Part shown: positions 1 to 64,000 of the stretch, piece after piece
Layout: every line of letters starts with the position of its first letter
How positions within the stretch are numbered: the first letter of the stretch is position 1
DNA from: Myxococcales bacterium
GTDB taxonomy: Bacteria > Myxococcota_A > Polyangia > Polyangiales > GCA-016699535
Reading direction: 5' to 3'
Assembly: GCA_020633325.1 (NCBI GenBank)
Contig: JACKDX010000001.1
Coordinates: 178,179 to 242,178, forward strand
Length of the DNA stretch: 64,000 bases
Notes under the pieces: generated by a model
What the model was told of the DNA's origin: nothing
Database searches by the model: none
The model's input: only the letters and a program-made list of their open reading frames with translations
Made by a program: the position numbers and the translations under genes

Positions 1-74
1 AAAAGGCAACTAGCCCCGCCTACGGTCGATAACCCACCGAAGTGCATAGCTACGCGTACCCGAAGGAGCGGATT

Positions 75-734
75 ATGAATGATAAATTGAACTATTTCAT
101 GTGTGGATTCTTGCTTTCAGGCGTGGCGATGGGCTGCGGGAGCGATTCGGACGGCAGTCATGAATCGCGCGAGATCGCTGCCAGTGACTTACAGCGTTCT
201 CTCGAGATAGAGGAGGGCCAGTGGATCAAGTCGCGCATCGTATATGAAGACGGCTCGCACGACGAAATCACCTTACGTGCCCAGGAGAAAGAGGGCGAGT
301 ACAGGTGGTTTGATGTGCATCAAGTCAGCAGTGCTTATGGCAACTTGGACTTACGTATTTTGGGCACGCCCGGGACCGTGGAAGATCCTGTCGGGCAAAT
401 CGCAGAGATCGAAGCAGACGTAGATACGGGAGATGCCTTCACGGATGAATTTTTGAGAGACTATTTGACGCGAAACGCCGCGACACAAATCATGTCGTTG
501 ATGGCTCGCCAATCGTTTTCGGCTATGGAGCGTGAAGAGGCCCCCATTGTCGTTCCCGCGGGCACTTTTTTCGGCTGCTACAAGCGGGATGAATCACTCG
601 TTCAGGACAATGGTGAGAGAGCGTTCCTGACCACGGTTTGGCGTCACCCCGCAGTGCCGTTCTCCGGCGTGGTGCTCGCCACCGACGCGGAGCAAAGCTA
701 CCGCCAAGAGCTCGTGGATTTCGGGACCGAATAA
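75..734 (+). CDS. putative lipoprotein, function unknown
   Basis: ORF 42..734. ATG at 75 is preceded by AAGGAG. N-terminus MNDKLNYFMCGFLLSGVAMGC|GSD has a signal peptide with a lipobox-like Cys. Confidence 0.5.
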   Translation: MNDKLNYFMCGFLLSGVAMGCGSDSDGSHESREIAASDLQRSLEIEEGQWIKSRIVYEDGSHDEITLRAQEKEGEYRWFDVHQVSSAYGNLDLRILGTPGTVEDPVGQIAEIEADVDTGDAFTDEFLRDYLTRNAATQIMSLMARQSFSAMEREEAPIVVPAGTFFGCYKRDESLVQDNGERAFLTTVWRHPAVPFSGVVLATDAEQSYRQELVDFGTE

Positions 735-788
735 GATCGGTGAATCAGAGAAGAAGGTCCGCCTCACCGACAAGGGCTTCATTTGGCG

Positions 789-1955
789 TCAAAAGTCGCC
801 CCGTTGGCAGTCGTAAGACACGACCACTTCACTGACTTCGCCACTTTTCACCTTGTCACAAGAAGCGCCGTGCAGCGTGACCGTCGTGGTGGCTGGATCG
901 TAGGTCCAGCCATCGACGGGTTCTTGGGTAAGTGCGTCCACGGATGCATCGAAGTAAACAAAAATCTCGGTTTCCGCATCCGGCACGTTGTCCTTTAACG
1001 TGTGGGTACAGCTCAAGGCCGCCGTTCCACCGATCGAATCTAGAGCCTCTTCCAACGCTGTCGTGCTCGTGGCAAGATAGTGCTTCTCAGTACCGCCGCT
1101 GGTTGCGATGGCAGACAGCAGTTTGGTATCGACTTCGTGAACATCTTGCGTAAAACCCACAGCAAACGTGCGCACGCTGGGTGAAAGCGCGAGCGCGGCC
1201 GAAGCCGCATTAGGCCCATTTCCATCACACGTTTCCTTGCCGTCGGTAATGAGCAACAGGGCGTGCTCGCGGCCAGTCTCCTTCCATGCGGCAGACTTTG
1301 CAATGCTGTCGATGCTTGCGCCGATCGAGGTTTCTTGAAACCCCGAGTTACACAAAAAGTCCTCATCTGCGTCATTTAAAAACGCATGAATGGCATCCAC
1401 ATCATCGCCCATGGGCACTTCAATGGTCCCTGCACTACATCCTTGGCCATCAAGGCATGCGGAAAAGGTCGCAAGGCCAAATCTAACTGTTCCTTTAAAG
1501 GCGGTGGTTAGCGCCACAATTGCCTGTTTGGCGATGTCCCACTTCTTGCCCTCTTCGGAAATGCCCTCGCCCATGGAGCCACTGCGATCCAGCAAGATCA
1601 TGACGTGCGGCGCTACCCGCTCGGGTCGAAACTCATTGGCGCAATCGCCACCAGCTGAACACATACCAAAGGGAACGCACCTCTCCTCAGCGGTCCCGGC
1701 ATCGGAGTCACAAGATGTGATCTTGGGATCCGTGCCGCAGATTTGCCCCCCTTCGCAGTTGCCATCAAGGGCCTTGCCCGTGCTGTCTAAGCAGCTGTCT
1801 TTGGCCATGCATTCAAAAGAAGCGCTGCCACATTTTAGGCCAGGGCGGCATTTCCTGTTTTTACACGCCTCACCCAAAAGGGCGCCGTCATTGGGTTTTG
1901 CGCATGCCAAGCCCAATGTGCAGGCCGCGACATAAGTTAAGAATTTGTAGTTCAT
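789..1955 (-). CDS. von Willebrand factor A (vWA) domain lipoprotein with Cys-rich N-terminal region
   Basis: ATG at 1955 with GAGGTG upstream. Lipobox LGLAC. MIDAS-like VMILLDRSGSMGE. About 20 Cys in the first 110 aa. Confidence 0.6.
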   Translation of the reverse strand: MNYKFLTYVAACTLGLACAKPNDGALLGEACKNRKCRPGLKCGSASFECMAKDSCLDSTGKALDGNCEGGQICGTDPKITSCDSDAGTAEERCVPFGMCSAGGDCANEFRPERVAPHVMILLDRSGSMGEGISEEGKKWDIAKQAIVALTTAFKGTVRFGLATFSACLDGQGCSAGTIEVPMGDDVDAIHAFLNDADEDFLCNSGFQETSIGASIDSIAKSAAWKETGREHALLLITDGKETCDGNGPNAASAALALSPSVRTFAVGFTQDVHEVDTKLLSAIATSGGTEKHYLATSTTALEEALDSIGGTAALSCTHTLKDNVPDAETEIFVYFDASVDALTQEPVDGWTYDPATTTVTLHGASCDKVKSGEVSEVVVSYDCQRGDF

Positions 1956-2032
1956 GGATCGCTCTCACCTCTACTGCTAAGGATGACACGGTTTAGGTCC
2001 AAATTCCCGGGATAGGCAATAAGTCCGGAAAA

Positions 2033-2734
2033 TCAGCACACTTTTGCATTGCGTTTCCCTATCACACGCATTGTGCGCGGCGCCGCCGAGTAGGGCCACA
2101 TATAGTCAAGCTCGTGGACCAACGTGGCCTCCTCGGGCAAAGGCAGATCCTTGAGCGCGTGTGTGCCAAAGACCAAAGAGAGGGCCGCCAGCTCGAGCCC
2201 CAAAACTTGCCATATCTCCGGACTGAATGTCGCGCGAGAAAGCGCCACCTGGCACACGGGGGCGCCAAGCAACCGCCCAGGATCATGTACATCCAGTTTT
2301 TGTTCCAAGACAGTCCCTCGATGCTGAAGGCACAAGGAGCTGAGCGCAAAGCGTAGAAATGCCGCCCGCTTTTTTCGCGGTTCAACAAGGATTGCACGTA
2401 GATCTTGGCGAACGAACAAGAGCGGAATTATCGGCGCACCTGCTCCTGCACCGATGTCGATGATGGTCGCCCCATCCGGTATGAGGCGTGCCTCGGCGAT
2501 CACTAACGCATCGACCAGTAAGATCTCGATCAGTTGCCGCGTCTCTTTGGCACCTGTGAGATTGTGGCGCTCATTCCACCCGGCCACGAGCGAAACGTAC
2601 TGAGCGAGCTCAAACATCTGTGTCTCTCCCAGCCGTGACAATGCCAGTTTGGCGACAAGCTCCTCAATCCACGGTATGTCTTTGGGTGTTTTAAACATGT
2701 CTGAACCGCTCAATCCGGATCTATTCAGTCCCAT
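2033..2734 (-). CDS. rsmG: 16S rRNA (guanine527-N7)-methyltransferase RsmG/GidB
   Basis: WNERHNLTG and the SAM-binding IIDIGAGAGAPIIPL motif. The length fits better if the start is the internal ATG at 2698. Confidence 0.8.
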   Translation of the reverse strand: MGLNRSGLSGSDMFKTPKDIPWIEELVAKLALSRLGETQMFELAQYVSLVAGWNERHNLTGAKETRQLIEILLVDALVIAEARLIPDGATIIDIGAGAGAPIIPLLFVRQDLRAILVEPRKKRAAFLRFALSSLCLQHRGTVLEQKLDVHDPGRLLGAPVCQVALSRATFSPEIWQVLGLELAALSLVFGTHALKDLPLPEEATLVHELDYMWPYSAAPRTMRVIGKRNAKVC

Positions 2735-3770
2735 ATTACAAGCGATCTACGGCAGCCAGCCTTCGAGCGCTTCGCTTGAAGTCATGCGCGGGGATGCATC
2801 AACTAGGCGATATTATCGCCTGCATTTTACTATGCATTCCGCACCCGCACCACAGTCTCTGATCGTGATGCAACTCGGTGAAGAGCCGCACAGGAGCGAT
2901 GAAATCATGGCTGGACCGCGCTCCACCGTTCACCCATTCATTGATGTTCAGCGTTTGCTTCAGACACGAGGGGTGCCGGTACCGGCCATATACTATACCG
3001 ACATGACTCGTGGCCTGATTGTCCTCGAGGACCTCGGTAAGATCACATTTGAGGCCCACCTTGAAACGATATCTCAAGCGGATTGGATCCAATCGTACAC
3101 CGAGATTGTCACATTGTTGGCGCGCATGCACCTCGCCTGTGAAGTGGCTGATCCCGGGTGCATCGTCTCTAAAAGGCTATTCGATAGAGAGCTGATCACA
3201 TGGGAACTCGAGCACTTTGTCGAATGGGGCTACGAGGCGCTCTATGGTCCTTTACTCGCGTCCACGCGAAAGGGGCTATGTGCCAACTTTGAGCGCATCA
3301 CCCATCGCATGCTGGACATGCCTCAGGGATTTTGCCATCGCGATTTTCAGTCTCGAAACCTAATGTACACCCCTCTTCGCAGCCTCGGGGCCTGGACAGT
3401 GTTGGATTTCCAAGACGCGCTGATGGGCCCTCGTCCCTATGACTTGGCGGCCCTGTTATGCGATTCCTATATTTCCCTCGCCCCAGAACTCCAAACCAGT
3501 CTTATTCACGTGTATACAGAGCGGATGGGGTTTTCGCGTACGGACGCTGCCCTGTTTGAGAAGGCGTTTTGGTGGGTTGCCCTGCAGCGAAAGCTCAAGG
3601 ATGCCGGTCGTTTTATCTTTATCGATCGTGAGCGAAAAAACCCAGCATTTTTGCGGTATTATATCCCCAGCCTCACGTACGCCCTTCGAGCACTGGACTC
3701 GATCGGCAGCATGGAACCACTTCACGACGTCGTCACAATGTGCATTGCCCGCTATGCCACATCCTCTTAG
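2697..3770 (+). CDS. amgK: aminoglycoside-phosphotransferase-fold kinase, AmgK-like (anomeric MurNAc/GlcNAc kinase)
   Basis: DASTRRYYRL, CHRDFQSRNLM and LDFQDALMGPRPYDLAALL motifs. ATG 2697 is chosen from ORF 2649..3770. Confidence 0.6.
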   Translation: MSEPLNPDLFSPILQAIYGSQPSSASLEVMRGDASTRRYYRLHFTMHSAPAPQSLIVMQLGEEPHRSDEIMAGPRSTVHPFIDVQRLLQTRGVPVPAIYYTDMTRGLIVLEDLGKITFEAHLETISQADWIQSYTEIVTLLARMHLACEVADPGCIVSKRLFDRELITWELEHFVEWGYEALYGPLLASTRKGLCANFERITHRMLDMPQGFCHRDFQSRNLMYTPLRSLGAWTVLDFQDALMGPRPYDLAALLCDSYISLAPELQTSLIHVYTERMGFSRTDAALFEKAFWWVALQRKLKDAGRFIFIDRERKNPAFLRYYIPSLTYALRALDSIGSMEPLHDVVTMCIARYATSS

Positions 3771-3920
3771 GCCCCCCGTCCAAACGACATAGTACTTGCT
3801 CTTAAAGCCGAAGTGCATAGACTTCGCCGGTCGGGTCCCTTCTGTCATAGTCGGTTTGGCCAGGCACTATTGTAGATACAGAGGCGGCGTTAGGCCGTCA
3901 TCCTTGAGGAGCGAAACACC

Positions 3921-5936
3921 ATGAGCAAAGGTTCTGCAACCATCGTAGCGATAGCCGCTTTTGTCGGCGGTCTATTGATTGGCAATCTCACGGCAGGCAA
4001 GTTCGGACAGCTCGGCGACAGTGACGGTCTGGATGCCGATGTCCAAGGCGTCGAGAATGAAGAGGGCATTCAGCGTTACAGAGTGCCGGTCACCGACAAG
4101 CAACCTCAAAAAGGCGAGGAAGAGGCGCTCGTCACCATCGTGACGTTTAGCGATTTTCAATGCCCCTTCTGCTCCAGGGTCAATCCGACGATGGAACAGA
4201 TCTTTAAGGATTATAAGGGCCAAGTGCGCATGAGTTGGCGCAACAATCCTCTACCTTTCCACGAAAACGCCATGCCCGCAGCGCAGTTAGCGATAGAAGC
4301 CTTTGAACAGGGCGGCAATAAGAAGTTTTGGAAGATGCACGACATTCTGTTTCAAAATCAGCGAGCGCTCGGACGCGCAGACCTGGAGCGCTACGCCAAG
4401 CAGGTGGGCCTGGACATGAAAAAGGTGAAAGAGGCCCTTGACGGCAACAAGTACAAGGACCGCATCGAGGAGGACCAGGCTCTCGCCACCAAGCTCGGCG
4501 CCCGGGGCACACCTGGATTTTTCATCAACGGACGGCAGCTCATGGGCGCTCAACCCTACGCGCAGTTTAAGGAAGTGATCGACGACGAGATCACGCGCGC
4601 CAAATCCCTCCTGAGCTCCGGCGTCGACCGCGAAGACGTTTACTCCGCCTTCATGAAAAACGCCCTCACCGCACACCAAGCCGAACCAGCCCCCGAGCAG
4701 GCTCAGCGCCCGGGGCAGCCAGATCCCTCTGTCGCCTATAAGGTTCCCGTAGGAAACTCTCCCATCAAGGGTCCGAACGATGCGCTGGTCACCATTATCG
4801 AGGTCTCCGAGTTCCAGTGCCCCTTCTGCAAGCGTGTGGGACCCACCATTGAGCAGATCCAAAAAGCGTATGGCTCAGATGTGCGGTTTGTGTTTAAGCA
4901 CAATCCTTTGCCCTTTCACCCCAATGCCATGCCTGCGGCAGAGGCAGCGAGTGAAGTGCGTAAACAGCTGGGCGATAAGGGCTTTTGGGCATTTCACGAT
5001 GTCTTATTTGAAAACCAACAAGCGCTTGAGCGTCCTCAGCTAGAAAAGTACGCAGCGTCACTCAATGTGGGTGGAAAACGCGTCAATATGGCCCAGTTCA
5101 AACAAGCGATGGATAAGCACGTCCATAAAGCCAGCATCGAAGCCGATCAAAAGCTTGCTCAGCAGTTCGGGGCCTCAGGCACGCCGAGCTTCTTCATCAA
5201 TGGGAGAAATCTTCGGGGCGCTCAACCCTTTGAAAATTTCAAAACGGTTATCGATGAAGAGCTGAAAAAAGCCAAAGCCAAAGTCGCCGCGGGCATTCCT
5301 CGCGCCAAAGTCTACGACGACATTCTAAAGAGCGCCCAAGGCGACGTGAAGGCTCAGGCACCCTCCGCCGCGAGGGACGAGCCCGAGGCAAACAAAGTCT
5401 ACACGCTAAAGCCCTCACCTAAATCGCCACGCAAAGGGCCCCCCAATGCGCCCGTGAAGATTCAGATGTTTAGCGAGTTTCAGTGCCCCTTCTGCGGAAG
5501 AGTCAAGCCAACCATCGAGCAGCTTCTTGCTGCGTACAAAGGCAAGATTGAGCTAGTATGGCGTGACTTCCCGCTCCCATTTCACGACAACGCGATGCCC
5601 GCCGCTGAGGCAGCTCGCGAGGTGCTGGCGCAAGGTGGCGAAAAGAAATTTTGGGCGTTTCATGACCTGCTGTTTGCCAATCAGCAAAGTCTGAGCCGAA
5701 GTGACCTTGAAAAGTATGCAGCGCAGGTGGGCGGCATCGACATGGCGCGATTTAAAAAGGCGCTCGACAACCATACCCACCAAAACGCCGTACAGGCGGA
5801 TATCAATGCTGTAAAGGAGTCCGGGGCGCAGATTGGTACGCCAGCGTTTTTCATTAACGGCAAGTTGCTTCAAGGCGCTCAACCCCTGGATGCGTTTAAG
5901 GCCGCTGTCGACAGCGCGCTAAAAGAAAAGTCCTAA
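3921..5936 (+). CDS. membrane-anchored protein with three tandem DsbA-like thioredoxin domains
   Basis: GAGGAG ribosome-binding site. N-terminal TM helix [14 protein letters not shown]. Three F(Q)CPFCxRVxPT active-site motifs, each followed by NPLPFH and GTPxFFINGR. Confidence 0.8.
4068..5930 (+). repeat. intragenic triplication of a DsbA-domain unit (about 660-nt period)
   Basis: TGCCCCTTCTGC (CPFC) occurs at 4161-4172, 4818-4829 and 5484-5495, spaced 657 and 666 nt apart. The units are recognisably similar along their whole length at protein level. Confidence 0.8.
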
Positions 5937-5940
5937 GCAC

Positions 5941-6963
5941 GTGCTTATCCTGATGAAGCCTGGTGCGAGCCAGGCACACATCAACCTGGTGGTCGAGGCC
6001 ATCGGGCATCAGGGGTATAAAGCTCACCCGATTCCCGGCGCGCAAGGCACTGCCATCGGTGTCACTGGCAACACGGGCCCCGTCAACCCGGAGCCGTTTC
6101 TAAAACTCGAAGGTGTGCTTTCCTGTATCCCGGTCTCACGCCCCTATAAGTTGGTCAATCGGGATGCCAAAAAAGAGGGGAGCACCATCAAGGTCGCCGG
6201 CATAAGCATCGGTGCTGGTTCCTTTACCGTCATGGCGGGCCCTTGCGCCGTGGAGTCTCAGGAACAGATTCTCACGACCGCGCAGGCTGTCAAAGACTCA
6301 GGCGCCTCCATCCTGCGCGGCGGCGCATTTAAGCCACGCACCAGTCCGTATGCGTTTCAAGGGCTGAAAGAGGAAGGCCTCGCACTTCTCAAAGAGGCGC
6401 GGGCGAGGACGGGACTTCCCATCATCACCGAGGCCAAGGATGTCGAGACCTTGCCGCTTGTAGCCGAAGCGGCAGATATCATTCAGATCGGTGCCCGGAA
6501 CATGCAAAATTTTTCGTTACTGGAGGCCGCAGGAGAACAGCCGAAGCCCGTCATGCTCAAACGCGGTCTGTCTTCAACGGTAGCCGAGTGGCTCATGGCC
6601 GCTGAGTACATTGCAGCCCGGGGCAACCTTCAGATCATTCTTTGCGAGCGGGGGGTAAGAACCTTTGAAACCACCACGCGCAACACCCTCGACCTGGGCA
6701 TTTTGCCGAGCCTTCGGGAGCTCACGCACCTGCCCATCATTGTCGATCCGTCTCATGGCACAGGTCACGCAGCCAGTGTGCCTTATTTGGCTCAGGCAGC
6801 AGTGGCCGTGGGGGCCGATGGCGTGATGGTCGAAGTCCACCCCGATCCCAGCCGAGCCCTCTCCGACGGACCACAATCTCTTAATTTTGAGCAATTTGAG
6901 GCGCTTATGCATGGCGTGCGCGCTGTGGCATCGGCGCTAAACAAGCCACTCTCGCACGTTTAG
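5941..6963 (+). CDS. aroF: 3-deoxy-7-phosphoheptulonate (DAHP) synthase, type I-beta with N-terminal regulatory domain
   Basis: GTG start. [10 protein letters not shown]...GPCAVES...[18 protein letters not shown]...[12 protein letters not shown]...DPSH aligns along its full length with Thermotoga-type DAHPS as I recall it. Confidence 0.85.
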
Positions 6964-7032
6964 TCGGCGCCGGATTGACAGTGCCAAGGGGTGCCATTAA
7001 ACTGCGCGCTCTAAAAAACGGGGTAAATTCGT

Positions 7033-7953
7033 ATGGCCAAAGCACCCGCTCCTGAACGTCAAATGGTAGAGGAGCTCCATTTTCGCAGTGACAATGCCTA
7101 TTTGTGCTTGTTGCTCAATCACCGTACTAAGATGATCCGTGTCATCGATTTTCGAGCGGGCGCCTTGCCCGCTAAGCGACTTTTCATCCAGTCGGTGGCG
7201 CAACGGGAAGGTGTCGAGAAGGTCATCACGCTCGTAGAAAAGGACGAAGTTTCCGCCTGGACGCGCGTGGGGTTCGTACGCGAAGGGCAGATCCCCGGCT
7301 TCTACAAACGCAGCGATGGGCATTTATTGGGCTGCGTGATTGGCGAGAAAACAGCCTCGATCGAAGTGAGCGACGAGGGCTATAAGCTCGCAGAACGTAC
7401 CATCAACGCCGCCAAGCGTTCCGCCTCCAAAATCAAGGAAACCATTCCGGGCCTTTTACTGAAACTCGTTGAGCCAAAAACCGCCATCACCGCGCGGGAT
7501 CAAGCCTGGAAAAAGGGTAACGCCGTGGGCGCATTTGACACCTTTGGGCGGGGAGTTGAGCGATTTTTCGTTGAAACCAACATAGGTCAGCGACGCAATA
7601 CAGGAAAGACCAAGTCGAAGCCAAAGGCCAACTACATCGCTGCAGAGTTTCAGGACTGCTTTGGCCATTCCTTGATTGAGATCTTGCGCAGCCCGGAGGA
7701 CGACCAGGAGATTTTGGCCGTCTGTGGTGCCTTGCGCGTCATTGCGGATGAACTGAAGAAGCGTGGCATCGTATCGGCGTTTGGCTTCTCAGCCAACAAT
7801 GATTTGGCCCTCAGCACCGCGTACGTCGCAGCAGGCTTTCGTAAAACGGGCTTACTTGCCCATGGCATCGTTCACAATGGCGAACGCAAGGACGCCATCC
7901 TTTGGACCCGGAAGCTCGCCATTCCAGGTGAGGAAGACAAGTTCGAGAACTGA
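7033..7953 (+). CDS. two-domain GNAT-like acetyltransferase; resembles the AblB/YodP-type putative beta-lysine N-acetyltransferase architecture
   Basis: N-terminal HFRSDNAYLCLL and VGFVREGQIPGFYKRSDG resemble the AblB-family pattern as I remember it. The specific assignment is weak. Confidence 0.35.
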   Translation: MAKAPAPERQMVEELHFRSDNAYLCLLLNHRTKMIRVIDFRAGALPAKRLFIQSVAQREGVEKVITLVEKDEVSAWTRVGFVREGQIPGFYKRSDGHLLGCVIGEKTASIEVSDEGYKLAERTINAAKRSASKIKETIPGLLLKLVEPKTAITARDQAWKKGNAVGAFDTFGRGVERFFVETNIGQRRNTGKTKSKPKANYIAAEFQDCFGHSLIEILRSPEDDQEILAVCGALRVIADELKKRGIVSAFGFSANNDLALSTAYVAAGFRKTGLLAHGIVHNGERKDAILWTRKLAIPGEEDKFEN

Positions 7954-7958
7954 CGCGA

Positions 7959-8288
7959 ATGCCAACGTACGAATACCTTTGTGATGCGTGCGGTCAGAAA
8001 TTCGAGATCGAGCAACGGATCACGGAAGCCCCCATTAAAAAATGCATTCACTGCGCCAAGGCCAAAGCGCGGCGCTTGATCACCCAAGGAAATTTTATCC
8101 TAAAAGGCGGCGGCTGGTACTCGGACTTGTACAGTTCCTCTTCCGCCCCAAAGCCGAAGAAGGGCTCCGAGGCGCCTTCGGGCAAAGACGTCACTCCCGA
8201 GGCGAGCACCGCTGAGCCATCGATCAAGAAAGCGCCCAAGGATAAGTCCGCCGCCACGTCTAAGGATAAGCCCGCCAAAAAGCCGTAG
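7959..8288 (+). CDS. FmdB-family zinc-ribbon protein (CxxC...CxxC) with low-complexity tail
   Basis: MPTYEYLCDACGQKFE...KKCIHCAKAK. Confidence 0.75.
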   Translation: MPTYEYLCDACGQKFEIEQRITEAPIKKCIHCAKAKARRLITQGNFILKGGGWYSDLYSSSSAPKPKKGSEAPSGKDVTPEASTAEPSIKKAPKDKSAATSKDKPAKKP

Positions 8289-8308
8289 CCACGCTGAGCC
8301 TTGGAACA

Positions 8309-8680
8309 TCAGCTTTTCGATGCGCGCGCTTCCTCTGCAAGTGCCTCGTATTGGCACTTGATGTCATCAAGGTCTTTATTCGAGAGCTCTTCCAGATCCA
8401 AAAGAGAATTTTTGGCGGATTTGCTCGCGCGGATTAACTCATCAAGCTTGAGATGCACGGCTTCGCTGTCCCGATTTTGGGTGTTTTGGATAAGAAAGAC
8501 CATCAAGAACGTTACAATCGTGGTCGCGGTGTTGATGACCAGCTGCCAGGTGTCCCCAAAACCAAACAAAGGACCACTGAGAGCCCAAAGAAGCACGGCG
8601 GTAAACGCCACGCCAAAGCTCGCAGGGTGCCCCATGGCCCGCGATGCGGCTTTTGCAACCCTGGTAAAGATGTCACGCAT
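8309..8680 (-). CDS. low-affinity iron permease family membrane protein
   Basis: GDTWQLVINTATTIVTFLMVFLIQNTQNRDSEAVHLKLDELI is typical of this family. Confidence 0.65.
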   Translation of the reverse strand: MRDIFTRVAKAASRAMGHPASFGVAFTAVLLWALSGPLFGFGDTWQLVINTATTIVTFLMVFLIQNTQNRDSEAVHLKLDELIRASKSAKNSLLDLEELSNKDLDDIKCQYEALAEEARASKS

Positions 8681-9127
8681 GAGCGCTAGTATATCTATGA
8701 AACCTTCCCGTCCAAGGGGGAAATGCCCGTAATGGGGTACTCGGCAGCCCGGCTCGGGGCCCTCTTGTCCCGTTCGGGGATGATGCCGGCAGCGTGTGGC
8801 CTATGCCGTGCCTGGGCGGGACTAGACCTGTGGCCCAGTTCCCGGAGGCGCCTTGACCTCAGAGCCTAGTTTCGATCCTAGGTGAGGACACGTGTTCCCA
8901 CCGGTAGGGAGAGGGGGGCAGTTTGACCACACTGCGGTCTCACTTGCGCGGCACCCAAGGACCACGGGATACGGAACCGCTCCACAGGCTAACTTGCGCT
9001 AATTGTTTTGAAATCATATGGTTTGCGCCATCGTTTGATTGGCGACGGAAATGGGATCGATATTTGCTTACATGTATAAGGTGGGGATAAGAGTCATCGG
9101 GGGAAGGCACACGGACGTACCTTGCAA

Positions 9128-9817
9128 ATGAACGCATTCACGACTAAGTCTCTGGCTGTGACCAACGCGATCAAGGGCCCCGTAGCGGCGATGTTCCTGC
9201 TGCTTGCCTCTTCCACCGCGGTCGCTCAGGGTACAAGCATGATCGACCTTGAGAGCGCGCGCGAGCAGCTGCGCTACGAACCCAAGGTCGCTGAAGTGGT
9301 GCGCAAGTGTCTCGAGTACTTCCGCGTGAGCCCGGAGAATTTCGATGACATGAGGCGTGCGGCACGTCAGCGCGCCGCGCTTCCTCTTCTTGCAGGCGGC
9401 TACCGCTTTGACGTGGACGACTTCGCCCGAAAGGAACAGCAGCAAATCACAGCCCCTCGCCGCAACGAGGAGGACACCCAGAGGCAGGCCCATGCATTTA
9501 CCATTGGTGCCGTCTGGGACTTACGCGAGCTCGTATTCAATCCGGCTGAAGTCCAAGTTTACGGCATCATCGGCGTGCAGCGCGACCTTTTGCTTGAGGC
9601 GACCAGGACCTACTATTTGCGTCGGCAGCTACTGTTACGCCTTTTGTTGCGACCCCCTGAAGATGAGGTGGCGCGCGAAGCACTCAATCTTCGTATCGAT
9701 GAGTTTACGGCGCTCCTCGACGTCTTGACCGGTGGCTGGTTTACACGCACCACTGAGGTACGATCGCGGAAAACGAAAATGCAAGGCGCCGCCGCCCCAA
9801 GTAGCCAAGCACGCTAA
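9128..9817 (+). CDS. secreted protein of unknown function
   Basis: ORF 9122..9817, ATG at 9128. Signal peptide AAMFLLLASSTAVAQG. Confidence 0.45.
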   Translation: MNAFTTKSLAVTNAIKGPVAAMFLLLASSTAVAQGTSMIDLESAREQLRYEPKVAEVVRKCLEYFRVSPENFDDMRRAARQRAALPLLAGGYRFDVDDFARKEQQQITAPRRNEEDTQRQAHAFTIGAVWDLRELVFNPAEVQVYGIIGVQRDLLLEATRTYYLRRQLLLRLLLRPPEDEVAREALNLRIDEFTALLDVLTGGWFTRTTEVRSRKTKMQGAAAPSSQAR

Positions 9818-9836
9818 CGGCTGCTCTGAGATTGGC

Positions 9837-10946
9837 ATGAAGCAGTATTGGTTACTCAACCCAGGTCCCGTTAATACGACGGCTACGGTGAAACAAGCCG
9901 CACTCGCTGCAGATCTCTGTCATCGTGAACCGGAGTACAGCGCCCTCATGACCGAGGTGCGCCATAAGCTTTTGGAAGCCACCGGCATTGGCACCAAGGG
10001 CTATCAGACGGCCCTCATTGCGGGATCTGGCACCGCGGCGCTCGAGCTGTCCATCGCTTCCATTGTGCGGCCTCAACGCAAGCTTCTCGTGCTCAACAAT
10101 GGCGTCTATGGAGCACGACTCCTAAAAATGGCCCAAGCGCATGGCATCGATTGTAGAGATATCACCTCTCCCTGGCATCAGCCCCCCAGCGTCGATGCCG
10201 TCGAGCACGTCCTCAGGGAAGACGCCTCGGTTGATGCCGTTGCCTTGGTGCACCATGAAACCACTACGGGGCTCTTAAATCCCGTCGAGGCCATTGGAAG
10301 GCTTGCGAGGCGCTACGACAAAGTGTTTTTTCTCGATTCTGTCTCTGGGCTCGGGGGAGAGACTTTGGACATAGACGGATGGGGCGTGGATTTGGTAGCT
10401 GCGACCGCCAACAAATGCTTGCACGGGCTTCCCGGCGTTGCGTTCGTACTCGCCTCTGATCGGGGGCGTGCGCATGTCGCTGAGGTGCCGCCGCGCTCGG
10501 TTTACTTCGATTTACGCAATTATCTCGAGCAACAAGAGGCAGGAGCTGTGCCATTTACGCCATGCATCTCGGGCACATACACGCTTCTTCAGGCGCTCGA
10601 CGAGCTTGAGGCTGAAGGGGGAATCTCTCAGCGCATTGCTACGTACAGAGAGCGCTCAAGCTTGATCCGCCGTGAGTTTCAGGCACTGGGGCTAAGTCTG
10701 TATCTTGATGAAGCGTTGCTCTCAAATAGCATTACAACCTTTAAGCTGCCCAAAGGGCTCAGTTATGTATCGCTCCATGAGCGGCTCAAGCAGGAGGGGT
10801 TTGTCATTTACGCTGGACAGGGCAAGCTCGAGCATGAAGTATTCCGCATCGCTAACATGGGTCATGTGCCCATGGAGATCTATGTCAAGCTCGTAGATGC
10901 TTTACGCCACGTGTTACGCGATATCCAAAGCGTTGCCACCATATAG
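9837..10946 (+). CDS. phnW: class-V aminotransferase, 2-aminoethylphosphonate:pyruvate transaminase (PhnW)-like
   Basis: MKQYWLLNPGPVNTT, GSGTAALE, HHETTTGLLNP, the NKCLHGLPG PLP-lysine region and EGG..R..Y resemble Pseudomonas PhnW. The ORF-track 5' extension (9732-9836) overlaps the upstream gene and was dropped. Confidence 0.7.
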   Translation: MKQYWLLNPGPVNTTATVKQAALAADLCHREPEYSALMTEVRHKLLEATGIGTKGYQTALIAGSGTAALELSIASIVRPQRKLLVLNNGVYGARLLKMAQAHGIDCRDITSPWHQPPSVDAVEHVLREDASVDAVALVHHETTTGLLNPVEAIGRLARRYDKVFFLDSVSGLGGETLDIDGWGVDLVAATANKCLHGLPGVAFVLASDRGRAHVAEVPPRSVYFDLRNYLEQQEAGAVPFTPCISGTYTLLQALDELEAEGGISQRIATYRERSSLIRREFQALGLSLYLDEALLSNSITTFKLPKGLSYVSLHERLKQEGFVIYAGQGKLEHEVFRIANMGHVPMEIYVKLVDALRHVLRDIQSVATI

Positions 10947-11692
10947 AGATTGGCAATGACTACGGCAAACACCCAATAGCCAAGGTAGGCACGAGGCCAT
11001 GCTCCTATGCATAAGGCCGCTATCATCATGAGAAAATGATGGTGGGTGGGACCGACCCACTGCACACGTCGAAAACATAAATATCCCCCTGGGCAGCTCG
11101 AGCCCGTGGAGCGCTGCATCCAACGGACGTAGCTCACCAAAAGCGCGTAGCTCACCCTATCAAAAGCGTTCTTGGGTTCACTGGCGAAAGAGCCCAAGGT
11201 GTTATCGATAGAGCCCCGTTTGAGCCGCTGCTTGAGGTTGTCGACGACAGCGCTGTGCCACATAAAACTCGCGCCCGCAGGAAGAAAGATCACCAGCCAC
11301 TCGAAGGTCTTAGGCGTGTAGCCGAAGACTGAGATGCCGCTGCGGCCGAGGTGCACGACCATGCCAATGAGCACGCTAAATGCCGTCACTCCGTCTGCCA
11401 AGCCGTCAAAGATGCGGCCCCGCCAGTCCCCGCCTCCGTAACGACGCGCAAGCTCGCCATCGACGCAATCAAAGACCATCGCGAAGAAAAACAAACATCC
11501 GCCCAAGACGGGCCAGGGAAGCGGCGCTGCGTAGAACACGCCCGTGATGACGCCGAGGGCAGCCGTAAATAACGTCACTTGGTTGGCGGTGATGCCTCGA
11601 GGCCCGAGCCTTCGCGCGATCCAGCGGCCCAGGGGGCGACAGATGGCGGCATCCAACACCTCATCACGCACCGGCGCTTTCAGTCCGCGCAT
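10880..11692 (-). CDS. CDP-alcohol phosphatidyltransferase family membrane protein
   Basis: DCVDGELARRYGGGDWRGRIFDGLAD fits D-x2-DG-x2-AR-x8-G-x3-D-x3-D. Multi-pass hydrophobic protein. Confidence 0.8.
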   Translation of the reverse strand: MRGLKAPVRDEVLDAAICRPLGRWIARRLGPRGITANQVTLFTAALGVITGVFYAAPLPWPVLGGCLFFFAMVFDCVDGELARRYGGGDWRGRIFDGLADGVTAFSVLIGMVVHLGRSGISVFGYTPKTFEWLVIFLPAGASFMWHSAVVDNLKQRLKRGSIDNTLGSFASEPKNAFDRVSYALLVSYVRWMQRSTGSSCPGGYLCFRRVQWVGPTHHHFLMMIAALCIGAWPRAYLGYWVFAVVIANLYMVATLWISRNTWRKASTSLT

Positions 11693-12432
11693 GCGGCTTC
11701 CTTTTCCAGGGCCGGCGCAATCACCTCGCGCGCTCGAGTTAAGTCCTCTTCAAAGTCAATTTCCGTCCACGAGAAATCGTCGGCGCGCTCAACGCCCACA
11801 TGAACCACTTGGAAAAAGCGGTTAATCGCCGCTTCGTATTCGCTGTCTTTGCCGAACCCGACTTCAGTATCGTCGATGACCGTACGCAATAACGGCACAT
11901 CGTGACGACAGACCTTGAAGAAACCGACAGATTCTCCAATAAGATCATATGACTGAGAGGGATCCAATCTGCGCGCGATGGCTATGGCACGTCCTTTAGA
12001 GACGCCAATCATCATCTCTTCGCCGGTCTCAGAGGAGCGCGTATCGACCAACGCGCAATTGGGATAGCTGCTATCGCGAAGACGCATGAATAGACCGGGA
12101 CCATAGTATACATCGGCATCCATAAAAATGAGATCGTCGTCTCGAAGGGCACCTAGCGCGGACTTAAGCGAAAGCAAAGAGCCATGCCTGTAATCGGGGT
12201 TAAATACCCAGTCGATGGGGCGTGCAAAGGGAAGCTCTAGGACAGCCTTGCGCAGCATCTCAGATTGATGCCCCGTCACTATGGTGATGTGATCGATGCC
12301 TGCATGCTGATACGTACGGAGGTGCCTCTCAAGAAGCGATTCTTCAGCCACTTTTAACAAACACTTGGGAAGCGTTTCGGTGTAAGGAGCCAGGCGTTTT
12401 CCCATGCCGGCCGCCAATAAGACGACCTGCAT
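11680..12432 (-). CDS. LicC/PntC-like nucleotidyltransferase (cytidylyltransferase family)
   Basis: MQVVLLAAGMGKRLAPYTETLPKCLL has the canonical GxGxR. The ATG at 12432 shares one base with the upstream stop (TGATG). Confidence 0.7.
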   Translation of the reverse strand: MQVVLLAAGMGKRLAPYTETLPKCLLKVAEESLLERHLRTYQHAGIDHITIVTGHQSEMLRKAVLELPFARPIDWVFNPDYRHGSLLSLKSALGALRDDDLIFMDADVYYGPGLFMRLRDSSYPNCALVDTRSSETGEEMMIGVSKGRAIAIARRLDPSQSYDLIGESVGFFKVCRHDVPLLRTVIDDTEVGFGKDSEYEAAINRFFQVVHVGVERADDFSWTEIDFEEDLTRAREVIAPALEKEAACAD

Positions 12433-14144
12433 CAGCGCAATGAGGCCCAGACGCGTTTGTAATCGTCGAAGCTCCCGATCTCTGTCCATCCTTTATAGAT
12501 ATCGACCGCATGAACATCGCCGCCCTGATCCACGATGTCCTGTAAGACATCTGTGAGTTTGGCATCCTGAACACGCTCGGCTTCGTGATAGGGTTTTGCT
12601 GCGGGTTTCTTTAGCGCCGAATGCCAAGACTCTCTGAATATGCGGCAACCATGTTCGGTAAGCATCATCATGCCTACAAACTCTCCACTAGCCTTGTCCG
12701 GCTGAATCGAGGTGCCAATTTGCGTCACGCGACTCGGTGCATCAGAAGTGAAAAATCGGTCCGTAGCCTTATCCGCCCTGGGTACATCCAAGCTGACCAA
12801 GTCACGCTTACTATGGTCGGATCGCTCTGTGACCGACCTATCCACTGCGATGGTAATATCAGAGGGTGAGCGCAGTAATTTCTCCAAAACGCTGCGCTCA
12901 AAGAGCACATCTCCATAAAGCACTACCACGCGTTTGCTTAGCTCCTTGTCGGCCTTGAAAAGACTGACGGCCTCGCCCGTGTCTTTATAGTCATCATTGT
13001 CGTAGGTGCGAATATTTGGGACATCAATGCGATCTTTAAGATAACCCCGCACCACCACAATATCTTTAATGCTACAGCTATTGAGGACCTCGATCTGTCG
13101 CTCTAAAAGCGTCTTTCCGCGGATATCCAACATGGCACGGGGCCGATCCTCGATGAGCGTGCCCAGCTCAGCTTCATAGCCGGCATCCAAAATGACTGCA
13201 GTGATCGCGGCGCCATCTGCAGGCAAGTATGCCTTCTCCTCCGCCTTCATGGTGGAGACGCCTATGATTTCATAGACGTCGGTAAGCGGAACGACCATAT
13301 CATCGACGGATCCGGTCGAACCCGCTTTACGCATGGTGCTCAGCGTGTGTCGCATCGCTTTGATGGAGCTTCTGATGGCATGATTCGCACAAATAATGAG
13401 CTTAAAGCCTGCCTCGTGAAGTTGGGCCACGGTTGCAGTCTTGTAGGTAGTCGGCACGCAGACCAACGGTGTGTCGCGATCCCATTGCTTGGCAAAGCTT
13501 AGAATCTCGTCGGGTGTCTCGGACTTGGAGTGAATCAGCACCATGTCGGCGCCCGCATCCGCATAACTGCGCGCACGCTTGAGCGACTCATCCATGCCCC
13601 ATCCAGCGATCAACGCTTCTGTACGCGCAATCACCGCGAAATCTGATGAGCGTCGCGTATCAAGAATGGCGCGGATCTTACCCGCGTGTTCTTCGATCGT
13701 GGCAAGTTCCCGCTTGACGCCCGCGTAGAAAGAACAGCGCTTAGGAAAACTGTTATCTTCGATGCAAACGGCCGCCACTCCGGCCGCTTCGTACTGCCGG
13801 ACCATGTGAATCACGTTGATAGCGTTTCCGTAGCCGTTGTCGCAGTCAGCAATCACTGGGATATCCGTGGCTTCCACCATTTGGCGGGCATATCCGAGGT
13901 TGTCAGCCATGGTGAGAATATTGGCGTCGGGAATGCCGTAGCTTGCGGAGATCTCAAAACCGCTGGCCCAAACCCCGTCGTAGCCTGCCTCTTTGACCAG
14001 TTTGGCCGATAGGCCACTATGGGCGCCCGCGATGACGATTGGTCCGGACGCTTTGAGTAACTGACGAAGCTTCGTTGCACCTTGCATACTACCACCTAGA
14101 TTAGGCCGGCTGGCCGGCCGAAGTTGAGCCAAGGAGGATGACAC
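12432..14144 (-). CDS. PEP-mutase-like (ICL/PEPM superfamily) domain fused to a C-terminal degenerate nucleotidyltransferase domain
   Basis: Aligns along its whole length with Mytilus PEP mutase as recalled (DCDNGYG, IARTEALIAGWG, LIHSK, EKAYLP), but the active-site loop is EDNSFPKRCS. The C-terminal half has an NTP_transferase-like fold starting AVILDAGYEAELG. The likely start is the ATG at 14087, with GGTGG upstream. Confidence 0.7.
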   Translation of the reverse strand: MSSSLAQLRPASRPNLGGSMQGATKLRQLLKASGPIVIAGAHSGLSAKLVKEAGYDGVWASGFEISASYGIPDANILTMADNLGYARQMVEATDIPVIADCDNGYGNAINVIHMVRQYEAAGVAAVCIEDNSFPKRCSFYAGVKRELATIEEHAGKIRAILDTRRSSDFAVIARTEALIAGWGMDESLKRARSYADAGADMVLIHSKSETPDEILSFAKQWDRDTPLVCVPTTYKTATVAQLHEAGFKLIICANHAIRSSIKAMRHTLSTMRKAGSTGSVDDMVVPLTDVYEIIGVSTMKAEEKAYLPADGAAITAVILDAGYEAELGTLIEDRPRAMLDIRGKTLLERQIEVLNSCSIKDIVVVRGYLKDRIDVPNIRTYDNDDYKDTGEAVSLFKADKELSKRVVVLYGDVLFERSVLEKLLRSPSDITIAVDRSVTERSDHSKRDLVSLDVPRADKATDRFFTSDAPSRVTQIGTSIQPDKASGEFVGMMMLTEHGCRIFRESWHSALKKPAAKPYHEAERVQDAKLTDVLQDIVDQGGDVHAVDIYKGWTEIGSFDDYKRVWASLR

Positions 14145-14188
14145 ACCTTTTCGGCGACGTCATCCGAATTTGTAACCCATTATAATTA

Positions 14189-14941
14189 CTAAAGAGTTTT
14201 CACCGCACCCGCTATCAAGCCGCTTTCAATGAAGCCCGGCAGCCGCTCGCACAACCCTGTCACGCGCCCAGCTGATAGAGGCAGCTTCTGTGTTTTAAAC
14301 GCATGCTCGATGCCTTCTTTGGCAGACCAGTCAGGATGCGCCAGCCACACTTCGATCACTTCTCGCTCGAGCGGGTCTAAAGCCACCGTCTCGACCTTTT
14401 GCGTGCGTGCATTCCGAAACACTCCCAACACCCACTGGCATGCGCCATAGCAAGAAGCCTCATCCAGATGATGTACGGCGTGACCGACTTCTAAGACGCG
14501 AAGCGTAGGATTGACATAGGCGGGACGATCGAAAGCAAAGTCTGCTGTCGCTTTTGGAAGGCCAGCTTTTTGATCCGCCACAGACCAACACGTCGCCTCG
14601 TAACGTAAAAGGTCGCGCGCCACGCGCGGCACATCCGCCGCGTCTTTCCATTGTATCTCGAGGTGTTCGGCAAACTCTACTACAACGTCTCGAATGTATC
14701 GGCTGACCGGGCCGGTCTCATGGAGATACCGCGCCATGTGCTCAGAGAATACCGCGGGCCCCAGCACTCGCTCCGTCCTCGGCAGGCCTCGGCGAATCAT
14801 GTCACATAGTCTATGACGTACCATGGCGCGATAAAGCGCCCACGATGACAGGGAAGCAGCGGGCGCATCAGCATGCTCTATGTCTGGATGTTTGGTAAGA
14901 CATAGCTCGGCAATTCGCTTCTGTTGTGAGTCCAAGCTCAT
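14189..14941 (-). CDS. DUF2063-family protein, putative MNIO partner (BufC/HvfC/MbnC-like role)
   Basis: LYRAMVRHRLCDMIRRGLPRTERVLGPAVFSEHMARYL pattern. The start overlaps the MNIO stop (ATGA at 14938-14941). Confidence 0.6.
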   Translation of the reverse strand: MSLDSQQKRIAELCLTKHPDIEHADAPAASLSSWALYRAMVRHRLCDMIRRGLPRTERVLGPAVFSEHMARYLHETGPVSRYIRDVVVEFAEHLEIQWKDAADVPRVARDLLRYEATCWSVADQKAGLPKATADFAFDRPAYVNPTLRVLEVGHAVHHLDEASCYGACQWVLGVFRNARTQKVETVALDPLEREVIEVWLAHPDWSAKEGIEHAFKTQKLPLSAGRVTGLCERLPGFIESGLIAGAVKTL

Positions 14942-15810
14942 AAAGATTTCGTAATTACCGATGCTTCGACCTTAAAAACCGTTGCGTAGATATCCTGAAG
15001 ACGATGAATTTCTTGCACAAGCAGGGAGAACGCAGGAAACTTTTCATCGCGCTCCAAAAGAACGGGCTTCGGCCCAAGACGCCTAAGTGCGTAATCCAAA
15101 AGCGCATAGACAGGCTCTATGATGGGCTCTGCATGGGTATCGATGATGGGACCATTTTTTTGGGTAAGGTGGCCCGCAACATGAAGCTGGGCCACGCGGT
15201 GTTTTGGAATACGGTCAATGTAGGCATACGGATCAAAGCCATGATTGACGCTGTTAACATACACGTTATTAACATCCAACAGTATCAATGCATCAGCTCT
15301 ATCGACGACCTGTAAAAGAAACTCGACTTCGGACATCGTGGGCGGACTCAAGTTGGCGTAATAGCTGACATTCTCGATAGCGATCGGACATTCTACGGCG
15401 TCCCTTAACTCTCGAACGCGGGCTACAGCGGTGAGTATCGCATCTTCAGTAAAAGGTAACGGCAACAGCTCATGCAATATGCGGCCATTGGCTTCCGTAA
15501 AGCATAAGTGCTCGCTATGCCAAGGCGCGCGAATGTCGCGGGCCAAAAACTGGCGCAGTTGCGCAGTGTACCTGGGATCAAAGCGCTGGCTATTTCCGAG
15601 CCCCAAGGTCAAGCCATGGGTCAAAAGGGGCCAACGCGCGAGCGCGTGCTCCAAGATGTTGGCGTAGCGTCCACCGCGCTCTAGGTAATTCTCCGGATGA
15701 ATTTCCAGAAACTTCAGGCCATCGGGCGGAGCATCAAACAAATCGTTCGCTAGCGGATAGCGAAGCCCCAGCCCTATCCCGTTAAGGCGTTCGTTTCGAG
15801 GAGCCGCCAT
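14938..15810 (-). CDS. DUF692 / multinuclear non-heme iron oxidase (MNIO, MbnB/BufB-like) family protein
   Basis: GIGLGLRYPL...FLEIHPENY, THGL, WHSEHLCF, IENVS, LLDVNNVY, LHVAGH, IDTH and LERD. Confidence 0.75.
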   Translation of the reverse strand: MAAPRNERLNGIGLGLRYPLANDLFDAPPDGLKFLEIHPENYLERGGRYANILEHALARWPLLTHGLTLGLGNSQRFDPRYTAQLRQFLARDIRAPWHSEHLCFTEANGRILHELLPLPFTEDAILTAVARVRELRDAVECPIAIENVSYYANLSPPTMSEVEFLLQVVDRADALILLDVNNVYVNSVNHGFDPYAYIDRIPKHRVAQLHVAGHLTQKNGPIIDTHAEPIIEPVYALLDYALRRLGPKPVLLERDEKFPAFSLLVQEIHRLQDIYATVFKVEASVITKSL

Positions 15811-15834
15811 AGATTTGCCTGCGGGTTAAACTGA

Positions 15835-15869
15835 TACATCCGTGCCCGCGCGCGGCGGATACGGATGTA
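15835..15869 (-). promoter_or_regulatory. intercistronic stem-loop between the precursor ORF and the MNIO gene
   Basis: Perfect 9-bp inverted repeat TACATCCGT / ACGGATGTA flanks a GC-only core containing the palindrome CCGCGCGCGG. It lies about 25 nt after the precursor stop codon. Confidence 0.4.
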
Positions 15870-15893
15870 CCTGACCGAGCATGATACAAAAAC

Positions 15894-16136
15894 CTACTGA
15901 GCTTCTTCAGCTGCCGGCGCCTCACCCTCGTTCATCGCGCCACAAGAACCAGCTCCGCAGGAGCCTTCTGCTGCGCCTTCTTCCATGGCAGCACCCTGAG
16001 CGCCCGGAGCGGGGGTCGCTTCCGCACCAGTGGTTGTTTCAGTCGATGCGGCGTCGTCAGCACTGTCGCCACAACCAATCCCCGCTAGGCCGAATGCCGC
16101 GGTTGCCATCACGATAAGCTTGTTCTTCATATCCAT
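15894..16136 (-). CDS. 80-aa putative RiPP precursor with signal/lipobox peptide and EGSCGAGSCGA core
   Basis: GGAGG lies 9 nt upstream of the ATG at 16136. Sequence: MDMKNKLIVMATAAFGLAGIGC|GDSADD...EGSCGAGSCGAMNEGEAPAAEEAQ. It sits directly upstream of the MNIO gene on the same strand. Confidence 0.6.
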   Translation of the reverse strand: MDMKNKLIVMATAAFGLAGIGCGDSADDAASTETTTGAEATPAPGAQGAAMEEGAAEGSCGAGSCGAMNEGEAPAAEEAQ

Positions 16137-16259
16137 GTTTCCTAACCTCCAGTATATGTTTCCAATGTGAGTGACGATCTCCGATCGCCTCGTCCTCATA
16201 TGCCGGAACATCGTGATCCGTCGGATGTGGAACGATCGGTGCAGATTAGAACGAAGCGC

Positions 16260-16357
16260 TGGCAAACATCAAGTTGCCATGGACCTTCCTAATTAACCAC
16301 AGAGCCGCCGTCACATGGACATGTCAGATCTGGCAAGTTTTTCTACAAAATTTGCCA
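16260..16357. promoter_or_regulatory. two palindromes sharing TGGCAA/TTGCCA half-sites
   Basis: TGGCAA-N8-TTGCCA at 16260-16279. TGGCAA-N15-TTGCCA at 16331-16357, which extends to an 11-bp hairpin with one G:T pair. Both lie in the 230-nt gap between the amidase and the precursor. Confidence 0.3.
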
Positions 16358-16365
16358 AAGATGGC

Positions 16366-17862
16366 TTACTTTCGCGCCGCCCTAAGCCGATCTATCATAC
16401 TGTCGCGTCTGGCGATGGCGGGTTCTGCACATTTCCAGCCGCCAAACGCGGATTCAAGTTCTTTAGCCACCCCCAAACACAGCCGATCATTACCCCGTTT
16501 GGCGATAACCTGGACGGCGACCGGCAGTCCGTCTTCATCCACACCCACAGGCACGACGGTGGCCGGAAATTCCAAAACGTTAACAATGGCTGTATAGGCC
16601 ACATCGAGCGGGCGCAGGAGCGAGAGGTTATGGGGTGGGGCCGTGCGGGTATAGACGGGATAGAGCCAAATCCCTCTTTCACCCAGGGTGCCCTCCAACT
16701 CACGTTGCAAGGCGTGCCCCTCTTCCACAAACGACTGAAGCGGCGCGGCGCGTTTCGGAAGCTTACGGAATGCGCTATCGAGCGCTGCGATACCAAGCGC
16801 AGGCGCCGTGTGTTCCGAGCGACCGAGCACCAGCTTGAGTGCCTCTCTCCAAAGCTCCAAGGCCTGACCGCCGCCTAGCACTTCCGCATAGCTCGTATGC
16901 TGCACCTCTAACATCATGGCGCTCCAGATCTCGAAGGAATGCCGAAGCTTGGGCTCCTCAAATGGGGCGACCTCTGCACCCCGCGAGCGCAAATATGCTC
17001 CGGCCTTTTCGACACCTTGTCGAACAGTTTTTGAAACGCGCTGACGGCCATTGGACGTGACTTCAAACACGCGCACAGCACTCATGTCGAGCGTTGGAAG
17101 CGGCACCGCCTGCGCATGGGTGATGCACGATTCGGTAGACATGACCTCAAGCAGTAGCGCAAGATCCCGGACCCGCCTGGCAATGGGGCCACCTGTTAAG
17201 TATGAGGATAGTTGAGGATGAATGGCTGGGAAATGCCCTGTGTTCGGGACCAGGCCTCCTGTGGGTTTATGGCCCACAGCCCCGCAAAACGCGGCTGGGA
17301 TCCGTATGGAACCGCCGAGATCTGAAGCAATGCCAAAAGGGACGCCGCCCGATGCTACGATGGCACCATCGCCTCCACTCGAACCTCCCGATGTGCGGGA
17401 GAGATCCCAGGGATTAGATGTGCACCCATACAAGCGATTGGCGCATTCAATCCACATCCCACCTTCGGGAACATTGGTGACGCCGCACACGATGGCGCCG
17501 GACTGCCGGATACGGCGCACAATCTCAGCGTCGGTGGCCGGATGCCGGTGCTCCTTACGGTGGACCAGGCCGCCTGTTTGGGGCATTCCTTGGACGGCCC
17601 AGAATTCCTTGACCGTGCAGGGAACCCCTAACAATGCTGGCAACTGCTCCTCTTCCTTAGCAGCCATCACCACGCGCTCGGCGATCTTGGCTTCCTCGCG
17701 GGCCAGGGCAAATCTGTCGGCCACCACGGCGTTGATCAGCGGATTGACGGCTAAAATCCGCTCGATGTGTGCCTCCAGCACTTCACTAACCGAGTAATTT
17801 TTGGCCCGAATCGCATCCGCGAGTTCAGCTGTGGACAGCTGCAAAAGATGGCCGTTCGACAC
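16366..17862 (-). CDS. amidase-signature family amidase (GatA-like fold)
   Basis: TSGGSSGGDGAIVASGGVPFGIASDLGGSIRIPAAFCG. Confidence 0.8.
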   Translation of the reverse strand: MSNGHLLQLSTAELADAIRAKNYSVSEVLEAHIERILAVNPLINAVVADRFALAREEAKIAERVVMAAKEEEQLPALLGVPCTVKEFWAVQGMPQTGGLVHRKEHRHPATDAEIVRRIRQSGAIVCGVTNVPEGGMWIECANRLYGCTSNPWDLSRTSGGSSGGDGAIVASGGVPFGIASDLGGSIRIPAAFCGAVGHKPTGGLVPNTGHFPAIHPQLSSYLTGGPIARRVRDLALLLEVMSTESCITHAQAVPLPTLDMSAVRVFEVTSNGRQRVSKTVRQGVEKAGAYLRSRGAEVAPFEEPKLRHSFEIWSAMMLEVQHTSYAEVLGGGQALELWREALKLVLGRSEHTAPALGIAALDSAFRKLPKRAAPLQSFVEEGHALQRELEGTLGERGIWLYPVYTRTAPPHNLSLLRPLDVAYTAIVNVLEFPATVVPVGVDEDGLPVAVQVIAKRGNDRLCLGVAKELESAFGGWKCAEPAIARRDSMIDRLRAARK

Positions 17863-17938
17863 GCCGCTTACATAGCACGTTTTTCGCGAACGCCGCCCAA
17901 GTTTACCCTCTTGGAATTCAATCTATCCATCCGAAGGG

Positions 17939-18010
<72 letters not shown>

Positions 18011-18089
18011 GTACGAAGCACCGTCAGTCGCCCATGCGACCGGATCTGGTATGTCAGTCGACGCCCTATTGTCAAGTCTCCTGGCAGGG

Positions 18090-19619
18090 TCACTCATAAC
18101 GAAGACCTTCTACCGGAGGCAAGCGCGATGCCCACCAGCTTGGCAAGAGCGTGGCGGTGGCGCAAATTGTGAGTGCAATGACAACCGTAAGCGCGAATTC
18201 TATCCAGCTGGTTCGCACGGGCAAATGATCGACCAAATACACCTTGGGATCCAACGGAAACTTGTACATGGAGAGATAGGCGCATACGCCGCCCCCAAGT
18301 ACTAAACCACTGAAAGTTCCCGCCAATCCGATCATCGCGCCTTGAAGACTGAACATTGCCAGGATGCTTCTCTGCTTCGCGCCCATGGCTTTGAGAATTG
18401 CGATTTGGCGTTTTCGTTCCAATACGATCATGATCAAAGTTGCCACCACATTAAACGCGGCCACCAAAATGATTGTCGCAATGACCAGACTCAGTGCAAC
18501 TTTTTGAATTTCCAAAGCCGTAAACAGATTATGATTTAACTCTCTCCAATCCATGGTGTGATAGGGACCGTGTCCCATCTGCCGTTCAAGTTTTCGTGCG
18601 ATCTGCGGGGCTTTGTCGAGATGATGCAAACGCACTTCCACACCAGTGACCGTGTCGCCTTGGTCAAAAAATTTCTGAGCGGCATACAGATCAATATAGA
18701 CTAACCGACTGTCGTATTCCTGAAACCCAGCTTCGAAGATGCCGATGACCTTGAACTTCTGGGTTCTCGGCGTCATGCCGGAGGGCTTCCATATGCTGAT
18801 ATCGAGCCCCGTTAAAGGAGAGTAGACCGTGACCTCGTCCCCTACGGTCATCCCTAAACTACGCGCTAAGGTATTGCCCACCACAATCCCTGGAAGCGGC
18901 CCCGAGGTTTTGGAGCGGTCGACCTCTTGCTCCGCATCATCGAGCAGCGCATTCTCCGTTTGAGCGTTCATGGGTAGGGTCGCATCGCTTTTTTTTAGCG
19001 ATGCCTCCGCATGGGATGGAGTGGGGACCGTTACTCCCCGCTGTGCCAACGGGACCTTCTTTGGCCTTTCGGCAATAGCCTCTTTTTGGGAAGTCCCTGG
19101 GGAATTCCCCTCGATTTCACGTAGGATTTCATTGAAATCAACTTCCTCCCCATCTTCGGGTCCGATTTCCCGGGCAAATGCTGCGGGTTTGGCGCCCTTT
19201 TGCCTGAGCCCGTGAAGGGAGCCGCGAATCATCTGCTTTGGCAGATCAAGCACCTTTTGCATGCGTTCCGGATCTATGCCTTTGACTAGCACACCAGCCA
19301 CCCGATCGCCTTTGGCCAGCATCATATCGTCAATACGAAACGGAGCTGCGCCGGCCACTTCTTTAAGGCGTTCGGCTTTGGCAATCACCGCTCGGTACTC
19401 TTCAAAGTCCAGCCCGTATTTCAAAAGGAGCACGTGTGCATTCACCCCCAGCACCTTGTTGCGAAACTGCTCCTGAAATCCCGATGTAATGGACATCACC
19501 GAAAGGAGAGCGGCCACACCGAGCGCGACGCCTGTCACAGCAACTGCCGAAATTACGGAAAGCGTGGTGCGCTTTTTGGCCCGTAGGTAGCTATAGCCAA
19601 GTTGCCATACATAGTGCAT
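18090..19619 (-). CDS. LolC/LolE-like FtsX-family ABC permease with a long periplasmic-domain insertion
   Basis: N-terminal YLRAKKRTTLSVISAVAVTGVALGVAALLSVMSITSGF and C-terminal ILKAMGAKQRSILAMFSLQG. At 509 aa it is about 100 aa longer than typical LolC/E. Confidence 0.7.
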   Translation of the reverse strand: MHYVWQLGYSYLRAKKRTTLSVISAVAVTGVALGVAALLSVMSITSGFQEQFRNKVLGVNAHVLLLKYGLDFEEYRAVIAKAERLKEVAGAAPFRIDDMMLAKGDRVAGVLVKGIDPERMQKVLDLPKQMIRGSLHGLRQKGAKPAAFAREIGPEDGEEVDFNEILREIEGNSPGTSQKEAIAERPKKVPLAQRGVTVPTPSHAEASLKKSDATLPMNAQTENALLDDAEQEVDRSKTSGPLPGIVVGNTLARSLGMTVGDEVTVYSPLTGLDISIWKPSGMTPRTQKFKVIGIFEAGFQEYDSRLVYIDLYAAQKFFDQGDTVTGVEVRLHHLDKAPQIARKLERQMGHGPYHTMDWRELNHNLFTALEIQKVALSLVIATIILVAAFNVVATLIMIVLERKRQIAILKAMGAKQRSILAMFSLQGAMIGLAGTFSGLVLGGGVCAYLSMYKFPLDPKVYLVDHLPVRTSWIEFALTVVIALTICATATLLPSWWASRLPPVEGLRYE

Positions 19620-19653
19620 CGAGTTGAAAGACTGCTACCATAGGTTTTGATTC

Positions 19654-20172
19654 ATGACCAAGCCAGCAAACCGTTATTCTTGGCAACCGCTGCGCGCCCT
19701 GCATGCTAACCAAGAACGCCTTGAACAAGACAGGCTCAAAGATACGCAAGCAGATCTGGAGTCAGCCCAGGCGGTCCTCGCGCGGGCGACCGAGGCACAC
19801 AACCACTGGTTAGCGCGGCGCGCATACGCGCGGCGGGAGCTTGAGAATAGCCTGCTTGTCAATTGTGGCGGAGCCGAGCTTCAAAACCGGTCTGCTTTCG
19901 ATGCGCGATGTGTGGCGATGTGTCATAAACAGTATGAACGACGTCTCAATGCGGAACGCAAAGTCCTCAGCATGACCCGTCGGGTCGAACAGGCGAGCCT
20001 AAATTTGCACGGCGCTCACGCGCAAAGAAAAGCATCAGATATGCATTACGAGAAATGGCTTGTTCAACAACGGCGAGATGTTGCAATCAACGAAGAACTG
20101 GAACAGGAAGACCAGTATGCCGCACGAAGCTTCACTCGATACACGCACGGAACAAAACCGGGACGGGAATAG
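19654..20172 (+). CDS. coiled-coil protein of unknown function (weak FliJ/YscO-like pattern)
   Basis: Heptad-rich, charged 172-aa ORF. The family resemblance is only impressionistic. Confidence 0.35.
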   Translation: MTKPANRYSWQPLRALHANQERLEQDRLKDTQADLESAQAVLARATEAHNHWLARRAYARRELENSLLVNCGGAELQNRSAFDARCVAMCHKQYERRLNAERKVLSMTRRVEQASLNLHGAHAQRKASDMHYEKWLVQQRRDVAINEELEQEDQYAARSFTRYTHGTKPGRE

Positions 20173-20177
20173 GGAGC

Positions 20178-20990
20178 ATGCTAGAAGTTTCCGCGTACAA
20201 TTTCGAGGGAGCGTGTTTTGATTTGGAGCAACCTAGCGATCGACAAATCGTAGGCTTTATTCTGTCTCAAGCATTGTATGGAGAAGCCACGGGTGTCTAC
20301 TGCGGCAAGTCGCTTTACTCAGCTCATTCTCTCGAAGCAGCACGTTTTTATTTAAAACAAGCGCGTCAAGAGCTTGGTCACCTAGAGATCTTTGCCGAGA
20401 TCTTTCGCACGCTGGAGCTTCAGCCACAAAAGCCCCATTGGATCATTCGCCTCTTGGCATCTCATAACAACTACTATCCCCTGAAAGTGCTCATGGAGCA
20501 TGCCATCGGCGAAGGAATGGTTCTCGATATCTTCAAAGATGTGCTGCTCCAAACGTTGCCTGATGCCGATCCTCGTGTTCCCCAAATCAAACGCAAACTG
20601 CGGGTTGTATGCCGAGAAGAACAAGAACATGTAGCGTGGGGAGAAAAGGAAACTCGCCGGATGTTACGGGCAATGCCTTGGCTCAAAACGCCGTATTACG
20701 GATTGGTCGAGCTGCAACTGCTTGCGATCGACGCTTTGGCGCATCTCCTTCGCCGCCGCTCGAAAACACATCCTGTCTTAGCGCATTTGCCGCGTTTTGC
20801 GGCTCATATTCGCGCGCGTGTACGCACTCAAAGTCATAATCTCGGCATTGTGCCCCAAAAAGCCCCGCCCTTCCTAAAGCGTATGGGCGCGATGCTGGCA
20901 GGGCTTTTATTGTATGCGCGCAGTCGCTTTTCACCCAGCCGTTCAATACTGGAGAAGACGTATTTGCGCGAACTGGGCTTTGAGAACTAG
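20178..20990 (+). CDS. ferritin-like di-iron carboxylate protein
   Basis: AGGGAG lies before the ATG at 20178. Has the E / ExxH / E / ExxH pattern (YGEATG, QELGH, IGEG, EEQEH). Confidence 0.55.
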   Translation: MLEVSAYNFEGACFDLEQPSDRQIVGFILSQALYGEATGVYCGKSLYSAHSLEAARFYLKQARQELGHLEIFAEIFRTLELQPQKPHWIIRLLASHNNYYPLKVLMEHAIGEGMVLDIFKDVLLQTLPDADPRVPQIKRKLRVVCREEQEHVAWGEKETRRMLRAMPWLKTPYYGLVELQLLAIDALAHLLRRRSKTHPVLAHLPRFAAHIRARVRTQSHNLGIVPQKAPPFLKRMGAMLAGLLLYARSRFSPSRSILEKTYLRELGFEN

Positions 20991-21039
20991 GGGCTTCAAG
21001 AAGTTGCTGTGAGTGCTCATCAATCCTAGGCTTCGGGCT

Positions 21040-23352
21040 ATGCGGTTCGTCACCCTTGGGTCGATGCTGAGCCTGACGGTCTGCGTCATGGCCGGAGCTT
21101 TGCTCTATCTCTGCAGCAATGCCCGAGCCGAGGAGCGCGTGAGCAAACATGCCGGGGTTTTTGATCCGGCTACGATTTCGCTACCAAGCGCTGACCCAGT
21201 GTACCAGGCAAGGCTCGCGCTAACTGCGGGTACGCCACAAAGAGCAGCGGCACTCCTCACGGATGTATCGACAGTAAGCGACAATCCATTGGCCCAGGGC
21301 CGGTGGTATTGGTTGCTAGCTCAAGCCGCACTTGCTCAAGGAGAGTGGTCCAAGGCGTCTCATTGGTTTCGCACACTCGCTGACACGCATCACCCGCTCT
21401 CCACACACGCACGTTTAGAGTACGCCAAAATTCTCATCAATGGTGACCCACTCACGGCTGCGCTCATCGCATCTCAGCTCCGCGGCATACACCCCGGCGG
21501 ATATGAAGCGAAGGTGCTTGAGGTCAAAGCCGTGGCGAAGACCGGTGCGATGCAAGAGGCAATCGCCCGCGCCGACGCCCTCCTCAAAGAGATCGCTCCT
21601 GCAAGCGCAGGTGCTTCATTTTTGATGCCTCTATCGGACATGCTAGCGGCCCAAGCAGACCCTGCTCTAAAGAAAGCGGCCCTCAGCTACTATCGACGCG
21701 TCGCAAGCCGCATTCCCTTACACCCGGTGGGACTCGATGCCATGAAGAAAGCGAACACCTTGCTGCTCGCTTTGCCCCGAGATGAACGGGCGTCGCTTGG
21801 CGTCTGGGCGACTCAAGATCGGCTGGCGCATGGGCAGGCACTGTTTGCTGCTCGAGAGTACGAAAAGGCTGAAACAATGTTTAAGGAGCTTGCCAGTCGG
21901 CTGACAGGTCCTGAGCAGTGCGAGGCTCGTTTCATGCAGGCCAGGTCCATGCTTCAACGAAAGGCGCGCGCCGAGGGAGGTCCGCTGATGGCCCGTGTGT
22001 CTCGCGAGTGCAAAAGCTCCATGGTGCGTCCCCGGGCGCTCTTTTTGGCCGCTGACGCTTATGCAAACCTTGACGACCACCGTCAGGCACGCATTCTTTA
22101 CGCCCGGCTCGAACGAGAGTTTCCCACCCATCGACTTGCAGACGATGCCCGTTATCGAACCGCGCTGTTGCTGCGCGCCGATAAGAAAGAATCACACGCT
22201 CAGCAGCTACTCTTGAGCCTTCCGCGCAGGTATCCAGACGGAGACATGGAACATGAAGCGCGCTTCATGTTGGCCTGGCAAGCATATACCCAAAGGCGTT
22301 ACCCCTTGGCCAAGAACCACTTAGAAAAGCTGGTTGTTTTGCCCCGCAAACCGTCAGAGGAAGGTCTCCACGGTCAGGATGAGTATTGGCTCGCGAGAGT
22401 GTTCGAACGATTGCACCAATGTGATGTCGCTATCACACATTATGTGGCCCTTTTCCACCGGTGGCCACTTACGTACTACGCTCAATTGGCTTGGGCCCGC
22501 ATCTATATGCTGGATCCCCAGCGGGCCGGCAAGCTCATCGCATCCCTGGCGCCCACGCACGAGCCGCGTCTTCAATTTGCGTGGCGATCTTGGTTGGACA
22601 CGGACGACTTCGAACGTCTTCTTGAATGGTATCGCGTGGGAGAGTACGGCCACGTCGCCGAAGAGATCAGCGCCTTTTTTGCTCGCGATCCAGCGCCGGA
22701 TCGCGAATCGGTCTGGCTGTTTGCTGCGCTGCTAAACCATGTGGGAAGACATCCACAGGCCATCCAGTTGCTGCGCTCACATATGAAGGACCTCTGGCGC
22801 CGTGCTCCAATAGGACAAGAATTGGCGAGGTGGAAAGTCGCCTACCCCAGAGCGTATCAGCCCTTGATTGACAAGGAAGCGGCAAAACAGGGTGTGCCGT
22901 CCAGTTTGGTTCGAGCCATTGCGCGAGAAGAAAGCAGCTTCGATCCCGGCGCCGTCTCGGCGGCACGCGCATATGGTCTCATTCAGCTGATTCCGCCAAC
23001 CGCCAAGACCCATGCCGCGCCACTTAACATGCCGTACGATCCGGCGTCGCTGAAGAAACCGGAAATCAATCTTCCTATCGGTATCCATTTTCTGCGCTTC
23101 CTTTGGGATAAGTACCATGGAAAAGTCGCGTTGCTTCCTGCGGCCTATAATGCCGGCGAAGCTGCTGTTGATCGCTGGTTGACTGAGCGCGGCACTCAGC
23201 CAATCGACGAATGGATTGAAAACATCCCGTACAGTCAAACCCGTCGTTACAGCAGGCGGGTTCTGCAAACCTACGGGATCTATCACTGGTTAGATACCCA
23301 GCGCCTTCCTGCGCTTTTTCCGCCTGCCCATGCGCTCAGCAACGCACACTAA
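21040..23352 (+). CDS. slt: soluble lytic murein transglycosylase (Slt70-like)
   Basis: Signal peptide, long helical-repeat N-terminal region, and SLT motif AIAREESSFDPGAVSAARAYGLIQLIPPTA...AAYNAG. Confidence 0.8.
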   Translation: MRFVTLGSMLSLTVCVMAGALLYLCSNARAEERVSKHAGVFDPATISLPSADPVYQARLALTAGTPQRAAALLTDVSTVSDNPLAQGRWYWLLAQAALAQGEWSKASHWFRTLADTHHPLSTHARLEYAKILINGDPLTAALIASQLRGIHPGGYEAKVLEVKAVAKTGAMQEAIARADALLKEIAPASAGASFLMPLSDMLAAQADPALKKAALSYYRRVASRIPLHPVGLDAMKKANTLLLALPRDERASLGVWATQDRLAHGQALFAAREYEKAETMFKELASRLTGPEQCEARFMQARSMLQRKARAEGGPLMARVSRECKSSMVRPRALFLAADAYANLDDHRQARILYARLEREFPTHRLADDARYRTALLLRADKKESHAQQLLLSLPRRYPDGDMEHEARFMLAWQAYTQRRYPLAKNHLEKLVVLPRKPSEEGLHGQDEYWLARVFERLHQCDVAITHYVALFHRWPLTYYAQLAWARIYMLDPQRAGKLIASLAPTHEPRLQFAWRSWLDTDDFERLLEWYRVGEYGHVAEEISAFFARDPAPDRESVWLFAALLNHVGRHPQAIQLLRSHMKDLWRRAPIGQELARWKVAYPRAYQPLIDKEAAKQGVPSSLVRAIAREESSFDPGAVSAARAYGLIQLIPPTAKTHAAPLNMPYDPASLKKPEINLPIGIHFLRFLWDKYHGKVALLPAAYNAGEAAVDRWLTERGTQPIDEWIENIPYSQTRRYSRRVLQTYGIYHWLDTQRLPALFPPAHALSNAH

Positions 23353-23360
23353 GCTGGTGA

Positions 23361-24437
23361 TCACTTCTCGCGTAAGGCCGTATCTAATTCTTTGAGCAAT
23401 TTTTTGATCTTGGAAGAAAGCTTGGTGGGAACCTCCACACGCAGAACGGCGACATAGTCGCCGCGACCTCGCGCATCGATTCTCGGCATGCCCTCGCCCC
23501 TCAGCACAATAGTGTCTCCCGGCTGGCTGCCGGGCGGAACTTTTATGGTGAGGGACCTGCCATCCACCAGGGTAGGGGCCTCGGTTTTGGTTCCCAGAGC
23601 CGCCTCTGGATAGCTCAACGCAAGTTCGTACACCAAATCTGCGCCGTCACGCTGCAGGTGGACATCGTTTTCCAAATGCACGGTTACGTAGAGATGCCCC
23701 GCCGGCCCGCCCCGCAAACCGGGTTGACCCTTACCGGCAACTCTCAGCGTCTGACCGTCGTCGATGCCGGCGGGTATCGTGATATTTACGGTGCGTTCAG
23801 TGACCACCTCGCCCTGACCTTTGCACTCCTCGCAAGATTGCGTCGCCACAAAGCCACGTCCTCGACAGTTCGGGCAAGTCTGGGACATCATAAAGGGCCC
23901 ACGCGCGTACGTGACCTGCCCCGCACCGCGACACGAACTGCATGGTTGGCGGTGAGAAGGCTCAGCGCCAAGACCTTCGCAAGGCTGGCAAGGGGCATGG
24001 TAGCGTAGAGCCAGATCCTTCTTGATGCCTGAAAAGGCTTCCTTCAGGGTAAGAGAAACGTCTGCTGAAAGATCGCCGCCGCGGCTCGGCGCGTTCTTGC
24101 CTCCCTGGCGGGAAAATCCACCGCCAAAGATTTCGCCAAAGAAATCACCAAACAAATCCTGGACCTGCGAGGCGACATCTTCGAACCCGCTTACCCCGCG
24201 GTAGCCGGCGCCTTGTAGCCCTGCATGCCCAAACCGGTCATAGACCTGCCGCTTCTGAATATCGCTCAAAACTTGAAAGGCCTCGGATGCTTCTTTAAAT
24301 TTTTCTTCGGCCTGCGGGTTGTCTGGGTTCCGGTCTGGGTGCAATTGTAGTGCTTTCTGACGATAGGCTTTTTTTACTTCCTCAAGGGAAGCGCTGGCAG
24401 ACACCTCCAGAACCTCGTAATAATCCCGCTTGACCAT
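23361..24437 (-). CDS. dnaJ: molecular chaperone DnaJ
   Basis: J-domain DYYEVLEV...HPDRNP, a G/F region, and four CxxCxGxG zinc motifs. Confidence 0.9.
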
Positions 24438-24490
24438 GGCTTTGGAGCGCAACCTAAGCCTTTCCTTTCGAAGGTCAAGCCACAACCGCC

Positions 24491-25672
24491 ATGCAATTAC
24501 CGCTTTCTACGCTGTCAATATACATCCATTTCCCATGGTGTCGGCGCAAATGCCCCTATTGCGACTTTGCGACCAGGGCCATTGAGCCGGATGATATTCC
24601 CCATATGGCCTACGCAGAGGCCATAGTGCGCGAATTTCAATGGCGAGTGCCGCGCGTAGCGGAGCATCAGCTCATCTCCATTTTCATCGGTGGCGGCACG
24701 CCATCTTTATGGGACGCCGAAGCGGTAGCCATGCTGCTCAGCACCATTCGGAGTACCTTTGTGTGTTCTACGGTCGTTCCTGAGATCACTCTGGAATGTA
24801 ATCCCGACTCTTTGAGCAGCAACAGGGTTGAAGCGTTCGTCGCAGCTGGCGTCAATCGGTTATCGGTGGGTGTTCAGTCCCTTCGCGATCTGCGGCTTAA
24901 CTTCCTAGGGCGCTTGCACGATGCCGCCACCGCGCTTGCTGCACTAGAAGCCGCCGTCAGTCGCGTGCCGCGGCTGAGCGCCGACCTTATGTTTGGCATG
25001 CATGATCAAACTCCGGATGATCTACACGAAGAGCTCCAAACCCTTCTCGCAATTCCGGTGAGCCATCTCTCGGTCTATGCACTCACCGTAGAGCCGCGCA
25101 CGACGTTTGGAATGCGACATCGTCAAGGCCGCCTGCCTTTGGCAACCGATACACGCTACGCCGAGCTATTTACCACTGCGGAAGAGACGCTATGCTCGAG
25201 CGGGATGAGGCACTACGAAGTATCAAACTATGCCATGCCTCGTGAGGAATCGGTGCACAACAAGCACTACTGGGAAGGAGGCGATTACCTTGGTCTTGGC
25301 GCGGGCGCGGTCGGTTGCATAGGGCGCGTGGATGGCGGCAAACAACGCTATCTCAACCAAGCATCCCCGCAAAGCTACATGGCATGCTCAGATAGTTTTG
25401 CCATCCAAGAACGCACCGAAATACTCGGCGCTAGGGAACTCATCAACGAAGCGCTGATGCTTGGACTACGCACCGAAGAAGGAGTGGAGTTAGCGAGCCT
25501 CTCCAAACGCATCGGCCAATCACCCGCAAAAGGCCGCGAGCAGGCCCTCGAAGTCCAGCAAAAACGCGGCAATTTACTCATGACGCCTACCCACTGGGTT
25601 GTTCCTAAGAACCGTTGGCTTCATTTGGATGGGATCGTGGGCTCTCTTTTTCAATCAGGCGCGGCGTTGTGA
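24491..25672 (+). CDS. hemW: radical SAM heme chaperone HemW (HemN-like)
   Basis: [17 protein letters not shown] (CxxxCxxC) and GGGTPS. Confidence 0.8.
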
Positions 25673-26304
25673 AGACCCTACAGGCTCGAGGACTCAGCAA
25701 AACATTTGGCAATAAGACCGTCTTACGACACATCGATTTTTGTGTGGAGGCTTCCACCTTCACGGCGGTGCTGGGCGAAAACGGATCTGGGAAAAGCACC
25801 CTACTCCGTATCCTTGCGGGTCTTTGTAATCCTTCTAAAGGATCCGTTGAGTATGGCCTGCCTTCGGGCGACCGAAAATCCATACGACGTTCCATCGGCT
25901 TTGTAGGTCACGATGCAATGGCATATGCCGACCTTACGGGTCGAGAGAACCTCTGGTTTTTTGGGTCGCTCTATGGTCTCTCGGACCTTGAGGCGCGGAT
26001 AGCAGAGCTCACCACGCGATTTTCCATGCCGGGATGGTTGGACCAGGCGGCAAGGACATACTCCCGCGGGCAGCGCCAGCGACTTGCATTGGCGCGCGCC
26101 ATGCTACACTCGCCGAGGTTGTTATTGCTAGATGAGCCATTATCCGGTTTGGATGAGGGCGTTATGTTGGCCGTCCTTCATGGGCTACGGGAAGAACAGC
26201 GACGTGGCTGTATCATCATGATGAGCACCCATGACGTCACGGCCATTGCCTCTTTACGGCCTCAGCTGCTCCGTCTTTACCAAGGAAAGATTTTGCGAGA
26301 ATGA
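25669..26304 (+). CDS. ccmA: heme-exporter ABC ATPase CcmA
   Basis: The GTG start overlaps the hemW stop (GTGA). Walker A GENGSGKST, signature YSRGQRQR, Walker B LLLLDEP. Confidence 0.75.
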   Translation: MKTLQARGLSKTFGNKTVLRHIDFCVEASTFTAVLGENGSGKSTLLRILAGLCNPSKGSVEYGLPSGDRKSIRRSIGFVGHDAMAYADLTGRENLWFFGSLYGLSDLEARIAELTTRFSMPGWLDQAARTYSRGQRQRLALARAMLHSPRLLLLDEPLSGLDEGVMLAVLHGLREEQRRGCIIMMSTHDVTAIASLRPQLLRLYQGKILRE

Positions 26305-27002
26305 GTGTGTTGCGGGACACGCTGATCATTGCCCGAAATGAGCTGCGACTCGAAGGTCGCACCAAAGAGATCCTTTTCACAACCAGCATGTTCTCGCTCT
26401 TGATGGCAGTTGTCAGTTCATTGGCGTTTTATCTCGACCGCGTATCCGTACTTGCAATTGCGCCCGGCATTCTCTGGCTGGCGCTGAGCTTCTCGGGCAT
26501 TCTTGCCATGAGCCGAAGCTGGCTCAGGGAGGGTGAGTGGCATGTCATCGATGCGCTGTTGCTCAGTCCCATTTCCCGTGCCGCCCTGTATGCCGGCAAG
26601 GCCATCGCCGCTCTGATACTGCTGTTGCTCAATGCGACAATACTGACTTGTTTTGTGACTATTTTATGTCATCTAAGTCCGTTTATTAGCGAAAATCCTG
26701 CCAGGAATATCGGTTTTATGGCAATCTTCATACTGGCTGGTCTTATTGGATTTGTGGCACCCGGGACGTTATTTGCGTCCATGTCGGTGCGCACGAAGAT
26801 CCGTGAGCTCACCCTGAGCATCATCTTGTTTCCTTTATGCGCTCCTGCTTTGCTTGTCGGCGTAGTTGCCACGCGGGAACTGTTTGTCGGAGCACCCGAT
26901 CTGGAGCTTTGGAACTGGCTCAGAGTCCTTGTCGCATTTGATCTGGTGGTTGTAGCCATCTGTCCTATGCTATTTGAGCGACTTTTTTCCAGTCGCTCTT
27001 AG
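26301..27002 (+). CDS. ccmB: heme exporter membrane protein CcmB
   Basis: ATGA overlap with ccmA. IAPGILWLALSFSGILAMSRSW...LLLSPI parallels E. coli CcmB IAPGIIWVAALLSSLLALERLF...MLLPL. Confidence 0.75.
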   Translation: MSVLRDTLIIARNELRLEGRTKEILFTTSMFSLLMAVVSSLAFYLDRVSVLAIAPGILWLALSFSGILAMSRSWLREGEWHVIDALLLSPISRAALYAGKAIAALILLLLNATILTCFVTILCHLSPFISENPARNIGFMAIFILAGLIGFVAPGTLFASMSVRTKIRELTLSIILFPLCAPALLVGVVATRELFVGAPDLELWNWLRVLVAFDLVVVAICPMLFERLFSSRS

Positions 27003-27024
27003 GCGCACGTGTCGACCGCCTCCG

Positions 27025-27636
27025 TTAAAGCGCGTCGATAAGATTGAGAACCACGGGGTCCGCCCAATTTCGGCTGCCGTCGTAACGAAGACGGATGATG
27101 CCTTCGCGATCAATAATCCAGGTTTCTGGATATAGCTTTGTGCCATATAGCTTTTGACCCACGCCGCCTGTGGGATCGAGAAGCACGGTCAGAGGCGTGC
27201 GCTGAGGAAAGAGCGGTCGCACCGTTGACCAGGAACTATCCGTACTGACGGCAATCACTTCCAAATCTTGGCGACGGGCAGCAATCTCCGCCAGTTGCAC
27301 CAACGATGGCATTTCAGCGATGCAGGGCTGACATGTCACCGTCCAAAAATTTAACACGATGAACTTTCCGCGATGCTCGCGTAATCGCCAAGGCTTGCCA
27401 TGCTGATCGTTCAGTACGAAGTCTGGGGCCAAACGGTCCTGGCCGAGATAATGTGCATCGGTTTTCTCCCCCGCCTTGAGACGGTCGTAGGTTTCATCGC
27501 CCAACACGACGCGAAACGGTGTCTGCCTGCGTCTGAGCTCACCATCAGCAAATGCGGCACCCACTAGATATAACAACGGCAACGCAACAACTGCCGTCAT
27601 TAGCCACACAAGGCTGTTTTTGTATGCAATCTGCAC
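27025..27636 (-). CDS. TlpA/ResA-like thiol:disulfide oxidoreductase
   Basis: N-terminal anchor and FWTVTCQPCIAEMP (CxxC). Confidence 0.75.
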   Translation of the reverse strand: MQIAYKNSLVWLMTAVVALPLLYLVGAAFADGELRRRQTPFRVVLGDETYDRLKAGEKTDAHYLGQDRLAPDFVLNDQHGKPWRLREHRGKFIVLNFWTVTCQPCIAEMPSLVQLAEIAARRQDLEVIAVSTDSSWSTVRPLFPQRTPLTVLLDPTGGVGQKLYGTKLYPETWIIDREGIIRLRYDGSRNWADPVVLNLIDAL

Positions 27637-27777
27637 GTTAGATTCAAATGGACCCTACCGTTGAGCGGGCGTGCAATCAAGCGCAGAGAATGCTGGGCCG
27701 ATGGATGCGTTGACAAGACGCAGGTAAGTTCTACACTCGGATGTTTCAGCTTGTCCCGAAGCACAAGGAGCACGGCC

Positions 27778-27963
27778 ATGACCTACCCAAACAGCCTCAT
27801 CGATAAGCGTGTCATCACACGATCTCTACAAAAAGGATTGGTCGACCGCGCAACTTTGGAAAAACACATTAAAGCTTTGCCAGACTCCGAAGGCAATGCC
27901 GAACGCATGGAAGCAGCGCAAGAATCAGAAGAAGGCGATGCTGTTCGCCATGAAAACATTTAG
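27778..27963 (+). CDS. small acidic protein, unknown function
   Basis: AAGGAG lies before the ATG at 27778. 61 aa. Confidence 0.4.
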   Translation: MTYPNSLIDKRVITRSLQKGLVDRATLEKHIKALPDSEGNAERMEAAQESEEGDAVRHENI

Positions 27964-27980
27964 ACCTTCACGGGACTTCA

Positions 27981-28358
27981 ATGAGTAAACCAGACATGCC
28001 AAAGGAAGACCACGGCTTCAAGGTGTCGGATCGGCGTGCCAGTTCTGAAGATGATTCATTAGAGAATCTCTCGGAATCTCCTCCACAATCAGGTATCGAG
28101 GAGGGCTCCCTACCAGCCCTCGATTTTACGACTTTTGTTTTGTCTCTCAGCACCTCCGCCTTGATGCATCTTGGGGAACTGGCCGACAAAGGAGGTCAGC
28201 CCGCTTTGGTCAACTTGTCTTTAGCACGTCAGACCATCGATTTGTTGGCGGTGCTCGAGCAAAAAACGAAGGGCAATCTCACGGGGGAAGAGGAGAGGCT
28301 TCTCAGTCACATCCTCGCGGAGCTCCGATTGCATTACGTACAGAAACTGAAAGGATAA
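27981..28358 (+). CDS. DUF1844-like protein
   Basis: LPALDFTTFVLSLSTSALMHLGE pattern. Confidence 0.55.
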   Translation: MSKPDMPKEDHGFKVSDRRASSEDDSLENLSESPPQSGIEEGSLPALDFTTFVLSLSTSALMHLGELADKGGQPALVNLSLARQTIDLLAVLEQKTKGNLTGEEERLLSHILAELRLHYVQKLKG

Positions 28359-28362
28359 TCCC

Positions 28363-28917
28363 TTGGAACATCGCGATCGCTACCTGTCGAGCGTGCCAGT
28401 AAATGGACGTACCCTCTCGTCACAAGAGCGCGACGCGTTGCAAGCGGACATGGCTCAAATCGTCGAAAATAGCCATCTTTTTAGCTCTTTGGATGCCGAA
28501 GGCCGAGATAAGCTGTTCCAAAGCGGCTATGTATGCAGCTTCGACGATGCCTGTACCATCCTTCAGGAAGGCGAGCCGGGCGATACCATGTATTTGGTAC
28601 TGCATGGAAAAGTGACAGTAAAAACTGGATGTGGCGGTAACGAAAGCATGCATTTGGCCGAACTCGGCACAGGCGCATGCATCGGAGAGGTAGCGGTGCT
28701 CACGGGGCAACCGCGCACGGCCACCGTAACGGCGAAGGGACCGGTTGACTGCGTCGCGTTTGCCGCGCACCGCATCGCGCGTGTCCTCACCGAGTACCCC
28801 GAGGTGCACCAGCTCTTGCTCTCGCTCATTGAGAGCCGCGCACGGAGCACCATTGAAAAGCTAATTCGGCGTCATCATGCAAGTCCTGCGCCGCCGCCGC
28901 CCGAAGAGCACGTTTAA
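28363..28917 (+). CDS. cyclic-nucleotide-binding domain protein
   Basis: GEPGDTMYLVLHGKV...IGEVAVLTGQPRTATVTA. Confidence 0.75.
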   Translation: MEHRDRYLSSVPVNGRTLSSQERDALQADMAQIVENSHLFSSLDAEGRDKLFQSGYVCSFDDACTILQEGEPGDTMYLVLHGKVTVKTGCGGNESMHLAELGTGACIGEVAVLTGQPRTATVTAKGPVDCVAFAAHRIARVLTEYPEVHQLLLSLIESRARSTIEKLIRRHHASPAPPPPEEHV

Positions 28918-28939
28918 CGTTCCCTAAGTCGGAAGCAAA

Positions 28940-32956
<4,017 letters not shown>

Positions 32957-33011
32957 TCATCGAGTTAGCGGGGAGAGCCGCTGCGTCCAAAAAAGCAAAC
33001 GCTCTCTCCCG

Positions 33012-33614
33012 CTACTTTGAAAAATCAAAGCCCAAAAGTCGCGCAGTCACGCGGGTGGACTGGCCCGAGATCTTCATTTCCATCTGGGAATCAATAAAAA
33101 CAGGGCCCACGGTGGGGCAGTAAATGGTATCCACCCGCCGGCTAAGATCCGCGCTTGTTTCTCGCACCTGCGTGCAATGTGCAAATCTGCCCGCTGGCGT
33201 GTCGATGGAGCGCCACATCGATAGGACCTTTGCCCGACCGATGGGAGACTGCCAGGTGGCACCACGAACAATAGGGTTCCTAAGAAGCCAGCCTGTCCCA
33301 TCTGCACGCCAGATTCCGGCATTGGTTACCTCGTAAGCCACCGGCGTACTGCCCGCACCCACTTCGGCGCGAGTGCCGTGCACTCCCACGACCCTGCTGA
33401 TGGCCAAGGTATTCAGGCCGACGCCCGTGTCCACATCATAGCTCCATACGGAGCCCAGTCTGAGCGGATAAAGAATTGCCGCCGTGATTTTAGTGGGTGT
33501 GGACTGAGTGGGTGGTTTGCTTGCGCCGCACGCCGTGCCGATTACCACTAAAAATAGAATGCCGAGATGCAGCGTATGTGTGGTTGAAACCCTGGCTTGC
33601 ATAAGAACGTTCAT
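33012..33614 (-). CDS. putative lipoprotein
   Basis: LGILFLVVIGTAC|GASKPP. Confidence 0.5.
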   Translation of the reverse strand: MNVLMQARVSTTHTLHLGILFLVVIGTACGASKPPTQSTPTKITAAILYPLRLGSVWSYDVDTGVGLNTLAISRVVGVHGTRAEVGAGSTPVAYEVTNAGIWRADGTGWLLRNPIVRGATWQSPIGRAKVLSMWRSIDTPAGRFAHCTQVRETSADLSRRVDTIYCPTVGPVFIDSQMEMKISGQSTRVTARLLGFDFSK

Positions 33615-33623
33615 ATAGGCGCT

Positions 33624-35810
33624 CTAGCGATGTCGGGCACCCTCAAGGCGCGCGGGCCTGTGAAGCCTCTCGTGTTCGGATAGAAACTCCCGTGCCATGC
33701 TATACTCGTAGTAACTCACCATGTCGGTTGCCAACACGCGGTGAAATAGGGCAACTGCTTCTCGGATGTTACCTTCTACCATCAACCGCGCCGCTTCGTA
33801 GAAATGCGCCTCGGTTTGCTCGCCGCGCTCTACAGCCTCCGTGAGAAGGTCGCGATAGGGAAGTTTTCGAGCACCAAATGAGGCTAGGCGCCCCCACCAC
33901 GCATCGGTGCTGGCAAGCTGCGCCAACGCTCCCAAAACCTCCTGTTGGACGTGACTGCCGCTTCGACCCATGATGACTTGCACCCAAAGTGCGAAATACA
34001 CTTTCCATTCCGGCTCCAAACTCACTTGCCTAAGGGCGCGATGATACACCTCCTGCGCAAGCTCCGCGTTCGCCTCCGACGTTACCAAGTGAGAGAGGAT
34101 CTGCTCATACACGCTACGATCCGCCGAGGCGTATCCCATAGCCTGCTCAAAAAACTCGGTGCTCCGCTGAGCATTGCCGAGCCTGTCTGCGATGACCCCG
34201 CGTCGTACATACGCCGCAGCCAACGCTTCTCCCTTCAGCTGATCACTTGCTCGTGACCAAAATCGAGCGGCCTCCTCGTATCGTACCCGGGACGCAGCGG
34301 TATCGTTGGCCATCCGTAAAGCATCACCGAGTTTCTCTAGCGCCTCGCCTTCAATCTGGGGCGCAATGTCCTCGGTCTGCTTCGCCATCTTCAGTATGCG
34401 CTTGTAATAGTTTATCGCCTCTTCAATCTGACCACGATTGAGTGAAAGCAATCCCAATCGCAATAAAGCCGGGAGATTGGGATGTGCTTCTAAACTTGCG
34501 AGGAAACGCGCTTTTGCGACCTCTGTGTTCCCAGCGCTCATTTCCGCGGTGCCAATGGCAAAATAAAACTGTTCAAGCTTTACCGGAAGAGGCGTTTTTG
34601 GCCAGCGCCGCACGCGTTCTTTGAGAATATGCTCAGCCTCCTTTGCCAGAGCACGCGTGTGAGTCGGATCCGACTCAAATGCCCGGGTTTCTATCAGGCG
34701 TTGAAGAACACGTAGCGCTTCATCGTAGATGGGGAGTTCCTGGTTTGCGAGACGCGTTGCCTCCGCATATTCAGCGGTCGCATCGGCATACTTACCTTCC
34801 ATGGCCGAAATTCGGGCCAGACACAACGCGAAGCGTGCATCGCTGGGGCGTAGCTGACGTCCCTTGCGGCAAAGACCACGGGCAACGTCCATTCTGCCAA
34901 TGTCTTTGATATAAAGTCGGGACAGCGTGAGAATAGCGTCAGAAGCCGTGGATTCCCCACTGGCGGCAAGATGCAGCAGGTATTCAAATTGTTGTTCCGC
35001 TTCGGATTTAGGACCGTACGCGCGTAGCGCTCGATAGGCGCGCTGAACGTCACCCTGCCTCAAATAGACAGCCGCCAGGTCTACGGGCGTTCGCCGCAGG
35101 ATAAAGCGAGCCATATTGAGGTCCTGAAACCCAACAGCCCTCTCGTTACTCGAACTCCGATTTGCTGCCGCTCTACCCGTCATAGTGAGCAGCGCCTTGC
35201 GGCGGGAAAAGTAGTATGAGGCCACGCGTCTGAGCACGCTCGGAGCCGGGACCAAGCTGGCGTGCTCTTCCCATACGTCCAGAAGATCTTGAAATCGTTC
35301 TATCACTGGCAACTCAGCCCGTGCCGCTCGGCCCCATTGGGCGACCCGTCGATACTCGCGTGAAAAGCGCTTCTCGTTTGCCCCATCCAAACGCCACAGT
35401 ATCCACAGCGCGGACAATACCCGTGCCTCGTCACCGCGCTCGGACCCACGTTTACGCACATAGCGTGCCACTTCACACAGTTCGGGAGACAGAGATTCCT
35501 CTTGAAATTCTCTCGACGTATAGAGCGATGTCATCTCCCGTAAGCGCTCTACGGCTTTCGCATAGTTATCCGAGGCAATCTCCGCTTTGGCCTGTTGACC
35601 CAGATAAGTGAGCAAGCGCACTCGAAGTGCTCGCCTTAGCGAATCTCCGGGCCGCATGCGAAAAAACGCTCTTCGCGCCGCTAAATATGTCTCGCTATTG
35701 AGACACCTGCCGTTTCCGCGATCGAGGCTAGAGCGGTGGGGAACATGTGTAACGCAGGCGGAAAAAAGGAGCAGCGCAGAGACATAACCGCCTATTCTTA
35801 GTATTTTCAT
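33624..35810 (-). CDS. TPR-repeat lipoprotein
   Basis: The internal start MKILRIGGYVSALLLFSAC (ATG 35810) gives a lipoprotein and removes the overlap with the divergent CPBP gene. Many A/Y/L-rich TPR-like repeats. Confidence 0.6.
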   Translation of the reverse strand: MKILRIGGYVSALLLFSACVTHVPHRSSLDRGNGRCLNSETYLAARRAFFRMRPGDSLRRALRVRLLTYLGQQAKAEIASDNYAKAVERLREMTSLYTSREFQEESLSPELCEVARYVRKRGSERGDEARVLSALWILWRLDGANEKRFSREYRRVAQWGRAARAELPVIERFQDLLDVWEEHASLVPAPSVLRRVASYYFSRRKALLTMTGRAAANRSSSNERAVGFQDLNMARFILRRTPVDLAAVYLRQGDVQRAYRALRAYGPKSEAEQQFEYLLHLAASGESTASDAILTLSRLYIKDIGRMDVARGLCRKGRQLRPSDARFALCLARISAMEGKYADATAEYAEATRLANQELPIYDEALRVLQRLIETRAFESDPTHTRALAKEAEHILKERVRRWPKTPLPVKLEQFYFAIGTAEMSAGNTEVAKARFLASLEAHPNLPALLRLGLLSLNRGQIEEAINYYKRILKMAKQTEDIAPQIEGEALEKLGDALRMANDTAASRVRYEEAARFWSRASDQLKGEALAAAYVRRGVIADRLGNAQRSTEFFEQAMGYASADRSVYEQILSHLVTSEANAELAQEVYHRALRQVSLEPEWKVYFALWVQVIMGRSGSHVQQEVLGALAQLASTDAWWGRLASFGARKLPYRDLLTEAVERGEQTEAHFYEAARLMVEGNIREAVALFHRVLATDMVSYYEYSMAREFLSEHERLHRPARLEGARHR

Positions 35811-35898
35811 ATAGTTACATGGCTTTTTTTTTGCGCCGAGAAGTGTACCAGGTCGAGCGCGTTTTGCCGAATGGGAGCCTGTATCGTAGGTTTGGCGC

Positions 35899-36747
35899 AT
35901 GCCCAGGCATCGGATTTCATGGTGGCAATCTTTATTCCTGGTAGCGGTCTTTCTTTCAACCACGGTGGGCTGCATTTTTCTTGCGGGCGTCTTGCGCAGC
36001 GCAGGTTCTTCGCCAATGCCCTTCCTCGATCTCAAGACAGCAGCGCAAGACCCTATTAATATATTGCTCGCGCAAACCGCTGCGACCCTCTTTTCCTTGC
36101 TCCTTGGGTTTAGTTGGCTGAGGATCACCGATTGGAAGAACGCGTTGGGCATTCATCCGGTCCCGTGCTCTGTCCTCTTGGGAGGCGCAGTATTGGGGGC
36201 TGCTCTGCAATTCCCGCTTACAGAACTCACCAACTGGCTTCAGGTATGGTTTCCCGTCGCCGTCGAAGAACAGCTCGCTTTCGAGAAGCTTCTTCATCCG
36301 GACGGTGCGTGGTTGATGGCCGTGATAGGCATTGCGATCGTCGTCGCCGCACCTATCGGGGAAGAGCTGATCTTTCGTGGATTGATCTTTCGCGGGCTCA
36401 TCCGCAACTATCGACCCGCATTGGCCGTCCTGTTGAGTGCGATATTGTTTGGAATAGCCCACATGGCTCCAACCCGTTTCGTGTACGCAACCTTGATGGG
36501 CATCGTTTTGAGTGTCGTTGTGCTCCGTACCGGATCGGTATTGCCCAGCATTGCATCTCACGCCGCGTTTAATGCCATGCCTGTTCTATTGCCAAAAAGC
36601 GTGGTGCGCTTGCCTGGCTTCAATGTGATGAGCACACACATTGAACATCTTCCAACCTGGCTTATTCTTAGCAGCTCTCTATTATTCATCCTCAGCTTTG
36701 TATGGATGATGCGCCATCCATCCGCCGCCCCTCTTGTTGACCCGTAA
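35899..36747 (+). CDS. CPBP-family intramembrane glutamic endopeptidase (CAAX protease-like)
   Basis: GEELIFRGLIFRGL, FGIAH and HAAFN motifs. Multi-TM protein. Confidence 0.75.
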   Translation: MPRHRISWWQSLFLVAVFLSTTVGCIFLAGVLRSAGSSPMPFLDLKTAAQDPINILLAQTAATLFSLLLGFSWLRITDWKNALGIHPVPCSVLLGGAVLGAALQFPLTELTNWLQVWFPVAVEEQLAFEKLLHPDGAWLMAVIGIAIVVAAPIGEELIFRGLIFRGLIRNYRPALAVLLSAILFGIAHMAPTRFVYATLMGIVLSVVVLRTGSVLPSIASHAAFNAMPVLLPKSVVRLPGFNVMSTHIEHLPTWLILSSSLLFILSFVWMMRHPSAAPLVDP

Positions 36748-36762
36748 CTGCGGAGACTCTGC

Positions 36763-37605
36763 ATGCCTCGACGAGAACCTACACTTCCCATCACCCAGCA
36801 GCTCACCCTGGCAAGCAGCGAGATCACCAAACAGTGCGATATTATTCCTAGAGTGGCGATGGTTCTCGGTTCTGGATTGGGCGCCTTTGGGGAAGAGGTG
36901 CAAGACCGCATAGTGCTTCCCTATTCCGCCATTTCGGGGATGCCGCTTCCTCGGGTGCAGGGGCACGCGGGACAGCTTGCGCTTGGGCACATCGGCCAAG
37001 TCCCAATCGTGATTATGGAAGGTCGTGCCCACATGTACGAAGGGTATTCAGCTCAAGAATCCGTATTCGGCATCCGATTGATGCTGCGCCTTGGGGCGCA
37101 ATATCTGATCGTCACCAACGCTGCAGGCGGCATCAGTGAATTATTCGCGCCCGGTGACTTAATGCTCATCTCGGATCATATCAATCTGACCGGCCAAAAC
37201 TGCTTATGTGGTCCTAACGACGAAAATCTTGGTCCTCGGTTTCCTGACATGACCAGCGCGTATGACCCTGAACTCAACGCGCTGGCTGAACGAATCGCCG
37301 TAGAACAGGGACAGCGTTTACGCAAGGGCGTTTATGCCGGGGTGCTTGGACCTTGCTATGAAACGCCCGCAGAGATCCGCATGTTACAGAGGATCGGCGC
37401 GCATGCGGTTGGCATGAGCACGGTTCAAGAAGTCATCGCGGCGCGTCACATGGGAGCACGAATAATGGGAATTTCTTGCATCACCAATATGGCCGCCGGC
37501 ATCAGCGAGGCGCCCCTTTCGCATGGAGAGGTACGCGATACCGCCGACCGGATTTCGGGGCGCTTTGCGGCACTCCTAAATCAGGTGATCGCAAAATTGC
37601 ACTAG
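36763..37605 (+). CDS. purine nucleoside phosphorylase (PNP/MTAP family 2)
   Basis: MVLGSGLGAF, GHAGQLALG, MEGRAHMYEGY, VGMSTVQEV. Confidence 0.8.
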   Translation: MPRREPTLPITQQLTLASSEITKQCDIIPRVAMVLGSGLGAFGEEVQDRIVLPYSAISGMPLPRVQGHAGQLALGHIGQVPIVIMEGRAHMYEGYSAQESVFGIRLMLRLGAQYLIVTNAAGGISELFAPGDLMLISDHINLTGQNCLCGPNDENLGPRFPDMTSAYDPELNALAERIAVEQGQRLRKGVYAGVLGPCYETPAEIRMLQRIGAHAVGMSTVQEVIAARHMGARIMGISCITNMAAGISEAPLSHGEVRDTADRISGRFAALLNQVIAKLH

Positions 37606-38084
37606 CGAAGACGAATGCCCAAAATTAGATCTTTATTGCCCCAGCGCTGACCGGCTTGAAACAAAGGTTTATTGCGGGCAAGCACCATCTGGACGGATCG
37701 AACATAATCGTCCTCGTTGGGGCGATTAATGGCCATTTTGACGGCGCAACGTCCGTCGGAAAGCTCCTTCTCAAGCGCCAGTTGCAGGTGCCGGCCGTTT
37801 GGGAGTGCGAGATCGATCGATTGCCCTTTTTTAAGTGTGACGCGATGTTTTTTGAGCAGCGTCATGCTTCGATATCCGCGAAATGCGCGATGCTTGAGCG
37901 CAGGCTCTTTGGCGAGCGCGGGATCGATCTTTCCCGGCGACTCACTCGCCGCAATGACGAGAACCTCCGCATCGTAGCTCTTCAGGGCATCGGCGTGCGT
38001 CAATAAGGGCACCGCCGCCCACAATACTGCTATCCAAAACACCATCGCCCTACTTTGCCTATTCACTCTGGCTCCTCGACCCAC
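37602..38084 (-). CDS. secreted protein of unknown function, last gene of the ECF sigma operon
   Basis: Signal-like MVFWIAVLWAAVPLLTHA. Its start overlaps the anti-sigma gene end. Confidence 0.4.
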   Translation of the reverse strand: MGRGARVNRQSRAMVFWIAVLWAAVPLLTHADALKSYDAEVLVIAASESPGKIDPALAKEPALKHRAFRGYRSMTLLKKHRVTLKKGQSIDLALPNGRHLQLALEKELSDGRCAVKMAINRPNEDDYVRSVQMVLARNKPLFQAGQRWGNKDLILGIRLR

Positions 38085-38608
38085 AAAATCGCAACATGCT
38101 CACCTGCTTCAGGCTCGATATCAATGACTGTCCCACTGTTTTCTCCAAGGTCCATCTCCACAAACTCGGAGCTTCCTTCCAACTCCTCTATCCCCTGGGA
38201 TGCCGCGTGCTTGGATGGATGTGACATGCGCTCAGCCGATAGGTTGTCCTGCCGTGCGCTTGGCATCCACACGAACAAGACCACCGCCGCCAGGAGGACG
38301 GTGCCGCCCACGGGCAGAGCCCAGCCCAACCAGAACTCTTTCTTCGGCTGAAACGCATGTTGGAAGCGGTCCCGCCACGAATCGCGGGCAGCGATCTCGT
38401 GACGAACATTCTCATAAACAAGCGAAATCGCCGCGAGCTCGGGATTCTGCACCGCATGGGTATGCAGGAAGGTCGAAAGACGTCGCAACGTGGCCAGCTG
38501 CTTTTGGAGCTCCGGATCTTTATCGACGGCCTCTCGAACATGCTGGCTCTCAGCGGGGGAAAGCTCGCCATCGTGATACCGGTTCAATAATTCTTCGGTG
38601 ATCTTCAC
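38063..38608 (-). CDS. anti-sigma factor-like single-pass membrane protein
   Basis: N-terminal LLNRYHDGELSPAESQHVREAV, a central TM helix, and a 4-nt overlap with the sigma gene stop. Confidence 0.6.
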   Translation of the reverse strand: MKITEELLNRYHDGELSPAESQHVREAVDKDPELQKQLATLRRLSTFLHTHAVQNPELAAISLVYENVRHEIAARDSWRDRFQHAFQPKKEFWLGWALPVGGTVLLAAVVLFVWMPSARQDNLSAERMSHPSKHAASQGIEELEGSSEFVEMDLGENSGTVIDIEPEAGEHVAILWVEEPE

Positions 38609-39309
38609 GTCTCCACCTCAAGGTAGGGGCCCAACGCCACCTGAAGCTTGCGTCGCGCATGGAAGAGCCGGCTCATAACCGTCCCCTTTGGGACCTTCAG
38701 GGTCTGGGCGATTTGCTCGTAGCCCATACCCTCAATCTCTCGCAATACGATGACGGCGCGGTGGGACTCGGACAATACTTCCATCGCGCGCTCGAGTTGC
38801 GTGCGAAGTTCATCTTGGTCCAATCGCTCTTGGGGGCGTTCCTCGGCGATGGTGCCAAGAGTCGCCGGGGCTGCTTCGTGGATGCTCGCGGGATGGACTT
38901 GTGCATGGTCCTCGAAGTTGACCGTGCGCGTCCTGCCTCTGCGCCGGATGTGATCGATGGCCCTATTGACCACGATTCGATAAAGCCACGTGTAAAAATT
39001 TGATGCACCTTCAAATTTGTGCAAGTGCTTGTGAGCATTGATAAAAGCCTCCTGCACCACATCCATGGCGTCTTCAGGATGCCTCAGCATCGCCACCGCC
39101 ACCGCATACGTGCGCGCACTATGGCGCTTATAGAGCTGCTCGAAGGCAGCCATATCTCCCTTTTTGGCGCGCTCGACGAGGTCCGCATCAATATCCACCC
39201 GCGGACGCTCAATGGGGGTAGCAGCAGACTCATCATGGGATGTGGACGCCAAGGAATCCGGTTCATTCAATGATGTGGCTGTCCCTGAGCGTCCGTGACG
39301 TACTTTCAT
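38605..39309 (-). CDS. ECF-type RNA polymerase sigma-70 family factor
   Basis: AAGGTGG lies before the ATG at 39309. Region 2 DVVQEAFINAHKHLHKF and region 4 YEQIAQTLKVPKGTVMSRLFHARRKL. Confidence 0.8.
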   Translation of the reverse strand: MKVRHGRSGTATSLNEPDSLASTSHDESAATPIERPRVDIDADLVERAKKGDMAAFEQLYKRHSARTYAVAVAMLRHPEDAMDVVQEAFINAHKHLHKFEGASNFYTWLYRIVVNRAIDHIRRRGRTRTVNFEDHAQVHPASIHEAAPATLGTIAEERPQERLDQDELRTQLERAMEVLSESHRAVIVLREIEGMGYEQIAQTLKVPKGTVMSRLFHARRKLQVALGPYLEVET

Positions 39310-39411
39310 CTGCCCACCTTTTATCATAGGCCAAAGGCAGCCTAAAGGACTCGTGGCGATGCGCATCCTGACGGGACTAACCGATCCTGCTATGACTGGT
39401 ATTTGATTACA

Positions 39412-41598
39412 ATGGCTGTAGACCTAACCGCGCTCAATCCTCCGCAACAGCAGGCCGTGATGCACGAAAGTGGCCCGCTGGTGGTATTTGCCGGCGCAGG
39501 CAGCGGCAAAACTCGGGTCATCACCCATCGTATCGCTCAGCTTATCGCCAACCAAGGGATTCCTCCCTGGCACATTCTTGCGGTCACGTTCACGAATAAG
39601 GCGGCTTTGGAAATGCGCCACAGGGTGGCCCAACTGTTACATGAGCCAGAGGAGCGCCTTTGGATAGGCACTTTTCATGCGATTTGCGCAAAACTGCTGC
39701 GCTTGTACTCACCGCATACCGAGGTCTTTCGCAACTTCGTCATCTATGATGACGCCGATCAGCGCACGTTGATCACACGCGTCTTGCGAGACCTTCAGCT
39801 GGACGAGCGACGCTTTGTGCCACGGCAAATGGCTGCGCAAATCAACCAAGCCAAACAAGAGATGATCGGACCCGAGCAATACCAAGCCGGGGACTACTAC
39901 ACCGACGCTGTCCTTAAAGTATATACCAGGTATGAAGAGCATCTAACTCGCGCTCGCGCTCTAGATTTTGGAGACCTGATCTATCGTTGTGTGCTCGCGC
40001 TTGAGAACAACTCGCAGCTGCGCAGCGAACTTCAACGGCGGTTTTTGCACGTACTGGTAGACGAATTTCAAGATACCAATCGCGCACAATTTAGATTTGT
40101 ACAAGCGCTTGCGAGCGGCCATCGCAACGTATGCGTTGTGGGTGACGACGATCAAAGTATTTACCGATGGCGCGGAGCCGATCGACGAAATATTTTGGAT
40201 TTCTCACGTGTTTTCGACGATGCGCGGGTGGTGAAACTGGAACAAAACTATCGATCGACGCAACGCATTTTGCGCGCCGCGGATGCTGTCATATCCAGAT
40301 GCCTCGACCGAGAACCCAAGACGCTTTGGACCGAGAATGATGAAGGGGCTGAGATCGCCCTTATCCGCTGTATGGATGAGCGCGATGAGGCGCGGGTTCT
40401 TATCCAGGGCATTCGGCAGCTTCAGAACCAAGGACGCGGCCTTTCCGATATCGCAGTGTTTTATCGCATTCATGCGCAGTCGCGGGTGATTGAAGAAGGC
40501 CTGCGCGCGGCCAATATTCCTTACGTCATTGTCGGGGGCATGAGATTTTATGAGCGAGCAGAGATTAAGGACATGTTGGCGTTTTTGCGAGTGATATCCA
40601 ATCCGAACGACGACGTCAGCCTGCTCAGGATCGTGAATATCCCGCCGCGTGGCATCGGGAAAACTTCAATCGAGCATCTGCTCGACTTTGCCACCCAACA
40701 CAAGCTGCCCCTATGGGATGTACTTGCGCGCCTGGGAGATATAGACACGCTGACCTCTTTAGCACGTCGCAAACTGGCAGACTTCAGACAGTTGATCACG
40801 GAGCTGCTTGAGCTACATCAGAAAGATCCCAGTCCGTTGCGGCTCGCGAACGAGATCGTAGAGCGAACAGGCTATACAAAACGACTGCGTGAAGAGGACA
40901 ATGCAGAAGCCGATGCCCGCCTTCAAAACATCCAGGAGTTTTTGGGTTCTATGTTGGATTTCGAGCAAGATGCGGAACATCCCACGCTCGATGCGTTCTT
41001 GGAACTGGTCACGCTGCAGACGAGCGACAACAAAACCGATGCCCCAAGCCAGCTGACCTTGATGACCGTCCATGCTGCCAAGGGGCTGGAGTTTCCCGTG
41101 GTGATGGTCGCTGGCATGGAAGAGGGGCTTTTCCCCTATAAAGGGATCGACCCCGCAGACGATAGTGAAGCATTGGAAGAGGAGCGCCGGTTGGCCTATG
41201 TCGCATTTACGAGGGCAAGAGAGCAGCTCTGGTTGACCTACGCCGTAGCGCGCCGAGTGTTTGGGCAGACGCGGGCAGGGCTTCTGTCCCGTTTTGTGGA
41301 AGAAGTTCCCAGCCAAGATCTGCACGTCTCAGGCTCAGCCACCCTCAAGAGCGCAAGCAAAGGATGGATGGACTTTCAAAGGCCGCGCTCCTCAGGGGCA
41401 CGCAATGAGAGCTATGTCGATCGCAGTGAGGGTGATTTGGGCGATAACGAACAATGGCGTGGTTCCATGGTCCAACACGCCAAATTTGGCGTAGGCCGAG
41501 TAATTAACATGACACAAGGGTCGCCTCCAACCGTCACGGTAGTATTCCCTGGCTGGGGGCAAAAGAAAATCGCCTCCACTTATCTTCAGCCTGTCTGA
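39412..41598 (+). CDS. uvrD: ATP-dependent DNA helicase UvrD/PcrA family
   Basis: LNPPQQQAV...AGAGSGKTRVITHRIA, VDEFQDTN, TVHAAKGLEF. Confidence 0.85.
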   Translation: MAVDLTALNPPQQQAVMHESGPLVVFAGAGSGKTRVITHRIAQLIANQGIPPWHILAVTFTNKAALEMRHRVAQLLHEPEERLWIGTFHAICAKLLRLYSPHTEVFRNFVIYDDADQRTLITRVLRDLQLDERRFVPRQMAAQINQAKQEMIGPEQYQAGDYYTDAVLKVYTRYEEHLTRARALDFGDLIYRCVLALENNSQLRSELQRRFLHVLVDEFQDTNRAQFRFVQALASGHRNVCVVGDDDQSIYRWRGADRRNILDFSRVFDDARVVKLEQNYRSTQRILRAADAVISRCLDREPKTLWTENDEGAEIALIRCMDERDEARVLIQGIRQLQNQGRGLSDIAVFYRIHAQSRVIEEGLRAANIPYVIVGGMRFYERAEIKDMLAFLRVISNPNDDVSLLRIVNIPPRGIGKTSIEHLLDFATQHKLPLWDVLARLGDIDTLTSLARRKLADFRQLITELLELHQKDPSPLRLANEIVERTGYTKRLREEDNAEADARLQNIQEFLGSMLDFEQDAEHPTLDAFLELVTLQTSDNKTDAPSQLTLMTVHAAKGLEFPVVMVAGMEEGLFPYKGIDPADDSEALEEERRLAYVAFTRAREQLWLTYAVARRVFGQTRAGLLSRFVEEVPSQDLHVSGSATLKSASKGWMDFQRPRSSGARNESYVDRSEGDLGDNEQWRGSMVQHAKFGVGRVINMTQGSPPTVTVVFPGWGQKKIASTYLQPV

Positions 41599-41623
41599 CG
41601 TTTCCTTTATAGAGTCCCTCCTG

Positions 41624-42400
41624 ATGGAACGACCTCGACGCGACACCAAGCCCGATGTGCGACCGCACAAAGTGGATGTTCTCGAACACGGTGCGGCTAT
41701 CGGCGGGGAACCTCAGAGCATGGATCGCCGTCTCTTTATGCAGCTCTCTGTTTATCGCGCCGCACCATCCCTAGAGCCCAAAGCGGCGTTGTCACTCTTG
41801 CGTGGGCAGCTTGAAGCCATCGGAGCTCTGGCGGTGCTGTATCGAGACGTGCACGATCCCCGCTCCATTGGGCTTCTTACCTGGCATACGCTAGCGGCGC
41901 GCCTCGTGGAACTTAATCAAGCGCTGTTTTCCACACCCGGCACAGAAGCGCTCACCTTGAGGCCAGAGTTCAGCATGTTCGGACGAACGTACAGCAGCGG
42001 CTTTGAGCCAGATCTGCATTACTGGCTCATTGATCGTCCGCAACAGACGGTCCTCAACTCCGAATGGCCCTGGGCCATATGGTATCCGCTCAAACGGAAA
42101 GGCAGCTTCGAGCAGCTTGCCCCCGAAGAGCAGCGGGCAGTGCTCGGGGAGCACGCCCGGCTAGGTAAGACTTACGGTGAGCAAGACCTGGCTCACGACG
42201 TGCGTTTGGTGTGTCATGGTCTAGATCAGCACGACAACGACTTTGTCATCGGCCTGACGGGCAAGGAGCTACAACCTCTTTCGCATGTGGTGCAGGCCAT
42301 GCGTAAAACCCGACAGACGTCGGAATTCATTCAGTCCATGGGGCCGTTCTTCTTGGGCTATACCGAATGGCGAAACGCCGGTAGGCCACCTTCCGACTGA
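41624..42400 (+). CDS. chlorite dismutase/HemQ-family protein
   Basis: Size and the C-terminal pattern ...LTGKELQPLSHVVQAMRKTRQTSEFIQSMGPFFLG. Moderate recognition only. Confidence 0.5.
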   Translation: MERPRRDTKPDVRPHKVDVLEHGAAIGGEPQSMDRRLFMQLSVYRAAPSLEPKAALSLLRGQLEAIGALAVLYRDVHDPRSIGLLTWHTLAARLVELNQALFSTPGTEALTLRPEFSMFGRTYSSGFEPDLHYWLIDRPQQTVLNSEWPWAIWYPLKRKGSFEQLAPEEQRAVLGEHARLGKTYGEQDLAHDVRLVCHGLDQHDNDFVIGLTGKELQPLSHVVQAMRKTRQTSEFIQSMGPFFLGYTEWRNAGRPPSD

Positions 42401-42409
42401 TTTACCTGT

Positions 42410-44959
42410 ATGGGACTCTTCGTGGAATCTGTTTTGCACCCGCCTTGGCGCGGTTTTGCTCTCTGCCTCTTGGGTGCAGTTTCTTTGCTGGGATTGATGT
42501 CACATCAACCCCATTTCGCGGGTACGTTGTGGCTTGGAATAGTGGCCCTATGGCTCACAGTGCTCGGGCTCCTCGACGGGTTGGCACTCGGGAAGGAAGA
42601 TACTTCCCCTGCAGTGCCGCTGTTGAGGCGGCCAAGCGCGAAGGTTGGCACAGGTGGCTGGGTATTCGTGATCGCCTCTTTGGTGTTACTTCCTACCCTC
42701 GGCGCCTTCGGACTGAGCGATCCTTGGGAGACCCATTATGGAGAGGTGGCCCGTGAAATTCTCGCGCGGGATGATTGGATCAGCCTGTGGTGGGCGCAGG
42801 ACAACTGGTTTTGGTCGAAGCCGATTTTAATATTTTGGCTCGAAGCGCTGAGCATGGGCCTGTTGGGCGTCAACATACATCCCGGCGGCAACCCTGCCCA
42901 TCCAGAATGGGCCATCCGATTCCCGCACTATGTGTTAGCGATCGCAGCGTTGCTCTCGGTGTATCTTCTTGTGGCTCGAGTCTGGAGCAAACGCACGGGC
43001 GTGCTCTGCGCGCTGGTGCTTCTGAGCAGTCCCTATTTTTTCCTTATCTCACACCAAGCCATTACAGATTTGCCGCTTGTTACGCTGATGACAATCTCGG
43101 TGTGCCTGCTCACGATGGGACTGACGGAAAGCCATCACGAAAAGGTGCGGATGTATCGCGTTGGACCCTGGCGACTCTCCGGTCAACATATGTTGATAGG
43201 CGCAGTGTCGTTTTTAGTGCTGCCGCAGATTTTGTATTTGGCAAGCCGCAATATCACCCTCGGCGCAAGCGGGTTTGGATTTCACACAGACACCTTCCTC
43301 TACGGTTCGGCCGGTAACAGTGGGCTCCCGGGAAACCCCGTCCACCAAATCATGCAGCCCGTCTATCGTGCATGGGCGTACCAACCGATCGCGCAAGCAT
43401 TCTATTGGCTTTTGGCATTTGCGATCCTCGTTTGGCGTCTCACAAAAGTTCGCGATAACCAATCCTTGTACATGTATGGATTTTATCTGTGCTGCGCACT
43501 CGGACTGATGGCCAAGGGACTGCCCGGCGTCCTTTTGCCCGGCCTAATCTCGCTGTTCTATCTCCTCGTCGCCAGGCGTTGGTCACTACTCCTCGATGGT
43601 CGCCTGCGTATTGCATCTGGTGCGCTATTGGTGATGGTGTGCGGCCTACCTTGGTATGTCGCGATGCATATCCGACATGGAAGTGGGTTCTTAGACCGGA
43701 TTCTCGTACACGACCATCTGAATCGCTTGGCGTCGGGGGTTCACGGCGATACCGGAACCATACAGTACTTCATCGAGCAACTTGGCGTCGGTCTCTTTCC
43801 ATGGGTGGCGTTTGTGCCTGCCGCCATCGGCTACGCCATCATCCGCGTAGGCCGCCTAGAGCGAGCGGCGGCACCTAGGGCACGTTTGCAGGATCATGTT
43901 CTTTTAGTGTGGGGGCTCTGGCTTGTCTGTGGTTTTGTACTTTTCAGCGCCATGGTCACCAAATTTCACCACTATGCTTTTCCGGTCGTACCGCCGGCGG
44001 CGTTCCTCACGGGCATTACCGTGGATCGTCTGCTGGCCAAGGAATCTGTTCCCTGGAAGCGACGTGACTGGCTGGCGCTTGGCGTCCTCGGCGTGGGCTG
44101 TATTCTCTGTGTGACTGCGGTTTCAGGCTGGTTTGGCCAGGTGCGCGGCGCGATTCCGGTTAGTATTCCTGTCGAGGAGCGCGGCGACTATGTACTGCTC
44201 CATGCCTGGAACCCCTGGATTGTCGCCGGGGTACTTATTCTGGCGCTTGTGTGTTTTGTTATAGCCTATAAGCAACTTAGGGCCCTCTCGACCTCCACGA
44301 GCGAAACGCCCCTCACCCATATTGCAGCCCTCATCGTCGGCGCGGTGCTGCTCGCGTTCGTGGGCCGAGACCTGTCGTGGATCACCGATAGCAGGCCTGC
44401 AGGGTATGAGCGCCTCATGTGGCTTTTTATTTATCGCTATGAGCGTCCTTGGCCGACGCAGTTTGATTATCGGCCAATCCTGACAGGCTTTTCTATTGTT
44501 TTGGTTTCTGCTTTGGGATTGGCGCTTTTTAAAAAGCTCCGGTCCGTGGCGCTCTACGGGTTTGTGGGAGTCGCACTATGCTTCGCGGTTTGGTCACTCG
44601 ATGTGTATTTAATCGATGTGGGTGCCCATTGGACCCAACGCAACTTGATCAAGCGATATTATGCACTAAGGAAGGGCCCCGAAGAACCCATCGTTTCATG
44701 GCAAATGAACTGGAAGGGTGAGACGTTTTACACCGGTAACCGTCTTCCCGCCTTTTTAGATGCACGCAATAAGGACGTGGAGAAATGGTTTGCGACGCAT
44801 CAAGACCGACGAGTTTTTGTCGTGCTTGAACCAAGTCGGTTAGGCAGCTTCAAGCGCATGATTAGGCGTCCGGTAATGGAACACTCAACCCTCGATGACT
44901 GTAACAAATTCCTTTTGGTCTCAGTCGATGGCGCTCAGCGCCCGATGCCGACCTCGTAA
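42410..44959 (+). CDS. GT39/ArnT-like polytopic glycosyltransferase
   Basis: DPWETHYGEVAREILARDDWISLWW and more than 12 predicted TM segments. Confidence 0.6.
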   Translation: MGLFVESVLHPPWRGFALCLLGAVSLLGLMSHQPHFAGTLWLGIVALWLTVLGLLDGLALGKEDTSPAVPLLRRPSAKVGTGGWVFVIASLVLLPTLGAFGLSDPWETHYGEVAREILARDDWISLWWAQDNWFWSKPILIFWLEALSMGLLGVNIHPGGNPAHPEWAIRFPHYVLAIAALLSVYLLVARVWSKRTGVLCALVLLSSPYFFLISHQAITDLPLVTLMTISVCLLTMGLTESHHEKVRMYRVGPWRLSGQHMLIGAVSFLVLPQILYLASRNITLGASGFGFHTDTFLYGSAGNSGLPGNPVHQIMQPVYRAWAYQPIAQAFYWLLAFAILVWRLTKVRDNQSLYMYGFYLCCALGLMAKGLPGVLLPGLISLFYLLVARRWSLLLDGRLRIASGALLVMVCGLPWYVAMHIRHGSGFLDRILVHDHLNRLASGVHGDTGTIQYFIEQLGVGLFPWVAFVPAAIGYAIIRVGRLERAAAPRARLQDHVLLVWGLWLVCGFVLFSAMVTKFHHYAFPVVPPAAFLTGITVDRLLAKESVPWKRRDWLALGVLGVGCILCVTAVSGWFGQVRGAIPVSIPVEERGDYVLLHAWNPWIVAGVLILALVCFVIAYKQLRALSTSTSETPLTHIAALIVGAVLLAFVGRDLSWITDSRPAGYERLMWLFIYRYERPWPTQFDYRPILTGFSIVLVSALGLALFKKLRSVALYGFVGVALCFAVWSLDVYLIDVGAHWTQRNLIKRYYALRKGPEEPIVSWQMNWKGETFYTGNRLPAFLDARNKDVEKWFATHQDRRVFVVLEPSRLGSFKRMIRRPVMEHSTLDDCNKFLLVSVDGAQRPMPTS

Positions 44960-44974
44960 CCTCGTCGATCGGTG

Positions 44975-45061
<87 letters not shown>

Positions 45062-45267
45062 ATTCAAGGGGAGGCAGGGTAGCGAATCTCGTCCGACCTC
45101 GCCACTCACAATGCCCACCTTTGGGCACATCGCTGGGTAGGTAACTTTTGCATAGACGCGCAGGCAATGCAGGGCAGGCTCGTGATTCCTAATAGCATTT
45201 CGTAAATGTTTCCGTTACTTAGCATTATATCGGCAAGGTACGTCGATTGCATTGGCATGGCTAGGCT

Positions 45268-45879
45268 ATGAACTCCCAAGCGGGCTTTACCCTCACTGAA
45301 CTGTTGATCGTGATTGCGTTAATCACCACAAGCGCGGCCCTTGCAGCGCCAGCCATTGGGGCGGCCATGTCGGAGCGGCGTGTGACGCAAGCCCAGCTTG
45401 ATGTGTTGCGTGTGGCGCGCCGCGCTCGCTCGGAGGCGCTAGCGGTGGGCCGAGCCCACTTGATTCGATTCACAACGGCTTCCTCTCCCGGCGATCACGG
45501 ACGGATGCGCTTGTATCGGGGAACAACAAGCAGTTGCGGAGGCACCGACTGGGCGACTGTCACCGGCGCCGCAGAATGCATCGCGCCTGAATGCATCGAC
45601 GATGTCAACTTGGGTGATTCTGATTATCGCGCCTCAGCGACCCATTTTGTGCACATGCGAGGCTCCCCGGATAATGCGCTGATTGACCTTTGCTACACAA
45701 GCTCAGGCATGATGTGGCACCGGGTAAGCGCCGCTGCGCCTTTTTCGGACCAAAACAACACCAACGGCGTGGCGGGAGGGTATACCTTTTCCTTACAGAG
45801 CAAGCGCGGAGGTAGCGCACAAGGCGTTCAACGTTGGGTGGTTTTCCCTCTAGGTGGCACTCCGAGGACACGCATATGA
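45268..45879 (+). CDS. fimT: GspH/FimT-like minor pseudopilin
   Basis: Prepilin motif MNSQAG|FTLTELLIVIAL. Confidence 0.7.
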   Translation: MNSQAGFTLTELLIVIALITTSAALAAPAIGAAMSERRVTQAQLDVLRVARRARSEALAVGRAHLIRFTTASSPGDHGRMRLYRGTTSSCGGTDWATVTGAAECIAPECIDDVNLGDSDYRASATHFVHMRGSPDNALIDLCYTSSGMMWHRVSAAAPFSDQNNTNGVAGGYTFSLQSKRGGSAQGVQRWVVFPLGGTPRTRI

Positions 45880-46460
45880 CGACTCAGCCGCATCCACATG
45901 CACACTCTAGGTCGAGACATGGCTATACGCTGGTTGAGGTTATGATGGCCATGGGCATCATGGCGATGGGCGGCGTAGGCATTATGGGATTACATCAAGC
46001 CTCTACCAAGGCCAATCTCGAGGCACGACAAATCTCCATGGCCAACAATGTTATGCGCACCTGGATGGAGCGCTTGAAGCGAGATGCGCTTCTTTGGACA
46101 CAAGGAGGCGATAGTGCCGCGACCGCCAATCTTGGCCCCACCGCATACTTGTCTCAGCAGGGAGCGGGATGGTTCGTGCCAGATCCCAACGATGCTGCGG
46201 AGTCCCACGCATTTGACCATTTTGGCCGAGACACCAGCGTGGCAGCTACCATGCGCTACTGCACCAATCTGCGCGTTGTTTGGGTAGTACCGGGTCTCGC
46301 TGTACGCACGGATGTTCGAGTGTGGTGGGTCAAGCGCGGGGTCGATGCCGCCGCATTTGCAGGATGCGCGGATGGGACTGATCCGAATACTTTGACAGCC
46401 AACGCAAATCTGCACTTTGTATCCGCATCGAACGTCGTAAGATGGAACTCTTTGTTATGA
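45876..46460 (+). CDS. pilV: type IV minor pilin PilV-like
   Basis: ATGA overlap with the upstream gene. ...SRHG|YTLVEVMMAMGI. Confidence 0.65.
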   Translation: MTTQPHPHAHSRSRHGYTLVEVMMAMGIMAMGGVGIMGLHQASTKANLEARQISMANNVMRTWMERLKRDALLWTQGGDSAATANLGPTAYLSQQGAGWFVPDPNDAAESHAFDHFGRDTSVAATMRYCTNLRVVWVVPGLAVRTDVRVWWVKRGVDAAAFAGCADGTDPNTLTANANLHFVSASNVVRWNSLL

Positions 46461-47590
46461 CCACGAAACGCGCCAACGGATTTTCTCTGTTAGAACTGAT
46501 GGTTGCACTCACCCTCAGTGCAACGGTGATCAGCTCCGTTTATTTCATCAGCAGTTCGTCCGCAAAACATTTTCAAGAACAACAACGGATTGCCCAAACA
46601 CAATTGTCATTACGGATCGCCATGGAACAACTCCGCAGGGACATTTCCCGGGCCGGATTTCTGGGCACCCCTAGTTCCGCGACCGAAACTACCTGCGTGG
46701 CGCCAGGCGTGGGCGTGCAGGCGGTGGCGTTTACCAACAATACGGACATCGCACAGATTCCTCAAGGCGCAGCCCACGGGGTTCAGGCCGATCGGCTCAT
46801 CCTCGTGGGAAATTATCTGACCTCGGACAGCTATCTGTCCGCGGGAATCGCTGTCGCTGGGGATCAGATTTTTTTCCAATCCGACTGGCAGGGTTTTCGC
46901 CGGAGCTTTCATTTAACTTCGGCGGGAAATCCCTTTAGCGCCGCTCTATTTGACGACGCGTTTCGTGATGACCGCGTACTGCACATCGAAACGCTGCAAG
47001 GTAACCATTTCTTTGTAACCATCACGGGTCGGAACGCTGCATCGAGAAGCGTAAGTTTTTCACCCAACATTACCGTTGGCAGTTTGTGCTTGGGGGGCTT
47101 TGGCATAGGCGCCACCATTGCTCCATTGGCCCGCATTCAATATTTCGTCGGCAATATCGGTGGCAATTTGAATCCTATTACCGCGGCGGCGGCCACGGCT
47201 ACCGGCAGTCAAAGTGTGCAACTCGTTCGTCGTGAGCTTGATTTCAGTGGGGCCGCAATCGCGAACAGCGAGCGGGCCGTCTTGGAGTATGTCGTCGATT
47301 TCAACGTCGATTTTGTGGTTGACAATGCTCCCCCGGGTGCAGCGCCGCTACTTGCACGCCTTAGTGACGCGGCAGCCGAAGCGGCATTGGCGCTAACCCC
47401 GGAACGCGTACGATCTGCTATCGTGCGACTGTCAACCAGGACCATTCACCAGGATGCTCGGTTTCCTTGGGTCACGCGAGCTGCTGGCGCTCCATTGACG
47501 CGCTATCGCGCCAACCCTTCTGCTCCAGGGGCATCCCGCGTTCGCACGATTGAAACCGAGATTTTTTTACCTAACTTGATGGGAAGCTGA
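46457..47590 (+). CDS. pilW: type IV minor pilin PilW-like
   Basis: ATGA overlap. MTTKRANG|FSLLELMVALTL. Confidence 0.65.
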   Translation: MTTKRANGFSLLELMVALTLSATVISSVYFISSSSAKHFQEQQRIAQTQLSLRIAMEQLRRDISRAGFLGTPSSATETTCVAPGVGVQAVAFTNNTDIAQIPQGAAHGVQADRLILVGNYLTSDSYLSAGIAVAGDQIFFQSDWQGFRRSFHLTSAGNPFSAALFDDAFRDDRVLHIETLQGNHFFVTITGRNAASRSVSFSPNITVGSLCLGGFGIGATIAPLARIQYFVGNIGGNLNPITAAAATATGSQSVQLVRRELDFSGAAIANSERAVLEYVVDFNVDFVVDNAPPGAAPLLARLSDAAAEAALALTPERVRSAIVRLSTRTIHQDARFPWVTRAAGAPLTRYRANPSAPGASRVRTIETEIFLPNLMGS

Positions 47591-48234
47591 TGCATTACAA
47601 ACGTCCACAATCCGAAGACGGCGCTGCAATGTTGATTGTCATGCTTATCTTGTTGATGAGCACCGCGACGGCAACTTTTGCCATTCAATCCACTGGTCTT
47701 GAAATCCGATCAGCAGGGCATGAGAGACAGGCCGCTCAGACGCATTATGTGACCGAGGCCGGCATTGAGTCGGCCTTATTGTGGGTGGACGATATGCAAC
47801 CTTCGGTTGTCGCACATGTGCTCGCTACATCAAGTCCGCCGGATCTCAGCGCGCAGGAACCCAACTTGATGGCGGGTAAACAAGGCTATCGGCTCGTTCT
47901 TGGTGACTTCGCAGCCCTTGCCGACGGACAAGATGCCAATGGCGACGCCGTTCGCAATCCGCCCATTGATACCCAGAGTGACCACCCCTCCTTAGGCAAC
48001 GTGCCCTACCAACCGTCGTTCACGGTGGATATCAACGACAACTATACGTATAGCGGCGCCATGCCCGGCTACCGTGTCGACGGAAGAAGCTCAATGACCT
48101 ACATGATCGCAACCTATACGGTGCGCGGGCAAACCGCCATTCCACAAGGTGGCGCACCCAACGCGAAAATTTCGGCCATGAACGCAACGTCCGTGGGACG
48201 CGTATTTGCCAGATCGGGACCGATAAGCAAGTGA
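47590..48234 (+). CDS. pilX: PilX-like minor pilin
   Basis: TGATG overlap. N-terminal hydrophobic GAAMLIVMLILLMSTATATFA. Confidence 0.55.
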   Translation: MHYKRPQSEDGAAMLIVMLILLMSTATATFAIQSTGLEIRSAGHERQAAQTHYVTEAGIESALLWVDDMQPSVVAHVLATSSPPDLSAQEPNLMAGKQGYRLVLGDFAALADGQDANGDAVRNPPIDTQSDHPSLGNVPYQPSFTVDINDNYTYSGAMPGYRVDGRSSMTYMIATYTVRGQTAIPQGGAPNAKISAMNATSVGRVFARSGPISK

Positions 48235-48244
48235 AGGAGCGACC

Positions 48245-51200
48245 ATGAAGTTCGGCAGCAATCTTGTTTTTTTCTCTTGCGCATTCGTACTGGCGCTAGG
48301 TCCCAAGGCTCACGCGCAAGTGACCATTCCCGACCTTAGAGAGGTGCGGCCTGGAGTCATGCTATTGATCGACACATCCGGATCCATGGAGCGCAAGGGC
48401 GGTTGCGTTTGTGTGACGCCAGGGTGTATCGAGTGCTATCCGACCTGCGGCGATTCCAGCGTCTCAGAGCGAAACCGTTGGGCTAATCTGACAGAGATTC
48501 TGACGGGAAGCTGGGGAGACAACTTTTACTGTGTGGCCAAGGATCGGCGTACGGCTGAGTTCGATAGTCAGTATGACAGCAACTATTTTATACCGCATCA
48601 CGCCCTTCCTTTGGACTTAGAGCAAACCGACGACGGCCTCGTTGACGTGTACATCGAGCGCGTCAAGTTTGGGATGATGACCTTTGATAATATCGGCACC
48701 GCTACCGATGAGGCCCCGCTTGTTCCCAAGTCGAACTTCCAAACAGCGGGCTTCTTGCTAAAGAGCGCGGGACCTCAAGGCATGTATTCCTATGGTGAGC
48801 CGAAGACTCTGACCTTTCCAGGCTGCGCTACAGAATACATGGTGGATCTTGGCGCGCGGGGTCCTGGAATGCAACCCGGCGCCCTCATCTCTGTGGGATT
48901 GGGTGCGGCGGATTTCCTGATTATCAATACTGAAGTCCAAGAAGGCATCAAACATGTTCGGCCGTTTGGGGGTACGCCCATCGCAGCCATGCTGGATGAT
49001 GCGCGCTATTACTATGGAAACCATCCCGACATCGTGCTCGACGACTACATCAACTGTAGAGATCATTATGTCGTCCTGGTGACGGACGGCTATCCGGATC
49101 AAGACTATCGAGATGATCGCTTCGATTGTGACGGCCTCGATGCGTTTGGGAATCCCACCTTTAGCTGCCCTTATCAACTTCCGGCGGAGATCGCCGCCGA
49201 CCTGTGTGACTACAATGCCGTATCTGGCACATGCGAAGGGCCGGTCAAGGGGGTGTTTGTAGTCGGGTTCAACGTAGATGCGGAGGCCACCGACACTCTA
49301 AACGATATTGCCCTTGCGGGGGGAACCGAACAGGCATTGCTTGCCGAGACGCCGGACGAGCTACGGGCAAAGCTGGCGGACGCCCTCAACGCGATTGCTT
49401 CGGACGCCACCACACGGTCATCGCCCGCATTCGTCAGTCCGTCCGACAGCGGCACCCAAGGTCAGTATCAGCTACAAACAGGTTTCCAGGTGGGCGCAAC
49501 TGGCGAGCCTTGGACCGGCGTGATGGAGCGTCGCCGCTTCACCTGCAATCCCGCGACACTCGAAATGGAGGCCCAGCCCATATCTACAGCGGAAAACGAC
49601 CGCTTCGAAGAAGTGCTGAACAATCGCTCTGCTCCTCGAAACTTATACACAGTCATTTCGGGCAACAATACAAGCGCATTAACCGGAACGATCACCAACG
49701 ACACCTTGGAGAGTTTTGATGCAGCTAATGTTAACATCACGTCCAAGCGCCTAGGTGCTGGAAACAACAACACGGCGCGCCGCAATGAGATCATTGGCTG
49801 GGTTCACGGCGATGATGGCACCGCCAGGCAAGGAAAACGCTTGGGCGATATCTATCACTCATCACCGGTTGTCGTGGGGCCGCCGCGCGCTGACATTGAG
49901 GATCAATCCTATAATCTCTTTCGGCAACGCGCCGAAGTGGCCAATCGACCAGTGGTAGCCTACGTGGGCACCAACGACGGCATCTTGCACGCGTTTTCCA
50001 TCGAGGATTACGACGACAGTGGAACACCCATCGAGGGCGGCACCGAACTGTGGGGCTTCATCCCGCCGCTGTTATTGCCAAAACTGGACTCGATGGTCAC
50101 CGCACGCCAGCTCATGTTGGACAGCACCCCAGTAGCCAAAGATGTATTTTTCAGTCGTATGCCTTCTGCTACGCCGGATGCCAGCGCCTATCATTCGGTG
50201 CTCATCACAGGGTTTCGAGGCGGGGCCAAGGGCTTTGTCGCATTGGATGTGACCGACCCACTCAATCCGACATTTCTGTGGCAGTTCGCCGATTCGGATA
50301 TGGGCTTTACCTATGGCCGGCCCGCCATCGGCCAAGCCGTGGTCAACTTCAACGGCGTGGTGCAGGAACGCGCCATTGCATTATTGCCAGGAGGCACGGG
50401 CTCTATTGATACCTTGGGCTCGCTTAGTGGTCCGATTGGGTGTAAATCGAACGGAAAGGGTTCTCCGCCTGTCAACCAAGGCACCACCAAGGCTCGCTCC
50501 CATCAGCGCTGCTGGAAACAAAAAGAGGGCCGGCAGCTTTATGTGGTAGATGTAGCCACTGGCACACTGCTTAAACACTTTACCCATGCCATTTGGAATG
50601 CTCCTGTGACAGGCACGCCGGCACTCTTTACAGAGGAGGTAGGCACGGTAGCCACCAAGGCGTACGTGACGGACATCGATGGCGTGCTGTGGCGCATCGA
50701 TCTATCTTCGTCTAATACGGGTGATTGGGATGCCGAACCGTTTCACGACATATTCTGGGATAGCTTGCCATTGGCCGGCCAGCCGGCTTATGACCCCCCA
50801 GTCCTTAGCGTGGACAACGATGGCAACACGGTAATCCTGCAAGCCTCCGGCAACACCGATGTATTGGATGGTATCGTGGAGAACCGCGTGGTCTCGCTTA
50901 CAGAACACGTCAGCTATGGCGTAGCCGAGGTCACATGGGAGGCTGAGGTCAACTGGGAGATTCGTCTTGAAGCAGGCGAGGTGGTGACTGGCCCCTTGGA
51001 TCTCTTTGACGGTAAGGTTTACTTCGGAACGTTCCAATCGCCGGGCCTTTTGACAGCGCTATTGGACGCATGTGACATCGGTCAAAGCCGCGTCTGGGGC
51101 GTCCATTACACCGAGGGCGCCCTCAGCGCACTCCCTTTGACTCAGCCCACGAAGCTTCCCAATCCTGCAATCGAGTATCCCGCGGGATCGGATACGTGGG

Positions 51201-51472
51201 TGCGTCATTTTCCGGAGCTCCAAAACGTGATCGTGATGGGTGTTGGCGTCACAAAGCGTCCCACATGCTATGATGAAGACGAAGAAACCGATCCCTATTT
51301 AGGTACACGCACCGTTGTCAATGCCTCGAACGGCGGGGGCTATCAGCTCGTCGCCCTTGCCGGCGGTGACGCCGAGCGCGCAACCGGACAAGTGATCGGA
51401 TCCATCACGAGGGATCTTGCGCCCCCTGCGGCTATCACTCGGGTTATGTCTAGGGTATCCTCGGTTGAATGA
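48245..51472 (+). CDS. pilY1: PilY1-like tip adhesin with N-terminal vWA domain
   Basis: Signal peptide. MIDAS MLLIDTSGSMER (48371...). PilY1-type GTNDGILHAF and ELWGFIPP motifs. 1075 aa. Confidence 0.75.
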   Translation: MKFGSNLVFFSCAFVLALGPKAHAQVTIPDLREVRPGVMLLIDTSGSMERKGGCVCVTPGCIECYPTCGDSSVSERNRWANLTEILTGSWGDNFYCVAKDRRTAEFDSQYDSNYFIPHHALPLDLEQTDDGLVDVYIERVKFGMMTFDNIGTATDEAPLVPKSNFQTAGFLLKSAGPQGMYSYGEPKTLTFPGCATEYMVDLGARGPGMQPGALISVGLGAADFLIINTEVQEGIKHVRPFGGTPIAAMLDDARYYYGNHPDIVLDDYINCRDHYVVLVTDGYPDQDYRDDRFDCDGLDAFGNPTFSCPYQLPAEIAADLCDYNAVSGTCEGPVKGVFVVGFNVDAEATDTLNDIALAGGTEQALLAETPDELRAKLADALNAIASDATTRSSPAFVSPSDSGTQGQYQLQTGFQVGATGEPWTGVMERRRFTCNPATLEMEAQPISTAENDRFEEVLNNRSAPRNLYTVISGNNTSALTGTITNDTLESFDAANVNITSKRLGAGNNNTARRNEIIGWVHGDDGTARQGKRLGDIYHSSPVVVGPPRADIEDQSYNLFRQRAEVANRPVVAYVGTNDGILHAFSIEDYDDSGTPIEGGTELWGFIPPLLLPKLDSMVTARQLMLDSTPVAKDVFFSRMPSATPDASAYHSVLITGFRGGAKGFVALDVTDPLNPTFLWQFADSDMGFTYGRPAIGQAVVNFNGVVQERAIALLPGGTGSIDTLGSLSGPIGCKSNGKGSPPVNQGTTKARSHQRCWKQKEGRQLYVVDVATGTLLKHFTHAIWNAPVTGTPALFTEEVGTVATKAYVTDIDGVLWRIDLSSSNTGDWDAEPFHDIFWDSLPLAGQPAYDPPVLSVDNDGNTVILQASGNTDVLDGIVENRVVSLTEHVSYGVAEVTWEAEVNWEIRLEAGEVVTGPLDLFDGKVYFGTFQSPGLLTALLDACDIGQSRVWGVHYTEGALSALPLTQPTKLPNPAIEYPAGSDTWVRHFPELQNVIVMGVGVTKRPTCYDEDEETDPYLGTRTVVNASNGGGYQLVALAGGDAERATGQVIGSITRDLAPPAAITRVMSRVSSVE

Positions 51473-51987
51473 GAGCCACAGCACTGCTCGCACTATGCGT
51501 CACGCTCGTAAGTGGCGCATGCCAGAGCGAGAACAGCGCACCCCGAGCGACCCCACCGCCCAAGCGCGTAACGAGTCAAAAGCCTATCGCAGTCCCCCAG
51601 GACCTTTTGTTTAACGCCAAGGGAGAACTGGTCGAATCGGAGGACAGCGTGGCAGGTCTTAAACTGCCTCGAGGGCTTCGTTTGCTCCGGCGAGCCGATC
51701 GGCTTGCCGTCTACGAAACCAGTTTGCCCATGGAAAAAATCCAGAGATATTTTGGCCCACGCTTATTCACTGGAGAAGTTGAGCAACAAGGTCAGCGAGT
51801 GATCTATCGCGCGGCAATACCAAAAGGTGTCAAGGGCGGCGTCGTGAAGTTGGACGTGAGATTGTACCCCGCCGCCAATGGCCAGCACCGTGTGGAAATC
51901 CGGAAGCTACGTCCCATGCCTCAATCACCCTTGCCTGACCCCAAAGTTCAAGCGTTGCTGAAAGAACAGCAAAAGTATATGCAGTAA
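51469..51987 (+). CDS. lipoprotein translationally coupled to pilY1
   Basis: ATGA overlap at 51469-51472. LALCVTLVSGAC|QSE. Confidence 0.5.
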   Translation: MRATALLALCVTLVSGACQSENSAPRATPPPKRVTSQKPIAVPQDLLFNAKGELVESEDSVAGLKLPRGLRLLRRADRLAVYETSLPMEKIQRYFGPRLFTGEVEQQGQRVIYRAAIPKGVKGGVVKLDVRLYPAANGQHRVEIRKLRPMPQSPLPDPKVQALLKEQQKYMQ

Positions 51988-51990
51988 CGC

Positions 51991-52410
51991 ATGCAGCACC
52001 GTGTGGGGCTCTTCATGGCCTTCAGCGTCTTGCTCGTGGTAGGAGCGCTGGCATCGCCAAGCGAAGCCGACGCCGACGGTCGAACTATCGAGCAAGAAGT
52101 TCGCCGTATACAGCGAGAATCTGTCGACAAAACTCCCGTTACACCCGCATTAAATCACGCTCTTTCCGCGCTCCGCCGCAGCGAGCGCTATCTCAGGCGG
52201 AAAAATTTTCGGGCCGCAATCGCGGCGAGACGCACCGCATGGGCAGCGCTCGAACTCGCCTCAAGACAGCTCGCTTACGAAACGGCTCAGCGCGTGCGAC
52301 TTAGAGCCTACCGAAGTATGGCTGCTTCCATCAACGAACGTCGTGCTGCCAGACGGGCCCTTGAAAGCGCTCTATCGCAACGGGCACGGTTAGGACCGCG
52401 CGAACCATGA
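51991..52410 (+). CDS. secreted helical protein (DUF4398-like impression)
   Basis: Signal peptide FSVLLVVGALASPSEA. Ala/Arg-rich helices. Confidence 0.4.
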   Translation: MQHRVGLFMAFSVLLVVGALASPSEADADGRTIEQEVRRIQRESVDKTPVTPALNHALSALRRSERYLRRKNFRAAIAARRTAWAALELASRQLAYETAQRVRLRAYRSMAASINERRAARRALESALSQRARLGPREP

Positions 52411-53444
52411 GATGCCTAACCGCTGCATTGTTATTTCTCGGCCTTATGGGTTGTGTATCCACGATGGGACCAAAGGCAGACCAGTTTTTGGATCGCCGGG
52501 CTGCCCCGAGCAGCCAACACGCTGAAAGGCATGCACTAGATATTGTCAAGCGTGCGGACCATGCGTGGCAGGATGCACAACAAGCACACGATGCGGATAA
52601 TCCGGAAGAAGCCTCTGAGCATCTCAACCGGGCCCTGATTTTTTTGGAAGCCGCTATTATTGAAACGCAGCGCATTGAGCTCGAGCAGCTGGCATCCACC
52701 ATGACCACACGATCTACACGTAACAAGTCCCAAGCCATGCGAGATAATGCCGCGAGGTACACGATCGAGCAGGAGATAGCGCAACGATTGGCGGCAGCAA
52801 TCGCCGATACCGAAGTGGCTCGATCTGTGGCGCTCGCCGAGTCCGATGAGTCCGAGCTGAGTGCGGCATCACTGGAAGCTGCTCGCATTTTGCACGCAAA
52901 GGCGGATCTGACCTGTGCTTCAGCCACCGCACTTAGTGCATCCGCAAGCATGCTTGAGCGCGCCCGGACATTGCTCCGCGAATCTCGAAGTGTTTCCTCG
53001 TTATCGCACGCTGAACAGGCCCTGCGCGCCTGCGAACTCGCCATGGCCCAGGGCCGCACCCTTCAAGATGGCGCCTCTATTGAGGAAGCGCATTCGCTCC
53101 TAGAAGCCGCGAGAGCGGCCGGCTTTGAAGCGCAGGCGATGCCAAATGGCGTGGTTCTTCTTCTACAGGACCTCACGGATGGTAGTAGCAGGGAGTCCAG
53201 CGCACGTGTTCGACGGGTACTTGCGCGCGTGGCGCGACTTGCTCTGGGGTTTCCCAAAGGCGAGTTGCTGATACAGCCAGCCACCGGCGGCGGTATCGAC
53301 CAAACGCAAGGCACACGCATTCGATCTATATTGATATCGGAGGGCGTAGATCGGAATCGGCTGCGGATACAAGGCGCTGCTCACGATCCGCAGCCCTCCG
53401 CAACTAAGATCCGATTTCCGGCATACGGAGGCCTGGACCTATGA
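52407..53444 (+). CDS. lipoprotein with helical N-terminal region and degenerate OmpA-C-like C-terminus
   Basis: ATGA overlap. LFLGLMGC|VST lipobox. The C-terminal ...VVLLLQDLTDGSS...LIQPATGGG...IRSILISEGVDRNRLRIQG follows the OmpA_C layout but lacks the usual peptidoglycan-binding residues. Confidence 0.4.
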   Translation: MRCLTAALLFLGLMGCVSTMGPKADQFLDRRAAPSSQHAERHALDIVKRADHAWQDAQQAHDADNPEEASEHLNRALIFLEAAIIETQRIELEQLASTMTTRSTRNKSQAMRDNAARYTIEQEIAQRLAAAIADTEVARSVALAESDESELSAASLEAARILHAKADLTCASATALSASASMLERARTLLRESRSVSSLSHAEQALRACELAMAQGRTLQDGASIEEAHSLLEAARAAGFEAQAMPNGVVLLLQDLTDGSSRESSARVRRVLARVARLALGFPKGELLIQPATGGGIDQTQGTRIRSILISEGVDRNRLRIQGAAHDPQPSATKIRFPAYGGLDL

Positions 53445-53454
53445 CACCTAGACT

Positions 53455-54345
53455 TTAATAAATCAAGATGACCACACATGCGCCCCACAAGAGAATATTC
53501 ATCAAAAACGGGATGTCGGTCAGCATCTTCTCTGTCGGACTTTCTGCGGTGTTCTTGTGTCGAATGAGAAAATTGAAGCGTGCGATGCCAAATGCGACAA
53601 ACAGGGTGGTGAGAAACAAATACCCCGTTTGAAAAAAATGTTGGGTACTTGGATCTAGGGTGTATGCGGCATATGCAATGATGGTTAACCCGCCCGTTGT
53701 GTAGAGTGCGCCTTGAGCTAATCCGCTGTTATAGCCGCGCAGCGACTCCCTTTGTCGGACAGCCGCTTTACCCTGAATCAGCTCATGAAAGCGCTTCCCG
53801 AAGGCTAAGAAAAGCGCCAAGACAAAGGTGACCACCAACAGATAACCAGAAGGCGCCACATTGACCGCGACCGACCCCGCGAGCACACGCAGTTCAAACC
53901 CAGTGGCGATGCAGATCACATCCACGTAGGCGATATTTTTTAGGCGTAAACTGTACGCGACATTTAGCCCGATATATGCGAGTGTAAACAACACGAACGC
54001 GCCATTGATCGTGAAGCCAATTCCAATGGCACCAACCAGAAGTAATCCAGCGACTGTCGCTGCCATCCCGGGACCGATAGCGCCACTGGCAATGGGCCGA
54101 TGGCATTTGACGGGATGCACGCGATCGGCTTTTCGGTCAACGAGATCATTCAGTATGTAAATGGCACTGGCAGCCAGGCTGAAACCAACAAATGCGAAAA
54201 GTGCGCGGATCACGACTTCGCGGATGAGCAGCTCTTTGGCGAAGACCGCGGGCATCAACACAAATAAATTTTTCACCCATTGATGAGGGCGAAGCATCCG
54301 AATGAGGGCCCGTCGCAGCTTCATTGTGTATTGCACCCGTCGCAC
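53455..54345 (-). CDS. UbiA-family prenyltransferase, decaprenyl-phosphate phosphoribosyltransferase-like
   Basis: MLRPHQWVKNLFV... and NDLVDRKADRVHPVKCHRPIASG. Confidence 0.7.
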   Translation of the reverse strand: MRRVQYTMKLRRALIRMLRPHQWVKNLFVLMPAVFAKELLIREVVIRALFAFVGFSLAASAIYILNDLVDRKADRVHPVKCHRPIASGAIGPGMAATVAGLLLVGAIGIGFTINGAFVLFTLAYIGLNVAYSLRLKNIAYVDVICIATGFELRVLAGSVAVNVAPSGYLLVVTFVLALFLAFGKRFHELIQGKAAVRQRESLRGYNSGLAQGALYTTGGLTIIAYAAYTLDPSTQHFFQTGYLFLTTLFVAFGIARFNFLIRHKNTAESPTEKMLTDIPFLMNILLWGACVVILIY

Positions 54346-54391
54346 ATTAGGCAGCCGCTGGCATGCACCCAGAAATTTCTATAAATCGATC

Positions 54392-55219
54392 TCAACGATA
54401 GGTAAATCGTATCTCGTAATCACAAATAGAAAAAAGATCTCCTTCATCTATCCGTTTGCCGCCGATGCGTCGCCCTTGATATTCAACACCGTTGGTGCTC
54501 CCTAAATCCTTGAGATAATAAGCGCCGTTTTCAAAGACAATGGCAGCATGGCGACGAGAAATATTCCCATCTTTAATGGTGAGATCTGAACTTTTTGAGC
54601 CTCGACCAATGATAAACTCATCTTTGGTGACTGGTATCTGTTGCCCATTGTAAATCACATAGAGATTGGGTCGCGTCCCTGCTCTTAGAGATGCCGGTTC
54701 AGGGAAAGCGGGGTCCATGGAAGAGCCATAGGGTGGCTGCTCGGAGGCTAGAGACCCGGGACTGCTGTGCGAGGCAGAGCTTGGAGATCCAGGACGCCAA
54801 CTCTTCTTTGAAAGAGGTGCGGTATCCCCCGGGTAGCTGGGTCTCTGGGGGGACGAGGGTCCATATGCAGGTCGGGCAGGAGGTGGAGGCGGCAAGGGAA
54901 GCGCGCCTGTCGAAAATGATGCGCGTGAGGAGCGTAGCGCGCCAAGCGCCGGAATATTGCCCGATGAAGATCCAGTGGCTTGCGGCGAGGGCGAGATGCT
55001 TTGTTGCAAAGACGCTTTAGATACCTCTCCTTCCTGATACCCGCGCGCGTACTGCCTCATGGCCTCGTTGATAAGATAATCCGCAGAACATTCAAGCTCC
55101 GCACTCATTTGCTGGAAAAGGTCCCAGAGATAGTCCCGGCAATGAAACTGTCGCAAACGCTTGGATATTTGATCGTGGCTCATGGCACCGGCCCGCAAAG
55201 CATACCTTTTTCTTTGCAA
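54392..55219 (-). CDS. FHA-domain protein with Pro/Ser-rich linker
   Basis: C-terminal FIIGRGSKSSDLTIKDGNISRRHAAIVFENGAYYLKDLGSTNGV. Confidence 0.8.
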   Translation of the reverse strand: MQRKRYALRAGAMSHDQISKRLRQFHCRDYLWDLFQQMSAELECSADYLINEAMRQYARGYQEGEVSKASLQQSISPSPQATGSSSGNIPALGALRSSRASFSTGALPLPPPPPARPAYGPSSPQRPSYPGDTAPLSKKSWRPGSPSSASHSSPGSLASEQPPYGSSMDPAFPEPASLRAGTRPNLYVIYNGQQIPVTKDEFIIGRGSKSSDLTIKDGNISRRHAAIVFENGAYYLKDLGSTNGVEYQGRRIGGKRIDEGDLFSICDYEIRFTYR

Positions 55220-55252
55220 TCACGCCAATCCATTGGCCAAATGCCGCTGTCC

Positions 55253-56725
55253 CTACTGTGCTGGAGACAATGAGGCGCGCTGTGTGAGCACCTGAAGTAC
55301 CTCTCCTGCCACCTTTCCAACCGTCATATTGGGATCCCAGTGTTTGCCCTTGACCGGCGTTGCATCGGTCTTAACTTTCTGCACTGACGGAATATCGTTC
55401 TTGGTGCCTTTGCGCTCCAACACCCGCAATGCAATGACGCGTTCCCACCAGTTTTTGGAACCCAGCATGCCTCGAAGCTTCGAGGTTGGAAGCGGCGACA
55501 GTTGACCTATGCGCTTCGCATAACCTTCGAGCTCCTCAGGCTCATAGTTCACATCACCTTGATGGGGTAACTTGTCGAGAAATTCCGAGAGCACTTTCTC
55601 GCCGCCGATGGCCAAGACTAGCTCGCCCGCACGCCACCGTTCGCGAGCGTTCGAGGCGCTTTGGACCAGCGGCCAAAGCCGAGCAACAGTTTTGGGGCTG
55701 CGCACATCGCTCAACCGATCAAACGCGTAATCCCTCACTTTTGTAGGATTTGCATTATTTAGTGCGAGTTCAAGCAAGCGATCGAGTTGATCAGCCGACG
55801 CCTTCCCTTCAAGCGCCGCAAGCGCACGCCACCGTCGTTCCACCATCGCAGGCTCTTGCGAATTGATCGATGCAATCTGCAGCAATCGCTCCGCTACTAC
55901 GCGCTGGTCCGCTACGGAGCTCATTGCGGGCAAAGCGCCCGTGGTAATAAAAACCTCGCGGTGATGCAGAGCAGCACGTTGTACGTCTGGACGCTTGACG
56001 GTTTGCCCTCGGTCTTTGGCCTGTTCAAGGATTCGCGTCTCGAGCCACACCAAAAATTCTTTGCTCTCCATCTCACGCTCGATCTCGACGAGGCGTTTTG
56101 CCGCCTGTGCCTTGGTAGCGTCGTCTCCGACTTGAGCGATTAGCTGGGAAAGCTTGATCAGAGCCATTTGCGGCATGCGGGGATCAAGCGCTGCTACCAA
56201 CTGAGCACCCGCAGATGCTCCCAATGCTCGAATAATCTGCTCTGCGCTAAACTTCCCGGCCAGGCTTCTCCCGTTAAAGTCGCCTGCCAGCCATTGTACG
56301 ATGGAAGTTGACAGATCCCGTCGCACTTCTTCGGATGCTAGCGGAACCAATATAAACGCCGCATCTTTGGCCCGCACTTCAAGTGCCGCCGGTCCACTTT
56401 CATCTGCGGTAGCCTTAGTAGTGCCATGCATGAGTGTCTTTAATTGCTCTGCAACATCATGAATGATTTGCGGGCTATCTTTATCCGTAAGCTTGCGCAG
56501 GGTCTGCTCGAACTCCGCCATGCCGTCCACGTCTTGCCGGTTCATCTCGACTAACGCCACCAAGGCTCTGGCGCGAAGCTTCACATCGTATTTCGGTGTG
56601 AGCGCGACGGATACTATTTTACCGGGTCCCTTGACGGTCGACTTCCACGTCTGGATATCGTTGGAATCAACCCTGCAGGCACCCAACGTCATGCCTACGA
56701 GAACCCATATTTGCCATACGCGCAT
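55253..56725 (-). CDS. HEAT/ARM-like repeat lipoprotein
   Basis: AGGGGA lies before the ATG at 56725. VLVGMTLGAC|RVD. Helical repeats throughout. Confidence 0.45.
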   Translation of the reverse strand: MRVWQIWVLVGMTLGACRVDSNDIQTWKSTVKGPGKIVSVALTPKYDVKLRARALVALVEMNRQDVDGMAEFEQTLRKLTDKDSPQIIHDVAEQLKTLMHGTTKATADESGPAALEVRAKDAAFILVPLASEEVRRDLSTSIVQWLAGDFNGRSLAGKFSAEQIIRALGASAGAQLVAALDPRMPQMALIKLSQLIAQVGDDATKAQAAKRLVEIEREMESKEFLVWLETRILEQAKDRGQTVKRPDVQRAALHHREVFITTGALPAMSSVADQRVVAERLLQIASINSQEPAMVERRWRALAALEGKASADQLDRLLELALNNANPTKVRDYAFDRLSDVRSPKTVARLWPLVQSASNARERWRAGELVLAIGGEKVLSEFLDKLPHQGDVNYEPEELEGYAKRIGQLSPLPTSKLRGMLGSKNWWERVIALRVLERKGTKNDIPSVQKVKTDATPVKGKHWDPNMTVGKVAGEVLQVLTQRASLSPAQ

Positions 56726-56857
56726 GTCGTATCCCCTAGGTGCAGACTGCCACAAGTGTAGAGAATATTGAATGGTTTCTTTTTGCGATCAAGAATCTCA
56801 AATTTTGACCATATCGCCTGCAATCTCCTACCCTAACTCGTGCCGTAGGGGAGTGAT

Positions 56858-59218
56858 GTGTCTCGACGCGTTTCAAAAGCAGTGACAACCGACTCAACAC
56901 GCGTTGAAACTGCACACAGCATCCGCCATGAGATCTCCGGCGTTGTTGTGGCTGCCATGGGTATTCTCATGACACTGGCTCTCTGGTCGTATGATGCCCG
57001 GGGTAGCGAAAACCTAGTGGGGCCCGTCGGCAACCGGGTTTCCGAGATTTTGGTCCGTGCATTGGGGTTTTGCGCATGGCTTCTGCCTATCGAGATGCTG
57101 CTTGCAACCCTTCGATTATTTGGACGCCGGTCAATACGCCTGGGGGCGGCTCGCGCGGCTTCTACGGTGGTCCTGCTAATTGTCGGATGCGCCCTCTTTC
57201 ATCTGATGCTCCATGGGGAGGTTGTTTTCGGAGGTCAGCTGCCAGGCGGCGTTTTCGGGGAGCTTCTGGGGGAGGTCAGTCGGTCTCTCTTGGGCACCGT
57301 GGGCTCATACATCGTGGGCGTAGTGCTCATTACCGTGACCTTGCTATTGCGCACGTCCTACTCGCTGGGGCGAGCCTCGACGGTACTTTATGGGGTCCTT
57401 CGAGCCTGGGCGGGCAAGGCGGGGGCGATCTGGCAGGAGGCAAAAGAACTCGAAGAGAAAAGACGCCAAGACGCGTTGGATGCGATAGGGGAGCAGCCTG
57501 AGGAAGAGCCGAAAGCAGCCGATACCCGTGAAACGGTTGCGCCGGGGCCGCAAACAGCGGTGTTGCGCTCAAGTACTCCGCCGACCGAACGCGCTGCCCG
57601 TGCCAAAATCGCGGCACCTGGGGGACCCATCATCGTACCCCCCAAAATGCGGACGGGGGCCGAAGCCGTCTCCGAGCGCCTGTCTGGCCCGCGCGGAAGA
57701 AAAACTACAACTATAGTGAAAAATTTTATTTTGCCTGCAACGAGCGCTCTCGACCCTTATCAGGACACCACAATTAACGTCGACGAAAAGGTGCTCAAAA
57801 ACAATGCCACTCGGCTTGTCCAAAAGCTCGAGGCGTACGGAGTAGCGGGGCGGGTGGATGAGATTCATCCCGGCCCCGTCGTGACGATGTACGAGTTCGA
57901 GCCTGCAAGCGGCACAAAGGTTTCCAAGATCGCCTCGCTGGCCGACGACCTAGCCATGGCGCTCGCTGCACAAAAAGTGCGCATTGTGGCGCCCATCGTC
58001 GGCAAGGCCCGAGTAGGGTTTGAGCTGCCCAACGCGCGGCGGCAGACCGTAAGCTTGCGCGATATTTTAGAGGACGAGCGTTGGCATGACATGGAAGGGG
58101 AACTGCCCATCGCACTCGGCAAGGACATCATGGGACAACCAGTCTATGCAGACCTTAGCAAGATGCCCCACCTCCTTGTGGCAGGGGCCACCGGCTCCGG
58201 CAAGAGCGTCGGCCTAAACGTCATGCTGGCATCAATGCTCTTTAAGAAAACACCTGAAGAACTACGTCTACTTATGATCGATCCAAAGGTGGTGGAGCTC
58301 GCGGCGTACGATGGGATCCCCCACATGCTGCTGCCCGTAGTGACTGATATGCGTAAGGCGGCACTGTCCTTACGCTGGGCCGTGGACGAAATGGAGCGCC
58401 GCTATCAGCTATTTGCCGATGCGGGCGCACGTAATGTCCAAAGTTACAACGAACGGGTCGATCGAGTGCTGAAGGGCACGCTCTCACTTGAGCGTTTGGC
58501 GCCGCGACGTATGAAGCAGTTGGAACTCGGCGAAACGACAGATCAGGTGAAGGCAGAGAAGCTCCCCCATATCGTCGTCGTGGTGGACGAATTCGCCGAC
58601 CTGATCATGGTTGCCGCCAAAGATGTGGAAGCGGCAATCACCCGTCTTGCGCAGAAAGCTCGCGCTGCCGGCATTCATGTCATTTTGGCCACGCAAAGAC
58701 CCAGCGTCGATGTGATCACCGGTGTGATCAAAGCCAACTTCCCCACGCGTATCGCATTCAAAGTCTCTCAACGCGAAGACTCGAAAACGATCTTGGGTCG
58801 CAGTGGCGCGGAGCACTTGCTGGGCATGGGTGACATGTTGATGTTGCCGCCCGGCACCGGCGAGCTTAAGCGCGTTCATAGTGCATACATCAGCGAAGAT
58901 GAGCTCAAGGCTGTATGCGATTTCTTACGTGCGCAAGGCTCCCCTGTCTACGACGAGCGCATCCTAAAACCTCGCGACGAAGAGGGCGGTGATGCAGAGA
59001 ACCCTGGCGGAAGCGGCAGCGACGATGACAAGTACGACCGCGCGGTCGCCATCGTTTCTGATGCGGGCTACTGTTCAATCAGCCACATTCAGCGGCAGCT
59101 TGGCGTCGGCTACAACAAGGCCGCGAAACTGGTCGAACGCATGGAAAAGGATGGCGTGGTTGGCCCGCCCAGTGGAAAAGCTGGTGGACGCCGCGAAGTC
59201 TTGATCCAGTCCTTCTAA
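56858..59218 (+). CDS. ftsK: DNA translocase FtsK
   Basis: N-terminal TM helices, Walker A VAGATGSGKSVGLN, VVVDEFADL, and a C-terminal gamma winged-helix YDRAVAIV...ISHIQRQLGVGYNKAAKLVERME. Confidence 0.9.
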   Translation: MSRRVSKAVTTDSTRVETAHSIRHEISGVVVAAMGILMTLALWSYDARGSENLVGPVGNRVSEILVRALGFCAWLLPIEMLLATLRLFGRRSIRLGAARAASTVVLLIVGCALFHLMLHGEVVFGGQLPGGVFGELLGEVSRSLLGTVGSYIVGVVLITVTLLLRTSYSLGRASTVLYGVLRAWAGKAGAIWQEAKELEEKRRQDALDAIGEQPEEEPKAADTRETVAPGPQTAVLRSSTPPTERAARAKIAAPGGPIIVPPKMRTGAEAVSERLSGPRGRKTTTIVKNFILPATSALDPYQDTTINVDEKVLKNNATRLVQKLEAYGVAGRVDEIHPGPVVTMYEFEPASGTKVSKIASLADDLAMALAAQKVRIVAPIVGKARVGFELPNARRQTVSLRDILEDERWHDMEGELPIALGKDIMGQPVYADLSKMPHLLVAGATGSGKSVGLNVMLASMLFKKTPEELRLLMIDPKVVELAAYDGIPHMLLPVVTDMRKAALSLRWAVDEMERRYQLFADAGARNVQSYNERVDRVLKGTLSLERLAPRRMKQLELGETTDQVKAEKLPHIVVVVDEFADLIMVAAKDVEAAITRLAQKARAAGIHVILATQRPSVDVITGVIKANFPTRIAFKVSQREDSKTILGRSGAEHLLGMGDMLMLPPGTGELKRVHSAYISEDELKAVCDFLRAQGSPVYDERILKPRDEEGGDAENPGGSGSDDDKYDRAVAIVSDAGYCSISHIQRQLGVGYNKAAKLVERMEKDGVVGPPSGKAGGRREVLIQSF

Positions 59219-59324
59219 ATGGGTAGCAAGTCACTCTAACTTCAGATGGAGGCTCTTCTTTTGGGGGTCGTCTTGCAGCGAGGGGTTTTTGCGCTAAAGA
59301 AGTGCACCTCGTTGCGGAACCCGT

Positions 59325-61142
59325 ATGCGGCATTTGATCAACATAGCAGTTGCGTTTCTCAGCTTGAGCGCATGTACCGCCGGACCCAAATTGTCGTCAG
59401 GTGCCGCACAGCAGGCCCCAACAGATCGTGACATTGTCGATATTCGTGGTGCCCCCCTTGCAGAGTGGTCTCTCAACGAACATCGTGGCCGTAGTTTACT
59501 TCAACATGGCGGCGACGTGCTGCCCAGAAGAGGCATCAGGCTGTTCGACGACGGGCAGAGAGCGCTGATATTGGATACAGCCATGCCCAGAATCTTTGAG
59601 ACTTCAAGCAGTCAGCTTGTAAGTATTCCCTCCTCCGGGCGCGGAGCTGTTTCGACGAGTCACAACTTCGCAGCCTCGTCTATTGCTAGCTGCCCGCATT
59701 GGAGTTTCGTGTCGCCCTCGGGGGTGCTCCCAAATTGGGCGCACGAGGATTCCAGTTCTTTTCCCGTATCTTCTATTCCGCTGCTAGCTCGATACGATGT
59801 TTATGATGTTGCCCAGTTCGCCAGTGGCATCCGTCTGCTGAGCCGCCATTGTGTCCTGCGAAGCGGAAATATTGATCCCGAATTTCAGCACATCGAGTCC
59901 TTGGGACAACTTGTAAGCAACGATGTGCGTTTTGGACTCGAGGTGGAATTCTCTCTGCTACCGTTTAGAGAACTTGAGACCGCCATCTCAGCGTGGGGCG
60001 GAGAGCTCCGTTTTCAGGAAATTGCCGTCCAGTCCTGTGAGCTAGAGGAGTTTTGGGAATACGCTATAGAGGGCACACAACGCGCCTTGCATATGCGTGA
60101 AGGCGGCATCCACCGCCTGGAAATACAGGACCGCGTTGATGAACAGTGGAAGCTTCGCTCTTCATTTTCATTTTCCACGGAAGCGGATGCTTTGGCCTAT
60201 CTAAAACAACATCAGCTGCCCTCGGATTTTTATCGCTTCAACTTTGGATGGCGATGCACTATGGCGCCGACCCTGGATCCGCATGGCCATCAAGCAAACG
60301 TCCTTTGGGTTTTTGCCATGCAATTGGATCAATTACCACCGATGGTGCATCAGAGATTCGAGATGGACGATGAGTTCGTTTCATCGAGTGTCGACGCTCG
60401 TTACTCCTCCCAACAGGATGCGTTGGCGAGTATCGTGGCTCATATCGAGGCCGAGATCCGAAGCAAGCGCATCAGCACCGCACCGGGCGTGCACTACTGG
60501 AGTGAGCTGACAGCACTCGAGGCGGAATCATTCCAGTCTTCAGACATGAGCGAATTGGGGTTAATGTGGGAATTGGTATTGCCACCACTTCAACTGGAAC
60601 CAAATCGTCTGGATGAAGTGCGCAGGCTAAGGCAAGCCTTGAAGGCCGCTCGTCCTGATCAGCACCTCGACGTGCGAGGTGGACAACCTGCGGGCTTACA
60701 CATCAACGTCGAAATTCCGCGGAACGTCATCGAACAGGGCGATGCGTGGGAGGTTGCTCGAAGATATTTGGTTTTCTGGATGCGTCATCGCCAAAGGATT
60801 TTGGACAGCTATTTCCCCAGTGCCGAATTGCCTTCCAATCGCCACGAATACTTTGGGCCGATTCCGAACGTGGTCGTAGACGAGCTCGAAGCGCTAGACT
60901 TATCGCGGGTTGATTTGCCAACCTGGCTAGCGGAGCAGCTTGAACAAACCACACCGGATTCTGAGGACGTCGATGTCAACATTGAATCTGCAAGCGAGGG
61001 TCGCTTGGAGATACGCGTTTCCTCCAATGACCTCAGCGAACCATGGCAGAATGTCGAGGCACGCATTCGCTTCTGTGTCGGCCTGATGCGCCACGTCCTG
61101 AACAGCCTAAAATACGCCTCAGATGCTAGCTACGGTTGGTGA
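59325..61142 (+). CDS. lipoprotein with C-terminal amidoligase (Amidoligase_2 / GS-like)-resembling domain
   Basis: Lipobox AFLSLSAC|TAG. Ordered motifs FGLEVEF (aa 203-209), WELVLPPL (415-422), GLHINVE (457-463) and GRLEIRVS (559-566). Confidence 0.4.
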   Translation: MRHLINIAVAFLSLSACTAGPKLSSGAAQQAPTDRDIVDIRGAPLAEWSLNEHRGRSLLQHGGDVLPRRGIRLFDDGQRALILDTAMPRIFETSSSQLVSIPSSGRGAVSTSHNFAASSIASCPHWSFVSPSGVLPNWAHEDSSSFPVSSIPLLARYDVYDVAQFASGIRLLSRHCVLRSGNIDPEFQHIESLGQLVSNDVRFGLEVEFSLLPFRELETAISAWGGELRFQEIAVQSCELEEFWEYAIEGTQRALHMREGGIHRLEIQDRVDEQWKLRSSFSFSTEADALAYLKQHQLPSDFYRFNFGWRCTMAPTLDPHGHQANVLWVFAMQLDQLPPMVHQRFEMDDEFVSSSVDARYSSQQDALASIVAHIEAEIRSKRISTAPGVHYWSELTALEAESFQSSDMSELGLMWELVLPPLQLEPNRLDEVRRLRQALKAARPDQHLDVRGGQPAGLHINVEIPRNVIEQGDAWEVARRYLVFWMRHRQRILDSYFPSAELPSNRHEYFGPIPNVVVDELEALDLSRVDLPTWLAEQLEQTTPDSEDVDVNIESASEGRLEIRVSSNDLSEPWQNVEARIRFCVGLMRHVLNSLKYASDASYGW

Positions 61143-61143
61143 G

Positions 61144-61533
61144 CTAAACCGATTGTGCTCGAAGGGCCGAGACTCTGCTGAGAGCGTCAAAGTCCCGGTC
61201 GCGATGCAGAACCGTCAAGCCGTTGCGCAGCGCACAAGCAGCAATCAAACAGTCAACACTCGACCGGATAGTGATCCCGCTGCGTCGCGCATCTCGATAC
61301 AATGAGACTGCGACTTCAAAGACGTCGCGCGGTAGCGGGGTTTCGACAGCGGGTAAAGCGTTCATGGCAGTGTGTGCAATTCGAAACGCTCGCTCATCGC
61401 GAAAGCCCTGAAGTACTTCTTGAATAATGGGCAAACAAGTCACAACTTCATCCAAGGGCAATACGGTTTCAAGCTTCAGGGGTCGGTGCTTGCGAAACGT
61501 TAGCAGCCACACGGAGGTATCCAGCAGCACCAT
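61144..61533 (-). CDS. vapC: PIN-domain toxin VapC
   Basis: MVLLDTSVW..., SVDCLIAACA, HRDRDFD acidic residues. Confidence 0.8.
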   Translation of the reverse strand: MVLLDTSVWLLTFRKHRPLKLETVLPLDEVVTCLPIIQEVLQGFRDERAFRIAHTAMNALPAVETPLPRDVFEVAVSLYRDARRSGITIRSSVDCLIAACALRNGLTVLHRDRDFDALSRVSALRAQSV

Positions 61534-61535
61534 AG

Positions 61536-61754
61536 CTAAGATCTGCGTGGTGATGTCTTGCGATCGCTGCGCATTTCACCCAAGTCGCCTTCCCATAGTC
61601 CTGTACCTGTGAGTTCCAGGATCTGACGCGCTTTGGCTCGGTGAATAAAGTCCTTGAGCGCGCGTTGCACGGTGGCCGAGTAGGTGCGCTCTCCACTTAT
61701 CCGAACGGCCTCTTCTAACAATTGCTCATCTAGCACAAGATTTGTACGTTTCAT
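61536..61754 (-). CDS. vapB: type II antitoxin VapB-like
   Basis: MKRTNLVLDEQLLEEAVRISGERTYSATVQRALKDFI. It ends 2 nt before the vapC start. Confidence 0.7.
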   Translation of the reverse strand: MKRTNLVLDEQLLEEAVRISGERTYSATVQRALKDFIHRAKARQILELTGTGLWEGDLGEMRSDRKTSPRRS

Positions 61755-61817
61755 GTGTATAACGTACCACCAGCCACCGTCGCCGACAAGTAGCGAACAG
61801 CCAAGGTACAAATGCGG

Positions 61818-61845
61818 TTGCCCGAGGTTTTGCCTCTGTTATAAT
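61818..61845 (+). promoter_or_regulatory. candidate sigma-70-type promoter for the KamA-like gene
   Basis: TTGCCC (61818-61823), a 16-nt spacer, then TATAAT (61840-61845), 35 nt upstream of the ATG at 61880. Confidence 0.3.
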
Positions 61846-61879
61846 GTCGTGATTGAGCATTTGTGCAGGAAGTATTGCG

Positions 61880-63326
61880 ATGCCGTCATCTATAGCCGCC
61901 GATGATTTGGCTGAGATCAGCGAGACCGATGTATCCGAGTTTCGCCTGATTCGGGGGCGCTTTTCTCAGAACAGAGTTCGCAAATACTTACGGCAAGTGT
62001 TTTCTGACGAAGAAGTCTGCGCCATGAAGAACGCAGGCGTTGACCGACGCATGATTTTCGGTGTCAATGCCCACTATCATGCTTTAGCGACAGGGGGTGG
62101 CCTCACTCTGGAAAACGGAACACGGCTCTTACCGGACATGCCCCCTAGCAAGGCGCTGCTGGCACTGATCATGCCAAGGCTCAAGGAGACCCTTGACATG
62201 CGTGGCGAGAAAGACCCATCCAATCAGAGTCGCTACACGCCCGATGCGCTCGCCGGCAGAATCCTACACAAGTACGACGAAATCGTGCTGGCGCACACGC
62301 TCTTTAGCGTGCTCTGCCCATTGTCGATATTGTTACCGGCTCGATTTATTCAACCAGTCTACCGGCAAAGAACTTGTCCAGCCCCACGAGTTGCGCGACT
62401 ACATTCGCAGTTATAACGAAGCACTCCACGGGGACCATGCCTCATCGCAAGCAGGCTCTACGACCCGGGGTTCGGCATACTATCCCATACGGGAGTTGCT
62501 TCTGTCAGGCGGTGACCCAATGGTGATGACCAACAAGAAGTTATATAAATTTCTTGAGGTCGCAGCGCAATCGGGCATTCAGATTGTGCGAATTGGAACC
62601 AAAGAGCTCGCGTTTCGCCCAGAGCGTTTCGATAATGCTTTTCGCGAGATGCTCCAAACCTTTAATAATAGATATCCAAATATCCACATTATTTTTGTCG
62701 TGCATTTCAGTCATCCCGATGAGTTTATCGAACGTGACAGCGAAGGGAACTACATTTGCGATGGACACGGTATGCGGTGGCTATCTGTTGTACATGCCGC
62801 CGTCACGTCCTTGCGTTCTTTTGATTTTGTAACCTTGGAAAACCAAACTCCAATGATAGACCGCGTAAATGACGATCCCCAAACGCTGCGGATACTTCAC
62901 CAAGAGCTCCGAGCGGCTGGTATTAGAACAAAATACATTTTTCAGTGTCGAGAAATCGAAGGACATCGCGCCTTTGCTGTGCCGCTAGAAAAAGCATGGT
63001 CCATCTACAACGAATCGCAAAAGGGGCTTTCCGATTCCGCACGTTCGCGTTTTGTTATGGCCACGGAAGACGGAAAAATGGAAATTGTCGGTATGATCCC
63101 CGGATCTTCGCAAGCAAAAATTGCTTCGTTCCTTAGCCCAGCGACTTCGACGGGCAAAACTGCGTCTGAAGAAGGTGTCATCATCTTCAAGATGCATCGG
63201 GCCCCCATTGGGTCCAATTTACTGGGAGCATTAATAGTGGCCCAACGAAATCCGGACGCACTGTGGATCACGGGCTACGAAGATCGATTGGTCTACGATG
63301 GACGAAAAGCGCAACCCGATGGGTGA
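61880..63326 (+). pseudogene. KamA-family radical SAM aminomutase-like gene interrupted by an apparent +1 frameshift near 62300
   Basis: The upstream frame ends in ...GRILHKYDEIVLAHT. The downstream frame continues SLACSAHCRYCYRLDLF...LLSGGDPM...VRIGTKE...VHFSHPDE...NQTPMIDRVNDD...YIFQCREIEGHRAF...ATEDGKMEI. Confidence 0.6.
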
Positions 63327-63329
63327 CTC

Positions 63330-64000
63330 TTAGCGGCGACGCCGTACGCCGAGCAACATCAATGCGATGAGCCATGGTGCGGCTCCGAAGGCAGACGTGG
63401 GGACGCCCACGGGGGCCACGGCGCAAGATGCGCTGCCGCTTGCGCTGGCCTGGGCTTCATACTCCACCTCAAAGTGGAGATCTTGGAGCGCATCAATGCA
63501 TTGCTGGAGATTGTCCCCGTGATCGACATAGTTTCCACTACAGAATAGCGACCCTTCCGTGCCCTGGCAGCTCGCCTCGCAGCCCCCTGTCAAGTCTGCT
63601 TTGCATTCTAAATACCCATCTGCCTGGCAGTTGATCTGACAGTCCAGATTGGCTTGCGCGGTACAAGAGCCGGTACAACTCGCCTCGCATTGAGCGCTAC
63701 AATCCGCGCTTGGAGGAACCACGTTGCATTCGGCATCGCAATTTGCGGCGCAGGTGGCATCGCAGGAGGCCTCGCATTCGGCCTGATTGTTGCTGGCAGA
63801 ACACTGGGCGCTGCAGCTCCCCGAACAATCAGCTTGGCAAGATCCGCTACACTCAAAGGCGCCCGGATCTATTGCACAATCGGCACTACAATCGGCCACA
63901 CATTCGCCGGTGCAGTCTACGTCGGCGCTAAAGTTGCACTCGCCATTGCAGCTTGCGGTGAGTTCCGCCGCGCATGCGACTTGCACGGAAGGGGGTGTAC
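63330..64000 (-). CDS. Cys-rich C-x3-C periodic secreted protein with MYXO-CTERM-like tail (5' end outside the window)
   Basis: The frame stays open to the window edge. 29 Cys in the 218 visible aa. The C-terminus ...SGSASCAVAP...WLIALMLLGVRRRR ends at the stop codon. Confidence 0.6.
   Translation of the reverse strand, partial: TPPSVQVACAAELTASCNGECNFSADVDCTGECVADCSADCAIDPGAFECSGSCQADCSGSCSAQCSASNNQAECEASCDATCAANCDAECNVVPPSADCSAQCEASCTGSCTAQANLDCQINCQADGYLECKADLTGGCEASCQGTEGSLFCSGNYVDHGDNLQQCIDALQDLHFEVEYEAQASASGSASCAVAPVGVPTSAFGAAPWLIALMLLGVRRRR

Follow-up and report, generated by a model that had tools for sequence, protein, structure and literature searches.

The 64,000-nucleotide window (the whole stretch of DNA analysed, 64 kb) from an uncultured Polyangiales-like myxobacterium contains a module of four genes, predicted to make a phosphonate (carbon-phosphorus) lipid head group. 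The genes for phosphonopyruvate decarboxylase (Ppd), which follow the same mutase fusion in most relatives, were not found in it, and either the genome encodes the decarboxylation step at another site or the pathway bypasses it.

The four genes are intact and densely packed between positions 9837 and 14087. Three are on the minus strand and encode a 551-aa fusion protein (12432-14087), composed of an N-terminal PEP-mutase-like domain (13203-14087) and a C-terminal MobA/LicC-like nucleotidyltransferase domain, NT1 (12432-13202); a stand-alone PntC-type cytidylyltransferase of 250 aa, NT2 (11680-12432, start at 12432 by gene call); and a CDP-alcohol phosphotransferase family membrane protein of 270 aa (10880-11692). 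The fourth (9837-10946, plus strand) encodes a class V aminotransferase of the PhnW/AepZ (2-aminoethylphosphonate, AEP, transaminase) type of 369 aa; it is convergent with the operon and overlaps the CDP-alcohol phosphotransferase gene by 67 nt (10880-10946). The gene identities proposed in a first-pass annotation agreed with Pfam and NCBIfam matches and with solved relatives, and the operon coupling that it described was read directly from the sequence as a TGATG stop/start overlap of fusion and NT2 (12430-12434, minus strand) and a 13-nt overlap of the NT2 stop with the CDP-alcohol phosphotransferase start (11680-11692, minus strand). The most likely fusion start is the ATG at 14087, which is preceded by GGTGG 5 nt upstream and coincides with the start of the called fusion gene in L081; the resulting 551-aa protein is identical to database protein P0001 and equal in length to its closest homologues. 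A GTG at 14144 was rejected as the start in favour of this ATG, given the GGTGG and the match in length to P0001 and homologues.

The fusion matched PEP_mutase (PF13714, 5e-61) and NTP_transf_3 (PF12804, 2e-10) in Pfam, and its closest solved relative was PEP mutase 5UNC (1.5e-94). Its NCBIfam score with TIGR02320 (PEP_mutase) was 294.8 bits, below the cut-off of 319.55, and its score with TIGR02321 (phosphonopyruvate hydrolase) was likewise below the cut-off. In the gating loop (13731-13760, minus strand, read from the translation), EDNSFPKRCS replaces the PepM signature EDKxxxxxNS, with Lys116 changed to Asn, Thr121 to Arg, and Asn122 to Cys (Mytilus numbering); the aligned loops are EDKRFPKVNS in 5UNC, EDKLFPKTNS in 1M1B, and EDKTFPKDTS in the hydrolase 2DUA. 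The form ED[NSA]xFPKxCS was present in all 80 fusion sequences, the window among them, and in 119 of the 120 best homologues, the remaining one having Arg at the Cys position. This Cys-variant clade is a large group dropped from motif-filtered phosphonate inventories, and a literature search found no assayed member of it. PGAP labels the homologues only as 'isocitrate lyase/PEP mutase family protein'. Asp58, Asp85, Asp87, Glu114, Lys120, Ser123, Arg159, and His190, which we take to be catalytic positions of Mytilus PepM, were all retained in the HMMER alignment. The first-pass description of the gene as a PepM-like/nucleotidyltransferase fusion holds for both domains, but it passed over the failure of the canonical EDKX5NS motif and the atypical nucleotide-binding loop of NT1. 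This loop reads AGYEAEL, compared with AGLGTRL in LicC (1JYK), the closest solved relative of NT1 (3.6e-12), and was also atypical next to other PepM-fused domains; NT1 may be auxiliary. Conservation within the cluster is highest in the mutase domain, with 89% identity to L001 and 77% to L083, two relatives of the same layout (pN/pS 0.069/0.79 and 0.15/0.75, respectively). Since this domain is the most constrained part, phosphonopyruvate is probably still produced by the window clade.

The neighbourhoods of orthologous fusions, which the first-pass annotation had named as a check, were Ppd-linked in most relatives. Among 74 informative species-level relatives of the fusion clade, a two-subunit (split) Ppd was encoded directly after the fusion in about 60 loci and within 10 kb in 4 more. 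These Ppd ORFs matched TIGR03297 (Ppd), TIGR03845/6, and TPP_enzyme_N/C, and PhnW-type transaminases accompanied the Cys-variant fusion in many of the relatives. Because Ppd directly follows the fusion in so large a share of these loci, the clade belongs to a real phosphonate pathway, and for the same reason a pathway of another kind is highly improbable. Such a pathway would rest on a lyase- or hydrolase-type enzyme making a phosphate-ester head group, the KRCS loop (Asn122 to Cys) resembling the KRCGH of the isocitrate-lyase branch, whose catalytic cysteine occupies the aligned position. Failure of EDKX5NS, the two scores below cut-off, and the noncommittal PGAP names are consistent with it. 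However, the domain is much nearer PEP mutases (321 bits with 5UNC, 234 with 1M1B) than any lyase (at most 122 bits), the remaining aligned active-site residues are kept, and a marine survey accepts PepMs missing up to two motif residues if they adjoin Ppd (bioRxiv 10.1101/2020.11.04.368217).

NT2 matched NTP_transf_3/NTP_transferase in Pfam (PF12804, 1.3e-15) and has a canonical nucleotide loop, LLAAGMGKRL. Its closest solved relative, aligned over the full length, was the AEP cytidylyltransferase Tde-PntC (6PD1/6PD2, 1.2e-15), and AEP-specific PntC enzymes have been described (PMC6697681). The CDP-alcohol phosphotransferase matched CDP-OH_P_transf (PF01066, 7e-11), has at least five hydrophobic segments, and contains an exact match to DxxDGxxARx8GxxxDxxxD at residues 75-100; weak matches were obtained with PI/PIP synthases, AF2299, and choline/ethanolamine phosphotransferase. 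The Tde-PntC match and the exact motif support the earlier proposal that a cytidylyl-activated head group is transferred to a lipid or another hydroxyl acceptor. The plus-strand gene matched Aminotran_5, and its best NCBIfam family was TIGR03301 (PhnW-AepZ, 344.1 bits, cut-off 360.8), followed by TIGR02326 (275.5 bits). Its closest solved relatives were PhnW 1M32 (1.5e-64) and other AEP transaminases; its ANKC and FRIAN align with ANKC and FRIGN of PhnW.

The earlier statement that the window has no ORF for a TPP-dependent decarboxylase was confirmed by three kinds of search. Ppd alpha and beta proteins of relatives gave no tblastn match to the 64-kb window at E<=10, and Ppd-alpha and Ppd-beta profiles run with hmmsearch --max against all six-frame segments of the window gave a best E of only 0.22. 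Pfam scans found no TPP decarboxylase among genes called up to 10 kb from the cluster or among 20 of the 21 listed ORFs of at least 250 aa at 22-64 kb; the scanned genes belonged to housekeeping, pilus, and cell-envelope families, except for a few ORFs that lacked a Pfam match. In L001 and L083, no Ppd was found up to 10 kb from the cluster. An orphan Ppd was also sought through the contexts of two further Ppd-beta homologues, and none was found, both homologues adjoining a fusion.

The identical four-gene arrangement in L001 (84% fusion identity) and L083 (71%) recurs and is therefore more than chance. In L002, of the sister lineage, and in the metagenome relatives P0005 and P0134, the order fusion-PpdAB-NT2-CDPOH is that of the window plus Ppd, and in gene maps both Ppd subunit genes occupy the exact site of the fusion/NT2 TGATG junction. 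The transaminase is convergent in L002 and P0134 and lies several genes further on in P0005. The same topology, (L002 with Ppd,(L083,(L001,window)) without Ppd), was obtained in trees of the fusion, the transaminase, and NT2. As the trees are concordant, they indicate vertical inheritance and one loss of Ppd, and on their evidence the Ppd-less state is derived and conserved across three genomes. The ancestral order would have been fusion - Ppd-alpha - Ppd-beta - PntC - CDP-OH transferase - (transaminase), with both Ppd genes lost subsequently. All four genes are intact with pN well below pS, and synonymous sites are saturated, so that the layout has been stable across deep divergence; by these measures it is maintained under strong purifying selection. 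Dispersal of pathway genes occurs in some members of the fusion family: the transaminase is absent within 10 kb in Sorangium loci, L019, L021, and L023 have neither Ppd nor transaminase, and L054, L056, and L057 have the fusion only.

Compared with Ppd-linked homologues, the Ppd-less clade has only two or three clade-specific substitutions in each of the transaminase and NT2. The three in the transaminase include A243C and A249T/S, just past the loop aligned with FTSPTH of PhnW, and none affects the residues aligned with ANKC and FRIGN; in NT2, L128Y/F is the residue after DADV of the conserved DAD loop. Because the changes are so few, the substrates appear unchanged, which mildly favours Ppd in trans. 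We consider it about an even matter whether the product is the classical AEP head group, delivered to lipid by way of CMP-AEP, with Ppd supplied in trans. PEP would be converted to phosphonopyruvate by the variant-motif mutase domain, as suggested by homology and by Ppd linkage in relatives; a Ppd encoded outside the window would yield phosphonoacetaldehyde; the transaminase, by orthology, would form AEP; NT2, by its similarity to Tde-PntC, would produce CMP-AEP from AEP and CTP; and the CDP-alcohol phosphotransferase, by family and context, would transfer the phosphonyl head group to diacylglycerol or another lipid alcohol. Counting against AEP is that the mutase domain lacks the canonical motif and scores below the cut-off of TIGR02320, and counting against Ppd in trans is that a stable Ppd-less layout with a transaminase in cis is also expected of a Ppd-independent pathway.

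In the Ppd-independent form, the PhnW-type transaminase would turn phosphonopyruvate into phosphonoalanine, which would be cytidylylated and transferred to lipid as a phosphono-phosphatidylserine analogue; direct amination would pull the unfavourable mutase equilibrium, and subsequent decarboxylation of the lipid might give an AEP lipid. Nucleotidyltransferases aside, the transaminase is the sole candidate for phosphonopyruvate use retained in cis in the window clade, three genomes keep the Ppd-less layout that includes it under purifying selection, and the few clade-specific changes lie near active-site loops. The route also has a precedent, since phosphonoalamides are made by PepM and an aminotransferase without Ppd, and PalB-type enzymes account for 9.2% of ppm neighbourhoods (PMC8942020). 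This phosphonoalanine route is nonetheless rather unlikely. PalB and other known phosphonopyruvate transaminases are Aminotran_1_2 enzymes (PF00155), whereas that of the window is an orthologue of PhnW in class V, inherited vertically with those of Ppd clusters (58% identity to that of L002, same tree) and unaltered at the ANKC/FRIGN-aligned residues. The NT2 side chains specific to the clade are bulkier, not smaller, yet phosphonoalanine is larger than AEP, and no phosphatidylserine-decarboxylase-like or PLP-decarboxylase gene was found in the window.

PhnW-type enzymes are reversible and are active in catabolism too. It is conceivable, though improbable, that NT2 and the CDP-alcohol phosphotransferase mainly activate AEP from the environment or prey in salvage or remodelling, with the transaminase interconverting AEP and phosphonoacetaldehyde and the mutase serving another role. 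The transaminase gene is not part of the operon and has the opposite orientation, and one account proposes that a diatom cytidylylates exogenous AEP and builds it into lipid (PMC9765203). Conservation is strongest in the mutase domain, however, which is hard to square with lost catalysis, and no phosphonate transporter or phosphonatase was found among the called neighbours. Decarboxylation by an enzyme unrelated to TPP-dependent Ppd and encoded elsewhere would fit the failure to find Ppd in cis in three related genomes, and such gene losses often end in non-orthologous displacement. This is still more doubtful: we know of no non-TPP phosphonopyruvate decarboxylase, and no candidate was seen in the conserved neighbourhood, the genes common to the window and L083 being SLT, FtsX, an amidase, and an MNIO RiPP cluster.

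The preferred AEP pathway with Ppd in trans can be set beside several known systems. Among these are the Cys-variant clusters of Polyangiales, Planctomycetota, and Acidobacteriota (for example L002, Sorangium L008-L018, P0005, P0134), which share an orthologous fusion (58-72% identity), the ED[NSA]xFPKxCS loop, and NT2; many of the loci have the CDP-OH transferase and the transaminase as well. L002 and P0134 also share the gene order and the convergent transaminase; the difference is Ppd-alpha/Ppd-beta between fusion and NT2, absent in the window, L001, and L083. The Burkholderiales_CDP-OH family, equated with the Group 1 phosphonolipids of Yu et al. 2013 by Li & Horsman 2022 (PMC8942020), likewise combines a Ppm-PntC-type fusion with another, stand-alone PntC, an AEP transaminase, and phospholipid genes of the CDP-alcohol type, and in both cases the predicted phosphonolipid has never been isolated. 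The Burkholderia clusters, compared by description, differ in having Ppd and an alpha-ketoglutarate oxygenase and in passing the EDKX5NS filter, whereas the window has neither enzyme and carries EDNSFPKRCS.

Tde-PntC (Tde1415; Rice et al. 2019, PMC6697681) resembles NT2 in its AEP-specific cytidylyltransferase domain. NT2 Glu200 aligns with Tde Glu196, which contacts the AEP amine, while Tde Glu104 is replaced by Asp105, as in LicC. The aminotransferase domain of Tde1415 matches the window transaminase (168 bits), but its nucleotidyltransferase is fused to that domain and not to a mutase, and the Treponema denticola Pnt pathway uses other downstream transferases. Fom1 of fosfomycin biosynthesis, as cited in PMC6697681, also fuses an active PepM to a nucleotidyltransferase for a later pathway intermediate, but there the cytidylyltransferase is N-terminal, of PF01467, and acts on hydroxyethylphosphonate, whereas that of the window fusion is C-terminal, of PF12804, with an atypical loop. 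IPCT/DIPPS and the Kennedy-type choline/ethanolamine phosphotransferases similarly pair a cytidylyltransferase with a CDP-alcohol phosphotransferase and pass an activated head group to an alcohol. NF041135 (NCBIfam) weakly matched both NT2 and the window CDP-alcohol phosphotransferase, and the latter weakly matched CEPT1 8GYW, a distant, family-level likeness (E 1e-3 to 1e-14); in the window, a phosphonate would be activated, not a phosphate ester.

The cluster of four genes spans 9837-14087. An operon on the minus strand encodes a 551-aa fusion of a PEP mutase-like domain (Pfam PEP_mutase, 5e-61) with a C-terminal nucleotidyltransferase domain, NT1 (NTP_transf_3), at 12432-14087; a separate 250-aa nucleotidyltransferase, NT2, at 11680-12432, whose start overlaps the fusion stop as TGATG; and a 270-aa CDP-alcohol phosphotransferase at 10880-11692, whose start overlaps the NT2 stop by 13 nt. 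A class V aminotransferase of 369 aa, encoded on the plus strand at 9837-10946, converges on the phosphotransferase gene with a 67-nt overlap (10880-10946). At the same junction in L083, a relative's locus on the 4.02-Mb contig CP064980.1 of a Myxococcales MAG (complete genome, GCA_016699535.1), the overlap is 49 nt (13173-13221). Both coupled junctions described in the first-pass annotation were read in the sequence. The fusion end it had placed at 14144 proved to be that of the maximal GTG ORF, and the start was moved to 14087, where an ATG is preceded by the ribosome-binding site GGTGG. The 570-aa product of the maximal ORF was rejected after a look-up without a match; the real product is the 551-aa protein, which is present in the protein collection as P0001, is called with the same start on a 383-kb ENA contig, and has 1.86 Mb as its longest contig in that collection.

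Near the operon, Rfam searches detected neither a riboswitch nor any other RNA element, the only matches in the window being two tRNA genes (17939-18010 and 44978-45061, both minus strand), and a promoter/terminator scan gave no promoter signals above background. The fusion is immediately preceded by a RiPP cluster of the MNIO type (14189-16130, minus strand), which is syntenic in L083 and resembles the HvfABC/bufferin metal-binding peptide systems. Its three genes encode a lipoprotein-like 78-aa precursor that contains EGSCGAGSCGA (15894-16130), the MbnB_TglH_ChrH enzyme (14938-15810) and an HvfC_N protein (14189-14941). On the other side, 19 nt upstream of the transaminase and on the same strand, 9122-9817 encodes a protein of about 230 aa that matches no Pfam family and has what appears to be a signal peptide at its N-terminus; a homologue adjoins the transaminase in L001, another relative's locus in the MAG that contains CAZXFW010000001.1, and not in L083. 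The window has about 55% G+C. Against the Sorangium chromosomes with a Ppd-containing cluster, which measure 11-16 Mb, the L083 contig is small and its G+C content low.

Pfam, NCBIfam and solved-structure matches fitted the identities first proposed for all four genes. The transaminase narrowly missed the cut-off of its best NCBIfam family, PhnW-AepZ TIGR03301 (344.1 bits against 360.8), and was below that of TIGR02326 (275.5 bits against 400.8). Its closest solved relatives are AEP transaminases: 1M32 (1.5e-64), 9KK8, 7E7G and the aminotransferase domain of Tde1415. Its ANKC and FRI(A/G)N motifs align with those of AEP transaminases, so that it keeps what we take to be the Schiff-base Lys and the C-terminal Arg of these enzymes, respectively. 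The CDP-alcohol phosphotransferase matched PF01066 above cut-off, has at least five hydrophobic segments, and carries the motif DxxDGxxARx8GxxxDxxxD exactly at residues 75-100.

The two nucleotidyltransferases differ in their nucleotide loops. NT2 has a canonical GxGxRL-type loop (LLAAGMGKRL), and its best solved relative in a full-length alignment is the AEP-specific cytidylyltransferase Tde-PntC (6PD1/6PD2). NT2 Glu200 aligns with Tde Glu196, which contacts the AEP amine in the structure (PMC6697681), and NT2 Asp105 aligns with Tde Glu104, the Asp being as in LicC. The fused NT1 domain is LicC-like, with the non-canonical loop AGYEAEL against AGLGTRL in LicC; two acidic residues thus stand in place of the LicC GTR (13110-13202, minus strand). 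In nucleotidyltransferase domains fused to a canonical PepM, the loop is mostly AA[SG][RK]G. With its standard loop, NT2 appears the better candidate for a working AEP cytidylyltransferase, and NT1 may be non-catalytic or of different specificity. The atypical NT1 loop may, we infer, explain why such clusters always carry a second nucleotidyltransferase.

The mutase domain departs from the PepM signature EDKxxxxxNS. Its gating loop (13731-13760, minus strand) reads EDNSFPKRCS, as against EDKRFPKVNS in 5UNC, EDKLFPKTNS in 1M1B and EDKTFPKDTS in phosphonopyruvate hydrolase; in Mytilus numbering, Lys116 is changed to Asn, Thr121 to Arg and Asn122 to Cys. When aligned by HMMER with 1M1B and 5UNC, the domain was identical at Asp58, Asp85, Asp87, Glu114, Lys120, Ser123, Arg159 and His190 (Mytilus), eight residues that we take to be active-site positions of Mytilus PepM. 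The best family was still PEP mutase (TIGR02320, 294.8 bits, below the cut-off of 319.55), ahead of the phosphonopyruvate hydrolase model (268.8 bits), and fusion homologues carry only the PGAP name 'isocitrate lyase/PEP mutase family protein'. The Cys variant ED[NSA]xFPKxCS was found in 119 of the 120 closest homologues (the remaining one carries Arg in place of the Cys) and in all 80 fusion sequences, window included. When 50%-identity cluster representatives were searched exhaustively, the closest seven all proved to be Cys variants; the best 150 included about 22 Cys variants, 90 canonical sequences and 14 of the form EDN..NS. An acidic residue in place of the second glycine of the NT1 loop is common within this clade, which is large (proteins P0001-P0120 and P0235-P0384 were sampled) and takes in stand-alone proteins of about 300 aa. 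Searches of the available literature found no assay of a Cys-variant member, and nothing specific on the motif or on AEP or phosphonolipids in myxobacteria.

Ppd, the TPP-dependent phosphonopyruvate decarboxylase, was sought in the 64-kb window and in the 10-kb flanks of relatives. The first-pass annotation had reported no TPP-dependent decarboxylase in the window, and this held by tblastn, profile search and Pfam. Queries with the Ppd subunits of relatives gave no tblastn match to the window even at E<=10, and in unfiltered Ppd-alpha and Ppd-beta HMM searches of every six-frame segment the best E was 0.22. Among the genes called within 10 kb, and among 20 of the 21 ORFs listed for 22-64 kb with a length of 250 aa or more, Pfam annotation found no TPP enzyme and no other decarboxylase, the families present being DnaJ, GyrB, UvrD, FtsK, Mur ligase, pilus proteins and similar. 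Examined as a classical AEP cluster (Ppm, Ppd and AEPT), the neighbourhood contained no Ppd gene (TPP_enzyme_N/C; TIGR03297).

The comparison of neighbourhoods of orthologous fusions that had been proposed at the outset was performed on 80 species-level relatives, with domains mapped by tblastn and a GC3-based gene picker used for high-GC Sorangium loci. Sufficient downstream sequence was available for 74 loci; in about 60 of these, two short Ppd-like ORFs directly follow the fusion, and in four more they lie within 10 kb of it. They match TIGR03297 (Ppd) and the sulfopyruvate decarboxylase alpha/beta models, and carry TPP_enzyme_N and TPP_enzyme_C. In many loci, genes for a PhnW-type transaminase, for NT2 and for a CDP-alcohol phosphotransferase come next. 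Genomic coupling of the mutase to a phosphonopyruvate-consuming Ppd is seen in most of the clade and was not found at three loci sharing the four-gene layout, those of the window, L001 and L083. A sulfonate reading of the Ppd-like genes (sulfopyruvate decarboxylase, taurine) was rejected, since for both the beta subunit and the fused form the Ppd model gives a higher score than the sulfopyruvate model, and a CMP-activated sulfonate would misfit the CDP-alcohol phosphotransferase. By its gene context, the Cys-variant clade is a phosphonate clade. That the Cys loop marks a lyase or a hydrolase is unlikely because Ppd, transaminase, NT2 and CDP-alcohol phosphotransferase accompany the fusions of the clade.

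Pathway genes are distributed differently elsewhere in the family. Sorangium loci (L008-L018, L022 and L065) have the order fusion-PpdA-PpdB-NT2, with no PhnW-type transaminase within 10 kb; in L008, the one such locus checked, NT2 is followed on the opposite strand by a divergent gene for a CDP-alcohol phosphotransferase of about 390 aa. In Sorangium, then, either the transaminase gene lies at another site or the head group is something other than AEP. Three further loci (L019, L021 and L023) have fusion, NT2 and CDP-alcohol phosphotransferase without Ppd and without transaminase, and L054, L056 and L057 have the fusion alone. In L084, PpdAB is directly followed by a protein of 599 aa (8567-10366) that joins Aminotran_5 with NTP_transferase/NTP_transf_3 domains, a combination that recalls T. 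denticola Tde1415.

The closest Ppd-containing arrangement is that of the sister locus L002, from a Polyangiales MAG: fusion, two small genes, Ppd-alpha, Ppd-beta, NT2, CDP-alcohol phosphotransferase and convergent transaminase. In two relatives from metagenomes, P0005 and P0134, the order is fusion, PpdAB, NT2 and CDP-alcohol phosphotransferase; the transaminase of P0134 is convergent, and that of P0005 lies several genes beyond. A Phosphodiest (PF01663) gene beside the convergent transaminase in these loci is absent from the window cluster. The window, L001 and L083 keep the same gene order minus the Ppd genes, their fusions being 84% (L001) and 71% (L083) identical to that of the window. 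Neighbour-joining trees of the fusion, transaminase and NT2 all gave (L002, (L083, (L001, window))). The agreement of the three trees, together with the Ppd-less layout of three loci, indicates vertical inheritance of the cluster and a single loss of Ppd on the branch to the window, L001 and L083. Regain of Ppd by transfer in L002 was considered and rejected, as the pairwise identities fit vertical descent.

Across these comparisons pS was 0.75-0.89 and pN 0.07-0.28, with no stops and with the mutase domain most constrained; the comparison of NT2 with L001 is a frame artefact and is to be disregarded. Synonymous sites are saturated, and the loss of Ppd is old. Constraint on the mutase domain and the lack of stops suggest that the enzyme probably still makes phosphonopyruvate, which something must consume. 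Clade-specific changes were scored between the Ppd-less clade and Ppd-linked homologues at positions at least 85% conserved in the latter. The transaminase has three (A243C, A249T/S and R269T/L), NT2 has two (L60Y and L128Y/F), and the CDP-alcohol phosphotransferase has one, common to L002 as well. NT2 L128Y/F directly follows DADV of the conserved DAD loop and aligns with Tde-PntC Ile108. A search for signs of altered substrate specificity brought up no more than two or three such substitutions per enzyme, none of them clearly in a substrate pocket. Since no clade-specific change is an obvious specificity switch, the substrates of the retained enzymes look unchanged from those in clusters with Ppd.

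These few changes, and the dispersed pathway genes elsewhere in the family, favour a Ppd supplied in trans and a classical CMP-AEP lipid pathway, a reading to which we give about an even chance. A phosphonoalanine-type route independent of Ppd is distinctly less probable: transaminase retention in cis without Ppd in three genomes is the pattern expected if the transaminase takes phosphonopyruvate, and no orphan Ppd was found in any relative inspected, but the enzymes lack an obvious specificity switch. A word-indexed search with L002 Ppd-beta returned 234 candidates, none from the genomes of the window, L001 or L083, but it missed known Sorangium Ppd genes too, so that this negative result is given no weight; both long-contig Ppd-beta matches inspected for an orphan adjoined a fusion gene. 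Salvage, non-homologous displacement and a non-phosphonate function are each rated lower than the phosphonoalanine-type route. Improbable as a whole is the joint proposal that in the window/L001/L083 clade, by a phosphonolipid pathway independent of Ppd, a class V PhnW-family transaminase was recruited to aminate phosphonopyruvate directly, that phosphonoalanine would be CMP-activated and lipid-attached in a C-P analogue of the phosphatidylserine route, and that the Cys-for-Asn PEP mutase clade is a genuine, widespread C-P bond-forming family.

The window represents a stable sub-lineage that keeps the mutase, transaminase, cytidylyltransferase and lipid transferase minus Ppd, and as such is a natural experiment on the need for this enzyme. 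If Ppd is encoded elsewhere, as the favoured reading has it, one gene has moved and the cluster is otherwise an ordinary one for AEP lipid; if the whole genome lacks Ppd, the locus would mark a new early branch point, possibly with a new phosphonolipid head group. Phosphonate inventories select PEP mutase by EDKX5NS (PMC6697681, PMC8942020, PMC12723261), a filter by which Rice et al. dropped 22 fused sequences (PMC6697681); only one marine survey allowed deviations, up to two when Ppd was adjacent. Because the Cys-variant clade fails EDKX5NS yet is mostly Ppd-linked, the inventories probably undercount phosphonate producers, among them those of Myxococcota, Planctomycetota, Acidobacteriota and further phyla.

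The combination of Ppm and Aminotran_5 without Ppd found in the window fits none of the seven classes in the branch-point scheme of Li and Horsman (PMC8942020), whose motif filter would have removed the locus anyway. Among described architectures, the nearest is that of the Burkholderiales_CDP-OH (Group 1 phosphonolipid) family, in which a Ppm-PntC fusion is accompanied by Ppd, AEPT, an oxygenase, a second PntC and two phospholipid genes; the lipid product of this family was never characterised (PMC8942020). The window cluster differs from this family in having neither Ppd nor the oxygenase and in its variant mutase loop.

Follow-up and report, generated by a model that had tools for sequence, protein, structure and literature searches.

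The closest described relatives of the protein analysed here are the canonical PEP mutases (PepM, Ppm or AepX), represented by the enzymes of Mytilus edulis (1PYM/1M1B) and Streptomyces platensis (5UNC). Their gating loops align as EDKLFPKTNS and EDKRFPKVNS, respectively, with Lys at position 116 and Asn at position 122, and it is on position 122 that most authors base the distinction between mutase (Asn) and phosphonopyruvate hydrolase (Thr). A perfect match to EDKX5NS is required as the PepM filter by Rice et al. (2019), by Li & Horsman (2022) and by a 2025 survey of actinomycetes. About one third of canonical Ppm enzymes are fused to a PF12804 domain (Rice et al. 2019), and the decarboxylase gene Ppd has been reported near ~83% of them. 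Phosphonopyruvate hydrolase (PPH or PalA; Variovorax, 2DUA/2HJP) belongs to the same branch and forms its own clade; it keeps Lys116, carries Asp at 121 and Thr/Ser at 122 (EDKTFPKDTS), and is found in a catabolic context, away from Ppd or cytidylyltransferases. The lyases of the superfamily (K(K/R)CGH motif; PrpB, 1MUM; 4IQD) share the fold and serve propionate or glyoxylate metabolism.

The fused gene and its loop

Within a 64,000-nucleotide stretch of DNA from a Myxococcales bacterium (the window), the minus-strand ORF 12432-14144 is home to the peptide EDNSFPKRCS, which an earlier note had read as a non-canonical active-site loop in a PEP-mutase-like enzyme. The codons encode this peptide, and the other strings quoted for the protein (IPDAN, DCDNGYG, IARTEALIAGWG, LIHSK and EKAYLP) are all present in the translation. 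A mechanical ORF caller extends the gene to a GTG at 14144; translation probably begins at the Met at 14087, since P0001, a database protein of 551 aa, matches with 100% identity. Gene calls on locus L011 cover the fused gene and the stand-alone cytidylyltransferase NTP2, whose start abuts the stop codon of the fused gene (Table 1).

Table 1. Features of the fused gene and its neighbours, in window coordinates; the start of the fused gene is the probable one
Feature	Coordinates	Strand	Evidence
Fused gene, 551 aa: N-terminal PEP-mutase-like and C-terminal LicC-like nucleotidyltransferase domains	12432..14087	-	PF13714 5e-61; PF12804 2e-10
PEP mutase domain	13209..14087	-	TIGR02320 294.8 bits; 5UNC 2.6e-95; model pLDDT 92
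Gating-loop motif EDNSFPKRCS	13731..13760	-	Codons GAA GAT AAC AGT TTT CCT AAG CGC TGT TCT
Fused MobA-like/LicC-like nucleotidyltransferase domain	12435..13196	-	PF12804; best PDB match LicC 1JYK, E 1.6e-11
Stand-alone PntC-like cytidylyltransferase NTP2, 250 aa	11680..12432	-	Best PDB match AEP cytidylyltransferase Tde1415 (6PD1), E 1.2e-15, full length
CDP-alcohol phosphatidyltransferase, putative CMP-AEP:lipid phosphonotransferase	10880..11692	-	PF01066 7e-11
Class V aminotransferase, PhnW/AepZ (AEP transaminase) type	9837..10946	+	TIGR03301 343.6 bits (cut-off 360.8); convergent with the operon

The N-terminal domain matches the PF13714 profile over positions 1-238 of 240 with 206.7 bits (cut-off 31.5), which places it in the superfamily. 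The fused C-terminal domain and NTP2 both show the PF12804 fold and similarity to characterised cytidylyltransferases, their substrate specificity being putative. The same fusion to a MobA-like cytidylyltransferase is seen in the Ppm-PF12804 proteins of Rice et al. (2019).

Aligned with Mytilus PepM, whose numbering is used here for alignment positions, the window protein has Asn112 (codon 13752-13754) for Lys116, Arg117 for Thr121 and Cys118 (13734-13736) for Asn122. With Asn and Cys at these two positions, the loop reads EDN-x5-CS and the EDKX5NS motif fails. The earlier note was correct in giving EDK-x5-NS as the canonical form, in agreement with both aligned PepM loops and with the filter stated in the three surveys. 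The variant loop is real; however, it is not peculiar to this protein but is a hallmark of a broad 'EDN' subfamily, whose residue at position 122 varies among N, C, H and S. The pattern EDN-x-[F/S]PKRCS occurs in 119 of the 120 best homologues (57-100% identity), and the more general form ED[N/S]-x-[F/Y]PK[R/K]CS in 119/120 closest homologues and in 77/80 best loci of species-representative genomes. Carriers are spread over many bacterial phyla and include Polyangiales, among them Sorangium cellulosum So ce56 (NC_010162.1, orthologue at around 10.19 Mb), as well as Nitrospirales, Binatia, Planctomycetota, Acidobacteriota and others. Over 85 distinct loci, the Cys is encoded by TGC in 78 and TGT in 7, and the Ser by AGY in 64 and TCN in 21. 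These comparisons indicate that the loop is under selection and no chance feature, because it is conserved in all but one of the best homologues while both Cys codons and both Ser codon families are used.

Substitutions at 116 and 122 do not stand by themselves. In alignment columns of PepM-like representatives, K116N and N122C are accompanied by the co-varying changes T88N, T121R and Q130R. We infer that Arg117, Arg126 and Asn84 of the window protein relocate the positive charge and hydrogen bonds lost from the lid loop. Members of the same subfamily with an EDN-x5-NS loop (for example P0130 and P0258) often have Arg at 121 and 130 and keep Asn122, and they also fail the EDKX5NS filter.

Gene linkage in the window and across relatives

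The earlier note had placed the protein in a phosphonate-style gene context, and the cytidylyltransferase, CDP-alcohol phosphatidyltransferase and AEP-transaminase-type neighbours bear this out. Partners found with canonical PepM (Ppd, AEP transaminase and PntC) recur in the clade, but the window cluster has no adjacent Ppd. No Ppd was found in the 64 kb of the window by tblastn with four different Ppd queries, nor in the cluster or 64 kb of a 71%-identical relative; the cluster of the nearest relative is likewise without the decarboxylase, and Ppd coupling is absent at L003. A search for homologues of the beta subunit of split Ppd listed none on the contigs of P0001, P0002 and P0004, of which the two that bear P0001 and P0004 are 1.86 and 4.02 Mb long, and listed subunits of the more distant relatives P0005, P0007, P0010 and P0013; because this search depends on a word index and its sensitivity, the absence is suggestive only.

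Of nine clade members examined singly, a set that includes the window's own contig, six have a gene for a Ppd-like TPP decarboxylase next to the mutase gene or a few genes off. Of 51 species-representative loci flanked on each side by 5 kb or more, 38 (75%) have a Ppd gene no more than 10 kb away, and in 27 of these the aminotransferase is present as well. Stand-alone EDN..CS proteins, with no fused domain, likewise adjoin Ppd, and the decarboxylase beside one of them (P0144) passes the Ppd equivalog TIGR03297 (379.8 > 312.5). EDN..NS relatives adjoin other phosphonopyruvate-consuming enzymes, either a TPP enzyme with Fe-ADH or a VlpB-like 2-hydroxyacid dehydrogenase, and both are known branch points of phosphonopyruvate. 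No second, canonical PepM-type gene is present in any of the species-representative loci.

In 13 of the 51 loci, no phosphonate partner lies nearby. A shared alternative branch enzyme was sought in these Ppd-less loci and rejected, their neighbours being unrelated (RNase_T/GIY-YIG, Rieske, pentapeptide, Band_7, lactamase_B). We also asked whether, in Ppd-less lineages, the aminotransferase had adapted to phosphonopyruvate. Among 82 conserved positions, these lineages have only A->T/S and V->I to themselves, and an Arg whose apparent loss might have marked such a specialisation is lost in the Ppd-linked relative L013 too. No convincing specialisation emerged, and the idea was rejected. The L013 aminotransferase is 58% identical to that of the window.

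Catalytic assignment and competing readings

Most likely, the gene encodes a working C-P bond-forming PEP mutase with an EDN-x5-CS loop. We consider it probable that the window protein is a genuine phosphonopyruvate-forming PepM that feeds a CMP-AEP phosphonolipid pathway, its activity, the part played by the Cys and the lipid end product all being predicted. This reading draws on family membership by sequence and fold, on conserved and co-varying residues, and on gene linkage. Of the two options left by the earlier note, a divergent PepM or an enzyme for a different reaction, a genuine but divergent PepM is favoured, because the frequency of Ppd linkage is close to canonical, the other catalytic residues are kept, and sister groups (bootstrap 98) exchange Asn and Cys at position 122. 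We found no literature on PepM with an EDN/Cys loop, on phosphonates of Sorangium or Nitrospira, or on an enzyme assay in the clade.

Global similarity to PepM, asserted earlier, is confirmed at several levels. The best family profile is PepM TIGR02320 (294.8 bits, below its equivalog cut-off of 319.55), followed by PPH (268.8) and PrpB (188.9). By identity, the mutase domain is closest to PepM 5UNC (52%), followed by PPH (47%), Mytilus PepM (40%) and a lyase-type member (31%). The best solved structure is again 5UNC, to which the predicted model superposes with TM 0.95-0.98 and rmsd 1.1-1.2. In P0001 numbering, the protein retains D54, D81, D83 and E110 for Mg binding, and R155 and H186 for binding the phosphoryl group. 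All of the PepM set D58/D85/D87/E114, R159/H190 and loop K120/S123 is present. Across 25 representatives with Cys at 122, W44, S46, D58, D85, E114, K120, S123 and R159 are invariant, D87 (23/25) and H190 (24/25) are almost so, and position 47 holds G or S.

On the favoured reading, the standard Mg2+ site would turn PEP into phosphonopyruvate, R155 and H186 retaining the phosphoryl group as it migrates, under a rewired lid loop in which Cys118 and Asn112 occupy the places of canonical Asn122 and Lys116, accompanied by Arg117, Arg126 and Asn84. Phosphonopyruvate would then be decarboxylated to phosphonoacetaldehyde, a step for which Ppd lies next door in most relatives and was not found in the window. 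The PhnW/AepZ-type aminotransferase would make 2-aminoethylphosphonate (AEP), the PntC-like enzyme, possibly together with the fused LicC-like domain, would make CMP-AEP, and the CDP-alcohol phosphatidyltransferase would transfer the phosphonyl head group to a lipid alcohol in a Kennedy-type phosphonolipid route.

The Cys itself could alter the outcome of the reaction. The loop had been described as a hybrid, and it is indeed lyase-like at three positions, with Asn where lyases carry Gln (both amides) and the K-R-C of the lyase KRCGH motif. This is exactly the register of the catalytic Cys in lyases (EDQQLPKKCGH in 4IQD). In an enzyme that binds PEP or phosphonopyruvate, Cys118 might be catalytic, as a general acid/base like that of the KRCGH lyases or as a transient S-phosphoryl acceptor. 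The enzyme would then be a mutase that proceeds by a covalent or acid-base step instead of the dissociative mechanism with Asn122, or would catalyse a new reaction whose product is handled by the neighbouring enzymes. In Ppd-less lineages such as the window, that product would take another course, for example direct transamination to phosphonoalanine and on to a phosphonoalanine lipid. The near-invariance of the Cys in the fused clade under synonymous turnover, the view that position 122 decides between mutase and hydrolase, and the existence of Ppd-less lineages, the window among them, are all consistent with such a role. However, the Cys is followed by Ser-Phe and not by the Gly-His of lyases, and the lyase FPEA segment is replaced by PepM-type IHSK with H190. 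The commonest neighbour is Ppd, which acts on phosphonopyruvate. Close relatives have Asn, His or Ser in place of the Cys, and one 83%-identical sequence has Arg, which speaks against an indispensable thiol. We therefore regard a catalytic Cys as unlikely.

The neighbour-joining tree bears on a further question of the earlier note, whether EDN-x5-CS defines a conserved clade with the same neighbours. The loop is conserved and Ppd does recur beside it, but Cys-bearing sequences were not recovered as monophyletic in this tree, in which deep nodes are weak. Because of these weak nodes, the idea that the Cys is ancestral, inherited from lyases, is a conjecture. In the same tree, PPH-type sequences (EDK..[T/S]S) form a separate clade (bootstrap 96-100). 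This bears on the reading that the protein is degradative or catalyses a side reaction within the PepM/PPH branch and forms no C-P bond, for instance as a phosphonopyruvate hydrolase or as a lyase acting on oxaloacetate or another oxoacid. The PPH profile score lies near that of PepM and Asn122 is lost as in PPH, but the protein lies outside the PPH clade, lacks the EDK-x4-D(T/S)S loop and misses the TIGR02321 cut-off of 374.4. Similarity to lyases is much lower, with bit scores of 110-124 against 322 to PepM. The context is biosynthetic, with Ppd, AEP transaminase, cytidylyltransferases and a lipid transferase, and no catabolic or transport genes were noted in Pfam annotations of the singly examined loci; moreover, Ppd would lose its substrate to a hydrolase encoded next to it. 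Altogether, a degradative function appears very improbable. Least probable is a catalytically dead mutase domain retained only to scaffold or regulate the fused nucleotidyltransferase, with phosphonopyruvate or AEP supplied from elsewhere: two motif residues are changed, the window is without Ppd and some loci are orphans, but conservation within the cluster is highest in the mutase domain (72-78% identity vs 39-60% for neighbour genes), all metal and phosphoryl ligands are kept, stand-alone EDN..CS proteins also sit beside Ppd, and no other mutase gene lies nearby.

Consequences for phosphonate surveys

As the earlier note anticipated, motif-based surveys would reject this protein, and EDN-x5-CS proteins in general are missed by the standard phosphonate surveys, because all three require a perfect EDKX5NS match. 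Most members bear only the NCBI name 'isocitrate lyase/PEP mutase family protein'. With the same filter, Rice et al. discarded 22 fused PF13714 proteins, which could include proteins of the EDN-x5-CS kind. One of the three surveys cites phosphonate machinery in ~5% of bacterial genomes. If the EDN-x5-CS and EDN-x5-NS proteins truly act as PEP mutases, such surveys miss phosphonate producers in environmentally important and partly culturable groups, namely Nitrospira, Binatia, Acidobacteriota, Planctomycetota and Sorangium; cultured strains of the clade exist in So ce56 and Minicystis rosea DSM 24000. If the assignment is true, Asn122, the residue held to separate mutase from hydrolase, would be replaceable by Cys, and these enzymes would offer a natural experiment on how C-P bonds are formed in biology.

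Loop sequence and family assignment

Read as the reverse complement, GAA GAT AAC AGT TTT CCT AAG CGC TGT TCT encodes EDNSFPKRCS within a minus-strand ORF, as the earlier note had reported, and the other strings quoted there (IPDAN, DCDNGYG, IARTEALIAGWG, LIHSK and EKAYLP) were all found in the window translation. Since the database protein P0001 is 551 aa long and 100% identical, translation of the fused gene probably begins with the Met encoded at 14087. Over these ten columns, HMMER alignments give EDKLFPKTNS for Mytilus PEP mutase (PepM, or Ppm), EDKRFPKVNS for Streptomyces PepM 5UNC, EDKTFPKDTS for phosphonopyruvate hydrolase (PPH) and EDQQLPKKCG(H) for a lyase-type superfamily member. The PepM and lyase motifs given in the earlier note were correct by these alignments and by the published EDKX5NS filter.

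Coordinates of features in the window
Feature	Position	Strand
229-aa protein	9128-9817	+
Two nucleotidyltransferases (fused domain and separate gene)	11680-13196	-
ORF containing the loop	12432-14144	-
Loop EDNSFPKRCS	13731-13760	-
MNIO RiPP unit	14189-16130	-
HvfC	14189-14941	-
HvfB/BufB-type MNIO enzyme	14938-15810	-

Pfam placed PEP_mutase at ORF residues 26-270 (5e-61), followed by NTP_transf_3. The window gene has the PF12804 fusion typical of canonical Ppm in common with about a third of those enzymes (Rice et al.). NCBIfam ranked PepM (294.8 bits) above PPH (268.8) and PrpB (188.9); PepM falls short of its curated cut-off (319.55), consistent with the generic NCBI name carried by most homologues. 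The mutase domain is 52% identical to 5UNC, 47% to Variovorax PPH, 40% to Mytilus PepM and 31% to lyase-type 4IQD. An AlphaFold model of the domain, built on 16 clade members, gave a pLDDT of 92, with confidence dipping only at the lid loop (residues 111-130) and two other short stretches. The model superposed best on 5UNC (TM 0.95-0.98, rmsd 1.1-1.2 Å), then on Mytilus PepM, PPH and lyases, in that order. With PepM ranked first and 5UNC nearest by identity and superposition, the protein's description as globally PepM-like is upheld.

Conservation and phylogeny of the Cys loop

EDN-x-[F/S]PKRCS was present in 119 of the top 120 homologues (identity 57-100%), which come from Sorangium, Minicystis, other Myxococcales and a Planctomycetaceae MAG. 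The sole exception, an 83%-identical protein from a 2.4-kb metagenomic ENA contig (P0003), has Arg for the loop Cys (EDNSFPKRRS), a difference that natural variation, pseudogene decay or faulty sequencing might explain. Among the best 150 cluster representatives at 50% identity, EDK..NS occurred in 87 domain-complete proteins, ED[N/S]..CS in about 25 (fusions and stand-alone proteins of about 300 aa) and EDN..NS in 16; a few had EDN..HS, EDN..SS or EDQ..CA, and EDK..[T/S]S marked a PPH-like set. Scanning species-representative genomes yielded at least 542 related loci, a total that is not a count of the variant because one of the two search patterns also matches canonical PepM. The Cys loop was found in 77 of the best 80 of these loci; by record title, the 77 belong to Nitrospirota (28), Planctomycetota (10), Polyangiales/Myxococcota (9, including S. 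cellulosum So ce56, Sorangium So ce1099 and Minicystis rosea DSM 24000), Binatia (9), Acidobacteriota (8), 'delta/Desulfobacterota' (5), Omnitrophota (2), Rokubacteria (2), unclassified lineages (3) and an archaeon (1). Across 85 distinct loci, the Cys was encoded by TGC (78) or TGT (7) and the following Ser by AGY (64) or TCN (21); the use of both codon types at both residues shows purifying selection at the amino-acid level. Judged from these sequences, the Cys loop is a conserved variant and no accident.

Catalytic columns were read from an alignment of 148 domains, 25 of them with the Cys loop. In this group W44, S46, D58, D85, E114, K120, S123 and R159 (Mytilus positions) are invariant, D87 (23/25) and H190 (24/25) hardly vary, and position 47 holds G or S. 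H190 belongs to IHSK in the window protein, where lyases have FPEA. Few positions distinguish the group from canonical PepM: the defining N122 to C (25/25), K116 to N (24/25), Q130 to R (24/25), T121 to R (23/25), L48 to F (23/25) and T88 to N (16/25). We infer that the lid Arg would supply the positive charge lost at 116.

In a neighbour-joining tree (100 bootstraps, deep nodes weak), PPH formed a separate clade (bootstrap 96-100) and EDN-type sequences lay between the lyase outgroup and the EDK..NS crown. The fused Cys proteins cluster (bootstrap 51-74); stand-alone Cys proteins are mixed among EDN..NS proteins, one NS protein being sister to two CS proteins (bootstrap 98). N and C were thus exchanged at position 122 more than once. 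Inheritance of the Cys from lyases is conjecture.

Gene context

Gene context is the main functional evidence for reading these proteins as PepM. In Sorangium and several metagenomic relatives, genes for a split TPP decarboxylase (alpha, beta), NTP_transf_3 and a CDP-alcohol phosphatidyltransferase come after the fused gene, in that order; the Sorangium subunits match phosphonopyruvate decarboxylase (Ppd) best (143.7 + 174.1 bits), then sulfopyruvate decarboxylase. Among stand-alone Cys-loop genes, P0144 adjoins a full-length Ppd above the equivalog cut-off (379.8 > 312.5) and P0157 precedes a split Ppd. Across 51 species-representative loci whose flanks extend for at least 5 kb in each direction, a Ppd homologue lay within 10 kb in 38 (75%), and 27 had both Ppd and a PhnW-type aminotransferase; ppd occurs in about 83% of canonical ppm neighbourhoods (Li & Horsman). 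No second PepM-type gene was found in any examined locus.

EDN..NS relatives show similar coupling. P0130 has a TPP enzyme and Fe-ADH downstream, a hydroxyethylphosphonate route. Downstream of the stand-alone EDN-x5-NS gene of P0258 (L095, 307-5828) come a VlpB-like 2-hydroxyacid dehydrogenase, a dodecin and a gene with faint F420-ligase similarity, an arrangement that may indicate a phosphonolactate pathway or some connection with F420 side-chain chemistry. In six Binatia loci (L042-L046, L070), the neighbours flanking the Cys-loop fusion are an RNase_T/GIY-YIG protein, a 321-aa repeat protein resembling squalene-hopene cyclase, and a Rieske ferredoxin, with no Ppd, aminotransferase or lipid transferase within 10 kb.

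The window operon comprises the fused gene, a 250-aa nucleotidyltransferase, whose nearest solved relative is the characterised 2-aminoethylphosphonate (AEP) cytidylyltransferase Tde1415 (E 1.2e-15), and a CDP-alcohol phosphatidyltransferase; a PhnW/AepZ-type aminotransferase (343.6 bits, cut-off 360.8) is convergent. These genes substantiate the phosphonate-style context claimed earlier. The two nucleotidyltransferases differ in affinity, the fused domain being nearest LicC (phosphocholine) and the separate one nearest PntC (AEP). Directly upstream of the mutase gene lies an MNIO RiPP unit, syntenic in L003, L011 and L012, whose 78-aa lipoprotein-like precursor contains EGSCGAGSCG and weakly matches HvfA 'KCGExKCG_twice' (14.1 bits, cut-off 19.5); the HvfB/BufB-type MNIO enzyme and HvfC complete the unit. 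Just upstream of the aminotransferase, and in the same orientation, lies the gene for a 229-aa protein that has a signal-like segment at its N terminus and matches no family.

In the 62%-identical relative (L010/L013), the gene set is the same with PpdA/B added, the split Ppd genes separating the fused gene from the second nucleotidyltransferase. Ppd is absent from the phosphonate cluster of the window (cluster at 9837-14087) and from that of the 71%-identical relative (L003), and searching the full 64-kb window revealed none. A search for Ppd-beta homologues listed the subunits of P0005, P0007, P0010 and P0013; among the matches listed, none lay on the 1.86-Mb, 0.40-Mb and 4.02-Mb contigs of P0001, P0002 and P0004. 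The mutase domain is the best conserved of the cluster (72-78% identity vs 39-60% for neighbours) and is thus still under selection. The Ppd-less lineage either has a non-orthologous Ppd elsewhere or uses phosphonopyruvate differently; the aminotransferase sequence gave no convincing sign of retuning.

Predicted activity and consequences for the family

The window protein is probably a genuine PEP mutase that makes phosphonopyruvate and has a variant lid loop. The main caveat is that most authors ascribe the choice between mutase and hydrolase outcome to the residue at position 122. With this residue changed to Cys, catalysis involving the thiol, or a novel reaction, deserves mention but is unlikely. 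Hydrolase or lyase function fits the context and conservation poorly and is very improbable; a dead scaffold, which fits them equally poorly, is slightly less probable still.

We found no description of a Cys-loop PepM variant in the literature searched. A perfect EDKX5NS match is the published criterion, used as a filter, for telling PepM apart from other superfamily members. Rice et al. discarded 22 fused PF13714 proteins by such a motif filter. The variant is excluded from existing surveys by construction, and the window protein, with EDN-x5-CS, would be rejected as anticipated. In practice, the diagnostic motif should be loosened to roughly ED[KN]-x5-[NC]S and combined with gene context; mechanistically, the variant bears on the role of Asn122.

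Follow-up and report, generated by a model that had tools for sequence, protein, structure and literature searches.

Does the small gene that lies directly upstream of an MNIO gene in this Myxococcales window (the window being the whole stretch of 64,000 nt that was analysed) encode a RiPP precursor that ends up tethered to a membrane, as the original prediction proposed from a lipoprotein-type signal? We give a probability of about 0.8 to the reading that the product of the gene is the precursor to a metal-binding peptide modified by the MNIO and anchored by a lipid, a putative thiooxazole metallophore of the captophorin/oxazolin/bufferin kind made in the manner of a DAG-RiPP. The accompanying claim, that lipidated MNIO products had not been described, does not stand. 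About 16% of Buf2 bufferins carry predicted lipoprotein signal peptides (Antoine et al. 2025, PMC12452194), and a PNAS paper of 2026 defines 'DAG-RiPPs' as RiPP-lipoprotein hybrids and demonstrates triacylation of DybA and NedA (PMC13056109). Lipid-anchored MNIO products are an established class, and the window locus opens no new category. Its use is as a clean test case provided by nature: the peptide is minimal, its single site has two Cys residues, its acidic tether is free of Lys, and its lipobox is invariant. The features on which the analysis draws are collected in Table 1.

Table 1. Features of the RiPP locus and its surroundings, numbered from the first nucleotide of the window.
Feature	Position	Strand	Basis or remark
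AEP aminotransferase	9834..10946	+	
CDP-alcohol phosphatidyltransferase	10880..11692	-	
Second nucleotidyltransferase	11680..12489	-	
PEP mutase fused to nucleotidyltransferase	12432..14144	-	
DUF2063/HvfC-like partner, 250 aa	14189..14941	-	PF09836, 35.2 bits, above the 27.2 cut-off
MNIO (DUF692) peptide-modifying enzyme, 290 aa, no signal peptide	14938..15810	-	PF05114, E 9e-90
Stem-loop of about 16 bp in the precursor-MNIO spacer	15833..15871	-	Read from sequence; fold
Precursor peptide gene	15894..16136	-	ORF; identical P0001; homologous small ORF directly upstream of MNIO in 70/80 related loci
Core motif EGSCGAGSCGA, residues 57-67, predicted MNIO target	15936..15968	-	Weak NF050137 match
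Acidic low-complexity linker, residues 23-56, GDSADDAASTETTTGAEATPAPGAQGAAMEEGAA	15969..16070	-	Composition
Cys22 (TGT), +1 Cys of lipobox G-I-G-C	16071..16073	-	Predicted diacylglyceryl site and mature N-terminus
Signal peptide, residues 1-21: n-region MDMKNK, h-region LIVMATAAFGLAGIG	16074..16136	-	Sequence; PROSITE PS51257 rule
Shine-Dalgarno-like GGAGG	16146..16150	-	9 nt upstream of the first ATG (16136); read directly
LolC/E-type lipoprotein-release permease	18090..19619	-	TIGR02212, 312 bits, cut-off 362

The list of ORFs and their translations gives an 80-aa peptide on the minus strand, with the stop codon lying within the coordinates of the gene. Its full sequence is MDMKNKLIVMATAAFGLAGIGCGDSADDAASTETTTGAEATPAPGAQGAAMEEGAAEGSCGAGSCGAMNEGEAPAAEEAQ; the translation opens with MDMKNKLIVMATAAFGLAGIGC, continues as GDSADD and closes with EGSCGAGSCGAMNEGEAPAAEEAQ. 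The features ascribed to it at the outset, namely a basic n-region, an h-region, the tetrapeptide G-I-G-C, an acidic mature part and two more Cys residues, were all found in the sequence. NCBI starts the same gene at Met3, which yields P0001, an identical protein of 78 aa from a metagenome-assembled genome labelled 'Myxococcales bacterium'. Because the GGAGG sits 9 nt upstream of the first ATG, the sequence favours Met1 (MDMKNK) over Met3 as the probable start, and the precursor of the closest relative, L001, likewise begins MDMKKK. Counted from Cys22, the mature part is 59 aa long, carries a net charge of -12, and contains neither Lys nor Arg and not a single Leu, Ile, Val, Phe, Trp or Tyr; it is almost certainly a disordered chain of low complexity. 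A Pfam search with the precursor gave no match, and a direct search with the 80-aa peptide recovered only itself and one relative with 75% identity. No sigma-70 promoter was picked up by a scan of the region upstream of the precursor, and terminator-like matches were no more frequent than expected by chance. The only names that public sources give to members of the family are 'hypothetical protein' and 'uncharacterized low-complexity protein'; no annotation identifies a member as a RiPP precursor or as a lipoprotein.

The n-region supplies two Lys residues within the first 7 positions (K4 and K6, or K2 and K4 when counted from Met3), and the h-region comprises 15 uncharged residues with no polar c-region after it. 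We implemented the PROSITE PS51257 rule ourselves as {DERK}(6)-[LIVMFWSTAG](2)-[LIVMFYSTAGCQ]-[AGS]-C, where the Cys must fall at position 15-35 and the first 7 residues must include a Lys or Arg, and the peptide conforms to it from either start codon (A-G-I-G-C22, or C20). This is a permissive rule, which 26 of the window's 1878 candidate start sites (1.4%) pass, several of them clearly spurious, so the pattern by itself is weak evidence for a lipoprotein. Measured against the canonical E. coli-type box L(-3)-[A/S/T](-2)-[G/A](-1)-C, the window peptide is off consensus, with Gly at -3 and Ile at -2, and only the Gly at -1 fits. The canonical E. coli consensus is typical, not obligatory. Other plausible lipoproteins in the window have similarly relaxed boxes (SGAC, AMGC, GTAC). 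A second lipoprotein that had been cited as a parallel, the ORF at 75..734, was confirmed; it reads MNDKLNYFMCGFLLSGVAMGC followed by GSDSDG, with VAMGC at the box. Members of the precursor family also gave weak N-terminal matches to several NCBIfam lipoprotein models. More ORFs with plausible relaxed lipoboxes lie at 789..1955 (-), 33012..33602 (-), 51469..51987 (+), 52407..53444 (+), 55253..56725 (-) and 59325..61142 (+); the boxes across these six are GLAC, GTAC, SGAC, LMGC, LGAC and LSAC, and the ORF at 789..1955 encodes a von Willebrand factor type A (VWA) domain protein with a plausible lipoprotein signal.

It is the conservation of the Cys in relatives that lifts the lipobox reading above chance. 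Since the peptide query had returned one close relative only, relatives were sought through the MNIO, for which 6453 homologues were found at E<=1e-40; an alignment of MNIO homologues was followed by a scan of species-representative genomes, which gave 80 loci (L001-L080). Nearly all carry Myxococcota or unclassified delta-proteobacteria labels (Polyangiales, Sandaracinaceae), with MNIO identities of 49-67%. In 70 of the 80 loci the MNIO gene is immediately preceded by a small, signal-bearing ORF with Cys motifs, for a total of 73 precursors; two more precursors were partial or missed by the filter, one (in L046) was apparently frameshifted, and six loci had none directly upstream. Three loci (L070, L078 and L079) have two tandem precursor genes before one MNIO, each with its own lipobox.

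When the sequences were anchored on their first Cys, the +1 Cys was invariant in 74/74 precursors (entropy 0). It falls at residue 21-26 in all of them except L075, where position 32 is an effect of a start-codon choice that retains a 9-residue upstream extension, and it always follows immediately after the h-region. Position -1 is Gly in 40 precursors and Ala in 34, and nothing else, while position -3 in the family can be T, A, G, S, L, V or M. Variation is seen at -4 to -2 and from +2 to +13, and 27 different lipobox tetrapeptides occur among the 74 precursors; the Cys itself is encoded by TGC in 57 relatives and by TGT in 16. A11 and C22 are the only invariant columns of a MAFFT alignment of the precursors (A2), ahead of the core Cys residues. 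Larger searches gave the same pattern. When 5.8 billion proteins were searched with a profile, 61 homologues came up, all unnamed or 'hypothetical', and in each of the 61 the h-region runs into [AGS]-C; exhaustive searching of 1.84 billion representatives with HMMER yielded 71 clusters at 50% identity, 66 of which have a lipobox. Of the five exceptions, one is frameshifted, one has Ser at the position of the Cys (P0238, which otherwise has a clade-type signal peptide), and three are weaker-scoring sequences that lack the Cys. These three (P0216, P0224 and P0237) have signals that end in AxA-type sites of the signal peptidase I kind (PLAA/S, TANA/A, AADA/G), a difference that one would predict for a Cys whose role is in processing by signal peptidase II. 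The original prediction had named conservation of the Cys at the cleavage site of orthologous precursors as a check, and on all three samples the outcome is clearly positive. The assignment of the window peptide as a predicted lipoprotein is strongly supported.

An ordinary Sec substrate of signal peptidase I, cut after Ala18 (G-L-A/G) or Gly21 and released as a soluble periplasmic peptide with Cys22 free, in a disulfide or acting as a metal ligand, is an unlikely alternative to this. It leaves unexplained why the Cys is fixed at the end of the h-region in 74/74, 61/61 and 66/71 sequences while its distance to the core varies widely (mature lengths among relatives range from 52 to 115 aa), and the relatives whose signals do end in AxA-type sites have no Cys. 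Small residues at -3 and -1 would permit the cleavage, and the lipobox is non-canonical at -3 and -2, but the signal is without the polar c-region. Although HvfA, the founding member, uses signal peptidase I, and its non-motif N-terminal Cys residues pair into a disulfide (PMC11252979), a disulfide at Cys22 would have no partner here, because both other Cys residues are predicted modification sites.

Beyond the anchor, the preferred reading of a lipidated, MNIO-modified peptide draws on the two genes that follow the precursor. The MNIO is a clear member of PF05114 (300.9 bits, cut-off 25) and aligns with PDB 3BWW (E 1.5e-54); it scores 279.3 bits against the HvfB equivalog NF003818 and 266.9 bits against the BufB equivalog NF050167, under the respective cut-offs of 360 and 310. 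The start of the DUF2063 gene overlaps the MNIO stop by 4 nt. Its product reaches 43 bits with the HvfC model, far under the cut-off of 142, and no solved structure matched it by sequence. Neither protein has a signal peptide in its sequence, and modification must therefore precede export. Across the 80 loci the conserved unit is precursor, MNIO and DUF2063, with the DUF2063 gene directly after the MNIO gene in 69, while the other neighbours change; the order of the genes, their assignment to families and the fact that the lipobox Cys never varies in the anchored precursors are direct observations. No DoxX gene was found near the window operon, DoxX is not in the conserved module, and the related loci share no fourth conserved gene after DUF2063. 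The locus combines an MNIO, a DUF2063/PME1 partner and a Cys-rich precursor with Cys-Gly dyads, the set of genes that characterises captophorins, and it has the adjacent MNIO and DUF2063 genes of the HvfA family. The lipoprotein signal on a RiPP-cluster precursor that characterises DAG-RiPPs is indicated here by the PS51257 rule together with conservation.

At the specificity sites the window MNIO has R17-Y18 and D255-E256, whereas the FonB Lys-Cys group and 3BWW have R-R and D-F. The specificity residues of the Lys-Cys group are Arg15-Arg16 and Phe250 in FonB (PMC12668002). Through the ERD motif of 3BWW, D255 aligns with Asp249 of FonB, the proposed catalytic base. In 30 MNIOs of the clade, R17 and D255 are invariant; position 18 is H, Y or Q, and position 256 is Q, D, N, E or G. 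The differing sites argue for a putative separate specificity subgroup, not for exclusion from the captophorin class.

Apart from Cys22, the only Cys residues of the window peptide are Cys60 (15957..15959) and Cys65 (15942..15944), in tandem GSCGA units. The HvfA-family domain model NF050137 scores 14.1 bits over residues 48-67, below its 19.5 cut-off, and the NF050188 equivalog scores 11.7 bits against a cut-off of 95; at E<=1, NF050137 matches 14 of 44 clade members, with a best E value of 2.9e-7. With its scores under the cut-offs, the window peptide stands outside the formal NCBIfam HvfA/HvfB/HvfC families. Precursors of this kind, which fall below NCBIfam cut-offs and are labelled 'hypothetical' or 'low-complexity', are missed by genome annotation. 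The window peptide lacks repeated E-G-K-C-G motifs and has EGSCG-AGSCG instead. Throughout the clade, 266 of 290 core Cys residues are preceded by Ser and 7 by Lys, 232 of the 290 are followed by Gly, and the commonest core 5-mers are EASCG (98) and EGSCG (93); true EGKCG units occur in a few members (L026, L012 and L016). E-[A/G]-S-C-G is thus a variant of the oxazolin/HvfA repeat EGKCG in which Ser takes the place of Lys.

Work on related enzymes bears on this variant. NgoA, the characterised precursor of gonophorin, contains EGSCG units, and the supplementary dataset of PMC12668002 has EGSCG among its repeat types; a literature search for EGSCG and EASCG strings in the main texts of papers gave nothing relevant. 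For FonBC the Lys of the motif may be Ala, Arg or Thr instead; the enzyme left substrates with a charged residue after the Cys unprocessed, and it requires two repeats (PMC12668002), which is the number in the window peptide. Residues 23-56, the linker, align with regions of the relatives that bear additional E-A-S-C-[GS] units, and the window peptide is therefore a minimal, single-site version.

It is quite improbable that the product is a small acidic lipoprotein which the MNIO leaves unmodified, and which would bind metal through the plain thiolates of its CxxxxC site or serve some other role. Such a reading would suit a precursor under the HvfA-domain cut-off, a weakly HvfC-like partner and MNIO specificity residues unlike those of the characterised enzymes, yet the precursor-MNIO-DUF2063 order is kept in about 70 of the 80 loci while other neighbours change, and E-[A/G]-S-C-G lies one residue away from EGKCG, with both EGSCG and EGKCG on record in NgoA and in the three clade members named above, respectively. 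Most improbable of all is that Cys22 itself is the MNIO target, heterocyclised before export with lipidation blocked: its G-C-G context resembles the Cys-Gly dyad preferred by these enzymes, but the preceding residue is Gly or Ala and not Ser, half of the relatives have Lys after the Cys, where FonBC rejects a charged residue (PMC12668002), and the lipobox Cys of DybA and NedA is lipidated, not heterocyclised (PMC13056109).

For the favoured lipid-anchored MNIO product, we infer the modification chemistry, lipidation, localisation and bound metal as follows. In the cytoplasm, the MNIO and its DUF2063 partner would turn Cys60 and Cys65 into 5-thiooxazoles (-4 Da each). The modified peptide would then be exported by Sec, Lgt would attach diacylglycerol to Cys22, signal peptidase II (LspA) would cleave between Gly21 and Cys22, and Lnt would N-acylate Cys22. 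The expected product is a 59-residue triacylated peptide composed of a lipid anchor, an acidic disordered tether of roughly 35 residues and a C-terminal head with two heterocycles, which would probably bind Cu(I). Because the precursor, the MNIO and the partner all score below the HvfA, HvfB, BufB and HvfC cut-offs, the proposed chemistry is extrapolated from relatives.

The residues that follow the lipobox Cys suggest where such a peptide might go. In E. coli, the retention signal is Asp at +2. In M. xanthus, Lys at +2 directs inner-membrane retention and Ala at +7 directs export to the matrix (PMC3222651). With Gly at +2 and Asp at +7, the window peptide has no +2 Lys, +7 Ala or +2 Asp signal, and Lol-dependent transfer to the outer membrane would be the default expectation under rules that come from M. 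xanthus and E. coli and not from this lineage. A LolC/E-type permease is encoded in the window, and the organism therefore has a Lol pathway. The +2 residue divides the 73 relatives, with Lys in 34 (typically C-K-S-D-D) and Gly in 31 (C-G-G-G or C-G-D); by the M. xanthus rule the 34 with Lys would stay in the inner membrane, which would place sister peptides on different membranes. Every clade member examined apparently uses the lipoprotein route, and relatives differ mainly at this sorting residue.

Several features set this case apart: a Myxococcota clade whose repeats are Ser-Cys and not Lys-Cys, a lipobox on every member examined, different MNIO specificity residues, no DoxX, and the +2 Lys/+2 Gly split. 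It is conceivable, although we regard it as doubtful, that the Myxococcota peptides form a separate, obligately lipidated subfamily of Ser-Cys thiooxazole peptides with its own MNIO pocket and no DoxX partner, in which the anchor replaces other membrane coupling and +2 Lys or +2 Gly sets the inner or outer membrane. If this were true, outer-membrane forms such as the window peptide could be shed in vesicles or shared among cells. The locus makes two questions addressable: whether a metallophore of this kind acts at the inner membrane, at the outer membrane or in vesicles, and how MNIO pockets adapt to Ser-Cys in place of Lys-Cys substrates.

Among known systems, NedA of Neisseria dentiae has an SPII signal, EGKCG repeats, an MNIO and a partner, and was isolated triacylated and with -4 Da per motif (PMC13056109). 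The window locus resembles NedA/lipo-NedABC in its small SPII-signal precursor, in the Cys-Gly motifs near the C-terminus, in the signal-less MNIO with a DUF2063-type partner, and in the presumed order of cytoplasmic modification, Sec export and lipidation of the +1 Cys. NedA, from Pseudomonadota, carries three EGKCG Lys-Cys motifs, whereas the Myxococcota peptide of the window has one EGSCG-AGSCG Ser-Cys pair and, unlike NedA, a long acidic Lys-free tether; triacylation of NedA was shown by experiment, while that of the window peptide is predicted. Chryseobasins, bufferins and oxazolins all include SPII-type members (PMC13056109), and a survey counted 74 MNIO-partner clusters in Myxococcota (PMC12668002).

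A Sec precursor, 5-mers of the form x-G-x-C-G and an MNIO with a DUF2063/PME1 protein are shared with HvfA/HvfBC of Haemophilus influenzae, with Buf_EGKCG (PMC11252979, PMC12452194) and with gonophorin and fontiphorin (PMC12668002). Oxazolin and gonophorin contain 5-thiooxazoles and bind copper (PMC12668002), and 5-thiooxazole chemistry is now assigned to oxazolin, gonophorin, fontiphorin and bufferins (PMC12668002 for captophorins); a 5-thiooxazole copper ligand would be common to oxazolin, the captophorins and, by prediction, the window peptide. HvfA is soluble, is cut by signal peptidase I and has DoxX in its operon, whereas the window peptide has a predicted lipobox and no DoxX nearby, scores under the NCBIfam HvfA cut-offs, and is paired with an MNIO that reads R-Y/D-E in place of the R-R/D-F of the Lys-Cys group. 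Buf2 bufferins (PMC12452194) are likewise MNIO-modified, Sec-exported, copper-related peptides for which lipobox anchoring is predicted, but they are folded domains with 6 or 12 Cys residues and Cys-Lys motifs, in contrast to a disordered low-complexity chain with two core Cys residues. With DybA/DybH of Dyadobacter crusticola the window family shares an invariant extra Cys; that of DybA proved to be its lipobox Cys, and DybA was the first MNIO product shown to mature through the lipoprotein pathway (PMC13056109). DybH differs in being an MNIO of the ChrH subfamily that forms a macrocycle and a hydantoin on a CPACGMG motif, and DybA is no thiooxazole metallophore.

A stem-loop occupies the spacer between the precursor and MNIO genes. 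The 96-nt stretch that holds it has a minimum free energy of -32.1 kcal/mol (z = -2.0), and in 63 of 68 related loci this spacer holds comparably strong hairpins, at a median z of -4.0 against mononucleotide shuffles. Possible roles of the hairpin are those of an attenuator or of a 3' mRNA stabiliser by which the precursor-to-enzyme ratio would be set.

A gene set of the 2-aminoethylphosphonate type spans 9834..14144, beginning 45 nt downstream of the RiPP operon; its composition suggests phosphonolipid or phosphonoglycan synthesis. On the other side, the LolC/E-type permease sits two genes upstream of the precursor and has 509 aa against a model of 411 positions, the extra sequence falling in its N-terminal/periplasmic part. 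The phosphonate genes, an amidase gene and the permease gene were considered as parts of the system and rejected, as L001 alone shares this arrangement and the conserved module has no fourth gene. Compared with L001, the window locus shows 67% identity for the MNIO and 37% for the DUF2063 protein, and 84% for PEP mutase, 89% for LolC/E and 71% for the amidase; between these two genomes the RiPP genes diverge faster than their neighbours.
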